This document shows positions 1 to 64,000 of a stretch of 64,000 nt of DNA, piece after piece (position 1 is the first letter of the stretch; every line of letters begins with the position of its first letter). The stretch lies in the NCBI GenBank assembly GCA_050175015.1, contig JBFXJJ010000001.1, positions 32,001 to 96,000 on the forward strand, written 5' to 3'. The position numbers and the translations under genes are program-made. Source of the DNA: Alphaproteobacteria bacterium (GTDB lineage: Bacteria > Pseudomonadota > Alphaproteobacteria > JBFXJJ01). The notes beneath the pieces are model-generated. The model was not told where the DNA came from and did not search any database. It was given only the letters and a program-made list of their open reading frames with translations.

Positions 1-2
1 CC

Positions 3-62
3 TTGATAGTAAAAACAAACAAAACCTATATAAATTTTATAACTAACATTAGGGGGGCATAA
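3..62 (+). CDS. 3' end of an upstream gene, probably the DUF58 protein of the MoxR/bat operon (truncated by window edge)
   Basis: Open frame LIVKTNKTYINFITNIRGA* ends TAA at 60-62, just before the next gene. Identity inferred only from the usual moxR-DUF58-DUF4381-VWA order. Confidence 0.35.
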   Translation: MIVKTNKTYINFITNIRGA

Positions 63-64
63 CT

Positions 65-547
65 GTGCCGACAACAGCAGTAAGTTTATCAGACCTGCGA
101 GATATTCATCTGCCAGAGGAAATAAGCATTTTTCCCTTAGCATACGGCTGGTGGCTGGTTTTAGGGATTGTTATCCTTTTAATTCTCTCCCCTTGGTTTA
201 TCAAAAGTTTCAATAAAATCTATGCCCTAACCCTTAGAAAAAAAGCTTTGAGAGAACTCTTGGAACTTGAAAAAAGGTATAACCAAAATAATGATTTTCA
301 AGCTTTAGCCTCTGCGGTATCAAGGTTAATAAAAAGAATTGCTCTGCTCAATTATGATAAAGAATATATTGCCAAGTTATATGATAAATCTTGGGCGGAT
401 TTTTTAGTAAAAACAGGCTTTAATAATCCTGATTTAGCACAAACCATAAGCTGTGCAGCGTATCTTAATAAAGACAATTTTAGTTGTAAAACTAATAATA
501 TTGTTTTGCTGGAACTAACTAAGAAATGGATAAGGCAGAACACATGA
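65..547 (+). CDS. DUF4381-like membrane protein of the bat/MoxR operon
   Basis: N-terminal LRDIHLPE..PLA.GWW motif plus TM segment; ALSRLIKR/W.DFL-type motifs; GTG start; precedes a VWA gene. Confidence 0.8.
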   Translation: MPTTAVSLSDLRDIHLPEEISIFPLAYGWWLVLGIVILLILSPWFIKSFNKIYALTLRKKALRELLELEKRYNQNNDFQALASAVSRLIKRIALLNYDKEYIAKLYDKSWADFLVKTGFNNPDLAQTISCAAYLNKDNFSCKTNNIVLLELTKKWIRQNT

Positions 548-1554
548 TAGATTTAGCAAATCCTCTTATTCTCATAGTGCTTCCGCTGCCATTTATTATA
601 AGGTTTTTTTCAAAATATCCTAACAATATCAATGGGGAACCATTAATTACACCGTTTTTTGACGACGTTAAAAAAATTACGCCGTCTCTTCGCCTATCAT
701 TTTTAAATACACGTAAAATTATCCGCTTCTTAGCTTTTATTGCTTGGATATTTCTAGTTATCGCAGCAGCACGCCCCCGCTGGGTTGGGGAACCAGTTCC
801 CGTTGAGATTAAACGCCGTGAATTATTACTGGCTATAGACGTGTCTGGAAGTATGCGGATTGCCGACTTCACTTTTAATCGCACTCCTGTAAGCCGAATG
901 ACTGCGGTTAGAGAAATTGCATCTGATTTTATCAAAAAACGCTGCGGGGATAAACTCGGTCTTATCTTTTTTGGAACCAAGGCTTATCTTCGCTCTCCTC
1001 CGAGCTTTGATTGCCAAACCGTATATGATTTTATGAAAGATGCCGAAATCGGCGTAGCTGGAACTAATACCGCCATTGGAGATGCCGTCGCTATGGCGGT
1101 TAAATACACGAAAGACAATGAAAATAATAAAGTTTTGATTCTGCTAACAGACGGCGCCAACAACTCTGGTTATGCCACACCTGATGAAGCTTTAAATCTT
1201 GCCATAAGTGAAGGGCTTAAAATTTATACCATCGGTATCGGTTCAAAGCAGGAATGGCAGGAAAACTTATTTGGATTTCAATTTAGAGATAACACCAATG
1301 ATATTGATATCGACTTTCTAACCAACTTAGCTAAAAAAACTGGCGGCAAATTTTATCTTGCTCAAAACTTAAATGAACTAAGCCGCATTTATAATGAAAT
1401 TGATAAACTAGAGCCTATCTCTAACAGCAAAAACACTATTAAACCTATTAAAGAACTTTTCTATTTGCCTTTGGCTGTAACTCTTACCTTGAGTTTCATT
1501 ATCCTTGCCTTTCTTTGCTCTCAATCTTTTTCTAAAACTGGGAGGAAAGACTAG
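544..1554 (+). CDS. batA: VWA domain protein, BatA-like
   Basis: N-terminal TM then AARPRW; MIDAS DVSGSM, TAIGDA, LLTDGAN; C-terminal TM. ATG at 544 overlaps the upstream stop (ATGA). Confidence 0.85.
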   Translation: MIDLANPLILIVLPLPFIIRFFSKYPNNINGEPLITPFFDDVKKITPSLRLSFLNTRKIIRFLAFIAWIFLVIAAARPRWVGEPVPVEIKRRELLLAIDVSGSMRIADFTFNRTPVSRMTAVREIASDFIKKRCGDKLGLIFFGTKAYLRSPPSFDCQTVYDFMKDAEIGVAGTNTAIGDAVAMAVKYTKDNENNKVLILLTDGANNSGYATPDEALNLAISEGLKIYTIGIGSKQEWQENLFGFQFRDNTNDIDIDFLTNLAKKTGGKFYLAQNLNELSRIYNEIDKLEPISNSKNTIKPIKELFYLPLAVTLTLSFIILAFLCSQSFSKTGRKD

Positions 1555-3405
1555 ATGCTTGAAAATCTGCATTTTATCAGACCACAATGGCTTTGGTTGT
1601 TATTGGTTAATATCCTTCCCTTATTATTATGGCTAAAAAGCAAGCAGGGATTTTCTCCTTGGCGTAGAATCTGCCACAATCACCTTTTAAAATACATTTT
1701 AGGCGAAGGTTCCAATATTTCATTTGCGCCGTTCTTTTTATTCTTTATAACGTGGAGCTTAGCTGTCTTTGCGGGATCTAGTCCCAGCACAGAAAAATAT
1801 CCTATGCCGACGTATCGTGTAACGACCCCGATTGTTATTTTGCTTGATGCGTCTTTAGATATGAATGTTAAAGATTTAGCTCCTAGTAGGTTTGACCGTG
1901 CTAAATTTAAAATTATGGACTTCATCAAAACGATTCAAGGTGAAAAAGTTGCTTTGACCGTTTTCTCTGACTATCCATATACGATTGTTCCTTTTAGTGA
2001 TGATAAAACTGTTTTAGAAAATGCCCTAAAAACTTTGAGTCTTTCTATTATGCCGTCTTATGGTCATAACCTGACTAAAGCCCTAGTTGAGGCTGAAAAT
2101 ATGCTCAAAGCAATCAATGAAAAAGGAAACATCATTATTTTTACAGCAAGTGCGGGTTCTAATATTAGCGAGACCATAGACGAAGCAAGAAAAATCGCTT
2201 CTCAAAAGCATCAGATATCTATTGTCGGCGTTGGAACTTCAAAAGGTGATATTCTTTACAATCAATCGGGCGGATTTGCTAAAGACAACCAAGGCAAACC
2301 CTTATTCAGTAAACTTGACAGCCGTGGTTTGGATATTATTGCAACCGCTGGCGGCGGAACTTACAGTGAAATATCTCTTAATGATAGCGACTTGAAAAAA
2401 ATATATACCCCTAAAAACATCGATAGCTTTAATATTAGTTATAAAAAAACTGAAATTAAAGCTGATGAATGGCAGGATTTAGGAGCAAAGTTTTTAATTA
2501 TCGTGCTTATCCTTGCAAGTTTTGCCTTTCGCAAAGGCTGGCTCGGCTGTATTGCCCTCTTTATAATAATGACGCCGATAGAAGCAAAGGCTTTTTCCTT
2601 ATCTGACTGGTTTTTAAACGACAATCAAAAAGCCAAGATTATGCTGGAAGACAATAACTTTGAAGAAGCCGCTAAACTTTTTAAAGATAAAAATTGGCAG
2701 GCGGTTTCTAAATATCGGGCAGGCGATTATAAAGGTGCCCAAGAAATATGGCAAAAGCAAAAAGATGAGACCAATCTTTATAATCAAGGCAATGCTTCTG
2801 CTTTAGCTGGTGATTACCAGAAAGCTATTGATTACTATAATCAGGTTTTAGCCCTAAATAAAAATCATAAAGATGCAGAATTTAACAAAAATTTGGTAGA
2901 AAAACTGCTTCAAAAACAACAGTCATCTTCTGATAATCAAAATAAAGACGACAACAAACAAAACCAGCCGCAAAATAACCAGAGTGCGGACAATAAACAA
3001 CAGCAAAACCAAAACAATAATCAACAGCAACAAGAAAATCAGGACAAGAAGCAAGAACAAAACCAAAAGCAATTAGAGAAAAACAACCAATCTCAAAAAA
3101 ATGAAAACCAGCCGCAAAATGCTTCGGAACAATCCAAGCAGCAACCATCACCGCAGCAAGAAGAAGCACAAAAAAAGCAAGAACAGCAAGAAGCTCGCAA
3201 GGCTCTAGCTGAACAAAAAATAAACAAAGATAAAAATCAAGAAGAACCCCAAAACAGTTCTGAAAACACCCCAATACCCAAAAAACTTAATGAGAAAGAG
3301 CAAGCTGCCAAACAGCTTATGGATCGCATTGAAGACGATCCTGGTGAACTTTTAAAAAACATCTTATCTTTACGTTACCAAGCTTTGGAGAGTAAACGAA
3401 AATGA
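1555..3405 (+). CDS. VWA + TPR protein (BatB/BatC-like fusion) with Q/N-rich linker
   Basis: HFIRPQWL N-terminus, DASLDM...DLAPSRF VWA, TPR motif YNQGNA.A..GDYQKAI..Y, Q/N-rich tract, C-terminal IEDDPGELLK. Confidence 0.85.
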   Translation: MLENLHFIRPQWLWLLLVNILPLLLWLKSKQGFSPWRRICHNHLLKYILGEGSNISFAPFFLFFITWSLAVFAGSSPSTEKYPMPTYRVTTPIVILLDASLDMNVKDLAPSRFDRAKFKIMDFIKTIQGEKVALTVFSDYPYTIVPFSDDKTVLENALKTLSLSIMPSYGHNLTKALVEAENMLKAINEKGNIIIFTASAGSNISETIDEARKIASQKHQISIVGVGTSKGDILYNQSGGFAKDNQGKPLFSKLDSRGLDIIATAGGGTYSEISLNDSDLKKIYTPKNIDSFNISYKKTEIKADEWQDLGAKFLIIVLILASFAFRKGWLGCIALFIIMTPIEAKAFSLSDWFLNDNQKAKIMLEDNNFEEAAKLFKDKNWQAVSKYRAGDYKGAQEIWQKQKDETNLYNQGNASALAGDYQKAIDYYNQVLALNKNHKDAEFNKNLVEKLLQKQQSSSDNQNKDDNKQNQPQNNQSADNKQQQNQNNNQQQQENQDKKQEQNQKQLEKNNQSQKNENQPQNASEQSKQQPSPQQEEAQKKQEQQEARKALAEQKINKDKNQEEPQNSSENTPIPKKLNEKEQAAKQLMDRIEDDPGELLKNILSLRYQALESKRK

Positions 3406-5216
3406 AAACTTTTTTAAAAATATTTTTATGCATTATTTTCTATACTAACAGCGTTTGTGCTTTAGAAGTCTACACGGACAGAAACGCCTTAAATCTTGGC
3501 GAGACTTTAAATTTGACGATTAAAGCTGACAGCTCTGATGACAGACCTAATCTTTCTGTTCTACAAGAAGACTTTAAAGTCGTTGGCACAAGCTCTTCAT
3601 CTCAAACCAACATAATTAATGGCAAAATAAGCTCTTCTAAATCTTGGGAAATAGCCTTGTCTCCTAAAAGAGAAGGCTCGCTCACAATTCCGTCATTTAA
3701 AGTCGGCAGCAAAACATCTCAACCTATAACTATTCAAGTTTATGATAATGCGGTACCCGCTAATAACACCAAAAATGACGCTTTTTTTATGACTGCCGAA
3801 GTCGATAATAATGAACCCTTTGTTCAGCAGCAAATTATCTACACGTTTAAAATCTATGATGGAATCGGACTTAGCAAAATCTCTCCTGAAGAACCTGTGG
3901 GAGATAATCTACAGTTTATCAAGCTTGGTGATTACGATAAAACTTCTGAGTACATACACAATAGAAGATATGATGTTTACAGCTTTAAATATGCCGTTTT
4001 TCCTCAAAAAAGTGGCGAACTAAAAATATCGCCTATTGGTGCCGATGTTATTACTGGTGAAAATCTTGGCTCCAGCTTATTTGATTTTTTCAATAATGGC
4101 TTTAACAACAAAGCTATGCAGGTTCCTGACATTTTTGCAATGACCAAAAGCACTAGAGTTGCGGCAGGAAGCGTCAAGCTTCAAGTCAAAAGTAAACCCA
4201 GCAACATTGACAGTTTTTGGCGTCCCGCCAAAAAAATTAACTTGCGAGATGCGTGGAAACCAAACCCGCCTGTTTTCAAAGTGGGAGAGCCTATTTCTCG
4301 AGTAATTGCGATTGAAGGTAAAGCTGTTCTTCCTGAACAATTACCAGATATTACCGCGGAACAAACCGATGGCATCAAGATTTATCAAGATAAAGCAAGC
4401 AATGAAACCTTTACTGACGGTGATGATGCCGCAGCATTAAAGCAGCAAACCTTAGTTTATATTCCAGAAAAAGCAGGGCAAGCCTCTCTTCCTGAAATCT
4501 CGGTTTTATGGTGGGATACCATAAATAACGAACTTAAAAAATCCTCTCTGCCCGCTATGAGGATTCAAGTTATGCCCGCATCTGACAGCCAAGATGGCTC
4601 ACAACAACTTAAGCAAATTACCCCTGATGAAAATCAAGAAGAAAATCATCAAGAAAAAGATGAACAAGACAACAAGGAAAATCAGCTTAACACCAACCAG
4701 CAAGAACCATCAGCAAGCGCAACAGAAAATATGCCATCAGAAAACAGTAGCGTTAATTCCAATCAAGTATTTTATTCACCATATTTTATAGCCGCTGCAA
4801 TAATTGGGGGAATTTTATTTGGATTTCTTGCCGCTTTTCTGATTTTTAATAAAAAGACTTTGGCCATTTCTGAAAAAAGCAATCAAGAAAAAAGCGCGAA
4901 TAAAAACTCAGAAATTCTGTCCGCATTTAATAAATCTTGCCAAGACAACAATCCCAAGCAGACCAGAGACTTATTATTAGAATGGGGTAAAGCTAAGTGG
5001 CCCGAAAATCCACCCTTTAATGTTGAAACCATAGCGCAAATGCTAAATGATGATGCTCTCTTAGATGAAGTAAAGCAACTAGAGCGTGCGCTTTATATCG
5101 GAGGGGACTTTGACGGCTCCTCTTTATATAAAACCTTCAATAATGCTATTAAAAACTATCAAAAAAACAAAAATAGCCAAGAAGAAGCCGCACCAATACC
5201 TGACCTTTATCCTTAA
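3402..5216 (+). CDS. batD: BatD family protein
   Basis: Signal peptide, repeated Ig-like BatD domains (SSSSQTNIING, YAVFPQKSG, WWDT), C-terminal TM, PDLYP end; position in operon. Confidence 0.85.
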   Translation: MKTFLKIFLCIIFYTNSVCALEVYTDRNALNLGETLNLTIKADSSDDRPNLSVLQEDFKVVGTSSSSQTNIINGKISSSKSWEIALSPKREGSLTIPSFKVGSKTSQPITIQVYDNAVPANNTKNDAFFMTAEVDNNEPFVQQQIIYTFKIYDGIGLSKISPEEPVGDNLQFIKLGDYDKTSEYIHNRRYDVYSFKYAVFPQKSGELKISPIGADVITGENLGSSLFDFFNNGFNNKAMQVPDIFAMTKSTRVAAGSVKLQVKSKPSNIDSFWRPAKKINLRDAWKPNPPVFKVGEPISRVIAIEGKAVLPEQLPDITAEQTDGIKIYQDKASNETFTDGDDAAALKQQTLVYIPEKAGQASLPEISVLWWDTINNELKKSSLPAMRIQVMPASDSQDGSQQLKQITPDENQEENHQEKDEQDNKENQLNTNQQEPSASATENMPSENSSVNSNQVFYSPYFIAAAIIGGILFGFLAAFLIFNKKTLAISEKSNQEKSANKNSEILSAFNKSCQDNNPKQTRDLLLEWGKAKWPENPPFNVETIAQMLNDDALLDEVKQLERALYIGGDFDGSSLYKTFNNAIKNYQKNKNSQEEAAPIPDLYP

Positions 5217-5322
5217 AAAAGCAAGATAAAAAGCTGTTGATGCTTTAAGTATTTATCTACAGACTTAAAAAAACTTGTGCTACCTTTTTTAGGTTAAATT
5301 TTTTATTGTAAAGGAGAAATAA

Positions 5323-6435
5323 ATGCTTATTGGTGTACCAAAAGAGATTAAAACTCACGAATATCGTGTTGGACTAACCCCTAATAGTGTTCGTGAATTG
5401 ATTGATAATGGTCATAGCGTTATTGTTGAAACCAATGCTGGAGCAGGCATTAATGCTAGCGATGAAGCATATATCAGTGCTGGAGCAAAAATTGCTGCTG
5501 ATGCAAAAGAAGTTTTTGCATCCGCTGATATGATTGTCAAAGTAAAAGAACCTCAGGCTGCTGAATGTCATATGTTAAGAAAAGACCAACTTCTCTTTAC
5601 ATATCTTCACCTTGCAGCTGACCCTAAACAAGCAGAACTTTTAAAAGAATCCAAATGTGTTGCTATTGCTTACGAAACCGTTACCGATGCTAAAGGCGGT
5701 CTCCCTCTGCTCGCTCCTATGAGTGAAGTTGCTGGACGTATGTCAATTCAAGCCGGCGCTCACTGTTTAGAAAAAAATCAAGGTGGCTGTGGCGTTCTTC
5801 TAGGTGGTGTTCCTGGCGTAAAAGCTGCTAAAGTTGTTATCTTAGGTGGCGGTGTTGTCGGAACCAATGCGGCAAGAATGGCAATGGGCTTAGAAGCAAA
5901 TGTAACCATTTTTGATAAATCTTTACCAAGACTTAGAGAGCTCGATGCTCAATTTGGTTCACGTATTACGACCCTATACTCAACTAATGCTGCGATTGAA
6001 AATGAAGTTTATGAAGCTGACTTAGTAATAGGTGCCGTTCTTATCCCTGGAGATTCAGCTCCTAAACTTGTAAATCGTAATATGCTTAAAAAAATGAAAA
6101 AAGGAGCGGTTGTAGTTGATGTTGCTATCGACCAAGGCGGCTGCTTTGAAACAAGCCGTCCTACAACACACGATAACCCAACTTTCGTTGTTGATGATGT
6201 TGTCCACTACTGCGTTGCTAATATGCCTGGAGCAGTTGCTAGAACATCTACTTATGCTCTTAACAATGCAACCCTGCCTTTTGTTGTTGAGCTTGCCAAC
6301 AAAGGCTATGAGAAAGCTTTAAAAGATAATAAACATCTTTTAAATGGTCTCAATGTTTACAAAGGCAAGATTACTTATGAAGGCGTCGCTCGTGCCTTAA
6401 ATGATACTTATACCGATCCTTCTAAATTACTTTAA
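5323..6435 (+). CDS. ald: Alanine dehydrogenase
   Basis: MLIGVPKEIK..EYRVGLTP, FTYLHLA, GGGVVG, DVAIDQGGCFETS, HYCVANMPGAV; RBS AAGGAG. Confidence 0.97.
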   Translation: MLIGVPKEIKTHEYRVGLTPNSVRELIDNGHSVIVETNAGAGINASDEAYISAGAKIAADAKEVFASADMIVKVKEPQAAECHMLRKDQLLFTYLHLAADPKQAELLKESKCVAIAYETVTDAKGGLPLLAPMSEVAGRMSIQAGAHCLEKNQGGCGVLLGGVPGVKAAKVVILGGGVVGTNAARMAMGLEANVTIFDKSLPRLRELDAQFGSRITTLYSTNAAIENEVYEADLVIGAVLIPGDSAPKLVNRNMLKKMKKGAVVVDVAIDQGGCFETSRPTTHDNPTFVVDDVVHYCVANMPGAVARTSTYALNNATLPFVVELANKGYEKALKDNKHLLNGLNVYKGKITYEGVARALNDTYTDPSKLL

Positions 6436-6443
6436 AGCAAAAC

Positions 6444-6528
6444 AAAGCCATAATTCCAACTGTCCCAAAAGAGATTGCAGTAACAAATTGCAGTTTGAAG
6501 AAACGAACAAGAGGAGTTATGGCTTTTT
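6444..6528. terminator. Long stem-loop between convergent ald and the cNMP gene (terminator or structured RNA)
   Basis: AAAGCCATAATTCC (6444-6457) pairs with GGAGTTATGGCTTT (6513-6526) with one G-U pair, ending in a T-run. Confidence 0.5.
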
Positions 6529-6583
6529 CTAAAGTGACTACTTAAAAAATAAAACTTTAAAGTCTAACTAAAAGAAATATGCT

Positions 6584-8461
6584 CTAAGGCTTATTTTTTT
6601 TAACGATGATTGGTTGGGTGTTTCTAATTCGCCCAACTAAAACATCAATTAGGCGACGTATAACAGGATCATTTTGCTCTAATTTTATCAGCCTGTTTTT
6701 AAATTCAATATCTGGGATAACAGTTATTTCTGTTTTGCCAATAGCTTTGGCTGAAGCCATTCTTGGCTTATCATCAATAATAGCCATTTCTCCAAAAATA
6801 TCACCTCTTTTTAAAACCGCTATGCGTCTTGCTTTTTTATAAATTTCCACATTACCATAAACAATTAAAAAAGCCTCTATTCCGATATCTCCTTCATTAA
6901 AAATAACATCGCCATTTTCAAAAATTCTTCTTTCGAAAGATGAAACTCTTGGTGTTTGATTAGTTTCAAAATGATTAATTTGAGATACCTTTTCGTCAGC
7001 TGTCTTTTTAGATTTAGAATTAAGTAATTCGTCAAAATGCTGAAGATGCTTTTGTTTCTTAGAACTTGGTATTTTTAAACTTGGCAAAAGATTAGTTAGG
7101 TTCATTAATGCTCTGACGGCATTAATTTTTAGAACATCCCCTTTTATCATATCATCTATGGTTTGCCATTTTTGTGTAATTTCTTGAATACCAGAATTAA
7201 TTATATCTGCATTCTTTTCATAAATAGAGCCATCTGTTAAGTTAAATAGATAAAAAATACGAGCTATCTCTGATGGCAGAAGATTCAATATTGTCTTAAT
7301 TGCATTACTAAAATCGTTGTCATCCGAAAAATTAATATGTTGAATCCTTCTTGTTAAGGATTCCGCAATCATGCCGCCACCAATCAAATTATCCAGATAA
7401 ACAAGCTCTTTAATAATCAGAGAAATAAAAGATATTTCTGAAGCCTTAGTTTCCTGAGTTATGGAATCTGTTTTTCTAATAATATTATTAATCTTTTTTA
7501 TAATGGCTTTTTTTAAAAGCTCCGGCTCTTTACTAGCAATAAAGGCATTGATATCAGCAAGATGTGACGGATCTTTTTCTTGAGGAACATAATTGCCCTT
7601 ATAAAGATTAATTAAGGCCAAAAGATAAGATCCTCTGTCTTCTTTTTTATCTATTATCTCAAAACAAGCCTTATCGCTTTCAAAAATTTCATTTAATAAC
7701 TCATCTATGTAATGAATATCTAATTCATCAACATCTGGTTTTACAAGATTGAGCAATAAAATTGTTTTTTCAGTCCATGAATTAGCATAGCTTAGATACG
7801 ATGCTAAAGAGTTATATATTGCAAATTCCTGAGCCTTAGGATTAACACTTTTTCTGATTTCAATAAGCGTTTTAGCAAATCCAAGTTTAGCAAGATACGG
7901 ATAATAATCTTTTATCTTCTTTATTTTTTCTTGCAAAACAGGAATATTGTCTAAGATATTGATAAAGTTTGCTTTTATTTTTTCTTGGGGCGTTTTATGG
8001 GTTTTGCTGTAAAGGTAGGAAATATCATCTAACCCCTGTTCTACCAAATTATTATTACTCATCAACTGCCTAAATCTAGAATTTAGAAACAAGATTTCAG
8101 TTACGGTAATTTTGTAATCATCAAGATAATCTCTTAAGATTTTAGATAAAAATAATTTGGCTTCAAGTTGATAGAAATCATTTACAGATTCACAGTAAGT
8201 GTGAAGTTCAGAACTATAGTCAGATAAATGCTTTGCCGCATCTTGTTCTGGTCGGCACTCAAAAATAATTCTTTCTTTTTTAGCATTGCCCCCTAATAGC
8301 TGCGTTTCAATAACTCTCAAAGCTTTTGGCTTTTTTTCTACGTCTTTAGCTAATTGAACTGCAACGTTTAAGGCATCATCCTGAGTTCCAAAACTTTTAC
8401 GTTTTTCCCATTTAGCATCAACATTTATAAATAAGTCATAACTAATGTTTCCTGTAGACAC
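6584..8461 (-). CDS. Large protein with C-terminal cyclic-nucleotide-binding domain
   Basis: C-terminal IFNEGD.G.EAFLIVYG.VEI...GDIFGEMAIIDDKPRMASA; ~500-aa helical N-terminal region of unknown function; GTG start with GAGGGG RBS. Confidence 0.8.
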   Translation of the reverse strand: MSTGNISYDLFINVDAKWEKRKSFGTQDDALNVAVQLAKDVEKKPKALRVIETQLLGGNAKKERIIFECRPEQDAAKHLSDYSSELHTYCESVNDFYQLEAKLFLSKILRDYLDDYKITVTEILFLNSRFRQLMSNNNLVEQGLDDISYLYSKTHKTPQEKIKANFINILDNIPVLQEKIKKIKDYYPYLAKLGFAKTLIEIRKSVNPKAQEFAIYNSLASYLSYANSWTEKTILLLNLVKPDVDELDIHYIDELLNEIFESDKACFEIIDKKEDRGSYLLALINLYKGNYVPQEKDPSHLADINAFIASKEPELLKKAIIKKINNIIRKTDSITQETKASEISFISLIIKELVYLDNLIGGGMIAESLTRRIQHINFSDDNDFSNAIKTILNLLPSEIARIFYLFNLTDGSIYEKNADIINSGIQEITQKWQTIDDMIKGDVLKINAVRALMNLTNLLPSLKIPSSKKQKHLQHFDELLNSKSKKTADEKVSQINHFETNQTPRVSSFERRIFENGDVIFNEGDIGIEAFLIVYGNVEIYKKARRIAVLKRGDIFGEMAIIDDKPRMASAKAIGKTEITVIPDIEFKNRLIKLEQNDPVIRRLIDVLVGRIRNTQPIIVKKNKP

Positions 8462-8542
8462 TATATAATCCCCTCTTTATTATTTTTTGCTTATATAATC
8501 CACACTTTTCCATTACTTTACGTTATGAACCTAAAGATATGC

Positions 8543-11431
8543 TTAATTTTTTAAAAAATTTTTGTATATCTTAACAATTTCCTCGGATAGTGTCTTTATT
8601 TGGCTTCTCAGGTCCTCAAATGTTGCTTTTTTAGAAACAATTAGACTTAGTTTTTCTTTTAATCCTTTTGAGAAATTATTTTCATCAGTGTCGCCATCAA
8701 CTGTCAGACTAAGAATTCCTTGTATTGATAGCCAAAAACTATAGGCATCATTTAAAAGCACAGATGTTTCATTACTGATTATACTTGACTTAGACATTGC
8801 TATTAATGCTTCTGATGTTTTGGGAATAAGAATTTCTGGGTAATCTGCACCATAAGCTAACTTTAAATATTGAACGATAAATTCGATATCTACCATACCG
8901 CCTGGCATATATTTAATTCCAAAAGGCGGATTTGGTTTGTGTGTTTCTGCTATTTTTAAGCGCATACCATCAATTTTTGATACCAATTCAGTCTTATCTC
9001 TTGGCTGCGATAAAATTGTTTTAATACTCTGGTTTATCTTATCGATGAGCTCTTGATCGCCGCATATAACACGAGCCCTAGTTAAGGCTTGATGCTCCCA
9101 AATCCAAGCATCATTGGTTTGATATTTCACAAAAGCCTCTAAACTCGTAGCCAAAGGCCCAGCATTACCAGAAGGTCTAAGCCTCATATCAATATCCCAA
9201 AGCTTGCCTTCTGCGGTCATAACATTAAGCGCATTAGTAAAACGCATTGTCCATTTAGTAAAATAATTTGACGCCGCAAGAGAGATGTTTCCCCCTTCGG
9301 AAGCAGAATTAATATCATCTGTTTCATAGATTACAATTAAATCTAAATCGGATTTAGGACCCATTTCCTCAGAACCTGCTTTGCCTAAGGCTAAAATAGC
9401 AAGTTTAGAATTAGTAATCTTTCCAAATTTTGCAACAAATTCTTTTAGAACCTGTGGCATCAACTCTGAAACAATAACATCGGCTAATTTAGAGCATTCT
9501 CTGCCGAAAGTCTCACCGTCAATAATATTTTCAAACAACTGAACTTGGAGCTGAAACAAACGATATTTTTTAAACCTGCGAAAAACATCTAATGTCTGTT
9601 CAAAACTATCTACTACATTTAAAAGGCGCTTAACTTCCGTCATTAAAACATCTTTATCAGGAAGTGGTGCAAAAAAATCAGGTTCAATAATGTTATCTAA
9701 AAGCTCGGGCTTCTTCTGCAGTTCTTTTGAAATGCTCGGGGCATCACCCATAATTTTTGCTACCAGATTAAATAAACTTGGGTTCGCCTTAAATAAATAA
9801 AACAACTGAACACCAGCAGGCTGGGCATATAAAAATTCATCAAATCTCATAAATGCCGTATCAGGATTAGATGTATCACTTAGGGCATTTAAGAGGCTTG
9901 GCAAACACTCTAAAAGCAGCTCTTTGGCTTTAGCGGTTCTTGTCGCCCTTGGGTGCCCCGCAAGCCAATCACTAATACGGTTGAATATAACCGTATTATT
10001 GCTAAAGCCCATTTCTGCTAACTTTTCTATTGTTTCGGAATTAACAAAATTTCCTTCAAAAACAAGTTTAGAAACATCTTTTTTCTCAGACGTTTCGTTA
10101 AAAAGATTAGTAAAATAGTTTTCAACTGTCATTAGGTTGTTTTTAACTTCATTACAAAAATCTTCTTTATCGTTAAAGCCGCAAAAAAGAGCCATTTTAT
10201 GAAAATCTTCTTCATTCTTAGGCAGCTCGTGCGTCTGTCTGTCTTCAACCATTTGAATCCGATGCTCAACCATTCTTAAAAACCGATAACACGCTTTTAA
10301 TTCTTCACTAGCTTCAGAAGCAACGTGTCCCGTTTCGCTAAGAATATCTAAAGATTTACAGGTTTCACGATTTTGTAAAACAGGATTTCTACCACCCCAT
10401 ATTAACTGTTGCGATTGCGCATAAAACTCTATTTCCCGAATGCCGCCTCGCCCTAATTTGACATTGTAGCCCAAAAGGCTTTCTTTATAATTTTTACTAT
10501 GAAGGTTTAGAATCTGCCCCTTAATCGTATGAATATCTTGAATTGCTTTAAAATCTAAACTTTTACGCCAAACAAATGGTTTGATATGTTTTAAAAATAA
10601 ATTGCCTGCTTCAATATCACCGGCAACAGGACGAGCTTTAATCATTGCCGCTCTTTCCCAGTTTTGACCAAAACTTTCATAATACGTTTCAGCCGCAGAT
10701 ACCGACATTGCAACAGGTGTCGAATTAGGGTCTGGCCGGAGCCTTAGATCTGTTCTGAAGACATAACCATTAGGTGTTCTTTCCTGCATTATTGCTATTA
10801 AACTTTTGGTTAAGTTATTATAAAAAGCTTTAGCATCAAGATTGCCTTTATAAATTATTTTTTTATCATCAAATAAGATTATCAAATCTATATCAGAAGA
10901 ATAATTTAGCTCATATGCCCCTAGTTTTCCCATTCCAATAATGATATAGCCTGAATTCTCTAAAGCAATCTCTTCTATTTTTCCTTCTTTAAAGCTCGTA
11001 TAAAACAAAAAACGACAAGCTGTATCTAACGTCTTTTCGGCTGTTATAGTAAGCGCTTTGGTAACATTTTCTAATTCCCAAAAGCCCGAAATATCTGCCA
11101 ATGCTATAACTAAAGATAACTTTTTCTTAAAAATTCTTAGATCCTGCTTAATCTTATTCAGATCTATTTTAGAAACATCATAATTTGATAGTGCCAAAAT
11201 CTCTTCTTCAAAAACAATTTCGGGAGTTTTTGTAATTATGTTTTGGAAAAAATCAGGATAATCACATATTATCTGAGACAAGTATGAGCTATTGCCAAAA
11301 ATAGATTTTAAGAAATCTCTAGCTTCATTATCAAGACTAGAAATAAAATCTGAGTTTAGTTTTGCCCAATACAATTCACAAAGGCTGTCATTAAACACTT
11401 TAGGAAATTGTTTTATATTGTGATTAAACAT
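8543..11431 (-). CDS. glnE: Glutamine synthetase adenylyltransferase/adenylyl-removing enzyme
   Basis: Two NTase domains: GMGKLGAYELNYSSDIDL...DLRLRPDP and LGKAGSEEMGPKSDLDL...DMRLRPSG. Confidence 0.96.
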   Translation of the reverse strand: MFNHNIKQFPKVFNDSLCELYWAKLNSDFISSLDNEARDFLKSIFGNSSYLSQIICDYPDFFQNIITKTPEIVFEEEILALSNYDVSKIDLNKIKQDLRIFKKKLSLVIALADISGFWELENVTKALTITAEKTLDTACRFLFYTSFKEGKIEEIALENSGYIIIGMGKLGAYELNYSSDIDLIILFDDKKIIYKGNLDAKAFYNNLTKSLIAIMQERTPNGYVFRTDLRLRPDPNSTPVAMSVSAAETYYESFGQNWERAAMIKARPVAGDIEAGNLFLKHIKPFVWRKSLDFKAIQDIHTIKGQILNLHSKNYKESLLGYNVKLGRGGIREIEFYAQSQQLIWGGRNPVLQNRETCKSLDILSETGHVASEASEELKACYRFLRMVEHRIQMVEDRQTHELPKNEEDFHKMALFCGFNDKEDFCNEVKNNLMTVENYFTNLFNETSEKKDVSKLVFEGNFVNSETIEKLAEMGFSNNTVIFNRISDWLAGHPRATRTAKAKELLLECLPSLLNALSDTSNPDTAFMRFDEFLYAQPAGVQLFYLFKANPSLFNLVAKIMGDAPSISKELQKKPELLDNIIEPDFFAPLPDKDVLMTEVKRLLNVVDSFEQTLDVFRRFKKYRLFQLQVQLFENIIDGETFGRECSKLADVIVSELMPQVLKEFVAKFGKITNSKLAILALGKAGSEEMGPKSDLDLIVIYETDDINSASEGGNISLAASNYFTKWTMRFTNALNVMTAEGKLWDIDMRLRPSGNAGPLATSLEAFVKYQTNDAWIWEHQALTRARVICGDQELIDKINQSIKTILSQPRDKTELVSKIDGMRLKIAETHKPNPPFGIKYMPGGMVDIEFIVQYLKLAYGADYPEILIPKTSEALIAMSKSSIISNETSVLLNDAYSFWLSIQGILSLTVDGDTDENNFSKGLKEKLSLIVSKKATFEDLRSQIKTLSEEIVKIYKNFLKN

Positions 11432-11484
11432 TTTTTATCTCATTTTTAAGTATATTTTTTTAGCCAAGGCTATACAATAACGAT

Positions 11485-14400
11485 ATGCTGATATTAAATC
11501 AAAAAATAAAAAAGTCTTTATTATTTACAGTAGATACCATTGGTATTTTGGTAGTCTTTACTGTGGCTTTCTTTTTTTGGAGATTGTATCAAGGATCGAT
11601 TAATGCTGATTTTCTAAAGCCTTATATTATCCACTCAATATCATCAGATAAAATTCCTTTTAACTTTGACATTGCAAATGTTGAGCTGGAATGGGGAAAA
11701 GATAAAAGACTGATTGATATTACGGCAACCGAGTTAACCATAACTGATAAAGAGGATAATACCTGGGTTGTACTTCCGAAAATTGCTATAGCTCTTAGCT
11801 TAAAAAATATTTTTAACGGAGAAATAACGCCTCATCTAATTGATATTATCTCCCCGCTCGTTAGAATTTATCACGAAAATGATAATAGCTTTAGTTTTAC
11901 AATTGGTGAAAAAACCTCTTCAAATCAATCTAAAAAAATGACATTACAAGAGATATCTGCCTTATTTGGTGGATTTCTTGATAAGAGCAGCTCAGAACAA
12001 TTCAAGCAAAAAAATTTGGACTTTATTAAGATTTCTCACGCTGAGCTTGATTTTATTGACTTGGCTAAGAATAGAAATATTAATTTTAAGGATTTTTCTT
12101 TTGATTTTTCAAAAGACTATAATGTTTTTGCTCTCACATTGAATTTTAACACTGAGTTTTTGGGACAAAATAGCTTCGCTCAAACTAAAATCTTCTTAGA
12201 TACCAAAAAAGAAGACACCTCTTTTATTTTTAATTTTAACAACTTTAACCCATCTTATTTCTCAGAATTTTTTCCTGAATTTAAACGAGTAGCTTTTCCT
12301 ATAAACGGTTCGATCTCTCTTGATGCCAAAACAGCTTTTCTTGAAAATATCTTTACTAATAATGACAACAATATTCCTTACTTAAGTTTTTTCAAAGAAG
12401 ATACTATTAAAAATGTTAAATTCGATATCAAAGGAAAAACAGGAATTTTAAACCTTCCTGCTCCCATATCTAATCAATATATGATTTATTCCTTAAATGC
12501 TAAAGGTTCAGCCTTTAATTTAAATAAAATATCATTTAACACTATTGATGTTAAATCTGGAGAAACCAAAGCTTCAATATCTGGTGATGTTACTAATCTT
12601 GCACATAAAATCCTAAATAAAAATAGCAACATCGAACTTAATCTTAATGCTAAATTAGAAAAACTGGCTCTTGATAATTTAAAACAATACTGGCCTAAAA
12701 CAATTGGAACTAACGCTTGGCACTGGGTAACAACTAATTTAACAGATGGCATTATCAATTCGGCAGACTATAAAATATCTTTTGTTTTTACCCCAGAAAA
12801 AGCAGAAGTTAAAAAACTTGAAGGAATTGCCAATGTAAAAAAAGCTACCGTTAATTATCTAGATGGTATGCCTAAAATATCAAATGTTAACGGCGTGGTC
12901 TATTTTGCCGAAGATAAGATAAAAATTGATATCTCCCAAGGCAAAACCTATAGCCTAAATATAACCAAAGGCGATTTGTCTTTTTTCAATTTTAATGAGC
13001 CTATTCCTCAAGCCAAAATAGATTTAGATATAAAAGGCTCTTTAACTGATGCCTTAAAAGTTTCTGATAGTGAGCCATTAAATTTGATTTCAAAAATGGG
13101 ATTTAAAAATGAACAAGCAGGAACAGGCGATACTATTCTAAATTTAAAATTAGATTTCCCATTAAAGCACCATCTTAAGGGTGAAGAAGTAACTGTTAAC
13201 GTTGACGCTGATATTACTAATGCCTTTTTTCCTAAAGCCTTTGGCAAAAGTGATCTATCAAATGGCAGTCTACATCTTGCTATAGATAATAATGCTCTGA
13301 AAATAGATGGTACAGCTGAAATTTGGGACAAACTTAATGCTAGAATAAGCTGCACTGAAAACTTTTTTCCTGATAAAAACGGAATAAAGAGTTATAAAAC
13401 TGCGGGTTTTAATCTTACGGAAAACGACCGCAAAAGATTAAATCTTAATATTGTGCCTTTTGTTAAACCCTACTTTACTGGTGATTTTGGTGTTGAAATA
13501 GCATTAACAAATAAAAATAACGGCGAAAACTTTATTGGTTTAAAAGCTGATTTAGCAAATACAACAATATCGCTTCCTATGATTGGTTGGAATAAAAAAG
13601 CTCAAGATGTAGCTTCAGCTACCGTGTCTGGCCGCATTCTTGACAATGAAGACTTAGATATTTCAAGATTTACAATAACTTCTGGCAATGACTTTAACAT
13701 TCAGGGACGTTTTATTATTAAAGCTAAAGATAAAACCTTTAATAAAATCAATTTTTCCAAATTCATTGTTGGAAGAACTGATGCTAAAATTATTTTAGAA
13801 AAAACCAAAAATCTTATGAATATTAGTATTGCTGGCAATGCTTTTGACTTTAATCCTATCTTTAAAGATGCTATTGGATTTGGGGAAAAAGAAGCTATAA
13901 AACTGCCTGATATGAATATAAATGTTGCCGTAGAAAAAATGTGGGGCAGCTCCAAAGGCTTTATAAAAAACGTAGGAGCAATATTGAAACGCCAAAATGC
14001 AAAATGGCAGCATATAGAAGTAGCCGGAGATTTTGAAACGACGGAAAAAGTTTTAATAACTCTTCTTCCCGACAGCCAAAACGGGCTTAATCTCTCGATT
14101 GAAACCAATGATGCAGGATCCTTATTCAAGACCTTTGGTCTTTCTGAAAACATTAAATCAGGTTACTTAAGGCTTGAAGGCTATGCCGATAGTGATAACA
14201 AAATGCAAGGGTCTTTAAAAATGAAAGACTATCGACTTTTAGAAACGCCTCTTCTTGCTCGAATTTTAACTATGGCATCTTTAACAGGTTTTGCTGATTT
14301 ACTAAGCGGCGGCGGAATAACTTTTTCTCAGTTAGATTTTCCTTTTGTTTATGATAACGGTCTTCTAGAAATTAATGATGCCAAAACTTCAGGCAATTCC

Positions 14401-14670
14401 TTAGGAATAACAATCAACGGCATGGTAGATTTCAAAAAGAATGATATCAATTTAAAAGGCCTAATAGCTCCAGCATATGTTATCAGTAAAATAATCGGAA
14501 ATATCCCATGGATTGGAAAATTTCTAGTTGGTAAAGATAATGGCGGCGTTTTTGCTGTCAGCTACGATGTCAAAGGTGTCAAAAATAACCCAGAAATAAC
14601 CGTAAATCCTCTATCTGCCTTAGCTCCTGGATTTTTGAGAGATCTTTTTGGTAACATAATACCAAAATAA
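11485..14670 (+). CDS. YhdP/AsmA-like (DUF3971/AsmA_2) outer-membrane biogenesis protein
   Basis: N-terminal TM, YWP....NAWHWV motif, C-terminal PAY.IS.IIGNIP.IG....VNPLSALAPGFLRDLF; next to glnE. Confidence 0.85.
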   Translation: MLILNQKIKKSLLFTVDTIGILVVFTVAFFFWRLYQGSINADFLKPYIIHSISSDKIPFNFDIANVELEWGKDKRLIDITATELTITDKEDNTWVVLPKIAIALSLKNIFNGEITPHLIDIISPLVRIYHENDNSFSFTIGEKTSSNQSKKMTLQEISALFGGFLDKSSSEQFKQKNLDFIKISHAELDFIDLAKNRNINFKDFSFDFSKDYNVFALTLNFNTEFLGQNSFAQTKIFLDTKKEDTSFIFNFNNFNPSYFSEFFPEFKRVAFPINGSISLDAKTAFLENIFTNNDNNIPYLSFFKEDTIKNVKFDIKGKTGILNLPAPISNQYMIYSLNAKGSAFNLNKISFNTIDVKSGETKASISGDVTNLAHKILNKNSNIELNLNAKLEKLALDNLKQYWPKTIGTNAWHWVTTNLTDGIINSADYKISFVFTPEKAEVKKLEGIANVKKATVNYLDGMPKISNVNGVVYFAEDKIKIDISQGKTYSLNITKGDLSFFNFNEPIPQAKIDLDIKGSLTDALKVSDSEPLNLISKMGFKNEQAGTGDTILNLKLDFPLKHHLKGEEVTVNVDADITNAFFPKAFGKSDLSNGSLHLAIDNNALKIDGTAEIWDKLNARISCTENFFPDKNGIKSYKTAGFNLTENDRKRLNLNIVPFVKPYFTGDFGVEIALTNKNNGENFIGLKADLANTTISLPMIGWNKKAQDVASATVSGRILDNEDLDISRFTITSGNDFNIQGRFIIKAKDKTFNKINFSKFIVGRTDAKIILEKTKNLMNISIAGNAFDFNPIFKDAIGFGEKEAIKLPDMNINVAVEKMWGSSKGFIKNVGAILKRQNAKWQHIEVAGDFETTEKVLITLLPDSQNGLNLSIETNDAGSLFKTFGLSENIKSGYLRLEGYADSDNKMQGSLKMKDYRLLETPLLARILTMASLTGFADLLSGGGITFSQLDFPFVYDNGLLEINDAKTSGNSLGITINGMVDFKKNDINLKGLIAPAYVISKIIGNIPWIGKFLVGKDNGGVFAVSYDVKGVKNNPEITVNPLSALAPGFLRDLFGNIIPK

Positions 14671-14742
14671 AGTAAAAATGGCTCAAAACCTTTAATTATT
14701 CAACTATATTATTAATTTTTTATTAAATACATTAAAAAAATG

Positions 14743-14751
14743 TGGTATAAT
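14743..14751 (+). promoter_or_regulatory. Extended -10 promoter element for the small Pro-rich ORF
   Basis: TG-G-TATAAT at 14743-14751, about 60 bp upstream of the ATG; AAGGAG RBS at 14796-14801. Confidence 0.45.
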
Positions 14752-14809
14752 AAATAATTGTTAGAGAAAAGCATAGTTTTTTATTTTATGCTTTTAAGGA
14801 GTACTTATT

Positions 14810-15052
14810 ATGGTGATGTGTTGTTCAGTTTTTGCTTCTGGAGAAAGTTCCATTCTTGAACCTTCCCCAGTAGAAAGAGCACCTTTGGATATTCCACCAT
14901 ATAAACTACCATTCGACCCTCCCCCTAGAAAAAGGGACGAAAAGGCACCAGAATTGCCCAGTGCTGTTAGATTACCCCCTAACAGGGTTCCTTTGGAAGG
15001 TGTATATCCAATAATCTTTCCAACTGTTAAGATTCCTAATGGTATTAATTAG
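14810..15052 (+). CDS. Small proline-rich hypothetical protein (80 aa)
   Basis: AAGGAG RBS, candidate promoter and a terminator; 17 of 80 residues are Pro. Confidence 0.65.
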   Translation: MVMCCSVFASGESSILEPSPVERAPLDIPPYKLPFDPPPRKRDEKAPELPSAVRLPPNRVPLEGVYPIIFPTVKIPNGIN

Positions 15053-15071
15053 TTTTAAAGATTGTAAATTT

Positions 15072-15104
15072 AAAGCCGCAAGTCTTTTATGATTTGCGGC
15101 TTTT
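15072..15104 (+). terminator. Rho-independent terminator
   Basis: AAAGCCGCAA...TTGCGGCTTTT hairpin about 20 bp after the small ORF stop. Confidence 0.75.
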
Positions 15105-15206
15105 CTCTATGCCTTATTTCATCTCAAAAACAATCTCATTAATTAAAGCAATATAAAATAATGCATAACCTCAGAGCTTACGTTATTTGATTGTAAGCAA
15201 ATTAGA

Positions 15207-15292
15207 TTTTATATTTTTCCTGACAGCGAATAGACTGGCTAGTATGCCTTTAGTAAAAGTAATGCTTTTTATAAATAACGATATTATGAGAA
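15207..15292 (-). repeat. Degenerate dispersed intergenic repeat, copy 1
   Basis: Reverse complement ...TTTATAAAAAGCATTACTTTTACTAAAGGCA...CTGTCAGGAAAAATA aligns by eye with 33594-33676 and 39554-39618. Confidence 0.55.
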
Positions 15293-15377
15293 TTTCCTGC
15301 TTTAAAAAAACTCTATTTGCGAAACAACTTTCTAAATAAAGTCTTAAAAAAACAATTCTATGTTAACAGCCCAAAAA

Positions 15378-15414
15378 ACAAAAAGTGAGAAAGCAAAACC
15401 TTCTCACTTTTTGT
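15378..15414 (-). terminator. Rho-independent (bidirectional) terminator of the giant Cys-rich gene
   Basis: ACAAAAAGTGAGAA...TTCTCACTTTTTGT, 14-bp inverted repeat 20 bp past the stop codon. Confidence 0.8.
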
Positions 15415-15433
15415 CATTATAGAAGCTTATGTT

Positions 15434-18400
15434 CTATTCTCTAAGAGTATCAATAATACGAGTCATCTTAGATTTAATGCGATTGTATCTTTCCTCAGAG
15501 AGATCATCAATAGCCACAGGCTGCAGCCTATCAGTATCGATGGTTCCGTCTGATGTTGATACACCATCACGATCGATTGAATCTACACAGGTATTAGTGT
15601 AAGGATTCCAAATCTTATCGTTAGAACATACACAAGTTCCACTGCTGTAGCTTGCTCCACTTGGACAATCTTTACATTCACCATTGTACCAAATTTGGTT
15701 CATACCACAGTCTACTGTATCAGCTGTCTTACATTCGCCATTTTGGCAAATATTAGATGAACAATGTCTGTTTTCTAAACATTCAAGACATTCAGAACCA
15801 CTCCAATAAGGCGTCTCTGAAGGACAGCACTTATTATCGCTACGACATTGCCTAATACCTGAGCAGTGACTGTTTGTGTAACATTCAATACAACCAGCCT
15901 GATCGCCAGTACATTCTACACACTCATAGTTAGAATTACACATCATTCCCGGAGTATCACAAGTTCCAGTATGTCCGCTAGTACCTGTACAAGGTTTACA
16001 TGCATTATTCTTCCAATAAGGTGTATATGATCCACAGCAAGAACCAGCATTAGTACCTGAAGTTTGGCACTGTTGGACACCAGAGCAAGCCGCATCACTA
16101 TATGAGCAAGAATTAGCTCCAGTAGCTAGATTACATGAGCCTGTACAGCATGAGTTAGTATTAACACAAGCGCCATTTCCATCTGGTTTCTGACTAGATC
16201 CACAGTTACAAGAACCACAAGCTGACGATGTAGAACATTCTGCACAATACTTAGGATCACCGGTACACTTGAAACCAGCTCCGCAATCACTATCGAAAGT
16301 ACATAAATCAGGGATTTCAACATCTCCGCCATAATTACATTCGTAATTTTCATCGCAGATAACACCTGTTGAAGGACATCCATTCTGACCGCCTGGAGTA
16401 TGGCATTCTGCACAGAAATATTCTCCACTCTGTTTAATACGATAGTATGGTTTATGCGATGGACAAGTGTTGCATGTATTTTGAGCACCATCAGCTGTTG
16501 AACAAATTTGATTACACCTAGTCCAAGCTGTTGTTCTGCTGTCAACCATACCTATTGGGCATCTATATTCTTTAGCACCCTGCGTTGACTGCATACACTG
16601 CCAGCTTGTTCCTATACCTGTACCCCATGTATAACCACAAAGGCCACGACATCCAGGAAGATCATCAGCGCTCTTATTCAAAACAGTATAATTAAACGGA
16701 TAATAATGCCATGAATAAGACGTTCCAACATCTCTAGGAGCAGAACAAGGAACACAACCAGCAAATTTAGGCCAAGTTGTTCCTGTTGGTGTACCCTCTG
16801 TTGCTTCATGATTATGACTATCATGACGCCAGAATGGAGCGTGCGGAGGACATGTACCACAAGTTTTTTCTCCAAAGTGGTCAATAATACCTGCATTAGT
16901 CATATTAATCGTCCATGAAGTATCACACTCAACACATTGACCATTAACGCATTCCAAACCACTTCCGGCACCACAATCATAATTTTCTTTACAGGTTGGT
17001 CCAATCCATTCAAAGTCAACACATTCACCACCGTCAGGGCAGTTACTAAATTCTGTTGAATTTGCTTTGTTACAACAAGTACAGAAATATTGATCTATAG
17101 GACCGGTTGATTTTGATTCCGCCTTCTTACGATAATATGGCTTATAGGAAGGACATGTTTGACATTCTGCCGTTCCTTCTTCGGTAGGACAGAGGTTAAC
17201 ACAGCTTCTCCAAGAATTATCAAAAGGTGTCGGAGGAATAAACCCAATTGGGCAGCGGTACATAATACCATGAGCATTTCTGTCATGAGCATTTCTCTGG
17301 CACTGCCAAGCAACGGTTGCACCACAATATCCGCGACATCCCGGAGTATCATATCTAGAAACATCATTAGGATAGAACGTTGCATGATGCGAACCTCCTG
17401 CTTCACAAGGAGTACAACCACCAGCCGCTGTTCTATAGTAAGGTGAATGAGTTGGACATGATCCACAAACAGATGCCCTAACTGCCGCATTTGTTTCTTC
17501 TGAATAGTGTGCACCAGAAATTGGGACAGATGGACAAGCTACGCATTCTCCAGTATTTGCATCACATTGCTTGCCGCTACCTTCGCCGCAGGCATGGTGA
17601 TTAGCACAAATACATCCACCCTCACCATCTTCTTTAAAGTTTTCTGGACACTTGCCGCAAACGTAGTTTTCATCACATTCTGAACAATATTCACTTGGCT
17701 GACTTGCCGTATGACAAGATGTACAGAAATATTCGCCATTCTGTTTTACGCGGTAGTAAGGTTTTGTTGAAGGACATGTGTTACATATATATTCTTCACC
17801 ATCAGAGATAGGACATATTGTAGCGCACTTGGTCCAAGCACCGGTTCTATTATCAACCATACCAACTGGACACATAGCAATATTAGCACCAGAAGTTATT
17901 TGGTTACATTGCCATTTATCAGAAGGAGAGCTACTTCCCCACGTGTATCCACAAAGACCACGACACCCAGGATAACCATCTGGAGTTTTATAAGGAGAAA
18001 CATCCCATTTGAATGTATGATAATACCAACTATACGCTGTTCCAGTGTTCTTTGGAGCCGAACATGGTACACAGCCTGAGAATTTATCTCTTCCACCGCC
18101 TGTATGATCATCATAACGCCAGAATGGGGCATGAGGAGGACATGTTCCGCAAGTTTTATCTAGAGACTGGTCTATAAATGCACCATTAGTGAAACTAACT
18201 GTCCAAGATGTGCTGCATTCTACACAAGTTCCATCAACACACTCGTAGCCATTTTGAGCACCACAATCATAGTTTTCTGAACAACTCTTTCCTGTGTATT
18301 CAAAATCTTTACAAGTTCCACCATCAGGACAAGTACCACCTTCTGTAGAATCAGACTGCTTACAACAAGTACAGAAGTACTTATCTATTGGTCCCGTTGA

Positions 18401-21400
18401 CCTTTCATCAGTTTTCTTTCTGTAGAATGGTTTATATGAAGGACACGTTGGACATTCGGCACTGCCGTTTGAAAGCGGACATACAGCACCACAATTACGA
18501 CGAACAGTATCAAATGTCGTATCTGGAACGATACCTACAGGACAACGTTCAATTACATCATGGGTTGGTAAACCATAATTATATCTTGAGCAAAGCCAAA
18601 CACCAGTTGCTCCACAATAACCACGGCAACCCATCGGAGTATCTAAACTTGAGAATGAATTAGCGTGGAACCCTGCATAGTAAGAACCACTGGAATCACA
18701 AGCTGTACATCCTATTGCCGAACGGAAGTAAGGTGCATGAGGTGGACACGTTGGACAAATTGACGCTCTAACACCAGCAACAATGTCATGACTATGATGC
18801 GCACCTGATACTATTGTATTAGGACAATCTACACATTCGCCACTAACACACATTTTACCACTACCTTCAATACAAGCATGGTGATTCAAGCAGTAACAAC
18901 CGCCTTCGCCATCATCTCCAAAGTTCTTTGGACAAGACTGACAAACATAATCCTCATCACAATCATCACAGAAAGAGCTTGTTTGATTTGGTGTATGACA
19001 TGACGAACAGAAATATTCACCATTTCTCTTTATTCTGTAATACGGTTTTGTATAAGGACAAGAGTTACAAGTATTAACAGCCCCATCAGATGTCGGACAA
19101 AGAGTATCACATCTTTTCCAAGCGGTTGTTCTAGTATCAACCATACCTATTGGACAACGGTATTCTTTAACTCCAGAATTTAACTGATTACACTGCCAAT
19201 TACTGGTATTTGTAGAACCTCCCCATGTATAGCCACAAAGACCTCTACAACCCTTGGTCTCTTCATAGCTCTTGTTTACATTGTTATAATTAAACGTGTA
19301 ATAATGCCAAGAATATGAGGCCCCTGTATTTTTTGGAGCCGAACAAGGGACACAGCCCGAGAACTTAGTCCAAGGAACGGAAGCTACAGGACTGCCCTGT
19401 CCAACTACATGGAAGTGGTCATCATACCTCCAGAATGGGGCATGAATAGGGCAAGTACCGCAAGTTTGCTCATAGCGTTGATCTATAATTGCAGCATTTG
19501 TGCTATAGACTGTCCAAGTTGTATCACATTCTGTACAGGTACCACTAACACATTCATAGCCACTTTGAGCACCACAATCATAATCCTCAGAACAACTCTT
19601 TCCAATATATTCAAAATCAACACATTCTCCACCATCTGGACAAGTACTTCCAATCGTTGAATTTGCCTGTTTACAACAAGTGCAGAAATATTGATCTACT
19701 GGACCTTTTGAATTTTCTGCTGTTTTTTTACGGAAGAACGGCTTGTATGACGGACAAGTATCACATTCCCCACCAGTTTCTGTAGTATCACATAATGTTG
19801 TACAACTTCTCCAAACAGCATCGAACGGTATTGGGTTCATATAACCAACAGGACAACGTGCCATAATACTATATGAAGTATTTGGATAAGCATAACGTTG
19901 ACACTGCCAATTATTACAATAACCACGACACCCTAAAATTGCACTACCAGGAAAACCATTATAGTAGAAATTGGCCCAATAGGCTCCAGCTGTTGAACAA
20001 GGAGAACATGCTCCTATAGCTGCACGATAGAACGGAGCATATGTTGGACAACTTCCACAGGTAGATGCTCTAACTGTAGCAAGGAGTTCTTGAGAACCTT
20101 CTGAACCTCCAACGTTAGCTGAAGGACAAGCTTCACATTCTCCTGTTGAGAAGTTACATTGCCTACCACTACCTTCACCACAAGCATGATGGCTTATACA
20201 ACGACATTTGCCTGTCCCATCGTCTTCGGTATAATCTGGACAGCCCAAACATACATAGTTTTCATCACAAATACCACAGTAACTACTTGGTGTGCTTGGT
20301 GTATGACACGCTGTACATAAATATTCACCACTTGGCTTCTTACGGTAATATGGCTTGTTATATGGACACGAGTTACAAGTATTACTTTCACCATCAGATG
20401 TTGAACATACCGCACCGCATTTAGTCCAAGCTCCTGTTCTTGCATCAACAATACCAACTGGACAACGAGCTTGCCAAGAACCCTGATTTGATTGCATACA
20501 CTGCCATTTATCAGAAAGTGATGTACTTCCAGAGTAATAGCCGCAAAGACCTCGGCATCCAGGATAGTCATCGGCTGTTTTATATGGGCTTATACCATTG
20601 CTAAATGTCCAAGAATGCCAGTAATATGCCGTTCCTGTGTTCTTTGGAGCCGAACAAGGCACACAACCTGCGAATTTAGACCAACCTCCACCAGTATGGT
20701 CATCATAACGCCAGAATGGAGCATGTATTGGACAAGTTCCACAAGTCTTATCTTGTGATTGATCTATAACAGCACCGTTGTTAAAATTAATAGTCCAAGT
20801 TGTATCACATTCTGTACACTTACCATCAACACATTCATAACCACTTTCAGCACCGCAATCGTAATTTTCTGAACAATCCTTACCGGTATATTCAAAATCC
20901 GTACAAGTACCGCCGTCTGGACAAGTTCCTCCATTAGTACTATTTGCTCGCTTACAACACGTACAGAAATATTGATCTAATGGGCCAGTTGATCTTGCTG
21001 TAGTTTTCTTACGGAAATATGGTTTATGTGGCGGACAAGTATCACATGTACTTGTGTTATCATTTGTTGGACATAAATTAGTACAATTACGTCTTGTAGT
21101 ATCAAACAATAATGGAACATCGTACCCTACTGGACAACGCTCAATTATTCCATGAGTAGATAAACCATGATTATATCTTGAACATACCCAACTACTACAA
21201 TAACCACGGCACCCCACAGGCGTATTTAAAAGCGGGAAAGGATTGCCATGATGAACAGCATAATAAGCTGCACTAGAGTCACAAGGTTGACAACCACCAG
21301 ATCTATAATAAGGAGCATAAGGTGGGCACGTTGGACAAACTGATGCCCTAACTGCAGCAACAGTATCATGCGAATGATTAGCTCCTGATATAACTGTAGA

Positions 21401-24400
21401 TGGACAAGCTACACAAGCACCGTTCACACACATTTTTCCGCTGCCTTCACCACAAGCATGGTGATTAGCACAAAGACAACGACCATTACCATCATCTATG
21501 AAGTTTTCTGGACAACCCAAACACGTATAATCAGCATCACACTCACCACAGAAAGAACTTGGCTGGCTTGGTGTATGACATGACGAACAGAAGTATTCAC
21601 CATTTGGTTTCATACGATAATAGGGAGTTGTAACAGGACAAGAATTACAAGTGTTAGCCTCACCATCATTAGTATCACAAAGAGGACCACACACAGTCCA
21701 AGCTGCTGTTCTCTGATCAACAATGCCTACTGGACAACGATACTCTTTCGCTCCACTATTAAGCTGCATACAAGCCCAGTTACTTCCAGGATATTGACCA
21801 GACTGATAACCACAAATACCACGACAGCCCGGAGAATCATCAGCACTCTTATTTAAAGCAGAGTTATTAAATGGATAATAATGCCAATAAGATGCAGATG
21901 AACCTGTACTCTTAGATGCCGAACATGGGACACAACCAGCAAATTGAGGCCAAGCAGTCCCTGTAGGATTGCCTTCTACAGAAGTATGAGAGTGATCATC
22001 ATAACGCCAGAATGGAGCGTGCGGTGGACATGTTCCACATGTTTTTTCACCAGCATGATCTATGATAGAACCAGTAACCGCGGTTAATGTCCAAGAAGTA
22101 TCACACTCTGTACATTTACCATTAACACATTCGTAGCCACTTTGGGCACCACAATCATAGTTATCTGAGCAATCTTTGCCAGTATATTCAAAGTCTGTAC
22201 AAGTACCACCAGATGGGCAAGTGCCTCCATCTGTAGTATTAGCTTGTTTACAACACGTACAGAAGTACTGATTTATAGGACCTGATGATCTATGATCTGT
22301 TTTCTTACGGAAATATGGTTTATATGACGGACAAGTTCCACAAGATGTAGTATTATCTCCTGTTGGACAAAGTGTTGAACATGCTCTATAAGTCGCGTCA
22401 TATGGATATGGAGGCTGATAACCTACAGGACAACGAGCAATAATATGATGTTGGTTATAGTTCCAAGCATATATAGAACAAATCCAAGCCCCAGCACCAC
22501 CACAGTAACCACGACAACCTAAGATACCTTTAGATGGCATAGCATTCTGCCAAACATTGCCATGATAAGCCGCGCTTGATTCACAAGGTGTACACCCGCC
22601 TGCTCCAGTTCTAAAGAAAGGAGCATATGTTGGGCATGTTCCACAGGTTGAGGCGGCTACACTAGCATTTGTTTCATGAGAACCTGAAGCTCCAGAAACT
22701 GGTACAGATGGACAAGCAACACACTTGCCACTTATACACTGCATACCACTGCCTTCTGAACCACAAGCAAAGTGATCAGTACATGCACAACTACCATCTC
22801 CTGGGTCTTCAAAGTGATCTGGACATGCTGTACACATATAGTTTTCATCACAAGCTCCACAGAACGAGCTTGGTTGATTTGGTGTATGACATGATGAACA
22901 GAAATATTCACCATTTGGTTTTTTACGATAATATGGAGAAACAGCTGGGCACGTATTACATGTATTAGCAGCACCATCTGCAATAGGACATAAAGTATTA
23001 CATACTGTCCAGGCCCCAGTTCTATTATCAACCATACCAACAGGACACATAGCAACATTAGAACCAGATGTTACCTGTAAACACATCCAAGCGCTTTGAG
23101 CTGACTGCCCAACTTGCGCTCCTGCCTGATAGCCGCAAAGACCTCGGCAACCTGGATACCCTTCTGGAGTCTTATAAGGAGAAACGTTCCATGCAAATGT
23201 ATGATAATACCAATAATAACTAGAACCTGTGTTCTTAGGTATGGCACATGGTACGCATCCAGAAAATTTAGTCCAAGGTGTTGCCGCTAAAGGATATCCT
23301 TGACCAACAGCATGGTTATGATCATCATAACGCCAGAATGGGGCATGCGGAGGGCAGGTTCCACAAGTTTTAATGCCAGATTGATCAAGATATGCGCCAT
23401 TAGTAGTAGATACAGTCCAAGAAGTATCACATTCTGTACACTTACCATTAACACACTCATAACCACTTTCTGCACCACATTCATAATTTTCTGTACAATC
23501 CTTAGACCATTCAAAATCTGTACACGTGCCTCCAGACGGACATGCGCCGCCATCGGTAGTATCTGCTTGTCTACAACAAGTACAGAAATATTGTTCAATA
23601 GGACCATTCACGTTTTCTTGAGGTTTTCTACGATAAAAAGGTTTGTATGATGGACACGTTGAACATGTTGCATCATTGTCTCCAAATGGACAAACGGTAT
23701 CACAGTCACGCCAAGTCTGATCAAACGGAGTTGGAGCAATCATACCAACTGGGCAACGAGTCATAATGTAATTAGTATTGATATTATAGGCATATCTACG
23801 ACAAGACCAAGCATTACAATATCCACGGCATCCAGGAATCTTAACATTAGGAAAACCATTTGGATAAATATTTGCCCAATATACTCCAGCCGCAGAACAA
23901 GGTGTACACCCTCCTGCGTCTTTTCTATAGAATGGAGCGTGAGGAGGACAACTTGGACAAGTAGAAGCTATAACTGTTGCATTAGTTTCATGAGAATAGT
24001 CACCACCACTGACAGCAGCAGAAGGACAAGCAACACAATCACCACTTACACACTGCATACCACTGCCTTCAGCACCACATGCAAAATGGTTTATACAACG
24101 GCAGCCACCTTTTCCATCGCTCTCAAAATTTGTAGGACATGTTTGGCATACATATTTTTCATCGCAATCATCACAATATGGGCTACTTGTACTTGGAGTG
24201 TGGCAAGACGTACAGAAATATTCACCACTAGGTTTCTTACGATAATATGGCTTTGTTGCGGGACAAGAATTACAAGTATTGCTTGATCCATCTGTAATTG
24301 GGCAAACTTGACAAGCTGTCCAAGCACTAGTTCTCTTATCAATCATACCTATCGGACAACGAGCCTGCCAAGAGCCTTGATTAGACTGCATACAACTCCA

Positions 24401-25516
24401 ATCACCTCCAGGATAAACTCCTCCTGTATAACCACAAAGACCACGACAACCTGGCAAGTCATCTGCGGCTTTATATGGGCTCACTGTATAATTAAACGTC
24501 CAATAGTGATTATAATATTGATAACCTGTATTTTTTGGTGCAGAACAAGGCACACAGCCTGAAAACTTAGTCCAATTTGTACCTGTTGGATTTCCTGTGG
24601 TTGAGGCATGATTATGATCATCATAACGCCAGAATGGAGCATGAACAGGACAAGTGCCGCAGGTTTTCTGCGTTGTATGGTCAATAATAGAAGCAACACC
24701 ACCTGTAGTAACAGTATTAATTGTCCATGTTGTATCGCATTCTACACATTTATTATCCACACATTCATAGCCTAAACTGTTTTTATCTACACTCATACAA
24801 TCAAAATTGTTGTTACAAGTTTTCGTCCATTCAAAATCTTTACAAATTCCTCCTTCTGGACAAGCTCCATCATCCGTAGAATCAGCTTGACGACAACAAG
24901 TGCAGAAATATTGGTCGACAGGACCTGTAGATTTGGCCTCTGTCTTTTTACGGTAATAAGGTTTATGAGCAGGGCACGTATCACACTCATTACTATTATC
25001 ATCTGTAGGACAAAGCTCTGTACAACTACGCCAAGTAGCATCAAGTAAAGACGGATTCATATAACCAACAGGACAACGGTACATGATGTTATATTGAGGT
25101 CTATAATGTCCATACCTCTGGCATTGCCAAGCAGCCGAAGCACCACAATATCCTCGGCAACCAGGAATTTTATAAGGAGGAACATCATGATAATAATATG
25201 TTGCGTGATAAGAATTTCCAGCTTCACAGGGAGTACAACCACCAGCTCCAGATCTAAAAAACGGGGCATACGTTGGACAGGTTCCACAAACAGATGCTGC
25301 AACAGCTGAGTTTAATTCATGACAATAATGCGCCCCAGAAACAGCCGCCGTTGCACAATTGGTACAAACTCCATCAACACATTCTCTACCACTGCCTTCA
25401 ATACCACAGTCAAAATGGCTAGTGCAGTACGTAGCGTATGAGACATTAGGAGAGCTGACTAAAATGGCACAAAATGTGATACCAAAAGATACTAATATAC
25501 TGATTTTATTGAACAT
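15434..25516 (-). CDS. Giant secreted cysteine-rich tandem-repeat protein (~3360 aa; seven ~430-aa repeats plus Cys-rich C-terminal region)
   Basis: Uninterrupted 10-kb ORF. ATG at 25516 has an upstream TAGGAG RBS. Sec-type signal MFNKISILVSFGITFCAILVSSPNVSYA. 46 Cys counted in repeat 2. Has its own terminator. Confidence 0.92.
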   Translation of the reverse strand: MFNKISILVSFGITFCAILVSSPNVSYATYCTSHFDCGIEGSGRECVDGVCTNCATAAVSGAHYCHELNSAVAASVCGTCPTYAPFFRSGAGGCTPCEAGNSYHATYYYHDVPPYKIPGCRGYCGASAAWQCQRYGHYRPQYNIMYRCPVGYMNPSLLDATWRSCTELCPTDDNSNECDTCPAHKPYYRKKTEAKSTGPVDQYFCTCCRQADSTDDGACPEGGICKDFEWTKTCNNNFDCMSVDKNSLGYECVDNKCVECDTTWTINTVTTGGVASIIDHTTQKTCGTCPVHAPFWRYDDHNHASTTGNPTGTNWTKFSGCVPCSAPKNTGYQYYNHYWTFNYTVSPYKAADDLPGCRGLCGYTGGVYPGGDWSCMQSNQGSWQARCPIGMIDKRTSAWTACQVCPITDGSSNTCNSCPATKPYYRKKPSGEYFCTSCHTPSTSSPYCDDCDEKYVCQTCPTNFESDGKGGCRCINHFACGAEGSGMQCVSGDCVACPSAAVSGGDYSHETNATVIASTCPSCPPHAPFYRKDAGGCTPCSAAGVYWANIYPNGFPNVKIPGCRGYCNAWSCRRYAYNINTNYIMTRCPVGMIAPTPFDQTWRDCDTVCPFGDNDATCSTCPSYKPFYRRKPQENVNGPIEQYFCTCCRQADTTDGGACPSGGTCTDFEWSKDCTENYECGAESGYECVNGKCTECDTSWTVSTTNGAYLDQSGIKTCGTCPPHAPFWRYDDHNHAVGQGYPLAATPWTKFSGCVPCAIPKNTGSSYYWYYHTFAWNVSPYKTPEGYPGCRGLCGYQAGAQVGQSAQSAWMCLQVTSGSNVAMCPVGMVDNRTGAWTVCNTLCPIADGAANTCNTCPAVSPYYRKKPNGEYFCSSCHTPNQPSSFCGACDENYMCTACPDHFEDPGDGSCACTDHFACGSEGSGMQCISGKCVACPSVPVSGASGSHETNASVAASTCGTCPTYAPFFRTGAGGCTPCESSAAYHGNVWQNAMPSKGILGCRGYCGGAGAWICSIYAWNYNQHHIIARCPVGYQPPYPYDATYRACSTLCPTGDNTTSCGTCPSYKPYFRKKTDHRSSGPINQYFCTCCKQANTTDGGTCPSGGTCTDFEYTGKDCSDNYDCGAQSGYECVNGKCTECDTSWTLTAVTGSIIDHAGEKTCGTCPPHAPFWRYDDHSHTSVEGNPTGTAWPQFAGCVPCSASKSTGSSASYWHYYPFNNSALNKSADDSPGCRGICGYQSGQYPGSNWACMQLNSGAKEYRCPVGIVDQRTAAWTVCGPLCDTNDGEANTCNSCPVTTPYYRMKPNGEYFCSSCHTPSQPSSFCGECDADYTCLGCPENFIDDGNGRCLCANHHACGEGSGKMCVNGACVACPSTVISGANHSHDTVAAVRASVCPTCPPYAPYYRSGGCQPCDSSAAYYAVHHGNPFPLLNTPVGCRGYCSSWVCSRYNHGLSTHGIIERCPVGYDVPLLFDTTRRNCTNLCPTNDNTSTCDTCPPHKPYFRKKTTARSTGPLDQYFCTCCKRANSTNGGTCPDGGTCTDFEYTGKDCSENYDCGAESGYECVDGKCTECDTTWTINFNNGAVIDQSQDKTCGTCPIHAPFWRYDDHTGGGWSKFAGCVPCSAPKNTGTAYYWHSWTFSNGISPYKTADDYPGCRGLCGYYSGSTSLSDKWQCMQSNQGSWQARCPVGIVDARTGAWTKCGAVCSTSDGESNTCNSCPYNKPYYRKKPSGEYLCTACHTPSTPSSYCGICDENYVCLGCPDYTEDDGTGKCRCISHHACGEGSGRQCNFSTGECEACPSANVGGSEGSQELLATVRASTCGSCPTYAPFYRAAIGACSPCSTAGAYWANFYYNGFPGSAILGCRGYCNNWQCQRYAYPNTSYSIMARCPVGYMNPIPFDAVWRSCTTLCDTTETGGECDTCPSYKPFFRKKTAENSKGPVDQYFCTCCKQANSTIGSTCPDGGECVDFEYIGKSCSEDYDCGAQSGYECVSGTCTECDTTWTVYSTNAAIIDQRYEQTCGTCPIHAPFWRYDDHFHVVGQGSPVASVPWTKFSGCVPCSAPKNTGASYSWHYYTFNYNNVNKSYEETKGCRGLCGYTWGGSTNTSNWQCNQLNSGVKEYRCPIGMVDTRTTAWKRCDTLCPTSDGAVNTCNSCPYTKPYYRIKRNGEYFCSSCHTPNQTSSFCDDCDEDYVCQSCPKNFGDDGEGGCYCLNHHACIEGSGKMCVSGECVDCPNTIVSGAHHSHDIVAGVRASICPTCPPHAPYFRSAIGCTACDSSGSYYAGFHANSFSSLDTPMGCRGYCGATGVWLCSRYNYGLPTHDVIERCPVGIVPDTTFDTVRRNCGAVCPLSNGSAECPTCPSYKPFYRKKTDERSTGPIDKYFCTCCKQSDSTEGGTCPDGGTCKDFEYTGKSCSENYDCGAQNGYECVDGTCVECSTSWTVSFTNGAFIDQSLDKTCGTCPPHAPFWRYDDHTGGGRDKFSGCVPCSAPKNTGTAYSWYYHTFKWDVSPYKTPDGYPGCRGLCGYTWGSSSPSDKWQCNQITSGANIAMCPVGMVDNRTGAWTKCATICPISDGEEYICNTCPSTKPYYRVKQNGEYFCTSCHTASQPSEYCSECDENYVCGKCPENFKEDGEGGCICANHHACGEGSGKQCDANTGECVACPSVPISGAHYSEETNAAVRASVCGSCPTHSPYYRTAAGGCTPCEAGGSHHATFYPNDVSRYDTPGCRGYCGATVAWQCQRNAHDRNAHGIMYRCPIGFIPPTPFDNSWRSCVNLCPTEEGTAECQTCPSYKPYYRKKAESKSTGPIDQYFCTCCNKANSTEFSNCPDGGECVDFEWIGPTCKENYDCGAGSGLECVNGQCVECDTSWTINMTNAGIIDHFGEKTCGTCPPHAPFWRHDSHNHEATEGTPTGTTWPKFAGCVPCSAPRDVGTSYSWHYYPFNYTVLNKSADDLPGCRGLCGYTWGTGIGTSWQCMQSTQGAKEYRCPIGMVDSRTTAWTRCNQICSTADGAQNTCNTCPSHKPYYRIKQSGEYFCAECHTPGGQNGCPSTGVICDENYECNYGGDVEIPDLCTFDSDCGAGFKCTGDPKYCAECSTSSACGSCNCGSSQKPDGNGACVNTNSCCTGSCNLATGANSCSYSDAACSGVQQCQTSGTNAGSCCGSYTPYWKNNACKPCTGTSGHTGTCDTPGMMCNSNYECVECTGDQAGCIECYTNSHCSGIRQCRSDNKCCPSETPYWSGSECLECLENRHCSSNICQNGECKTADTVDCGMNQIWYNGECKDCPSGASYSSGTCVCSNDKIWNPYTNTCVDSIDRDGVSTSDGTIDTDRLQPVAIDDLSEERYNRIKSKMTRIIDTLRE
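16335..25426 (-). repeat. Seven tandem intragenic repeats of ~1.27-1.31 kb
   Basis: CxxCH anchor codons at 24200, 22886, 21575, 20303, 18995, 17711 and 16400 (spacings 1314, 1311, 1272, 1308, 1284, 1311 bp). Confidence 0.92.
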
Positions 25517-25758
25517 GTTCTGTTCTCCTAATGCAAGATGTAAAAAACCCATTAAGCTCTTTACACATGGAAACCCTTATCTGTATTTTGCCTTAAAATT
25601 TATCCCAATGCAATTAAAAAAAATGCGCTATTTTTATGAAAATTCTATATTTTTTTTATTTTTATTTAATACAATTTTTTAATTCTGTTTTGTTTCAATC
25701 TGTCTTTTTTTAAAAAATATTCCTTTTTTATAAGACTGCTTTTTTAGAATCTTATGAC

Positions 25759-27174
25759 TTAAATAAAAACCTTTATGTAATCTCTTTCTATTTCTTCATC
25801 ACACAAATCCTCGCCATCTTTAGCAAGCATAAAATCATAAAGACCAAGACCATTAAGCACTCTGAAATAAGCATTGTTATATTTGCCATAAGGCATATTT
25901 TCTGCTAGTTCTGATACAGTTTTATTACTTACATTTTTTAGAACATGGATAGAAGATGGTTCTATTTTTTTGGCTTCTTCCTCTGAATAACGCTTAAAAG
26001 ACTTAGATATAATTTCTTCCCAATCATCAAAATTATCTCCATTATTTTTAGTATCAATAAATCTAAAATAATAGCTCTGCTCATCTTTATCTTTTTTTAC
26101 GTAATCTTTCATCGTTGCTTTCTTAATTTCATACATTATTTCGTTTTTAGAAACGATAAAAAACTCCTCTTTTTTTTCATCTACAAAAACTAATCCTTCT
26201 TGGATATCGTCAAAATTACTTGCAGGTCTTAAATTTTCGGGCAAATTAAATGAAATTCGCAATTCTGGATTCGTGTAAGATTTTCCCTTTAAAAAACCTT
26301 TACCTATTTTATTGCCACAAACCAATCCCTCAATCGCCTCAAAAAACGGTTTTTTGTTCAATTTGAAATCCTCACTCAAAGCGTTAGAACTTTCAATGAT
26401 TGCTTTTTGTATTCTTTCTTTTGTTCTGGGGTGCGTTTCCATAATATCAATTTTATCGGCATCTTTAACTTTGCCGCCGTTCATAACTGCTGCTAATTTG
26501 CTATAAGCATAGAATGTTTCGAAACCTGCAACACTTGCCTCTGGATCATAGCCTGCTTTCGACATATATCTTATTCCCAATTTATCGGCTTCAAACTCTT
26601 GTTTCCTAGTAAATCCTCTTAACAAAACAGATGTTAACGTATCAAGACCATTATCAAACATATCGTTTGTTGTTTGACCATTTCCTGACATCAAAGCCTT
26701 AATGGCAAGTTTAGTGAATTTAGCCCAATAGTATTGAGCGATTGCTTCTGATATATGCCTTGCATTAACATGACCTAGCTCGTGTCCCAAAATACTAGCT
26801 AACTCAGCCTCACTGTTAAGATACGATAAAAGTCCCCGATAAATATAAATATATCCACCAGAAACAGCAAAAGCATTTACATCTGGAGCATCTAAAACAA
26901 AAAAACGATATTTATATTCTTGATTTTCAACGTGTTTTGCTAATTCGTTTCCTATTTTAGTAACATAATTTTGAACTTTTATATTCTCATATTCGCCACC
27001 ATTCTCTTTTAAAACTTGGGCATGATTTTTTTTAGTATCCTCAATGTCATATTTGACGCTTGTTCCGATAAGTGACATTCTACCTGTGGCTATATTTCGA
27101 GCACAACCTGATAAACCCAAAGTTGCACAAGATGCCAGAAACCCTTTACCAAAATTGCGACGGTTTATTTTCAT
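25759..27174 (-). CDS. M48 family zinc metalloprotease, predicted Tat-exported lipoprotein
   Basis: INRRNF twin-arginine motif plus LSGC lipobox; VNAFA..GG, HELGH, QEFEAD..G, THP motifs. Confidence 0.9.
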   Translation of the reverse strand: MKINRRNFGKGFLASCATLGLSGCARNIATGRMSLIGTSVKYDIEDTKKNHAQVLKENGGEYENIKVQNYVTKIGNELAKHVENQEYKYRFFVLDAPDVNAFAVSGGYIYIYRGLLSYLNSEAELASILGHELGHVNARHISEAIAQYYWAKFTKLAIKALMSGNGQTTNDMFDNGLDTLTSVLLRGFTRKQEFEADKLGIRYMSKAGYDPEASVAGFETFYAYSKLAAVMNGGKVKDADKIDIMETHPRTKERIQKAIIESSNALSEDFKLNKKPFFEAIEGLVCGNKIGKGFLKGKSYTNPELRISFNLPENLRPASNFDDIQEGLVFVDEKKEEFFIVSKNEIMYEIKKATMKDYVKKDKDEQSYYFRFIDTKNNGDNFDDWEEIISKSFKRYSEEEAKKIEPSSIHVLKNVSNKTVSELAENMPYGKYNNAYFRVLNGLGLYDFMLAKDGEDLCDEEIERDYIKVFI

Positions 27175-27211
27175 ATTTCAAAAAACTCCAAACTATGCCA
27201 TAGTTATAAAA

Positions 27212-27922
27212 ATGAATTTACCTTTTATGAAATTAAAAAAATTTTTATTTTTTATCTTCTGTTTTTATTCAACACCACTAAAAGCTGAGGCGTTGATTTT
27301 AAACCGAATAGATGAAAATGGAATCTTTTTTTTTGAAAATAATCAAAGAGCTTTTTTGAAAAACCTCTGGCTGCAAGATCGCGCTGTAGATTACTTGGTT
27401 AGCAATATTACTCCTGCCTCAGAATTGACATTGTCTTATAAAAACTTGAAAAACGATAGATATGGCAACTTAGCTGCTGATATTTATTTTAATGGTACCT
27501 GGCTGCAAAAAGAACTTTTAGAAAAAGGGCTTGCCATATTCTACGATACTAGCGGTGACGATGAAGCTTCTTTGCTTTTAAACTTTGAGAAAACGGCTAG
27601 AGAAAACCGCCAGGGCTTTTGGGAAGATTTAAGCAAAATTCAAAAAGCAGAAAGCATAAATCCATACTTTAATGATAAAGCTTTAGTAATTGGAAAAGTA
27701 GATCATATCAAAACTACAAAAAATAATATTTTCATTAATTTTGGTAAGGATTTTAAAAAGTCTTTTGCTGTTCAAACAGATACTAAAATTGCCCTGCCCC
27801 AATTAGAAGGGCAGATGGTGCTTGTCAGAGGCTTTATACAAAAATATCATAGTGCTTTTATCTCACTAAAAAGCCCTTTTCATATTGAAATTATTGATGA
27901 AAAAGATTGGTCTCTGCCATAA
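27212..27922 (+). CDS. Thermonuclease (SNase-like) family protein with C-terminal OB-like domain
   Basis: DRYGNLAADIY..WLQ.ELLEKGLA...E..AR....GFW; C-terminal FINFGKDFK. Start re-called to ATG 27212 (or 27227) to avoid overlapping the M48 gene. Confidence 0.75.
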   Translation: MNLPFMKLKKFLFFIFCFYSTPLKAEALILNRIDENGIFFFENNQRAFLKNLWLQDRAVDYLVSNITPASELTLSYKNLKNDRYGNLAADIYFNGTWLQKELLEKGLAIFYDTSGDDEASLLLNFEKTARENRQGFWEDLSKIQKAESINPYFNDKALVIGKVDHIKTTKNNIFINFGKDFKKSFAVQTDTKIALPQLEGQMVLVRGFIQKYHSAFISLKSPFHIEIIDEKDWSLP

Positions 27923-27992
27923 CTACATTAGGAAATAATCCAATTAAAAGCTACAAACTATAAGTAGCCCGCTTAGATGGTTTTGGCTATAT

Positions 27993-28066
27993 TGGAGCGG
28001 GTGAGGGGAATCGAACCCCCGTATTCAGCTTGGGAAGCTGATGTTCTACCATTGAACTACACCCGC
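27993..28066 (-). tRNA. tRNA-Gly (CCC)
   Basis: Reverse complement GCGGGTGTAGTTCAATGGTAGAACATCAGCTTCCCAAGCTGAATACGGGGGTTCGATTCCCCTCACCCGCTCCA; anticodon CCC, T-loop GTTCGA, CCA end. Confidence 0.97.
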
Positions 28067-28087
28067 ATAACCTAGAGCTATTATAGA

Positions 28088-28447
28088 TTATTTTTCTTTA
28101 ATAACAATAGGCGTTCTTTCTGGAGGATTAATTATATAACTTCCAGAAGTTGCGGTTAGAACTGTCCAACCTCTATTTTTTGCTTCATAGGCAAGAACTT
28201 TGGGTGGAGGAGCATCAAAACCGTTAAGATGTTTCTCAAAACTGCCATCATTTGCCCAGAAATCGAGCTCTGATACCAGTTCATTATCCGTAAATTTTGC
28301 AACTATGTGCTTTTGCCAATAATCGAGAACATCTAAAAGCTGATTTGCCGAAAGCTCAATTTTTTCATCTTTAAGCTTTTTTCTAGCATCACGCCAAGAC
28401 GCTGTTTCCATCACTATATTTTGGGCTTTAACAATAATATCGCTCAA
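28088..28447 (-). CDS. Hypothetical protein (119 aa)
   Basis: TTG start with TAGGAG RBS; protein-like composition; lies between gyrB and the tRNA. Confidence 0.7.
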   Translation of the reverse strand: MSDIIVKAQNIVMETASWRDARKKLKDEKIELSANQLLDVLDYWQKHIVAKFTDNELVSELDFWANDGSFEKHLNGFDAPPPKVLAYEAKNRGWTVLTATSGSYIINPPERTPIVIKEK

Positions 28448-28478
28448 AAAATTTCTCCTAAAAATTTCTCTAACTTTA

Positions 28479-32089
<3,611 letters not shown>

Positions 32090-32186
32090 AGGCGCATTTA
32101 TACCAATTTCTTGCAAATTAAGATGATACATTATTTTTGTAAAAACCTATTGTAATCTTAAAAAAAACAACTGCTAAAAGCAGGCA

Positions 32187-33302
32187 TCAAACACGCATAG
32201 GCATTAAAACATAAGTCGCTCTTGTATCTGCGATATTATTAATTACCGTTGGAGATGCTGAATCTGAAAAAGCAAAACGCACCGTATCTTGCCCTACTTC
32301 TTGCAGAATATCTAGAAGGTAGCGATAGTTGAAACCTATTTCTAGCGCTTCACTATTATAAGAAACATCTATCTCTTCGGTTGCACTCCCAGCTTCTTGA
32401 TTGGAAGAAGAAATAACAAGCGTAGAATTTTTAAGAAGTAGTTTAACGCCTTTAGTTTTTTCTGAAACGATAGAAACTCTGTCAACAGCACCCGCAAAAA
32501 TCGCAACATCGGCGTCCATAATAATATTGTTATCTTTTGGAATAACTTTTTCATAATCAGGATAATTGCCATCAATAAGTTTAGATGTCAAAATAACATC
32601 ATCAAAGGTGAACTTAATCATATTTTCAGAAAGAGAAACTGAAATCTCGCCAACAAACGTATCTATTAATTTTTTAACTTCTGTTATAGTTTTGCGAGGA
32701 ATAATAATTCCTGGAATAGATTCTGCCCCCTTAGGAACATCTATTTCCATACAAGCAAGGCGGTGACCGTCTGTAGCTACAGAACGCATAACTTTAACAT
32801 CTTCTTTTTCTGTAGTATGAAGATAAATGCCATTCAAATAAAATCTTGTTTCTTCTGTTGAAACTGCAAATTTTGTTTTATCAATCAATGCTGCCAAATC
32901 TTTCGAATCAAGCAAGAAAGAATAGCCTAAATCTTCACCAGCAATAGTTGGAAAATCTTCCGCAGGAAGGCACGACAAAGAAAAGTTAGAGCGTCCAGCT
33001 TTCACCACCAAAGAACTATTATCTGCAATAAAATCAAAACTGATTTCACAACCATCAGGAAGCTTACGAACAATATCGTAGAGAGTATGAGCCGAAACTG
33101 TAGTTAAACCGCTATCCAAAACATTAGCAGCTATTGTTTCTTCAATCTCAATTTCCATATCAGTTGCTTTAAGAACGAGCTTACTGTTTATAGCTTCCAA
33201 TTTCACATTTGAAAGCACTGGAATAGTGTTTCTCTTTTCAACAACACTTTGAATATGGGTTAAAGATTTTAATAAGAGTGAACGTTCAACTGTAAATTTC
33301 AT
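32187..33302 (-). CDS. dnaN: DNA polymerase III beta clamp
   Basis: VVEKRNTIPVLSN, ATDME, STEETRFYLNG, ATDGHRL, LMPMRV. Confidence 0.99.
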   Translation of the reverse strand: MKFTVERSLLLKSLTHIQSVVEKRNTIPVLSNVKLEAINSKLVLKATDMEIEIEETIAANVLDSGLTTVSAHTLYDIVRKLPDGCEISFDFIADNSSLVVKAGRSNFSLSCLPAEDFPTIAGEDLGYSFLLDSKDLAALIDKTKFAVSTEETRFYLNGIYLHTTEKEDVKVMRSVATDGHRLACMEIDVPKGAESIPGIIIPRKTITEVKKLIDTFVGEISVSLSENMIKFTFDDVILTSKLIDGNYPDYEKVIPKDNNIIMDADVAIFAGAVDRVSIVSEKTKGVKLLLKNSTLVISSSNQEAGSATEEIDVSYNSEALEIGFNYRYLLDILQEVGQDTVRFAFSDSASPTVINNIADTRATYVLMPMRV

Positions 33303-33593
33303 CGATATCTTAATACCTCTAATTTAAAAACAAAAACTTTGGTTCGAAAAGTATAACATAAACCCATTAAATCCAAAGCTGTTTTAGCGATTCGGACATA
33401 AGTTATACACGTATTTTTATTTCTTTTGGATGCCCATAAGGACTTTAGTGTGATATGGCGATAGATAAGAGCATTTTTGATTTATTTGTATTAAAAAATA
33501 AAGTTTATACTTTTGCCGTAAGATAAGATTATTGCTAAGCAAATTAAGGCTGTTTTTGAAAAAAACATTAAAAACTTTTTTATAAATGTGTTG

Positions 33594-33676
33594 TTTCTTA
33601 ACTGACGTTTTTATAAAAAAGTTTTGCTTTTACTAAAAGCAACGCCGCCACTTGGATTGCCTTAAGGTAAAATAAA
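33594..33676 (+). repeat. Degenerate dispersed intergenic repeat, copy 2
   Basis: TTTGCTTTTACTAAAAGCAA (33623-33642) followed by TTGCCTTAAGGTAAAATAAA. Confidence 0.55.
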
Positions 33677-33764
33677 GCCGGCAAATAATCACAAAGCACA
33701 CCAAACGAATTTAACCTTAATTTTACACTAAACGCTTACTAAATTAAGCGCTTAAGTCTTTCTA

Positions 33765-35231
33765 TTACTGACCAAGCATTCTTCTTAAAAGATCAACATC
33801 TTCGGCAAAAGCTCTATCTGAATTACAAATTTCTTCAATTTTACGGATAGCATGCATAATTGTCGTATGGTCTCTGCCAAATTTGCGGCCTATTTCAGGA
33901 AGCGAACGTGAAGTAAGCTGTTTAGCAAGATACATTGCAACCTGTCTTGGACGAGCAACAGACCTTGCTCTGCGTGCCGAATGCATTTCTCTAATAGAAA
34001 TATTAAAATGTTCCGCAACTTTTCTTTGAATCTCGTCAATAGTTACATTGCGGTCATAAGCATTAAGCAAGTCTTTCAAAACATCTTGAGCCATCAAAAG
34101 ATTAATTGTTCTGCCCACCAAAAGCTGTGAGTGTGCAACAACTCTCTGCAACGCACCTTCAAGCTCTCTAACATTTGAAGTAATCTTATGAGCTAAAAAC
34201 TCCAAAACCTGAACTGGCACTTTAACGCCGAGTTGTTCTGCTTTAGCTTGAAGAATACCAAGACGAAGCTCGTAATTTGTGGGATGAATATCTGCAACCA
34301 AACCACTGCTTAAACGGGATTTTAAACGACTCTCTATACCCATCAAATTAGTTGGTGACTTGTCAGCAGAAATAATAATCTGGCGTCCCTGCTCTATTAA
34401 TGAATTAAATGTATGGAAAAATTCTTCCTGCGTAACGTCTTTGTTGCAAATGAACTGAACATCATCAATCATTAAAACATCAACCGAACGGAACATCTCT
34501 TTAAAAGAGACCGTATCTTTATATCTGATTGACTTAACAAATTTATACATGAATTTTTCAGCAGAAAGACACAAAACTGTCCTATTAGGAGAGCGCTCTT
34601 TAATATGCCAAGCGATAGCGTGCATTAAGTGCGTTTTGCCTAAACCAACACCAGAATATAAAAACAAAGGGTTAAAAGCAATATCATCGGATTCTGCAAC
34701 TCTTCTAGCTGCGGCATAAGCAAACTCATTAGATTTGCCAATAATAAAGTTATCAAACGTAAATTTAGGATTTAAAGGAACAGAAATGCCATCATTACTG
34801 TCGTTATCATAAAAAGAATCTGGTCTATTGATAAATTTATTTTTAGCTGGATATAAATTGCTGGAATTAATTGGTTCAGGACGTGGAACCGGCATATTCC
34901 CAACCAAAGAATTTTCAATATTAGAAGAATCAAATTTTTCTTTTCTTGGTTTAGGAGCCTGTCCTGGGCGTACTAAAAATTCAATATCTTTAATTTGAGG
35001 ATTAAATTTACACCATAAAGCACGGATTCTGTCTGAGTAATGAGTTATAACCCAATTACGCATAAATCTAGTTGGCACACAAAGACTTAACTTTTCGCCG
35101 TCAAGAGAGCCCACAGTCATGGGTTTAAGCCAACTTTCGAAAGCTGCATCGCCAATTTCGGTCTTTATTTGACCGCAAACCTGCCCCCATTGATCTTGTA
35201 AAATATTTTCGTTCTTATGGCTCTCCGCCAT
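33765..35231 (-). CDS. dnaA: Chromosomal replication initiator DnaA
   Basis: NPLFLYSGVGLGKTHL, DDVQF, QEEFFHTFN, RELEGAL, RPRQVAMYL, RDHTT. Confidence 0.99.
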   Translation of the reverse strand: MAESHKNENILQDQWGQVCGQIKTEIGDAAFESWLKPMTVGSLDGEKLSLCVPTRFMRNWVITHYSDRIRALWCKFNPQIKDIEFLVRPGQAPKPRKEKFDSSNIENSLVGNMPVPRPEPINSSNLYPAKNKFINRPDSFYDNDSNDGISVPLNPKFTFDNFIIGKSNEFAYAAARRVAESDDIAFNPLFLYSGVGLGKTHLMHAIAWHIKERSPNRTVLCLSAEKFMYKFVKSIRYKDTVSFKEMFRSVDVLMIDDVQFICNKDVTQEEFFHTFNSLIEQGRQIIISADKSPTNLMGIESRLKSRLSSGLVADIHPTNYELRLGILQAKAEQLGVKVPVQVLEFLAHKITSNVRELEGALQRVVAHSQLLVGRTINLLMAQDVLKDLLNAYDRNVTIDEIQRKVAEHFNISIREMHSARRARSVARPRQVAMYLAKQLTSRSLPEIGRKFGRDHTTIMHAIRKIEEICNSDRAFAEDVDLLRRMLGQ

Positions 35232-35246
35232 GACAAAATCCTCTTA

Positions 35247-35262
35247 TTAATAATTTGTTAAC
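35247..35262. promoter_or_regulatory. CtrA-box-like site upstream of dnaA
   Basis: TTAA-TAATTTG-TTAAC matches TTAA-N7-TTAAC; the AT-rich background lowers its significance. Confidence 0.35.
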
Positions 35263-35660
35263 TCTTCTTCTATTAAACTAAACTAAAAATTCTTTTTAGC
35301 CTTCGGTTAAAAGGTAATCAAAAACTTAAAAAGTTTAACATTATTTAATGTGCTAAAAGCTACAAACGCCTATTGTTTAACATTTGTTAAAGGCGCCGTT
35401 GATGCTTTGCATATTACTTATTAAAAAAACAAAAAACAATACAACATTGTACAAAAAACTAAATTAAATTTCTTGACTCAGTAGGGCAAATATATATCCC
35501 TGCGATTCTTAGCAATTTTGCAGAAAATCACTTCCGTTTTAATGCCTGCTTTAGCCCTACTCTTGGATAAAAATAAACAAAATATCCCCCAAAATATCCC
35601 CATAAAATTAAAACTAAAGATTATATTTTTTTAGCTTGATTTTTCAAATTTTTCTCCAAC

Positions 35661-35691
35661 AAAAAAGACCGTAAATTACTTTACGGTCTTT
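35661..35691 (-). terminator. rpsT terminator
   Basis: AAAGACCGTAA-attact-TTACGGTCTTT with a U-tract on the minus strand. Confidence 0.8.
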
Positions 35692-35740
35692 ACCATTTAA
35701 GAATCGCTTTATCTAAAATTTAGATATAAGAATCCAAAAA

Positions 35741-36001
35741 CTACATAGCTTTAATATGAGCTGCAAGTCTTGAAATTTTACGACTAGCGTTTTTAACTTT
35801 GACTGCGCCAACTTTAACACCGCGCATTAATTCAGATTCGGTTGTTCTGAAAAGTTCTGCGGCTTTTTCTTTTTCACCAGCAGCGATTGCAAGTTCAACA
35901 CTCTTTACAAAGCTTCTAACTTTACTGCGGCGTGTGCTCATAAAAATATTACGTTTCAAATTGCGGCGAATTCTTTTTTTTGCCGATGCATGATTTGCCA
36001 T
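35741..36001 (-). CDS. rpsT: 30S ribosomal protein S20
   Basis: MANHASAKKRIR...ASRKISRL. Confidence 0.97.
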   Translation of the reverse strand: MANHASAKKRIRRNLKRNIFMSTRRSKVRSFVKSVELAIAAGEKEKAAELFRTTESELMRGVKVGAVKVKNASRKISRLAAHIKAM

Positions 36002-36122
36002 ATTACTAAACCTTTAAAATCTATTTAAACCTTGAGTCTTCATAAAAACCCCTAGAGGAAAAGTTATAATCGAAAAAATACTTAAAAGTCAACTCTTCTA
36101 AGGGATTAACATTAAAAAAAAT

Positions 36123-36899
36123 TTACTTATTACCAAAAGCTGGCGGTCTTTTTTCCATAAAGGCAGCTAAACCTTCAAAATGGTCTTCGGTTCCAAAACC
36201 TGCACAAAACAGAGCTTTTTCAAAGGCTAAGCCATCACTAACTGACATTTCATCGGCTTTTTTAACCGCTTCTTTTGCCATCAAAACATTAGGACGAGAA
36301 AACAAGGCTATTTTTTCTGCTGATTTCAAAGCATCTGTCATAAGCTCTGCTAAGGGAACGATTCTGCTAATCATTCCAGCTCTTTCCGCCTCATCAGCAT
36401 CAATGCTCCTGCCGGTAAGAATCATCTCCATAGCTTTTGACTTACCAATTAATTTTGTTAACCTTTGAGTTCCGCCAAAACCTGGTATCATACCAATACT
36501 GACTTCGGGCTGTCCAAACTTAGCATTGTCGGCGGCAATAATGAAATCACAAACCAAAGCAAGTTCACAGCCTATGCCCAACGCATAGCCAGCAACCGCT
36601 GCAATTAGAGGTTTACGAAAATTGGTAATTTTATTCCAATCAGTTACCATATAATTGTCGAGATAAACTTCTGACAACCCTTTATTAATAAGCTCTGGAA
36701 TATCTGCCCCAGCAGCAAAGGCTTTATCACTTCCCGTTATGACAACTGCACCAATTTCTTCATCAAGATCAAATTCATTTAACTGCAAAGCAATTTCTTT
36801 AACCATACCCTCACAAACTGCATTTAAAGATTTAGGACGATTGAGTGTAATAACACCAACCACTCCCTGTTTTTCCGCAAGTATGAATTCATAACTCAT
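36123..36899 (-). CDS. Enoyl-CoA hydratase/isomerase
   Basis: LNRPKSLNA, AFAAGADI, AVAGYALGIGCEL, FGQPE...PGFGGTQRL; usual neighbour of rpsT and mutM in Alphaproteobacteria. Confidence 0.93.
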   Translation of the reverse strand: MSYEFILAEKQGVVGVITLNRPKSLNAVCEGMVKEIALQLNEFDLDEEIGAVVITGSDKAFAAGADIPELINKGLSEVYLDNYMVTDWNKITNFRKPLIAAVAGYALGIGCELALVCDFIIAADNAKFGQPEVSIGMIPGFGGTQRLTKLIGKSKAMEMILTGRSIDADEAERAGMISRIVPLAELMTDALKSAEKIALFSRPNVLMAKEAVKKADEMSVSDGLAFEKALFCAGFGTEDHFEGLAAFMEKRPPAFGNK

Positions 36900-36929
36900 A
36901 TTTGTTTTATCCTTTCTTTTCCTCAATCT

Positions 36930-37304
36930 TTAAAGAGCTGGTTTAGCCTCGAATCTAAACGTATTTGCTGAAGAATCTCCTAAATATTCAATAGTAAGAA
37001 TCTGTCCTTCTCTATGAAACCTTTCTGTTTTACCTTCTTTAGCATCAAAAATCCAGCCTAATTGCGGGAGCGTTTTCTGATAAAAATCAAAAACCGCACT
37101 TTGCTTTAAATCGGCAGCATCAGCATAAGCCTCAACAATGCTTCCAGAAAGCGAATCAAAAGAAATTCCAGCATCATCAATAATGGACATGCCTTCCATT
37201 AAAGGCAAATCCTCAAAACCATCAATGAATACCGATTCTTCTAAAAACGCTGTTTTAGGAAGAAGAAACAATAACAAACTTATTACTATAAATTTTAACT
37301 TCAT
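36930..37304 (-). CDS. Exported hypothetical protein
   Basis: Signal peptide; EDLPLMEGM...FDS.SG.IVEA...FY..TLPQLGW motif. Confidence 0.75.
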   Translation of the reverse strand: MKLKFIVISLLLFLLPKTAFLEESVFIDGFEDLPLMEGMSIIDDAGISFDSLSGSIVEAYADAADLKQSAVFDFYQKTLPQLGWIFDAKEGKTERFHREGQILTIEYLGDSSANTFRFEAKPAL

Positions 37305-37319
37305 AAAGCCTTCTTAACG

Positions 37320-38168
37320 TTAGTGCTGACAATTTGCACAATAAAATGTCGATCTGTTGTTTTGAACAATTTTTTTTATAACATTGTTTTCAGAAGATTT
37401 ACAGATGGAATTATGACATTTTTGACCTTCCCTGCCATAAACATCAAGTTTATTAGCAAAATAGCCTAAATCACCAGAAGGAGTTGCATAATCACGAATC
37501 GTTGTCCCTCCTGAAGCAATTGCCTCACTTAAGACTGACTTTACAGCTGTAATAAGCTTTGCTATTTCTTCTTTTTTCAAATCGCAGGCTGGGCGCAATG
37601 GAGAAATTCCAGCTCTAAAAAGTGCCTCACAAGCATATATGTTGCCGATACCTGCTATAATTTTCTGATTTAAAAGCGTCGTTTTAATATTCATTTTATG
37701 ATTTTTAAACGCTGTTTCAGTATAGTTTTGATTAAAATCATCAGATAGCGGTTCAACACCTATATCTTTCAGCAACTTGTTCTGTTCCAAATCTTTGGTT
37801 TCACAGATAGTAAAACAGCCAAAACGTCTAGCATCATTATATATAAAAAGCTTTTCACTATCATAAAAACTCATAACAACATGATCGTGTTTTTTTAAAG
37901 AATCTGCTTCGTCGTTATTTATGATTCTTATTTTTCCAGACATTCCTAAATGAACAATAAGCGTTTTTTCATTGCTCAATCCCAGCAAAATGTACTTAGC
38001 CCTTCTTTGAATTTTATTAATTGTCTGATTTACAGAGTTTTTTTCTAAATTTTGTGGTATCATAATACGTAAGTTACGATTTGTTATAGAAATGTCTTTT
38101 ATTTTCTTGTTTTGAAAATATTTAGAAATTCCTAAGACAACAGTTTCAACTTCAGGTAGTTCGGGCAT
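37320..38168 (-). CDS. mutM: Formamidopyrimidine-DNA glycosylase
   Basis: MPELPEVET, RRAKY, HLGMSG, GIGNIYACE, C-terminal Zn finger RSTFYCANCQ. Confidence 0.98.
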   Translation of the reverse strand: MPELPEVETVVLGISKYFQNKKIKDISITNRNLRIMIPQNLEKNSVNQTINKIQRRAKYILLGLSNEKTLIVHLGMSGKIRIINNDEADSLKKHDHVVMSFYDSEKLFIYNDARRFGCFTICETKDLEQNKLLKDIGVEPLSDDFNQNYTETAFKNHKMNIKTTLLNQKIIAGIGNIYACEALFRAGISPLRPACDLKKEEIAKLITAVKSVLSEAIASGGTTIRDYATPSGDLGYFANKLDVYGREGQKCHNSICKSSENNVIKKIVQNNRSTFYCANCQH

Positions 38169-39498
38169 GATTTTTAACTTAAGATTATACCAATTAGCAA
38201 TTAAACTAGCTAAAAAAGGAGTTTACTCTTCTTTAGCTTACTTACCTATGAATTTTTGTCTCAAGTTCTTTTTAAAGTCAATTTCAAAAAAAACAAATTC
38301 GGTGGAATATCCTCTTATTATTGATGAACTTTGCTCTGAAAACCCTGTTCTAGCAAGGCTTTTAAGCTTCTTTTCGTGCCGTATTGATTTATTTGATAAT
38401 AATATTTTAAACAAACTGCCATCTTTTAAAAATACATCTTTATCCGAAACCAAAGAAAATCAGCTTCAAATTACAAAAAGCTTAAAAAATTTAAAAAATT
38501 TTGCTGCGGACAATGCTTTTATTTTATGGCTTTTAACCGAAAACATTAATAAAAAACCCAATAAGTTTAATCTTAGACTTCTACAAGCCACTAAATATTT
38601 TCTTGAAAAAATAGACTTTGAAACTGATTTAAGATTTGAGGCTGCAAATGCCTGCGCTATTTTTGACGATTTTTACAGCGATGACAACTTCAAAGCTTTT
38701 GACGTTGACTGGATAAAAACAGACTACAACGTGCTAGTTTATGAAAAACAAGAAGAACTAGAACCAATAAAGATAAAAGAGCTTGATATTGACCTCATAA
38801 AAACATTTTATACCATCTTTTTTAAAATGGTTTTTGCTAGGGGCTATTTTAATTTTGATTTTACTAAAAACAATATCGCTCTAACCAAAGACCATAAATT
38901 TGTTCTGCTCGATTACAGCTCTGTCATCAAAATCAACACCGATGAACGTGTGATATTAGGCGAAATCTTCCTTAAACTTCTAGATAGTGATTATGAGGGC
39001 ATTATAAAATTAATAGAGACTAAGAACTGGGGCTATTTTAAAGGTGACTCTTCTTTTATTGGCCTAATGGAAAAGAAAACTGGGCTTTTTGATAAACTTG
39101 AAACTTTATGCAAATCGTCTCTGAATTTTGATTTTTACCTTCCTAATGAAATCTTTATGGTTTGGCTGGGATTAAAAAATATCCGCAAATTATCTTCTAA
39201 ATTAAATGTTGATGAAGATGATATTTATAATCAACTCAAAGATATTCTGCTTAAAGAAAAGAAAAGTCTGTTTGCACACCAAAAAGAAAAGACAACTAAA
39301 TATCCCGAATTTAAAGATAAGATTAAAGTTGGATTGCAAAAAAAAGCTCTTTTATCTTCCGAAAAAGAGAAGAAAAAATATTTTTTTCAAACTGATGATG
39401 AACCCAAATGCCGCCCCCGTAAAAAAAGGGTTAACTCTATGCTTTTATGGGTTACAATACTTATTATTTTATATCTCTTTATAAAATTCAGGCTTTGA
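38167..39498 (+). CDS. ubiB: Highly diverged UbiB/ABC1 kinase-like protein
   Basis: ETDLRFEAANA and an SCRIDLF remnant, syntenic position between mutM and dut, C-terminal TM; catalytic motifs are eroded. Confidence 0.6.
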   Translation: MIFNLRLYQLAIKLAKKGVYSSLAYLPMNFCLKFFLKSISKKTNSVEYPLIIDELCSENPVLARLLSFFSCRIDLFDNNILNKLPSFKNTSLSETKENQLQITKSLKNLKNFAADNAFILWLLTENINKKPNKFNLRLLQATKYFLEKIDFETDLRFEAANACAIFDDFYSDDNFKAFDVDWIKTDYNVLVYEKQEELEPIKIKELDIDLIKTFYTIFFKMVFARGYFNFDFTKNNIALTKDHKFVLLDYSSVIKINTDERVILGEIFLKLLDSDYEGIIKLIETKNWGYFKGDSSFIGLMEKKTGLFDKLETLCKSSLNFDFYLPNEIFMVWLGLKNIRKLSSKLNVDEDDIYNQLKDILLKEKKSLFAHQKEKTTKYPEFKDKIKVGLQKKALLSSEKEKKKYFFQTDDEPKCRPRKKRVNSMLLWVTILIILYLFIKFRL

Positions 39499-39515
39499 TT
39501 AGAGTGCATAGCAAC

Positions 39516-39680
39516 TAGAACTTTTTCATTCATATGACATTATGATATATGTCAAAAAAATTTGCTTTTAATGAAAGCAAAGACGTCAGCAGACACTTAC
39601 CGTCAGGCAAAATAAAAAACTTACACCATAAAAATTAGATGCAACTAAACACAAAATACCTTTAATGAAATATGCTCTAA
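39516..39680 (+). repeat. Degenerate dispersed intergenic repeat, copy 3 (MITE-like, imperfect terminal inverted repeats)
   Basis: Core TTTGCTTTTAATGAAAGCAA (39561-39580)...TTACCGTCAGGCAAAATAAA; ends TAGAACTTTTTCATT and AATGAAATATGCTCTA. Confidence 0.5.
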
Positions 39681-40249
39681 TACGGCGCTAAGGTCTGTTT
39701 TTGATAATCATTCATTGCCCGCCAAACTGCATTGGCATTTTTACCAGCATTCTCTACCCCGAGGTTAGCAGCAAGGCTGTAAAGCTCCCAAGCTTTATGC
39801 AAATCTTGTTTCATTCCTATGCCATTAGCGTTAAGCCACGCTAAAATTTCCACCGCATTTTTATCTTTCTCATCAGCTTTCTTGGTTATTTCTGCAATGT
39901 CAAAAGGTGATGGATTTCCTTTTTGGACTGAAACCACGATATCTTTCCAAGTTTTAATTGGCTCTGGAGCTCCATATTCCATAGCTTTTATAAGCTTTGA
40001 ATCAACTTTAGGAGCCTCAATTTTTGCATCTGGCTTTTTCACTAAAAAATCTGGGCTTTCTTTTTTACCATCAAGCTTTGTAACTTCAAATTCAGGAGCT
40101 TGGCGATTAATTACAAATTCTGGAAGTGATCCTTCATAATTTTCACTGAGCATTTTGCGATATAAATCATCTAGGCTAGAGCTAAAAGCTTCAGCTGCAG
40201 ATGTTGATAAAAACAAAAATATTCCTAAAAAAATAACAAATTTTTTCAT
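39677..40249 (-). CDS. Exported protein with Sel1-like repeat
   Basis: Signal peptide MKKFVIFLG...AAEA; A.E.LAWLNANGIGMKQDLHKAWELYSLAA..G. Confidence 0.8.
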   Translation of the reverse strand: MKKFVIFLGIFLFLSTSAAEAFSSSLDDLYRKMLSENYEGSLPEFVINRQAPEFEVTKLDGKKESPDFLVKKPDAKIEAPKVDSKLIKAMEYGAPEPIKTWKDIVVSVQKGNPSPFDIAEITKKADEKDKNAVEILAWLNANGIGMKQDLHKAWELYSLAANLGVENAGKNANAVWRAMNDYQKQTLAPY

Positions 40250-40445
40250 ATCAGCGTTTAAAATCACAGTTTATGGTCAAAAAATTTAACTTCAGGCTTT
40301 TTTTAAAAAAGCCTGCTCTATAAGAATCTATTTATACTATTTAAAAGTTACCTAAATATTAATTTTTTTAACTTCTTTTATATTTTATTTTTTTAATGTT
40401 AAATTAATTTTTTTTAAAACTCTTTTTTATAGGAATCTTTCCGTT

Positions 40446-40910
40446 ATGAATTCTTACCAAATACCAACTGTAACCGTTCCTATTGTTCGCTTTTCTGAAT
40501 CTGTTGATTTAGAACTGCCTCAGTATGCTACAGAATTATCATCAGGAGTCGACCTTGTAGCTGACATTAATGAAGAATTAATAATAAAGTCTGGCGCTCG
40601 AATGACCATTAGCACAGGCATAGGAATCGAACTCCCCTATGGCTTTGAAGCTCAAGTCCGCTCCCGCTCTGGACTTGCTGCCAAAAATGGAATTATGGTT
40701 TTGAACTCTCCTGGAACTATCGATGCCGATTATCGTGGTGAGATTAAAGTTATCCTTTATAATACTGATGATACTGATTTTGTCATTTCCAGAGGTATGA
40801 AAATTGCACAATTAGTCATTGCGCCTATTGCTAAACTGATATGGCAGGAAAATAAGCATATAGGTGAAACTAAACGTGGTCAGGGTGGTTTTGGCTCCAC
40901 AGGGATTTAG
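40446..40910 (+). CDS. dut: dUTP pyrophosphatase
   Basis: SSGVDL, RSRSGLA, NSPGTIDADYRGE, RGQGGFGSTG. Confidence 0.97.
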   Translation: MNSYQIPTVTVPIVRFSESVDLELPQYATELSSGVDLVADINEELIIKSGARMTISTGIGIELPYGFEAQVRSRSGLAAKNGIMVLNSPGTIDADYRGEIKVILYNTDDTDFVISRGMKIAQLVIAPIAKLIWQENKHIGETKRGQGGFGSTGI

Positions 40911-41002
40911 ATTTTTTATGGTCAATAACTTGCAAACATTTAGTTATTAGTGTAAAAGTTGTTTAACCATAAAGGTAATTTTATACGCAAGGGTTTGGGA
41001 TA

Positions 41003-41518
41003 ATGAAAAGACTTAAAATATATGGGTTCTTCTTAGTTTTTTTGCTAACAGCCTTTAGTATAACTATTTCTACCAGCTATGCAGAATCCATTTCTCAAAG
41101 TGGACTTCCTCTCCCTAGATTTGTTTCTCTGCGTTTTCAAAGAGTCAATTTAAGATCTGGTCCTGGTACCAGATATCCTGTTAAATGGGTCTACTTAAAA
41201 ATAGGTTTGCCTGTTGAAGTAATTACTGAATTTGATAATTGGCGGCTAGTTAGAGATTGGGAAGGAACCGAAGGTTGGATGCATCAATCAACGTTATCTG
41301 GACGCAGAATGATAAGAATTACTGGGGTTGAACGTAATTTGAGAAATTCCCCAGCAGAAGATTCCCCGTTAGTTGCAAAATTAGAAGCTGGCGTTATTGG
41401 AAAATTATTACAATGTCCTAGAGATTCTATGTTCTGTCGTGTTGAAGTTAACAATTACCACGGTTGGTTAAAGCGTGGTGAATTCTGGGGAGTGTACCCA
41501 GGTGAGCATATTGATTGA
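41003..41518 (+). CDS. Bacterial SH3 domain (SH3_4) protein
   Basis: SGLPLPRFVSL...VNLRSGPGTRYP..W...LPVEV..EFDNWR...G.EGW; signal peptide. Confidence 0.9.
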   Translation: MKRLKIYGFFLVFLLTAFSITISTSYAESISQSGLPLPRFVSLRFQRVNLRSGPGTRYPVKWVYLKIGLPVEVITEFDNWRLVRDWEGTEGWMHQSTLSGRRMIRITGVERNLRNSPAEDSPLVAKLEAGVIGKLLQCPRDSMFCRVEVNNYHGWLKRGEFWGVYPGEHID

Positions 41519-41657
41519 TAAAAAATTAGGTATCTTGAAGCGCTAAATTTTAGATAACTTCTTTTTATTTTTCTAAAGAACAGGCTTAATTTGCAAAGTA
41601 AATAGCTAATCTTTATAAAAAGACTAGCTAATTCACTTAGAATGACATTTATAATAA

Positions 41658-42113
41658 TTAGGTCATTAAATTATTCTTTAATGTCGGTTTTTCTTCTTTT
41701 AACCGTACAATAACATCTATTCTTGATATCTCCGTATGAGCCGGAGCATCAGGAATATTGGTAATAGCTAAATTGCCAACAGGAATATCCTCTAGTTTTG
41801 CAGAATCTTCATAATAAAAATGATGGTGTTCCATAGTATTACTATCAAAGTATGATAATCCAGGATCAACAATTATTTCCTTTAAAATTTTGGCTTCCGT
41901 AAACTGGTTTAAGGTATTATAAATCGTTGCAAGAGAAATTGATAAACCATGGTTCATAACTTCTTTGTGAAGATTTTCTGCTGTTATATGACAACCACAC
42001 TCCTTTTCAAAAAGAAGTTTGGCTAATGCTATTCGCTGTTTAGTTGGTCTTAACCCGGCTGTTTTAAGCTTTGATACTACGCAACTATAAGGTCTATTTC
42101 TTGTGTTTTCCAT
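41658..42113 (-). CDS. irr: Fur-family iron response regulator Irr
   Basis: GLRPTKQRIALA.LLF, H.TAE.LH, SLATIYNTL.QF, YFDSN..HHHFY. Confidence 0.88.
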   Translation of the reverse strand: MENTRNRPYSCVVSKLKTAGLRPTKQRIALAKLLFEKECGCHITAENLHKEVMNHGLSISLATIYNTLNQFTEAKILKEIIVDPGLSYFDSNTMEHHHFYYEDSAKLEDIPVGNLAITNIPDAPAHTEISRIDVIVRLKEEKPTLKNNLMT

Positions 42114-42681
42114 TATAAATACTCATCAATAAATAGTAAGATATTATTTAAAACCAATATCTATCTAAAATATAAAAAATTTTTCTAATTACAATTTAGA
42201 CTTTATATTATATTCTTTTTGATTGTTTTTAGTCTCAACTTTTAATTGTATACATTTTTTATTTTTTTAAAAGATATTTTTTAGATTATTTTATAATACT
42301 AATTTATTTTTAGCAAAAAAACAAGAAAAACAAGAGATAACCCCTTTCTTTAGAAACATAATAAATTGCAACTTTGCATATCTATTTATAATTTGGAAGC
42401 TTAAATATTATGGTGAGGATTATGCCCTTTTTTATAAAAATAGACCGTATTATCTTGTAATTCAAGACTTTTTTAAAGAGATGCAATACCTAAAATTCTA
42501 AAAATATTTTCATCTAGAACGTTAAAAGAGTAAAAGTTTGATTCTGCTTATGCTAAAAAGTAATGTTCCTGTAGTTAAGGTATTGATTTTAACTTAAATA
42601 CAATTAAATGATGTATCCCATAATAACGATATAAAGTTTTTCTGCCAATGCTATCAATTTTTGAGAAGATATGCCTAAAAT

Positions 42682-42725
42682 AAAAAAAACGCCAGATGTT
42701 AAATCAATAACAAATGGCGCTTTTT
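42682..42725 (-). terminator. Probable terminator after the EF-G paralogue
   Basis: A-tract, CGCCA...TGGCG with inner TGTT/AACA pairing, then T-tract. Confidence 0.55.
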
Positions 42726-42748
42726 AAACCCTGAGTTGTCGCTGTGAT

Positions 42749-44794
42749 TTATTCTAAACCCAACTCTTTTTTACGATTTTCAACCACAACATCGGCATCT
42801 TTACCTGAGATTTCTTGAAGCCTATCAAACTTCCAGGAGAACGTGCCAACACCCATCGTTATAGAGCGCAGGTCGATAATTAAATCGTGCATTTCTGATT
42901 GTGGTAAATTAGCTTTAAGAACGTCCCAACCTTCCCAGCCTTCCTTCTTATCAAAGCCTAGAATTTGACCTCGGCGTTGCGACAATGCACGCTGGGCATT
43001 AGAAGTACATTCCGTAGGAATTGAAACCTCTATAGTCAAAACAGGTTCCAGCAAAACAGGAGAACATTTAGGCATACCCTCTTTCATTGCTAGAATGCCC
43101 GCCATTTTAAATGCCTGATCTGAGCTGTCTACAGGGTGAGAAGAACCGTCATAAAGATCTACAGAAACATCAACAACATTAAAGCCGAAAGGACCTCTCT
43201 TAAGATATTCTCTACAGCCCGTTTCGACTGCAGGGATATAATTTTTGGGAACAGAGCCACCAACAACGGAGTTAATAAACTGAAAGCCCTCTCCTCTAGA
43301 CAACGGTTTAATTTCAACAAAAACATCACCAAATTGCCCAGCACCACCTGATTGCTTTTTATGTCTTCCCTGCTGTTTAACACTCTTTTTGATAGTTTCT
43401 TTATATGGAACAGACGGTTTAGTTCCTTCAACCCCAACATTAAAACGATTTTCTAAGTTAGCGATTGCAACCTTTAAATGAACATCACCTTGTCCCCAAA
43501 GAACCATTTGCCCTGTATCTTTATTGTATTCAATCGAAAGCGATGGATCCTCATCAATAATTTTATTAATAGCGCCCGAAAGCTTGACTTCTTCGCCTTT
43601 TCTTGTTGTCGTAATTGCTAAAGAGAATAAAGGTGCTAAAGGCTCTGGCCACATATCTAAATGTTTTTTATCCTTTGCCGTAGCCATATCGCCAGTTTGG
43701 AGATTATCCATTCTTCCAAGAGCAATTACTGAACCAGCCTCGGCTTTTGCTTTTTTATTATTCTTATCACCAAAAAGACTGTAAATACCGCTTGGTCTTA
43801 CTTCAGCAAACAAATCACCTTCCGCGACCGAACCATTAAAAATTCTAGCAACCGATAACTTTCCTGTATGCTGAGCATGTATGGTTTTAAATACTTGGCA
43901 GAGGGCACCGTCTTTATCGGTAATATTTAGGCGCTCTTTTGTTCTCTCATAAGAAGGAGCTTCGTGTCTCAAGGCTTTTAACAGACGTTTAACTCCTGCG
44001 TCCTGCTCACCAGAACCAAAAAAGACAGGAACAACATCACCCATAATTAAAGCTTTTTTCATAACTTCATAAATTTCAGAAATAGATGGTCTTTGTTCTT
44101 CTAAAAGTTCTTCCATAAATTTGTCATCATAATCGGAAACACTTTCCATCATATCCTGACGCAGAATTTCGAGTTCATCTTTAAAGCTTTCAGGAACCTT
44201 TGGTAGATGTTTGCTTTCATTGCCTTCATATTCGCCGTCTTTAAAGAGATATGCTCTTTCACTAGTTAAATCAACATAACCCTTAATTTCATCACCTTCT
44301 TCAATCGGAATCTGGCGAACAACAAGTTTCTTATCTGAAACCATTCTAATTGCTTCCACAATATCTGTAATTGAAGCTTTTTTATTTTCAATTTTATTGA
44401 CGAATATAATATGCGGAATAGAATGCGCCGCTAAAAATTTAAGAACAGGAGTTACCATTACAACACGGGCAGGATCAGGATCACAAACGACAACGACAAT
44501 ATCAGCAATCATCATACTGTGGTAAGCTTCTTGTAAAAACTCTACGGATCCTGGAGTATCAATAAATGTCCATTCTTCATCAAGATACTTAGTATCAGCT
44601 ATAACCATTTCGACGCTCATCTGGCGTGACTTAGCTTCCTGACTGGCATCACCAACACGACTGCCATCGTTCACGGTTCCTTTACGTCCAATCGCACCTG
44701 TAAGAAATAGTAGGCTTTCTAACAGCGAGGTTTTACCACTCGAAAAAGCTCCAACTAAAGCAGCCACTCTAGGTGATGATACCGTATCTGTCAT
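42749..44794 (-). CDS. Elongation factor G-like protein (EF-G2)
   Basis: GAFSSGKT, DTPGS, NKIE, EDPSL, KKQSGGAGQFGDV, DGSSHPVDSS, VLLEP; outside the str operon. Confidence 0.92.
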   Translation of the reverse strand: MTDTVSSPRVAALVGAFSSGKTSLLESLLFLTGAIGRKGTVNDGSRVGDASQEAKSRQMSVEMVIADTKYLDEEWTFIDTPGSVEFLQEAYHSMMIADIVVVVCDPDPARVVMVTPVLKFLAAHSIPHIIFVNKIENKKASITDIVEAIRMVSDKKLVVRQIPIEEGDEIKGYVDLTSERAYLFKDGEYEGNESKHLPKVPESFKDELEILRQDMMESVSDYDDKFMEELLEEQRPSISEIYEVMKKALIMGDVVPVFFGSGEQDAGVKRLLKALRHEAPSYERTKERLNITDKDGALCQVFKTIHAQHTGKLSVARIFNGSVAEGDLFAEVRPSGIYSLFGDKNNKKAKAEAGSVIALGRMDNLQTGDMATAKDKKHLDMWPEPLAPLFSLAITTTRKGEEVKLSGAINKIIDEDPSLSIEYNKDTGQMVLWGQGDVHLKVAIANLENRFNVGVEGTKPSVPYKETIKKSVKQQGRHKKQSGGAGQFGDVFVEIKPLSRGEGFQFINSVVGGSVPKNYIPAVETGCREYLKRGPFGFNVVDVSVDLYDGSSHPVDSSDQAFKMAGILAMKEGMPKCSPVLLEPVLTIEVSIPTECTSNAQRALSQRRGQILGFDKKEGWEGWDVLKANLPQSEMHDLIIDLRSITMGVGTFSWKFDRLQEISGKDADVVVENRKKELGLE

Positions 44795-44845
44795 AAGAAT
44801 TTTCTCCTTGAAACATTGTTGATAAAAAATATTAAGATTAAAATC

Positions 44846-46048
44846 TTACCTCAAAGATATACAAAAATCATTTATTTTTTTTATCGCTAATTTTACATCC
44901 TCTGTAGACGTTGCATAAGAGATTCTAAAATAAGGAGAAAGACCAAACGCTTCACCTTGAACCACCGCAACCCCTGCTTTTTCTAAGAGCTGAGTTACAA
45001 AATCAGTGTCATTTTCAATTATAATATTGTCTTCAGTTTTCTTACCAATCGCACCTTCACAAGACACATATACATAAAAAGCACCCTCAGGCTTAAGACA
45101 ACTTAAACCTTTGATAGAATTAATGCCTTCTACAATAATATCACGGCGCTGCTTAAAAATTTCATTGCGCTCTTTTAAGAAATCTAAAGAACCATTAAGA
45201 GCTGCAACTGATGCTTCTTGAGATATTGATGATGTATGAGATGTTGAATGGGACTGAATATCATTGATTGCTTTAATAATTTCTTTAGGTCCTGCAACAT
45301 AGCCGACTCTCCAGCCTGTCATTGCAAAAGATTTAGAAAGACCGTTAAAAACAAGGGTTCTATTTTTTAAATCAGGGGCAACATTTAAAATGCTTACAAA
45401 TTTAAAATCATCATAAACCAAATGTTCATATATATCATCGCTTAGAATCCCAACGTGAGGATATTTTCTTAAAACCTCCGCAATCGCTGTCAACTCATCT
45501 TTTTTATATGCCACTCCAGTTGGATTAGATGGCGAATTGATTATGACCCATTTAGTTTTAGGCGTAATCGCCTGCTCTAACAAATCTGGGGTTAAACGAA
45601 AGCCTGTTTCTTTTTTGCATTCAACAATAACCTTTTTGCCTCCAGCTAGCGCAACCATTTCGGCATAACTCACCCAGTAAGGCGCAGGAAGAATGACTTC
45701 ATCTTCAGGATTAATTGTAGCCATAAGAGCATTATAAAGGGTTTGTTTACCGCCGCAGCCAACTGACACTTCAGAAATATCATAATCTAAATTGTTTTCT
45801 TTTTTAAGTTTGGCGCAGATAGCTTCTCTTAATGCAACAATTCCTGGAACAGGAGTATATTTTGTTTTGCCATTATCCAAAGCTTTTTTAGCCGCATCTT
45901 TAATAAAATCAGGGGTATCAAAATCGGGTTCTCCAACGCCAAAATCTATAATCTTAACGCCTTGACTTTTTAATGCTTTAGCCTTAGCCGTAACCGCTAA
46001 AGTCGGTGATGGCTTTATCGCTTTTAAACGATCTGCAATAAATGACAT
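44846..46048 (-). CDS. Aspartate aminotransferase (class I/II PLP-dependent)
   Basis: GEPDFDTP, NSPSNPTG, SDDIYEH, GLSKSFAMTGWRVG, FRISYA. Confidence 0.93.
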   Translation of the reverse strand: MSFIADRLKAIKPSPTLAVTAKAKALKSQGVKIIDFGVGEPDFDTPDFIKDAAKKALDNGKTKYTPVPGIVALREAICAKLKKENNLDYDISEVSVGCGGKQTLYNALMATINPEDEVILPAPYWVSYAEMVALAGGKKVIVECKKETGFRLTPDLLEQAITPKTKWVIINSPSNPTGVAYKKDELTAIAEVLRKYPHVGILSDDIYEHLVYDDFKFVSILNVAPDLKNRTLVFNGLSKSFAMTGWRVGYVAGPKEIIKAINDIQSHSTSHTSSISQEASVAALNGSLDFLKERNEIFKQRRDIIVEGINSIKGLSCLKPEGAFYVYVSCEGAIGKKTEDNIIIENDTDFVTQLLEKAGVAVVQGEAFGLSPYFRISYATSTEDVKLAIKKINDFCISLR

Positions 46049-46148
46049 GATTAAATTTCCTATTAATTTTAAATTTTGATATTGATTAGAAATCTTTTAT
46101 AACATTAAGTATCAATTTAAACAATATGTCTTTGGATATGTAACTAAG

Positions 46149-48143
46149 ATGAATGATGCTTCTTCAGTTTTTAAAATATCATCAGAATTTGCCCCAGCTG
46201 GAGACCAGCCCAATGCTATTGCCGAAATCTGCCAAGGAATAAATAACAGTACAAAAAACCAAGTTCTTTTAGGCGTAACAGGGTCAGGCAAAACTTTTAC
46301 TATGGCAAGCGTTATTCAAAAAATAGGAAGACCAACTTTAATTATGGCTCCTAATAAAATTTTAGCTGCTCAGCTTTACGGCGAAATGAAAGATTTTTTT
46401 CCCAATAATGCTGTTGAATACTTTGTTTCATACTACGATTATTATCAGCCAGAGGCTTACGTCCCCAGAACAGATACCTACATTGAAAAAGACTCTTCTA
46501 TCAATGAGCAAATTGATCGTATGCGCCATTCTGCCACTAGAAGCCTTTTAGAAAGGCGTGATGTTATTATTGTGGCATCGGTCTCCTGTCTCTATGGTCT
46601 AGGTAGTGTTGAATCATACTCTGCAATGACTTTTTCTCTTGAAAACGGGCAAAATATAAGCCCGCAGAAAATTGCCAAACAGCTTGCAGAAATGCAGTAT
46701 GAAAGAAGCGATTTATATCTGTCTCGAAGCACGTTTAGAATTAAAGGCGATGTTATGGATATTTTTCCGTGCCACTATGAAGACAGAGCATGGAAAGTCT
46801 CTTTCTTCGGCGATGAAATCGAAAAAATATCAGAGTTTGATCCTTTAACAGGAGAAAAAACCGCAGATTTAAGCAAAATAACTATTTATCCTGCCAGCCA
46901 CTATGTAACGCCAGCACCAACGCTCTCACAAGCGGTAAAAACCATTAAAGAAGAACTGCAAGAACGTCTGTTTGAGTTAAAAGAACAAAACCGCTTGCTG
47001 GAATTTCAAAGACTTTCAGAAAAGACTAATCTCGATTTAGAAATGCTGGAGGCAACAGGTCATTGCAGCGGCATTGAGAACTACTCAAGGCATTTAACAG
47101 GCAGAGCGGCAGGAGAACCACCGCCGACATTATTTGAATATATCCCTGACGATGCTTTGCTGTTTATTGATGAAAGCCACGTAACGGTACCTCAAATCCG
47201 TGCGATGTATAAAGGCGACTATAGCCGCAAAAAGACTCTCGCAGATTATGGCTTCAGACTGCCTAGCTGTATTGACAATCGTCCGCTTAAATTTGAGGAA
47301 TGGGAAGAATACCGCCCTCAAACCATTTTTGTTTCGGCAACCCCAGCAGAATTCGAATTAGAACAGTCCGAAGGCGTTATTGTTGAACAAATTATCAGAC
47401 CGACGGGCTTGCTTGATCCAATATGTATTGTCCGTCCAACAACTAATCAAGTTGATGATTTAATGGCGGAATGCCTTGATTGTGCTAAAAACAATAAAAG
47501 AGTTTTGGTTACAACTTTAACCAAAAAAATGGCAGAAGATTTAACAGAATATTTGTTTGAGCACGGCTTAAAAGTTCGATATATGCATTCCGATATTGAA
47601 ACGTTAGAACGTATCGAAATTATGAGAGATTTGCGGCTTGGAGTCTTTGATATTCTTGTAGGCATCAATCTTTTAAGAGAGGGGCTTGATGTTCCTGAAT
47701 GTGCCTTGGTTGCCATACTCGATGCTGACAAGGAAGGTTTTTTAAGATCGGCAAGATCGCTTATTCAGACAATAGGCAGGGCAGCACGTAATTCTGAAGG
47801 ACGGGTTATCCTTTATGCCGATAAAATGACCAATTCTATGCAAAATGCGATCGAAGAAACCTCTAGAAGACGAGAAAAACAACAAAAGTTCAACGCCGAA
47901 AACGGGATAACACCTCAGACAATTAATAACAAAATTAGAGATGTTATCGGACAGCTGTGTGATAAAGATTATATCGACGACAGAAAGGTTGAAACCAAGA
48001 TTCTAAATCACAAAGAACAAGCCAAAACTATCAAAGAATTAGAAAAGAAAATGCTTGATTATGCTGCTAACTTAGAATTCGAAATGGCGGCAAAAATAAG
48101 GGACGAAATCAAAGAATTAGAAAAACTTGGTCTCAAAATTTAA
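46149..48143 (+). CDS. uvrB: Excinuclease ABC subunit B
   Basis: [42 protein letters not shown]-terminal UVR domain. Confidence 0.99.
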
Positions 48144-48248
48144 TTTTAATAATTCAGATTTGTCGTTTTAAGGTTTAATTTTCTAAACAAATCTTCTAAA
48201 CTGCCATTAAAAATTAAAATAACAAAAACTTTTAAGGACTTTATTATT

Positions 48249-49262
48249 ATGGAATATCTTTATCTGCTCGGCGGCTTTATCCTCCTTATTCTGGGAGCTG
48301 AAATTTTTATCAGGGGAGCTGTTGCTATAGCACAAAAATTGCAAATATCTCCGCTAGTAATAGGTCTGACCGTTCTTGCTCTTGGGACATCTACTCCTGA
48401 ACTTATTGTGAGTTTAAGAGCGGCTCTTAACGGTTCGGCAGGTATTTCAATCGGCAATGTTGTCGGCAGTAATATTTCTAACGTTCTCTTGGTTTTGGCT
48501 CTAACTGCTATCGTTAATCCTGTGTTTTGTAAACGTAAAGAATTTATTAGAGATTACAGCTTTTTAACCATCGTTAGTTTAATTTTTGCCCTAATCTGTT
48601 TAACTGGAAGCTTTGTTAGAATTTATGGCATTTTTATGATTGTCATTCTTACTGTTTTTAACGTTTACAACTATATCAATGGCAAGAAAAAAACGGAAAA
48701 GCCGTCTAAAAAAATTAAGCAGGAAGAAAAAAATGTTGAAGATGCTTTGGAAAATAATACCTTAGAAATAGCTGATTTAGAAATTTCTGAAATATCACAA
48801 AAGAAGTGGCCGTTTATCTGTTTCCTAACTATTTTGGGCTTAGGTGGTGTTTTGTGGGGCGCTGATTTATTAGTTAAAGGCGCTGTTATTCTTGCTACTA
48901 AATTTAATGTCAGTGAAGAAATCATTGGTTTGACGGTTATTGCTGTTGGAACATCTCTTCCTGAGCTTGCAACTTCTATTGTTGCGGCTTTCCGCAATCA
49001 GAATGAAATGGTTCTTGGAAATATTATTGGATCCAATATCTGGAATCTCCTTCTGATTATCGGGGCAACATCTGTTATTATCCCCATTAACGTTTCAGAA
49101 CAAATAGCCAAATTAGATGTCTGGATAATGCTTGCCTCAACTATGATATTGTTACCATTAATGATAAAAAATAATAAGTTGGGAAGAACAGGCGGCATCA
49201 TTTTGTTAATAGGATATCTTGCTTATATCTATGACATTTATCTTAGAACCGTTGCGGCTTAG
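48249..49262 (+). CDS. Ca2+/Na+ (K+-dependent) antiporter, YrbG family
   Basis: Two alpha repeats GTSTPEL...GNVVGSNI and GTSLPEL...GNIIGSNI. Confidence 0.93.
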   Translation: MEYLYLLGGFILLILGAEIFIRGAVAIAQKLQISPLVIGLTVLALGTSTPELIVSLRAALNGSAGISIGNVVGSNISNVLLVLALTAIVNPVFCKRKEFIRDYSFLTIVSLIFALICLTGSFVRIYGIFMIVILTVFNVYNYINGKKKTEKPSKKIKQEEKNVEDALENNTLEIADLEISEISQKKWPFICFLTILGLGGVLWGADLLVKGAVILATKFNVSEEIIGLTVIAVGTSLPELATSIVAAFRNQNEMVLGNIIGSNIWNLLLIIGATSVIIPINVSEQIAKLDVWIMLASTMILLPLMIKNNKLGRTGGIILLIGYLAYIYDIYLRTVAA

Positions 49263-49288
49263 AGCATAATTTTTTAACTGTAAAAGAA

Positions 49289-49331
49289 CAGTGTGATTCT
49301 ATTTATATATATAGTATCACACTGGTTTTTT
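49289..49331 (+). terminator. Rho-independent terminator
   Basis: CAGTGTGAT...ATCACACTG followed by GTTTTTT. Confidence 0.65.
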
Positions 49332-49639
49332 AATATCTCAAAAAAGCCGCTTTTAAAAACAAATAGATACGTGTTTTTTTAGACCATAACTTTAATTATT
49401 AATGACAATATCTAATGGTTATTTCTAACGATATTTTTGACAAAATATCGTTATTTTTTGTACACTGCATTTTTTGACAATTTAATATTAGAAAACTGTT
49501 AGGTTATTAACACCCTTCAATAATTTAGAATTATTTTATAATAATAGCCTTCTTACTTATATTTTGCTTTAAGTTTCAAAGTTTTGTCTCCATCAAACTT
49601 TAAGACAAAAAATAATGTTAAAAAAAATGACAAAATTTA

Positions 49640-49667
49640 TTGCTTAAAACTAAAAGTATGCTAAAAT
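49640..49667 (+). promoter_or_regulatory. sigma70-like promoter of glgX
   Basis: TTGCTT-16 nt-TAAAAT with extended TG. Confidence 0.5.
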
Positions 49668-49707
49668 GAAGGCATATTTTTGAAATTTATTTGAAGGGAT
49701 TCTGGTT

Positions 49708-51855
49708 ATGGCACAAGGTGAAATCAAAGCAGGCAACTCCGATAAACTAGGCGCAACCTATGATGGCAACGGAGTAAACTTTGCAATATTTTCACAGAAT
49801 GCCACCAAAATTGAGCTCTGCTTGTTTGATGACAAAGGTGCTGAAACCAAAATAGAATTGCCTGAAAAAGATGAAAACGGCGTTTGGCACGGCTATGTTG
49901 AAGGTTTAAAACCAGGTCAGAAATATGGCTATCGTGTTCATGGTCCTTATGATCCTGCTAATGGTCATCTTTTCAATCCCTCAAAATTGTTGATGGATCC
50001 TTATGCTCGTGAACTTGATGGCGAAATCGACTGGGAACGAGATGAATTGTTAATTGAAGACAAAAGAGACAGCGCTCCATTCGTTCCTCGCAGTGTTGTT
50101 ATTGACAACAAAAGAATGAATTCCATAAAAACCAAAAATCTTCATACTCCTTGGGATAAAACCATTGTATATGAAACTCATGCCAAAGGTTTTAGCGCTT
50201 TAAATCCTGCTGTTCCTGAAGAAAACCGCGGTAAATTTGCTGGTCTTGGAGATAAAGCCTCGGTAAATTATCTCAAAAGTTTAGGTATAACAGCGGTTGA
50301 GCTTTTGCCTGTTCAGCAATTTAACTCTGGCAGACATCTTAAAAAAGAAAAGGGCTTAAAAAATTATTGGGGTTATGACCCTGTAAACTATTTCTCTCCC
50401 AATACCGATTATGGTTCTCCAGCAGAATTCAAAAAAATGGTTAAAGAACTTCACAATGCTGGAATAGAAGTTATTATGGACGTTGTTTACAACCACACTG
50501 GTGAAGGCGGCCCTAAAGAACAGGCTCTCAGCTTTAAAGGTATTGATAACGCTTCTTACTATCGTTTAAATCCAAAAGATAAAAGCAAATACTTAGACAC
50601 ATCTGGCTGTGGCAACTCTCTTGATGTTACGCACCCAATGGTTTTAAAAATGACCGTTGATTCTTTACGTTACTGGGTTGAAGAGATGGGCGTTGATGGT
50701 TTCCGTTTTGACTTAGCTTCAACGGTTGCCCGCAATGAAAATAACGAATATTCTCAAAATTCTCCGTTTTTAGAAGCTGTTAAAAACGATCCTATTTTAA
50801 ATAAAGTTAAGCTTATTGCTGAACCTTGGGACTTGGGTTACGGCGGTTATCAAGTTGGTAACTTCCCTCAACCTTGGCGTGAATGGAATGATAAATTTAG
50901 AGATGACACAAGACTTTTCTGGTGTGGTCGTCACGGTTTAGCTGCAGCTATGGCTCGTCGTCTAACAGCATCTGATGATATTAAACATCATAACAGTAAC
51001 ACCTCCCCAACTATCAACTTCATTACAGCTCACGATGGCTTTACCCTTAATGATCTTGTATCTTATGAACGTAAACATAATGAATCCAATGGTGAAAATA
51101 ACCGAGATGGCAGCGATGATAACAAGGGTTGGAACACTGGTGCTGAAGGCAAAACCGATGATCCTGAGATTATTGCCCACCGTGAAAAAAGACAACGTAA
51201 TATGTTGGCAACATTGATGTTATCACGAGGTGTTCCTATGATACTTGGTGGTGATGAGTTTGCCAGAACACAAAACGGAAACAATAACCCATATTGCCAA
51301 GATAATGAAATCAGCTGGTTTAATTGGGAAAAAATTGATGAAAATGGCAAAAACCAGACGGAGTTTGTTCAAAAGTTAACTGAACTCCGCAGAGAACACC
51401 CTGTACTAGGCAGCGATCAATATCTTAATGGCCAAGTTGTTAAAGGTGATACTGACAATGATATCAGATGGTTTAGACCAGACGGCCAAGAAATGCAGAG
51501 CAATGACTGGAACAGAGATTATGCTCGTACTTTAAGCTATGTCTTAAACGGCAAAGCCGCTAAAGATAATCCTGGAGCCCATGAGAAAGACGTAGACAAT
51601 GACTTCTTTGTAGTTATGAATGCTCATAATGAAGATATTGAATGGACTCTCCCTAGAGCCCCTCATGGCGGTAAATGGGAAGTTGTCTTCAACACAGCTA
51701 AACTAGGTGAAGAAAAAACAGCTCAAGCTATGCCTAAAGGAACAAAATACAATGTTTCAGCTGATTCTGTTGTTTTATTTACTTGCAAGCCTCAAGAAAA
51801 AGAAAAAGAATTAACTAAGGCTCAAATTTTAGCAGCTAAAAAACGCCATCGTTAA
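49708..51855 (+). CDS. glgX: Glycogen debranching enzyme (isoamylase, GH13)
   Basis: LGATYDG.GVNFA, NYWGY, DVVYNHT, DGFRFDLA, IAEPWD, TAHDGFTL, GNNNPYCQDNE. Confidence 0.96.
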   Translation: MAQGEIKAGNSDKLGATYDGNGVNFAIFSQNATKIELCLFDDKGAETKIELPEKDENGVWHGYVEGLKPGQKYGYRVHGPYDPANGHLFNPSKLLMDPYARELDGEIDWERDELLIEDKRDSAPFVPRSVVIDNKRMNSIKTKNLHTPWDKTIVYETHAKGFSALNPAVPEENRGKFAGLGDKASVNYLKSLGITAVELLPVQQFNSGRHLKKEKGLKNYWGYDPVNYFSPNTDYGSPAEFKKMVKELHNAGIEVIMDVVYNHTGEGGPKEQALSFKGIDNASYYRLNPKDKSKYLDTSGCGNSLDVTHPMVLKMTVDSLRYWVEEMGVDGFRFDLASTVARNENNEYSQNSPFLEAVKNDPILNKVKLIAEPWDLGYGGYQVGNFPQPWREWNDKFRDDTRLFWCGRHGLAAAMARRLTASDDIKHHNSNTSPTINFITAHDGFTLNDLVSYERKHNESNGENNRDGSDDNKGWNTGAEGKTDDPEIIAHREKRQRNMLATLMLSRGVPMILGGDEFARTQNGNNNPYCQDNEISWFNWEKIDENGKNQTEFVQKLTELRREHPVLGSDQYLNGQVVKGDTDNDIRWFRPDGQEMQSNDWNRDYARTLSYVLNGKAAKDNPGAHEKDVDNDFFVVMNAHNEDIEWTLPRAPHGGKWEVVFNTAKLGEEKTAQAMPKGTKYNVSADSVVLFTCKPQEKEKELTKAQILAAKKRHR

Positions 51856-51883
51856 TTTTTAAACTTTATTTAAGGCTTTAGAT

Positions 51884-52225
51884 ATGACAAAAAATGCTGA
51901 ACAGGAAGACTTTTATGAGGCTTTTTTAAACAAGCATGATGAAATTATGTTTGCAATTGCTTTTCGTGAAAATCAACCAGAAGATGCCAAAATTATTTAT
52001 GACGGCGGTGAACATGCTTTATTTTACCGTTCACCAGATAAAACCATTCTCTTGGACTACTTGCACCCAGAAATCAGAGACCCTTTAACAAAATGTGCGG
52101 AGGTTCTCATTTCAGAAGTTACAAGACTCAAGGTGGAACGTGAATATAATGTTCCTGTTAAAATTGTTAAGAAACTTCCGCTTGATAAAGAAAACATTAT
52201 TCCGCCATCTTTTACTGGCAGATAA
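51884..52225 (+). CDS. Hypothetical protein (113 aa), probably co-transcribed with glgX
   Basis: ORF starts 28 bp after glgX on the same strand; protein-like composition. Confidence 0.7.
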   Translation: MTKNAEQEDFYEAFLNKHDEIMFAIAFRENQPEDAKIIYDGGEHALFYRSPDKTILLDYLHPEIRDPLTKCAEVLISEVTRLKVEREYNVPVKIVKKLPLDKENIIPPSFTGR

Positions 52226-52463
52226 AAAACAAACGACTATTATTAGCGTGTTTTGTTTTTAAATATAGTCATATATAAATCCATATATAACTTTTTTACC
52301 GTTACACATAATAAAATCGATTAAACAAAAAAATATAATCAAAAATACTTTACCTTTATACTTGTTTTTTTATATGATTAATAAGTAAAAAAACAATTTT
52401 AAACTTTTAACTCTATACAGAACATGCTTTTTTTGCTTGTTACAGTTTACGGGGAAAAATAAT

Positions 52464-53114
52464 ATGGAAGTATCATCTCAAAATATTGGTTCGTATGGTT
52501 TAGCAAACTCTGCAATAAAAAAAGAAATGCCAAACTCACAAAATATGAGCAGCCAGGAATTGATTTCATCTTTGAAAAAAGAATTTCCTGAAATCGCAGG
52601 AATTAGTTTATCAAACTTCCCTGAAAATGAAGATGAGCAAAAAAGACTCGTAATGTCTGGTAGAGCTGCAGGTCTTACTATCGCTCCCAAAGCAGCAGAA
52701 CGTATGCAAGTGGATTCAGAGTTCCGTCAAAAAGTTATTGAAGGAATTAAAGCTGATCAAGAAATGTCTCAGATTAAGACATTTAATACAAGTGGGCAAG
52801 AAATTGAAGTTTTGGCTCACGGAACGGTTGTTGAAGAGGATGGAGAAGTAAACAGTTGGACGTTCTCTGTATCTAGATCATCAAGCAAAGAAGAATCCTT
52901 TATCGAAAAGTTACTTAAAAAATTAGAAGACCGCAAAAAAGAAGAAAAACTTGATGCCGAGACTTTTAATCAAATTCAAGAAAAAGCTGAAGAAATGCTC
53001 GTTTCTGGAGAAACAGAAAAAAATGTTATTACTGAAATAAAAAAAATGCTTGAAAAAAACAACCTAAAAGATGAGCTTCTATCACCAGCCAGCATTATTA
53101 ATATTAACGCATAA
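52464..53114 (+). CDS. Hypothetical protein, possibly DUF6033-like
   Basis: ATG 52464 with GGGG RBS. TIAPKAAERMQ.D.EFRQKV...HGTVVEEDGEVNSW resembles, from memory, DUF6033 proteins. Confidence 0.55.
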   Translation: MEVSSQNIGSYGLANSAIKKEMPNSQNMSSQELISSLKKEFPEIAGISLSNFPENEDEQKRLVMSGRAAGLTIAPKAAERMQVDSEFRQKVIEGIKADQEMSQIKTFNTSGQEIEVLAHGTVVEEDGEVNSWTFSVSRSSSKEESFIEKLLKKLEDRKKEEKLDAETFNQIQEKAEEMLVSGETEKNVITEIKKMLEKNNLKDELLSPASIININA

Positions 53115-53309
53115 AAGTATCTATATTCAAAAATCATAAACATAACTTTGGTGGCTACTAATTTATATAAGCTACGAGTAATAAATATGAGAAATTATAC
53201 TTATTAGTAGAGCTTGTTTGAAAAAACATCTGTTTATAATATGCAAAATTAGCATTTTAGATGCATACTCCAAAATTTAATTATAAATTTTATAACAAAA
53301 CAAGCAAAT

Positions 53310-56300
53310 TCAAACCGCAAAATATTTGGCTTTAACGTGATGCACAATAATTGCTGTCGTCGATTGCTCGGGATAAAGCTGGCTTTCATCTGACAATGAA
53401 ATTCCTATTCTTTCAGCTTTTAGCAAATCTAAAATCTTAGATTGCTGGCTTAAATCAGGACACGCAGGATAGCCAAAAGAATATCTTGAACCGTGATACC
53501 CTTGCTTGAATATTGACCTCATATCTTCAGCGTCTTCTGCTCCAAACCCAAGCTCTTCTCTGACTTTTTTATGAATATGCTCTGCCATTGTTTCTGCAAT
53601 TTCAACTGAAACCCCGTGCAAATAAAGATAGTTTTCATAATCACCGTTATTAAAGAGTTCTCGCTCTTTAATAGATGCTGTCGAACCTGCCGTAACGGCA
53701 TGGAAAGCTATAACATCTCTTTCTTTTTCATTAATATTTTTGAAAAAATCAGCAATACAAATACCACCGTCTTTCTTTTGTCTTGGAAAAGAAAATCTTG
53801 TAATTTCTTTGGCTCCAGTTTCATCAAAGATTACGATGTCTTCATTTTCTGAAGCGCATTTAAAATAACCATAAACTGCACAAGGAGTTAAAATTTTTTC
53901 AGAATCGCATTTAGCAATTATTTTATTAAGTGTGCTTTTAAGTTCTTTCTCTTCTGCTTCGCTTTTATATTTATAACCCCATTGCAACCTAAAAAGAGAC
54001 TTTTGATTAATATATGGAATTAAATTCTTAAGCGGAACACTTTCAACAACTCTTGTTCCCCAAAAAGGCGGCTCGGGAGTTTTATAATTATGAGTTATTT
54101 CACTTCGTTTTAATTTTAAATCTTCCGTTTCAGGTCTCTCACTTTTAGCCGCTTTTACTTTAGCTAAAACTTCCTGCTTCTTTTTTTCCTGTTCTTGCTT
54201 TTGTGCCTTACGTTCTGCCAATAAGTCATCAAAACTGTTATTAGCTATTTTTTCCATCATACTAAGACTGTCAAAGGCGTCTTTAGCATAAGCAACCTTG
54301 CCGCAGTCATAAGCTTCGATACATTCGTCTTCAACATAAGCTCTGGTAAGTGCTGCGCCTCCGAGAATCACAGGAATATCGAAACCCTCTTTAGTCATTT
54401 CCATTAGATTTTCTTTCATAACTAAAGTTGATTTAACTAAAAGTCCCGACATACCTACCGCATCAGCTTTTTCTTCTTTAGCCGCTTTCATAATATCGGC
54501 TATGGGTTGTTTGATTCCTAGGTTAACCACCTTATAACCATTATTAGTAAGAATAATATCAACTAAATTCTTACCAATATCGTGAACATCGCCTTTAACG
54601 GTTGCTAAAACCATTTTAGCCTTAGCTTCCTTAGAAGTTTTTTCCATAAATGGCTCTAAATAGGAAACTGATGCTTTCATTGTCTCTGCCGAACGCAAAA
54701 CAAACGGCAGCTGCATTTTGCCTGAACCAAAAAGATCGCCAACCGTTTTCATTCCCGACAGTAAAATATTGTTAATTATATCAAGCGGTTTATATTTCTT
54801 TAACGCCTCATCAAGAGCGGCTTCCAAACCTTTTCTCTCTCCGTCAACAATATGTTTTTCTAATGCTTCCTCGATTGTAAGCTGGACTTGATCTTTTTCC
54901 GATGCTTCTTCACTGCGTCCTTCAAATAATGCCATAAATCGTTCTAAAGCATTTTCATCTTTATTAAAGATTAAATCTTCGGCAGCATTTTTTTCTTGTT
55001 CTAAAATTAAATGGAGAGGTTTAATTTTGGAAACGTGCAAAATGGCAGAGGTCATACCCGCAGCCATAGCGTGATGCAAAAATACCGAGTTCAGAACGTG
55101 CCTAGCCGCAGGTTTAAGACCAAAGGAAACGTTAGAAAGACCAAGCACAATTTGGCATCGAGGAAGCTCATTATGAATAAGCTTAATAGCTTCTAATGTT
55201 TCAATAGCAAGCCCTCGGTCGTCAACATTTCCTGTACAGATTGTAAAAGTTAGAGGGTCAATAAACAAATCTTCAGGAGGAAGATGGTGCTTGATACAAG
55301 CAAATTCATAAAGCCTTTTAGCGATAGCCAGCTTGTCTTCCTTGCATCTTGCCATACCTTTTTCGTCGATAGTAAGGGCAACAACCCCTGCGCCATATTT
55401 TTTAGCAAGTTTAACTCGTTCTTCTGCTATACCTTCGCCATCTTCAAAGTTAATTGAGTTGACAATTCCTTTACCGCCATAAAGCTTAAGAGCGGTTTCA
55501 ATCGTGCTGGTATCTGTAGAGTCGATTACCAGCGGAATATTAACCGCCCCACGCAAAGCTTTGACTGCTTCCGTAATATCTCTTTTTTCGTTACGTCCCA
55601 CATATGCGACACAAATATCAAGAGCGTGAGATCCCTCTTTTTCTTGCTCTCTAGCTAATGATACGATTGACTCCCAGTCTTCGGCGTTAATTGTATCACG
55701 AAACTTTTTAGAACCATTGGCATTACATCTTTCACCGATAGCAAAAAAAGCATTTTCTTGTATCTGAGAGATACTGGAATAAAGTGAAGCCAACGCCTTT
55801 ATTGGATATATCTTACGCTTCACTGGAGCAGGTCTTTTACCATTGCCTATGCGGCGAAGCATATTGTCAACGGAGAGAATATGCTCAGGCATCGTACCAC
55901 AACACCCACCTACAATATTAACGCCATATTCCGAAATAAATTTTTCGTGCCACCTCGCAAGCTCTGCTGGAGTAAGAGGATAAAGAGTTTTGCCATCAAT
56001 GCGTTCAGGAAGTCCCGCATTAGGTTGAACCGAAATCAGAGCTGACCAATTTTCGGAAAGCCATTTGATGTGGGGAGACATTTCCAAAGGTCCTGTTGCA
56101 CAGTTAAGCCCAAAGCTGTTAACGTCTAATGACGACGCAACCGTAGCTGCAGCAGCAATATCAGCTCCTGTCAACATCGTTCCTGTGGTTTCCATAGTAA
56201 CTTGCAGCAAAATCGGAATATTCCTTTTCGCTCCCGCTATTTTTGCCGCATTAATTGCCGCCTTAAATTGCAGCATATCTTGGCAGGTTTCAATCAAATA

Positions 56301-56759
56301 AGCATCGGCTCCGCCTGCTTCCAAACCTTCACATTGCGTAATATATGATTTTTCTAGTGCATCATAAGCTATGTGGTCGAGTGATGGCAGTTTAGTTCCA
56401 GGACCTATCGAACCTAATACAAACCGTTTGCGACCATCAGAAAAAGAAGATGCCGCTTCTTTTGCAATCTCTACTGCAGTTTTATTAATTTCGAAACATC
56501 TGTCAGCCAGCCCAAACTCACCCAGCGTAATTTCAGAAGCCCCAAAAGTATTGGTTTCAACCATATCTGCCCCAGATTCATAATATCTCGTATGAATATC
56601 TCGAATGATATCTGGTCTTGATAGAACTAAGACCTCTGAGCAATTTTCCTTATTCCAAAAATCTTTTTCTAAATGCAGCGGCATCATCTGGATTAAAACA
56701 CCCATTGAGCCATCACATAATAATACTTGGTCTTGAAGACAGTTTAAAAAATCACTCAT
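53310..56759 (-). CDS. metH: B12-dependent methionine synthase
   Basis: LCDGSMG, LNCATGP, GGCCGT, IGERCNANGSK, GDVHDIGKN, SRYSFGYPACP. Confidence 0.98.
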   Translation of the reverse strand: MSDFLNCLQDQVLLCDGSMGVLIQMMPLHLEKDFWNKENCSEVLVLSRPDIIRDIHTRYYESGADMVETNTFGASEITLGEFGLADRCFEINKTAVEIAKEAASSFSDGRKRFVLGSIGPGTKLPSLDHIAYDALEKSYITQCEGLEAGGADAYLIETCQDMLQFKAAINAAKIAGAKRNIPILLQVTMETTGTMLTGADIAAAATVASSLDVNSFGLNCATGPLEMSPHIKWLSENWSALISVQPNAGLPERIDGKTLYPLTPAELARWHEKFISEYGVNIVGGCCGTMPEHILSVDNMLRRIGNGKRPAPVKRKIYPIKALASLYSSISQIQENAFFAIGERCNANGSKKFRDTINAEDWESIVSLAREQEKEGSHALDICVAYVGRNEKRDITEAVKALRGAVNIPLVIDSTDTSTIETALKLYGGKGIVNSINFEDGEGIAEERVKLAKKYGAGVVALTIDEKGMARCKEDKLAIAKRLYEFACIKHHLPPEDLFIDPLTFTICTGNVDDRGLAIETLEAIKLIHNELPRCQIVLGLSNVSFGLKPAARHVLNSVFLHHAMAAGMTSAILHVSKIKPLHLILEQEKNAAEDLIFNKDENALERFMALFEGRSEEASEKDQVQLTIEEALEKHIVDGERKGLEAALDEALKKYKPLDIINNILLSGMKTVGDLFGSGKMQLPFVLRSAETMKASVSYLEPFMEKTSKEAKAKMVLATVKGDVHDIGKNLVDIILTNNGYKVVNLGIKQPIADIMKAAKEEKADAVGMSGLLVKSTLVMKENLMEMTKEGFDIPVILGGAALTRAYVEDECIEAYDCGKVAYAKDAFDSLSMMEKIANNSFDDLLAERKAQKQEQEKKKQEVLAKVKAAKSERPETEDLKLKRSEITHNYKTPEPPFWGTRVVESVPLKNLIPYINQKSLFRLQWGYKYKSEAEEKELKSTLNKIIAKCDSEKILTPCAVYGYFKCASENEDIVIFDETGAKEITRFSFPRQKKDGGICIADFFKNINEKERDVIAFHAVTAGSTASIKERELFNNGDYENYLYLHGVSVEIAETMAEHIHKKVREELGFGAEDAEDMRSIFKQGYHGSRYSFGYPACPDLSQQSKILDLLKAERIGISLSDESQLYPEQSTTAIIVHHVKAKYFAV

Positions 56760-56772
56760 AGTTTAATCTTTC

Positions 56773-57627
56773 TTATTTCTTTGCTCTTACGCCTAAAACA
56801 TGGCATATCGCATAAGTTAAATCAGCACGGTTAAGGGTATAAAAATGAAAATTGCGGACACCTTCAGCTTCCAATGTACGACATTGCTCAACCGCAAATG
56901 CAGCAGCAATCAATCTTCTGGTTTCGGGATCATCATCAAGTCCATCAAACAGTTCGTACATTTCTTTAGGCATCTTTACTAGGCTCTTTTTGGCAAACTC
57001 TTCGGTTCTTTTAAAATTAGTTACCGGAAGAATTCCAGGAATAATATCCGCTTTGATTCCTTTTTTTACTGCGCGGTCTCTAAACCTCAAAAACTCAGGA
57101 ATATCAAAGAAAAACTGGCTAATCGCCCGAGTTGCCCCAGCATCAATTTTGCGTTTTAAATTGTCTAAATCAAAATCTGCGCTTGGTGCTTCAGGGTGCT
57201 TTTCTGGATAGCAAGCTACGCTTATTTCAAAATCAGCTGTTTCTTTCAAAAATTTAACTAAATCAACCGCATATTTAAATCCTTGAGCGTCTAATTCCTC
57301 TCCTTCGGGAATATCTCCTCTTAGGGCAACAATATGTTTAACACCTTGGTTGTAATAATTTAGAGCTATTTCTTTGATTTCATCTTTATTTGCACTGATA
57401 CACGTTAAGTGTGCCGCAGGATTAATATTGGTTTCTTTTTTTATACGAACCACCGTTTCGTGAGTTCTTTCTCTAGTAGACCCGCCAGCTCCATAGGTAA
57501 CAGAAACAAATTTGGGAGAGAGCGGCTCCAGCCGTTTAATGGATTCCCACAAGGTTTCATTCATTTTATCTGTTTTTGGGGGGAAAAATTCAAAAGAAAC
57601 TTCTATGTTTTCAGAAGGTTTTGCCAT
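56773..57627 (-). CDS. metF: 5,10-methylenetetrahydrofolate reductase
   Basis: SFEFFPPK, VTYGAGG, AHLTC, ALRGD, YPEKH, HFYTLN; start re-called to MAKPSEN. Confidence 0.97.
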   Translation of the reverse strand: MAKPSENIEVSFEFFPPKTDKMNETLWESIKRLEPLSPKFVSVTYGAGGSTRERTHETVVRIKKETNINPAAHLTCISANKDEIKEIALNYYNQGVKHIVALRGDIPEGEELDAQGFKYAVDLVKFLKETADFEISVACYPEKHPEAPSADFDLDNLKRKIDAGATRAISQFFFDIPEFLRFRDRAVKKGIKADIIPGILPVTNFKRTEEFAKKSLVKMPKEMYELFDGLDDDPETRRLIAAAFAVEQCRTLEAEGVRNFHFYTLNRADLTYAICHVLGVRAKK

Positions 57628-57792
57628 TATCGGAAGCAAGGACAAACATTTTCTAACCTTAAAAATATTTTTTAAACAAAACATCGATAACCAAAACTCC
57701 TGATATAATTAAAACATATCTTTTTTAATCATAAAAAATACTTTTAATAAAGTTTATTTATATAAAATCAAAATAAAATCTAGCTTTTAGTT

Positions 57793-59067
57793 CTAACACT
57801 CAAAAATGCCCACAACTTCCAAATGGCTGGAAAACGTAAATTGATCTAAGCAGTTTATGTTTTTAACTTCATATCCGCCATCAATGAGTTTCTTAGCATC
57901 ACGAGCAAATGTTGAGGGATTACAAGAAATCATCACAATCTTTTTAGGCTTGCACCACATATCCGCCAAAACAGCGACTTGAGCTGCCGCTCCAGCTCGA
58001 GGAGGATCGATAACTACTAAATCAACATCGGAAAATTCTTCTTCTGATAAAGGATCTTTGAAAATATCTCTCACAAAACCCTTAATATCTGACTGACTAT
58101 CTTTGAATGCTGAACGATTTAAAGATGCTACCATTTTATTATCAAGCTCAAATGCCTTAATTTTTTCTACCCCTGATTTAGCCAAAGCCATAGTAAAAAC
58201 CCCTAAGCCCGAAAAAACATCAAGCGCATACTTAGAACCGACAGCTTCGGTTATTATTTTAGAAACTAAAAAAGCTTCTCCTTCTTGAGACGGCTGCAAA
58301 AAACAATCCTGCGGTATTTCTACTTCATAACCTGAAAAATTAATCATTGGTGTCCGCCTGACTGCAACGGGCATATAATCAGGCTCCTTTAAAGACGTAT
58401 ATCCGATTGCCGCAAGGTCATATTCTTGAGCAAACGCCGAAATATTCTCCAAAGCTTCTAAATCAGGAGGATTTTTAAGTTTAAATAAAATATCAAGCCC
58501 ATTAGAACCCAAAGTTACTTTAATATCGCCTTTTTGTTTAACCTCAAAACGAGAGCAGAGTTTTTTTAACGGCTCCAAAATTTGATTAATCTCAGGTCTT
58601 AGCAGCAGACATTTTGTAATTCCCACAATGTTATGGCTTTGCTTTTGGTTAAATCCAAACATAACATTAGAATTTCCAAGATTATAAAAAACAAGCTCGG
58701 CTCTCCTACGGGATTCTGTCTTAGTGGCAAAAATATCTATGTCTTTATGATATTCAATTCCCTGCATTTTCAGAGTTTTTTCAAAAATATCTTTCTTAAA
58801 ATTAGAATAGGCATCTTCGGTTAAATGCTGCAAAGTACAGCCGCCGCATTTCCCAAAATAAGGACAAGGAGGATTTCTTCTTTCGGGAGATTTTTCCGAA
58901 ATACTTAAAACTCTAGCTCTATCACCACTTATTTCGGCTAGAACTTTTTCTCCGCTTAAAGCCAAGGGAACAAAGATTTTTTTGCCCTTAGAATAAGCAA
59001 GTCCATCACCGCTAGCGCCTAAAGAAGTTATTTCAAGTTCTGCTTGATATGTTTTGTTTTTGACCAT
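57793..59067 (-). CDS. 23S rRNA m5U methyltransferase (RlmD/TrmA family)
   Basis: CPYFGKCGGC.LQH, FLQPS, DVFSGLG.F, IDPPRAG, ISCNP.TFARD, DQF..S.HLE. Confidence 0.92.
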   Translation of the reverse strand: MVKNKTYQAELEITSLGASGDGLAYSKGKKIFVPLALSGEKVLAEISGDRARVLSISEKSPERRNPPCPYFGKCGGCTLQHLTEDAYSNFKKDIFEKTLKMQGIEYHKDIDIFATKTESRRRAELVFYNLGNSNVMFGFNQKQSHNIVGITKCLLLRPEINQILEPLKKLCSRFEVKQKGDIKVTLGSNGLDILFKLKNPPDLEALENISAFAQEYDLAAIGYTSLKEPDYMPVAVRRTPMINFSGYEVEIPQDCFLQPSQEGEAFLVSKIITEAVGSKYALDVFSGLGVFTMALAKSGVEKIKAFELDNKMVASLNRSAFKDSQSDIKGFVRDIFKDPLSEEEFSDVDLVVIDPPRAGAAAQVAVLADMWCKPKKIVMISCNPSTFARDAKKLIDGGYEVKNINCLDQFTFSSHLEVVGIFEC

Positions 59068-59110
59068 AAATACCTGTGTTTATTTTTAGTTGTTTATGTA
59101 ATTATATTTT

Positions 59111-60391
59111 TTAAAGTCTCATTAAATCAGCTTCAACTAATTTATGCATTATGGGTATAATATCGGAAACGGGCTTTTTTATGATGTTGCTTATATCTAT
59201 TAAATCGTTAGAACCATCGGCATATGCAATAAAATCCATCATAGTTTCAACCGAACAGCTGGTTGCTTTTGTGCTAAAGTTAGGATAAAGACCTCTTTTG
59301 CCCAGCTGTGGTTCACAAAGGCAGTTAATTTGCGGCTTAGCATTATTTTCAATAATATTAATGCAGTCCTCAACCATATCATACCCCCCCTTAAGACCTT
59401 TTGCTGTTACCAGATTAAAGTCATCAAGTGAAGTATGGTATTCGGGGTATTCACTATATTTAGATCGGCTCAGTGCTACCAGCGGCAAATCAACTCCAGC
59501 ACTGCAATACTGCCTCTCATCGCTGCCTCTTTCCAAGAAAGAATATTTGAAAAAATTTTCATCTTTGAATTTTAAAACATTTTCTGCAACCTTATCGGCA
59601 TAAGTATTGCCATATCTTGAGGCAACATATGAATAGGCTCGTTCATCGCCAATACAGGAAAGATTAAAACCTGCAATTATATTTTTTTTCATTGCTTCCA
59701 AGTTTTTACTTAAATAAACAATAGAGCCTATCGTTTCTGGAATGAAAATAATTCTATAAGTGTATTTTCGTGGGCTTGACAACAGCCATTTTGCGATAAA
59801 GGTCGATACACAAGGACCTGACAACTCGTTATTAGCCATCGAAGGGTGGCAGACATACGTTGATAAAAAAACTTCCTTGTCGCTATCACCTTTGATAATA
59901 AGCTCACCAAAAGTTAGGTTTCCTTCTTTCAGTTCGCTGTCGATAACAATATGATATTGCCCCTCTTTTAAGGTCTGCCTTTGAGTGTGTGTTAAACAGA
60001 AACCCCAGTTTTCTTTATAATATGATGTAATATATGGTATCGCATCGGGCTGATCTGGAAGACTAAATAGATGTTTTTGTAATTCTGCAAGCGGCATAAC
60101 CTGATTAACAGGAACGGAATAACCAACAACGTGCAGATTATTATTGCTAAAATCTACAATTATGTTTTCATTCTCATCTGCAATGAATGCCTGTTTTATA
60201 TTCCATTCCTTAGGAACAACCCAGTCAAAAGCTTTAGTCCCTGTTGGAACTTCTATAATACTAAGAGGAATATGCTGCTGCAAAGCCGCCAAAGTTTCTC
60301 TCACGCCATTGCCTGTAATACTACGGCAAATGGGATATAATTCCTTAGCAAGTGAATAAATCTGCTGGCTTAGCTCTTCATCATTTAACAT
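59111..60391 (-). CDS. DUF4910 (aminopeptidase-like, polysaccharide-locus associated) protein
   Basis: PICRSITGNG.R.TL, FDW.VP.EW, NNLHVVGYS, IPYITSYY, CHPSMANNELSGP, RGSDERQY, CEPQLGKRGLY. Confidence 0.9.
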   Translation of the reverse strand: MLNDEELSQQIYSLAKELYPICRSITGNGVRETLAALQQHIPLSIIEVPTGTKAFDWVVPKEWNIKQAFIADENENIIVDFSNNNLHVVGYSVPVNQVMPLAELQKHLFSLPDQPDAIPYITSYYKENWGFCLTHTQRQTLKEGQYHIVIDSELKEGNLTFGELIIKGDSDKEVFLSTYVCHPSMANNELSGPCVSTFIAKWLLSSPRKYTYRIIFIPETIGSIVYLSKNLEAMKKNIIAGFNLSCIGDERAYSYVASRYGNTYADKVAENVLKFKDENFFKYSFLERGSDERQYCSAGVDLPLVALSRSKYSEYPEYHTSLDDFNLVTAKGLKGGYDMVEDCINIIENNAKPQINCLCEPQLGKRGLYPNFSTKATSCSVETMMDFIAYADGSNDLIDISNIIKKPVSDIIPIMHKLVEADLMRL

Positions 60392-60394
60392 TGC

Positions 60395-61291
60395 TTACTT
60401 TTTTACAGCTTCAATAACAAAGGCTGAACACAAGAATAAACCACGCCAATTTGATGGCTCGTGCTCCAATTTAATGGCTTCTCTGCGGAACAATTCTGGG
60501 TCTTTTTCGCTCAAATATGGCATAGCAGGGTGATAGTGATACCACAGCAATTTAATATCTTTAAAATTATGCTTTTTGAATAATTCAATGACTTCAAACG
60601 GGTTATGGAACTTAGATAAAATTGCATCATAGCCAGGTTTGTCTGTCCCTTGAACCTTGTCTCTTATCTTAGGCATATCGGTTCTTAATCTTGATTTTAA
60701 GTCTTCTTCAACATACTGTTTCATCTCATCGCTAACATCGCCAAGCAAATCATTCATAATAAAGTCAACGGTGTGCCTATTTTGAGAAAACAAAGAAAAC
60801 AGCTTGTTTCTAAATTCGATAAAAACACTGCCGCCTTTTTTAACCATTGATGCCATATTTTCTAAAACCAAGTCATCATTCTGAACATGGGGCAAAACGC
60901 CCATTGCAATTAGACCATCAAAAAGACCGTCTTTAAGGCAATGAACATAACTTGTAGAATCTTGAATATCGGCAAGGAAAATATGGTCTGGATCTTGACC
61001 GCTTTTAATCATATTTTCTTGAGATTTTTTCACCATTTCTTTTGAAACATCAAAACCCCAAATATCAATTCCTGCCTTGCCTAAAGTAACCAATGGGGTA
61101 CCTTCGCCAACGCCTATTTCTACAACTTTTTTGATATTTTTAGTAACAAAGGAGTTAAGCAGCATTTGCAAACGAAAATAATTTGCTGGATATACTTTTG
61201 TTACATCATACAACATATCTCTGTCATATTGTTCGTGATAAGATGCGGCAACAGTATCATAATGATTTACTACAGTGTTTTTTTCTGACAA
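60395..61291 (-). CDS. Class I SAM-dependent methyltransferase
   Basis: VEIGVGEG motif I, FDVSKEM, FDG..AMGVLPH; TTG start with GGAG RBS. Confidence 0.85.
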   Translation of the reverse strand: MSEKNTVVNHYDTVAASYHEQYDRDMLYDVTKVYPANYFRLQMLLNSFVTKNIKKVVEIGVGEGTPLVTLGKAGIDIWGFDVSKEMVKKSQENMIKSGQDPDHIFLADIQDSTSYVHCLKDGLFDGLIAMGVLPHVQNDDLVLENMASMVKKGGSVFIEFRNKLFSLFSQNRHTVDFIMNDLLGDVSDEMKQYVEEDLKSRLRTDMPKIRDKVQGTDKPGYDAILSKFHNPFEVIELFKKHNFKDIKLLWYHYHPAMPYLSEKDPELFRREAIKLEHEPSNWRGLFLCSAFVIEAVKK

Positions 61292-61535
61292 TTTCGTATC
61301 TCCAACTATTTAATAGATAAAGCAAATTATTCAACTTAATGAGGTATGATACCTTTAAAAAAGGACACCTTCAATAAAAACTTTAATACCTTATAAATAG
61401 CTAAAATATTATTAATTAAATGTTTTATTTTAAATAAGAGCTTTCGCCAAAGAATTTTTTTGATGCAAAAATAAACATTTTTAACTATGCTCTTTAGCAT
61501 CAAATGATATGAATTATTTAAGGCTTTATCCATTT

Positions 61536-62240
61536 ATGTTAGAAACTTTGAAAAAAATTTATTTTTTACTTTTGGGAAAAATCTGCGGAACGCACCCTAG
61601 AGTTTATCCTTGGCACTTTCAATGGCTGGCAACAAGAGATTTACATAAGATTCTGAAAAAAGAACTCCCCAAACTTTCAGGAGATGTTTTAGACATTGGT
61701 TGTGGAGATAAACCTTACAAAATTTGGCTCAAAAACGCTCAAAAACATATCGGCATTGATATTTATGACGGCGCTTTTGTTGACTATGTTATTCAGCCCG
61801 ATGAAAAATGGGAACTGCAAGATAACAGCTTTGATGCCGTTATCAGTACTCAGGTTTTAGAGCATACTGAAAATATTTCTCATCTTTTAGATGAAGCGTT
61901 TAGGGTATTAAAGCCCAAAGGAGTTTTGATTATATCGGCACCCTTTCTCTACCACGAACACGGAACCCCTTATGATTTTTGGCGTTTTACCAAATTTGGT
62001 TTAGAAAAACTTATCAAAGAGCGGGGCAAAATTATCAGTGTTAGAGAATTCGGCAGGATTGGTTCAACTCTATCCACCTTATTTCTTTGCTGGATAATGT
62101 CATTCCACACCGTTAAAATTTTCTTTCCCTTCTTAATTCCATTGTTTTTGGTTGTAAATTTAATTGGATTAATCTGGGATAAAATCGATTTCTCACACTC
62201 TTATTATTCGGGAGTGGTTATTGTTGCAGAAAAAGATTAG
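61536..62240 (+). CDS. Class I SAM-dependent methyltransferase (Methyltransf_11-like)
   Basis: VLDIGCGDKPY, FDAVISTQVLEH, RVLKPKG, HGTPYDFWRFT. Start 61509 or 61536. Confidence 0.88.
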   Translation: MLETLKKIYFLLLGKICGTHPRVYPWHFQWLATRDLHKILKKELPKLSGDVLDIGCGDKPYKIWLKNAQKHIGIDIYDGAFVDYVIQPDEKWELQDNSFDAVISTQVLEHTENISHLLDEAFRVLKPKGVLIISAPFLYHEHGTPYDFWRFTKFGLEKLIKERGKIISVREFGRIGSTLSTLFLCWIMSFHTVKIFFPFLIPLFLVVNLIGLIWDKIDFSHSYYSGVVIVAEKD

Positions 62241-63067
62241 TCCTTCTTACGAGCAATGCAGTTAATATATGGTGAAAAATAAGAATTGGCTTTGAGCTTT
62301 ATTTTAAACGTTCTCTCAAAAACCCAAGTCAAAATTGAAAAGGCAACCAAACCGTTTAAAAACAATTTTTTTAGCCACCATATGAAAGATTTTTTAACCG
62401 TAGAATTAAGATTCAGCACTAAAAAATTAGAAAACAAAAAATAACTACAATCTATCACCTCTAATCCTGCGTCCTTATGTGCAGTTTCAACTTTATTCTT
62501 ATCTAGAGGAATATGTATATCGTAAACCTTTTTATCAAATATTTTTTGCAAAAAACCAACACATTTAGTCATATTAGGAACATTGGTAAACATAATGCCT
62601 TTTGGTTTTAAAAGCTTGGATAAGGCAACAACGATTTCTTTGGTATCTGCAAAATGCTCAATAAGACCGATAGAAAGCACAACATCAAACTTACCTACCA
62701 AATCATCGGGAATATTAAAAATATCACAACAGTAAACTTTGCCCTTAACCCCATCTCTTTCTAAAATAGCACTAGCCTGTTCACAGCCGACTTTAGAGTA
62801 ATCTATGCCCGAAATATCAAAATTAAAGCTTTTAGCAAAAACAGGTAATATTTGAGATCTTGCGCAGCCAACTTCAACAAAGGCAACGTTTTCTCTGCCT
62901 TCAAACTCGGCAAAACTTTCTTTAAATTTGATAAAAAAACTGTGCTTAACATAGTCTTTTATCGCGAGAGATTCCATATCCCAAGTTTTAGGTAAGTCTT
63001 GGTTCTGCCAAACCCCGCTCCAATATTCATTTCCCGCCTTATCTTCCGTAATATTACTTTCTAACAT
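62237..63067 (-). CDS. Class I SAM-dependent methyltransferase
   Basis: VEVGCARS, GIDYS, FDVVLSIGLIEHF, LLKPKG...VPN. Confidence 0.88.
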   Translation of the reverse strand: MLESNITEDKAGNEYWSGVWQNQDLPKTWDMESLAIKDYVKHSFFIKFKESFAEFEGRENVAFVEVGCARSQILPVFAKSFNFDISGIDYSKVGCEQASAILERDGVKGKVYCCDIFNIPDDLVGKFDVVLSIGLIEHFADTKEIVVALSKLLKPKGIMFTNVPNMTKCVGFLQKIFDKKVYDIHIPLDKNKVETAHKDAGLEVIDCSYFLFSNFLVLNLNSTVKKSFIWWLKKLFLNGLVAFSILTWVFERTFKIKLKANSYFSPYINCIARKKD

Positions 63068-64000
63068 TTAGGCTCCAATCTAGCAGTTTTTTCAAATTTT
63101 TGTTAAAATCGTAATCTCGCCAATAACGATTAAATCCGTTTTTGGCTATTTCTATTCTTTCGTTATCGTGCTGTAAATAATACTCAATTTTTTCAATCGC
63201 ATCAGGAATATTATCATAATATACTGCCTCTTTTCCTGATTCAAAAATTTCATTATGCGCATCAGCCGCCGCCTTATCGCACATAAGCATCATTCCGTGG
63301 GCAGGAACTTCATACATTCTAGCATTTCCTGTCTCATTTTTAGCGTCAGATAAATGCATATTTATTCCTATTTTACAATGACGATAAAGGTAATCTCTTT
63401 CAGCCCCTGTTAAACTTGTAACCCTATGTGGAAAAACAGGTTTGCCTAAAAGCCCTCTTAAAATGGCGCCATAACCTTTTAGTTTCCAGCGACCGTGAAC
63501 CTTAAGTCTATCTTTAAAATGCTTTTTTAACTCAACAAGGCGGTCAACTTTTGGCGAATATTGATTGCCGACATAAGATAAAGCTATTTCTCTGTCTTTA
63601 AAAAAATCTTCATCAACAATATCTGGTTTAGAAAATTTTTGAAAAACCAAAGGCCAAAAACAGTGTTTTTCAATACCCCAGCGGGAAATAGCATCTTTAT
63701 AACTTATATTATCCATATAACCAGGAGAAATATAAAAAGCGCCGTCAAATGCCCAGAAATAGGGAATCCCTCTTGTATAGGTAGAGTAAGGATCGTCAAT
63801 TAGCCCTAAAATCTTTATCGGTTTTTTTAGTTCTTTGTATATAATTTCGGGGTGAATAATATTGTAATAATACATTATTATCAGGTCAAAATCCTTGAAT
63901 TTTTCTACAAAATCATACGCCATTTTCATATATGACGGATTTTTGCTCCGATATAACTCATCTATTCCTTGAACCGTTGTTAACTTTTTTACGCTGTCAA
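63054..64000 (-). CDS. Glycosyltransferase (CgeB / Glyco_trans_1_2-like), 5' end beyond the window
   Basis: KIGINMH...NARMYEVPAHG.....D....FE.GKE.VYY....IA.NG; the frame stays open to position 64000. Confidence 0.85.
   Translation of the reverse strand, partial: DSVKKLTTVQGIDELYRSKNPSYMKMAYDFVEKFKDFDLIIMYYYNIIHPEIIYKELKKPIKILGLIDDPYSTYTRGIPYFWAFDGAFYISPGYMDNISYKDAISRWGIEKHCFWPLVFQKFSKPDIVDEDFFKDREIALSYVGNQYSPKVDRLVELKKHFKDRLKVHGRWKLKGYGAILRGLLGKPVFPHRVTSLTGAERDYLYRHCKIGINMHLSDAKNETGNARMYEVPAHGMMLMCDKAAADAHNEIFESGKEAVYYDNIPDAIEKIEYYLQHDNERIEIAKNGFNRYWRDYDFNKNLKKLLDWSLNVRK

What the first reader, a model, noticed from the sequence alone, without database searches (positions are those of the whole stretch)
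15434..25516. Giant (~3360 aa) secreted Cys-scaffold protein with seven repeats / fourteen homologous modules: candidate new bacterial surface or adhesin system
Seen: a Sec signal peptide followed by seven ~430-aa repeats. Each splits into two related half-modules sharing C-x2-CP.(H/Y)AP(F/Y).R ... GC.PC ... GCRG.C ... W.C ... CP(V/I)G ... C-x3-C ... C-x2-CP...P(Y/F).R ... Y.C..C. I counted 46 Cys in repeat 2 (~10%), implying roughly 350 in the protein. The Cys scaffold is nearly invariant while loops rich in Y/W/H/N vary. Established: long CxxC-rich extracellular repeats are typical of eukaryotic surface proteins (Giardia VSPs, ciliate immobilization antigens, furin/EGF-like repeats) and uncommon in Gram-negative bacteria. 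Inference: a disulfide- or metal-stapled multivalent binding protein with antibody-like variable loops, possibly for attachment to a host or prey cell. I do not recognise the repeat as a named family.
Basis: partly seen in the sequence, partly recalled or inferred. Interest (0 to 1): 0.9.

Follow-up and report, generated by a model that had tools for sequence, protein, structure and literature searches.

The report
Giant orphan cysteine-scaffold exported protein
A real 3,360-residue exported bacterial protein built from fourteen cysteine-rich modules of no known family, whose tail domain is shared with a dozen other putative surface proteins of the same uncultured alphaproteobacterium.

Summary
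Window 15434-25516 (-) is one intact ORF with a Shine-Dalgarno site and a Sec-type signal peptide. It has 362 Cys (10.7%) and 90 CxxC motifs. It is built from 14 alternating A/B modules, i.e. 7 repeats, 56-68% identical to each other.

The gene is native: its GC3 of 0.22 equals its neighbours', and it sits near dnaA-dnaN-recF-gyrB on a 312-kb contig. The host is a landfill-metagenome alphaproteobacterium, the only genome of its GTDB order. That genome gave no hit to DsbB, VKOR, CcdA or COX1.

No Pfam, NCBIfam, PDB-sequence or fold match was found. In 1.84 billion representative proteins, only a 5'-truncated paralogue and a small lipoprotein matched convincingly, and both are in the same genome.

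At least six GLUG/M26_N-type genes of this genome share it, out of a family of 12 or more.

Best reading (about 45%): a long Cys-stapled stalk (disulfide or zinc) displayed on the cell envelope through that shared domain, acting as adhesin, spacer or coat. Function, localisation and Cys chemistry are untested.

The parts
15434..25516 (-). Coding sequence of the giant protein (3360 aa from Met13; stop at 15434-15436). An in-frame ATG at 25552 would add 12 residues.
25433..25516 (-). Sec-type signal peptide, residues 13-40 (MFNK...VSYA), with a predicted cleavage site before TYC
   Evidence: Sequence. It is the only hydrophobic segment. AGGAG lies 8 nt upstream. The cleavage site is inferred.
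24098..25426 (-). Repeat 1 (module A1 24818-25426, module B1 24098-24817)
22784..24097 (-). Repeat 2 (A2 23498-24097, B2 22784-23497), 46 Cys. This repeat was the one folded.
21473..22783 (-). Repeat 3 (A3 22172-22783, B3 21473-22171)
20201..21472 (-). Repeat 4 (A4 20876-21472, B4 20201-20875)
18893..20200 (-). Repeat 5 (A5 19595-20200, B5 18893-19594)
17609..18892 (-). Repeat 6 (A6 18284-18892, B6 17609-18283)
16358..17608 (-). Repeat 7 (A7 16994-17608, B7 16358-16993; B7 is shortened, 20 Cys)
15437..16357 (-). C-terminal Cys-rich domain (CTD), residues 3066-3372, 42 Cys. It is shared with the paralogue (66% identity) and with six GLUG/M26_N-type genes (38-42% identity by tblastn).
15908..16039 (-). 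The roughly 45-aa unit CC..PYW...C..C...C...C..NY.C..C inside the CTD (residues 3172-3215). It is the best match to the five tandem units of lipoprotein P0005.
   Evidence: 44.8 bits; shuffle control
15437..15502 (-). Hydrophilic C-terminal tail with RY.RIK.K..RI, which is invariant in all 8 aligned CTDs
18103..18134 (.). 31-mer (encoding CPPHAPFWRYDDH) repeated exactly at 23317-23347. The independent k=31 contigs break here.

Best explanation
The gene is real, intact and native to an uncultured, deep-branching, probably anaerobic alphaproteobacterium.

Its product is exported by Sec. It consists of 14 cysteine-scaffold modules followed by a 307-residue Cys-rich C-terminal domain (CTD). The same CTD ends at least six GLUG/M26_N-type proteins of this genome.

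I read the protein as the largest member of a lineage-specific family of cell-envelope or surface proteins. In this reading the shared CTD is the common attachment or sorting module. The 14 modules form a long, mostly beta-hairpin stalk held together by its roughly 320 cysteines, as disulfides and/or Cys4/Cys3His zinc sites. The stalk projects from the cell as an adhesin, spacer or protective coat.

Shown: the ORF, the signal peptide sequence, the repeat anatomy, native codon usage, the lack of outside relatives, the CTD sharing, and the unit shared with a lipoprotein.

Inferred: export beyond the periplasm, surface anchoring through the CTD, the chemistry of the cysteines, and any binding function.
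For: Anatomy and origin:
- One intact 10.1-kb ORF with SD and signal peptide, and no other hydrophobic segment.
- GC3 is 0.224 against 0.22-0.28 in nine neighbours; the excess GC sits at codon position 2.
- The scaffold is under constraint: 35 invariant columns across 14 modules that are only 35-61% identical. Repeats differ by 0.3-0.5 changes per site.
- Cys numbers per module are even, 22 or 24, in 12 of 14 modules.

The shared CTD:
- It is found at the extreme C-terminus of 8 genes with two unrelated kinds of N-terminal part. Three further copies are cut by contig ends.
- Six CTD-bearing proteins turned up in the public set. Four of them carry PF05342 and three of those also PF07581, families of large secreted or surface proteins.

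The shared unit:
- The roughly 50-aa unit also builds P0005, which has a lipoprotein-type signal.
- An HMM of that unit gives 22 domains of 5 bits or more in the giant, against 4 in 100 window-shuffled copies.

Structure and redox:
- The AlphaFold2 model of one repeat is almost all short strands, with pTM 0.69 and pLDDT 65.7.
- A membrane-anchored DsbA-type protein with a CPFC motif is encoded.
Against: - No experiment and no RNA or protein data exist.
- No route across the outer membrane was identified. One of the two secretins is a type IVB pilus PilN-family protein. The other scores 122 bits against a GspD cut-off of 351. There is no barrel, RTX or sorting-tag hit.
- DsbB, VKOR and DsbD/CcdA gave no hit in a genome rated 99.4% complete. 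Mass disulfide formation therefore lacks its usual machinery.
- The GLUG-type CTD bearers have no recognisable signal peptide or start codon. A common export path with the giant is thus not established.
- The CTD could be a functional head rather than an anchor.
- Both structure models are of low confidence (pLDDT 65.7 and 59.8).
- A profile-profile comparison of modules against CTD is not significant (probability 14.8%).
Confidence: 0.45

Rival explanations
1. Metal-binding protein. The roughly 90 CxxC pairs form Cys4/Cys3His sites for zinc or other thiophilic metals. The protein then acts mainly as an extracytoplasmic metal sink, metal store or redox buffer in anoxic, metal-rich leachate. 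Alternatively its fold is metal-stapled rather than disulfide-stapled.
For: - The only non-self matches of the module profile outside this genome are DUF723/DUF4379 treble-clef zinc-finger repeat proteins (E 1.9e-5 to 8e-4), over CxxCP.H..FW...GC..C.
- An HMM of those units hits the CGTCP.HAPFWR element of all 7 B modules at 3.7-5.6 bits, against a maximum of 1.7 in 100 shuffles.
- No DsbB, VKOR, CcdA or COX1 hit, and the run is labelled landfill metagenome.
- Giardia VSPs, the closest analogy, bind zinc in substoichiometric amounts (PMC2996952, passages read).
Against: - The zinc-finger similarity is a few bits, mostly covers only the first knuckle, and fails Pfam thresholds on the giant.
- Many invariant non-Cys residues (P, G, R, W, Y) and fixed module lengths point to a folded scaffold, not a metallothionein-like sink.
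- A periplasmic DsbA-type oxidase is present.
- This rival overlaps with the best explanation, since a metal-stapled stalk fits both.
Confidence: 0.25
2. Soluble secreted or periplasmic protein with another role, such as a protease-resistant decoy, an inhibitor array or a matrix component. In this reading the shared CTD is a functional domain and not an anchor.
For: - There is no membrane anchor, lipobox, barrel or known sorting signal.
- No outer-membrane export system is linked to the gene.
- Small Cys knots are typical of inhibitors. The best weak fold rows include squash trypsin inhibitors, but at E above 2.
Against: - The fold matches are not significant.
- A common C-terminal domain on proteins with unrelated N-terminal parts is more typical of targeting or anchoring modules (general knowledge, recalled).
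Confidence: 0.2
3. Eukaryote-like protein acquired from, or aimed at, a protist host, of the VSP, furin-like or TNFR kind.
For: - Language-model look-alikes at 0.77-0.84 include clusters in which a minority carry VSP, Furin-like_2 or TNFR-like families.
- The weak Foldseek rows are TNFR, EGF and Dkk chains.
Against: - All those scores are below the tools' own trust levels (atlas under 0.9; Foldseek E 1.4 or worse).
- No eukaryotic or other homologue appears among 1.84 billion representatives.
- Codon usage is native.
- There is no ATP/ADP translocase hit.
Confidence: 0.05
4. Assembly artefact, chimera or decaying pseudogene.
For: - The genome is a metagenome-assembled genome.
- k=31 contigs break twice inside the gene at a repeated 31-mer.
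- The paralogue is cut by a contig end.
Against: - 10,119 bases are open in one frame.
- The three pieces have equal depth and 0 differences, and the middle piece can only be placed between the other two.
- Repeats are 56-68% identical, too diverged to collapse.
- The scaffold is conserved.
Confidence: 0.05

Closest known systems
Giardia variant-specific surface proteins (VSP, PF03302) and other high-cysteine membrane proteins
   Same: - N-terminal signal peptide, about 11% Cys, many CxxC.
- A multigene family with variable N-terminal parts and a conserved C-terminal end.
- Metal binding is possible.
- Some family members lack an ATG (PMC2996952, passages read).
   Different: - No HMM match.
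- No C-terminal membrane helix or CRGKA. Here the conserved end is a 307-aa Cys-rich domain plus a hydrophilic RY.RIK.K..RI tail.
- The host is bacterial.
- The size is 3360 aa, with 14 large ordered modules.
GLUG / Peptidase_M26_N (PF07581, PF05342; ZmpA-like N-terminal region) proteins of the same genome
   Same: They share the C-terminal Cys-rich domain and tail with the giant: 38-42% identity over about 285 residues.
   Different: - Their N-terminal parts are GLUG-type repeats with few Cys, whereas the giant has none.
- They have a conserved upstream motif array and no visible start codon or signal peptide.
- The giant has an ordinary SD, ATG and signal peptide.
Treble-clef zinc-finger repeat proteins (DUF723 PF05265 / DUF4379 PF14311)
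   Same: Local motif CxxCP.H..FW(Q/R) ... GC.xC.
   Different: - The match is only a few bits.
- Those proteins have no signal peptide in the sequences seen.
- Their unit is about 65 aa with a helical spacer.
- Pfam does not score the giant.
Giant repeat adhesins of Gram-negative bacteria (RTX/T1SS adhesins, autotransporters); comparison recalled from general knowledge
   Same: Size, tandem modular build, and a likely extended shape.
   Different: - Those are exported without a Sec signal (T1SS) or carry a C-terminal barrel (T5SS), and are Cys-poor.
- Here there is a Sec signal, 10.7% Cys, and no RTX or barrel hit.
Myxococcus Cys-rich repeat (TIGR04201)
   Same: The small C..DSDC......C knot. 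CTD residues 19-33 score 16.3 bits. A similar knot occurs in a Cys-rich ORF of another genome of the class.
   Different: The score is below the cut-off of 25 bits, covers 15 residues only, and none of the 14 modules scores.

Membership tests
Giardia VSP (PF03302) | Match to the family HMM | tested here: not met
   No VSP hit at E up to 1 on the whole protein, nor at E up to 10 on single modules and the CTD.
Giardia VSP (PF03302) | C-terminal membrane-spanning helix followed by CRGKA | tested here: not met
   The only hydrophobic segment is N-terminal. The C-terminus reads ...RIIDTLRE. The feature definition was taken from PMC2996952.
Furin-like / growth-factor-receptor / TNFR / EGF Cys-rich repeats | HMM match or a shared fold | tested here: inconclusive
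   No Pfam hit. Best Foldseek row is 4-1BB at E 1.4. VIA-align found no chain at Z of 2 or more for either model. The models have pLDDT 65.7 and 59.8, so the fold test is weak.
Treble-clef zinc finger repeats (DUF723/DUF4379) | HMM match over the whole unit, with four metal ligands | tested here: not met
   Pfam does not score the giant. An HMM of my own scores 3.7-5.6 bits on 7 elements, mostly over HMM positions 2-25 only.
Treble-clef zinc finger repeats (DUF723/DUF4379) | Zinc bound | not testable with these tools
   Needs metal analysis of the protein.
T1SS RTX giant adhesins | No Sec signal; RTX nonapeptide repeats; C-terminal T1SS signal | tested here: not met
   A Sec-type signal is present. 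No RTX family hit.
Autotransporters (T5SS) | C-terminal beta-barrel domain | tested here: not met
   The C-terminal 307 aa is a Cys-rich domain with no barrel family hit.
CTD-bearing family of this genome (unnamed, defined here) | Alignable C-terminal domain of about 285-307 aa with the invariant Cys pattern and the tail RY.RIK.K..RI at the very end of the protein | tested here: met
   tblastn at 4e-46 to 3e-52 against six GLUG-type genes and 2e-131 against the paralogue. The 8-row alignment has 87 invariant columns.
Myxo_Cys_RPT (TIGR04201) | Score over the curated cut-off (25 bits) | tested here: not met
   16.3 bits, E 0.0078, on the CTD only.

The most novel reading that the evidence does not exclude
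The giant gene belongs to a bacterial counterpart of the Giardia VSP system: a cysteine/metal-stapled variable coat of an anaerobic alphaproteobacterium. It would be encoded by 14 or more genes that share one C-terminal domain. Most copies carry a common upstream motif array and lack their own start codon and signal peptide. Such copies would be expressed only after recombination or switching at the conserved ATATCC...YP.YGYSQ junction, which is exactly where the giant's paralogue breaks the assembly. The 14-module array would be a new fold class of extracytoplasmic protein.
Probability: 0.1. Interest if true: 0.85.

Novelty: new variant of a known kind. Interest (0 to 1): 0.6.

Why it matters
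- Very large tandem-repeat surface proteins are common in bacteria. One built from about 360 cysteines is not, least of all in a Gram-negative lineage that shows no DsbB or VKOR.
- The module has no detectable relative in about 15 billion predicted proteins and no fold match. A structure would therefore probably add a new disulfide- or zinc-stapled domain type.
- The C-terminal domain shared between two unrelated kinds of N-terminal part offers a testable candidate for a new envelope-targeting or anchoring module in Alphaproteobacteria.
- The start-less paralogues with a fixed upstream motif array raise a separate question about how this family is expressed.
- The limits are plain: one metagenome-assembled genome, no culture and no expression data.

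Tried and rejected
- Family libraries. Pfam on the whole protein gave only two sub-threshold chance rows. Pfam on modules A and B at E up to 10 gave nothing. NCBIfam gave nothing for the giant, a repeat or P0005.
- PDB by sequence with the 20-module profile: best E 0.054, to unrelated enzymes.
- Protein searches. The giant-length search found 1 of 1262 candidates, itself. The single-repeat near-length search found 0 of 925. The profile search of 1.84 billion representatives found 8 at E up to 0.001, of which only P0002, P0003 and P0005 are convincing, and all three are from this genome.
- Genome and metagenome scans. Genome contigs: 38 pattern matches, 0 relatives. Metagenome contigs with the CTD: 58 matches, 0 relatives. 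The same with modules: 54 matches, 0 relatives. Of 401 genomes of the class, modules were found in 1, its own. The CTD was found in 3, its own plus two 48-residue matches at E of about 1e-4. The order holds only this genome.
- Structure. The two AlphaFold2 models gave no Foldseek match at E of 0.001 or better (repeat model only) and no VIA-align match at Z of 2 or more.
- ESM Atlas: best score 0.84 for a repeat and no usable hit for the CTD. These are leads only.
- hhalign of modules against the CTD: probability 14.8%. Homology of whole modules to the CTD is not shown. Only the roughly 45-aa unit links them.
- Promoter and terminator scans around the gene were no better than shuffles for promoters and gave no clear terminator at the 3' end.
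- Rfam on four GLUG-type loci found only a tRNA.
- Sequencing runs: no RNA holder was listed. One DNA run holds the stretch and may be its source.
- Conserved neighbours: none among the giant, paralogue and P0005 loci. The genes upstream of the 12 GLUG-type loci all differ.
- I looked for a contig end carrying a signal peptide that could join the paralogue's 5' junction and found none among 98 contig ends.
- Literature. Three searches listed no paper on a protein like this. Of the papers listed, I read only passages of PMC2996952. The others I saw as listing and abstract start only. None seemed to bear on the claims.
Full report
**The observation**

One search lists a single ORF at 15434..25552 on the minus strand, 3372 aa from the first ATG. 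AGGAG lies 8 nt upstream of it. It opens a classical signal peptide, MFNKISILVSFGITFCAILVSSPNVSYA, followed by TYC. This is the only hydrophobic stretch in the protein. The public protein set holds exactly this 3360-aa form (P0002).

The protein has 362 Cys (10.7%) and 90 CxxC motifs.

Cutting at the C..(H/N)(F/Y)(D/A/E)C knot gives 14 modules. They alternate between type A (199-205 aa, 22 Cys, 23 in the first) and type B (212-240 aa, 24 Cys, 20 in the last). That makes seven A+B repeats, and repeat 2 has 46 Cys. A modules are 54-61% identical to each other and 35-39% identical to B modules. There are 35 invariant columns, mostly Cys.

One descriptive clause does not hold. The variable columns are rich in S, T, A and N, while Y, W and H sit more in conserved columns.

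**Is it an artefact or contamination?**

GC is raised (0.42 against about 0.33), but only at codon positions 1 and 2. GC3 is 0.224, against 0.22-0.28 in nine neighbouring genes. The neighbours are ordinary bacterial genes. On one side are alanine dehydrogenase, GlnE and a YhdP-like protein. On the other are an M48 peptidase, a nuclease, tRNA-Gly and gyrB-recF-dnaN-dnaA. The gene lies on a 312-kb contig of a 2.53-Mb genome rated 99.4% complete.

One public run, labelled landfill metagenome and possibly the source, holds the stretch. Its k=31 contigs cover the gene in three pieces with no difference. They break at one 31-mer that occurs at 18103 and at 23317. The middle piece carries that word at both ends, so it can only lie between the other two. 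Equal depths (17.6, 17.4, 16.8) say it is passed once. The repeats are 56-68% identical, too different to collapse in assembly. This supports seven repeats, although it comes from the same sample.

**The organism**

GyrB is at most 68% identical to anything in the species-level genome collection. The 80 best loci carry alphaproteobacterial or unresolved proteobacterial titles. The genome is the only one of its GTDB order.

It gave no hit to COX1, DsbB, VKOR, DsbD/CcdA or the ATP/ADP translocase. It gave one DsbA-family hit, a protein with an N-terminal membrane anchor and a CPFC motif. It also gave two secretins. One is a type IVB pilus PilN-family protein. The other is well below the GspD cut-off. 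I infer an anaerobic or microaerobic life style, without proof.

**Relatives**

Nothing known matches:
- Pfam and NCBIfam.
- PDB sequences.
- Two AlphaFold2 models searched with Foldseek and VIA-align.
- The ESM Atlas.

A profile of the 14 modules, run against 1.84 billion representative proteins, found only three convincing proteins. They are the protein itself, P0003 and, weakly, P0005. All three are from this genome.

P0003 is a second gene of the giant type on contig C11. It has six modules plus the same C-terminal region and is cut at its 5' end by the contig start. The repeats of the two genes form two separate clades with 100/98 support. Either each array expanded after the genes split, or each evolves in concert.

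P0005 is a 631-aa protein with a lipoprotein-like signal and five tandem 52-aa units, C..CP...PYWR.G.C.PC...C...C..NY.C..C. An HMM of that unit hits the giant's C-terminal region at 44.8 bits. It also hits the second C..CP element of every B module. In total there are 22 domains of 5 bits or more, against 4 in 100 window-shuffled copies. So an elementary unit of about 45-50 aa underlies the family.

The remaining matches are DUF723/DUF4379 treble-clef zinc-finger repeat proteins. The resemblance, CxxCP.H..FW...GC..C, exceeds shuffles but amounts to only 3.7-5.6 bits. It is a lead on the geometry of the knuckle, not membership.

Modules were not found in 400 other genomes of the class, nor in the genome or metagenome contig scans.

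**The shared C-terminal domain**

A scan of all ORFs for Cys content showed six further proteins whose last roughly 285 residues align with residues 3066-3372 of the giant. The tblastn E-values are 4e-46 to 3e-52 at 38-42% identity. The 8-row alignment has 87 invariant columns. These include the hydrophilic tail RY.RIK.K..RI.

Three more copies are cut by contig ends. The N-terminal parts of these proteins are GLUG/Peptidase_M26_N repeats (precomputed Pfam; a partial ZmpA match).

Outside the genome, only two such proteins were found, on small contigs of 2.8 and 7 kb. They are at most 61% and 51% identical to any copy here. The CTD was not found in JGI metagenome contigs. In 400 other genomes of the class it gave only two 48-residue matches at E of about 1e-4.

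A domain that sits at the very end of proteins with unrelated N-terminal parts is, by analogy with other bacterial systems (recalled), most simply a common targeting or anchoring module. That is my inference and the core of the best explanation.

**An unexplained side finding**

Twelve GLUG-type loci, plus a relic on C21, begin with the conserved (I/L)YP.YGY(S/A)QTAIT.C. They have in-frame stops 0-25 codons upstream and no ATG, GTG or TTG and no signal peptide.

DNA conservation starts sharply at ATATCC. Upstream lie 650-970 nt of AT-rich non-coding DNA with a fixed array. GGGTAAC-N4-GGGTAAC sits at about -249 and -140. ACATATTGAT sits at about -292, -187 and -67. The first motif occurs 25 times in the genome, 23 of them at these loci.

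Contig C11, which carries the giant's paralogue, begins exactly at ATATCCTAAT. The more distant relative P0014 has an ATG 13 codons upstream.

Possible readings are non-canonical starts, silent copies served by an unassembled expression site, or switching at the junction. The giant itself has an ordinary start and no such array.

**Mechanism**

*Shown:*
- Sec-type signal.
- 14 ordered modules with an invariant Cys and Pro/Gly/Arg/Trp scaffold.
- Even Cys counts per module in 12 of 14.
- A mostly beta-strand prediction.
- The shared CTD.
- A unit shared with a lipoprotein.

*Inferred:*
- After export the modules fold into a long stalk stapled by Cys pairs.
- The CTD fixes it to the envelope.

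Whether the staples are disulfides or metal sites is open. A DsbA-type oxidase is present. However, DsbB and VKOR gave no hit, the organism is probably anaerobic, and the knuckle motif resembles a zinc finger. What the stalk binds, if anything, is unknown. The idea of antibody-like aromatic loops is not borne out.

**Comparison and novelty**

It works most like a Giardia VSP-type coat protein: signal peptide, about 11% Cys, CxxC motifs, a conserved C-terminal end, a multigene family, and zinc binding reported for VSPs (PMC2996952, passages). It is not a member of that family, because it lacks the HMM match, the membrane helix and CRGKA. It is not an RTX adhesin or an autotransporter either.

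I rate it a new variant of a known kind, namely giant modular bacterial surface proteins, built from a domain family and a C-terminal module that have no described relatives.

Interest is 0.6. The chemistry and the orphan fold would surprise a specialist. But there is one metagenome-assembled genome, no expression data and no function.

Noticed in passing
G000 contigs C4:93730(-), C5:145474(+), C5:172133(-), C6:51261(+), C6:1642(-), C10:87575(+), C11:86937(+), C13:8875(+), C17:44317(+), C23:1846(-), C23:4989(-), C27:1564(-); relic at about C21:16770 (all outside the window): Twelve GLUG/M26_N-type paralogues start with the conserved (I/L)YP.YGY(S/A)QTAIT.C. They have in-frame stops just upstream and no canonical start codon or signal peptide. 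Each has 650-970 nt of AT-rich upstream DNA carrying a fixed motif array: GGGTAAC-N4-GGGTAAC at about -249 and -140, and ACATATTGAT at about -292, -187 and -67. How they are expressed is unexplained.
   Followed up: partly
L015 (G000:C11) 1-4786: A second gene of the giant type (six modules plus the CTD, 1594 aa open). It is cut by the contig start exactly at the ATATCCTAAT junction shared with the GLUG-type genes. No contig end supplies its 5' part.
   Followed up: partly
L016 (G000:C13) 4852-6795 (-): P0005, a 631-aa protein with a lipoprotein-like signal and five tandem 52-aa Cys units. These are the elementary unit of the giant's family.
   Followed up: yes
window 28479-35231 (-): A dnaA-dnaN-recF-gyrB cluster, so the window probably lies next to the replication origin. 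From memory this linked order is less usual in Alphaproteobacteria; I did not test that.
   Followed up: no
whole genome G000: No hit to DsbB, VKOR, DsbD_TM/CcdA, COX1 or the ATP/ADP translocase in a genome rated 99.4% complete. There is one membrane-anchored DsbA-type protein with CPFC at C6:46896-47660.
   Followed up: partly
G000 contig ends C9 (right) and C15 (left): Adapter-like AGATCGGAAGAGC at contig ends, a sign of untrimmed reads in the assembly.
   Followed up: no
L110 (G018:C2) 1654-2973 (+): Another alphaproteobacterial genome, from a different family, encodes a 439-aa Cys-rich ORF with repeated CTSDSDC..SQYC knots. It weakly matches the start of the CTD (E 8e-4). The CTD knot also gives a sub-threshold TIGR04201 Myxo_Cys_RPT hit.
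   Followed up: partly
G000:C7:27801-42172 (-): Two adjacent ORFs of 2353 and 2443 aa with about 1% Cys. The N-terminus of one looks like a non-ribosomal peptide synthetase condensation domain. That motif is recalled and was not tested.
   Followed up: no
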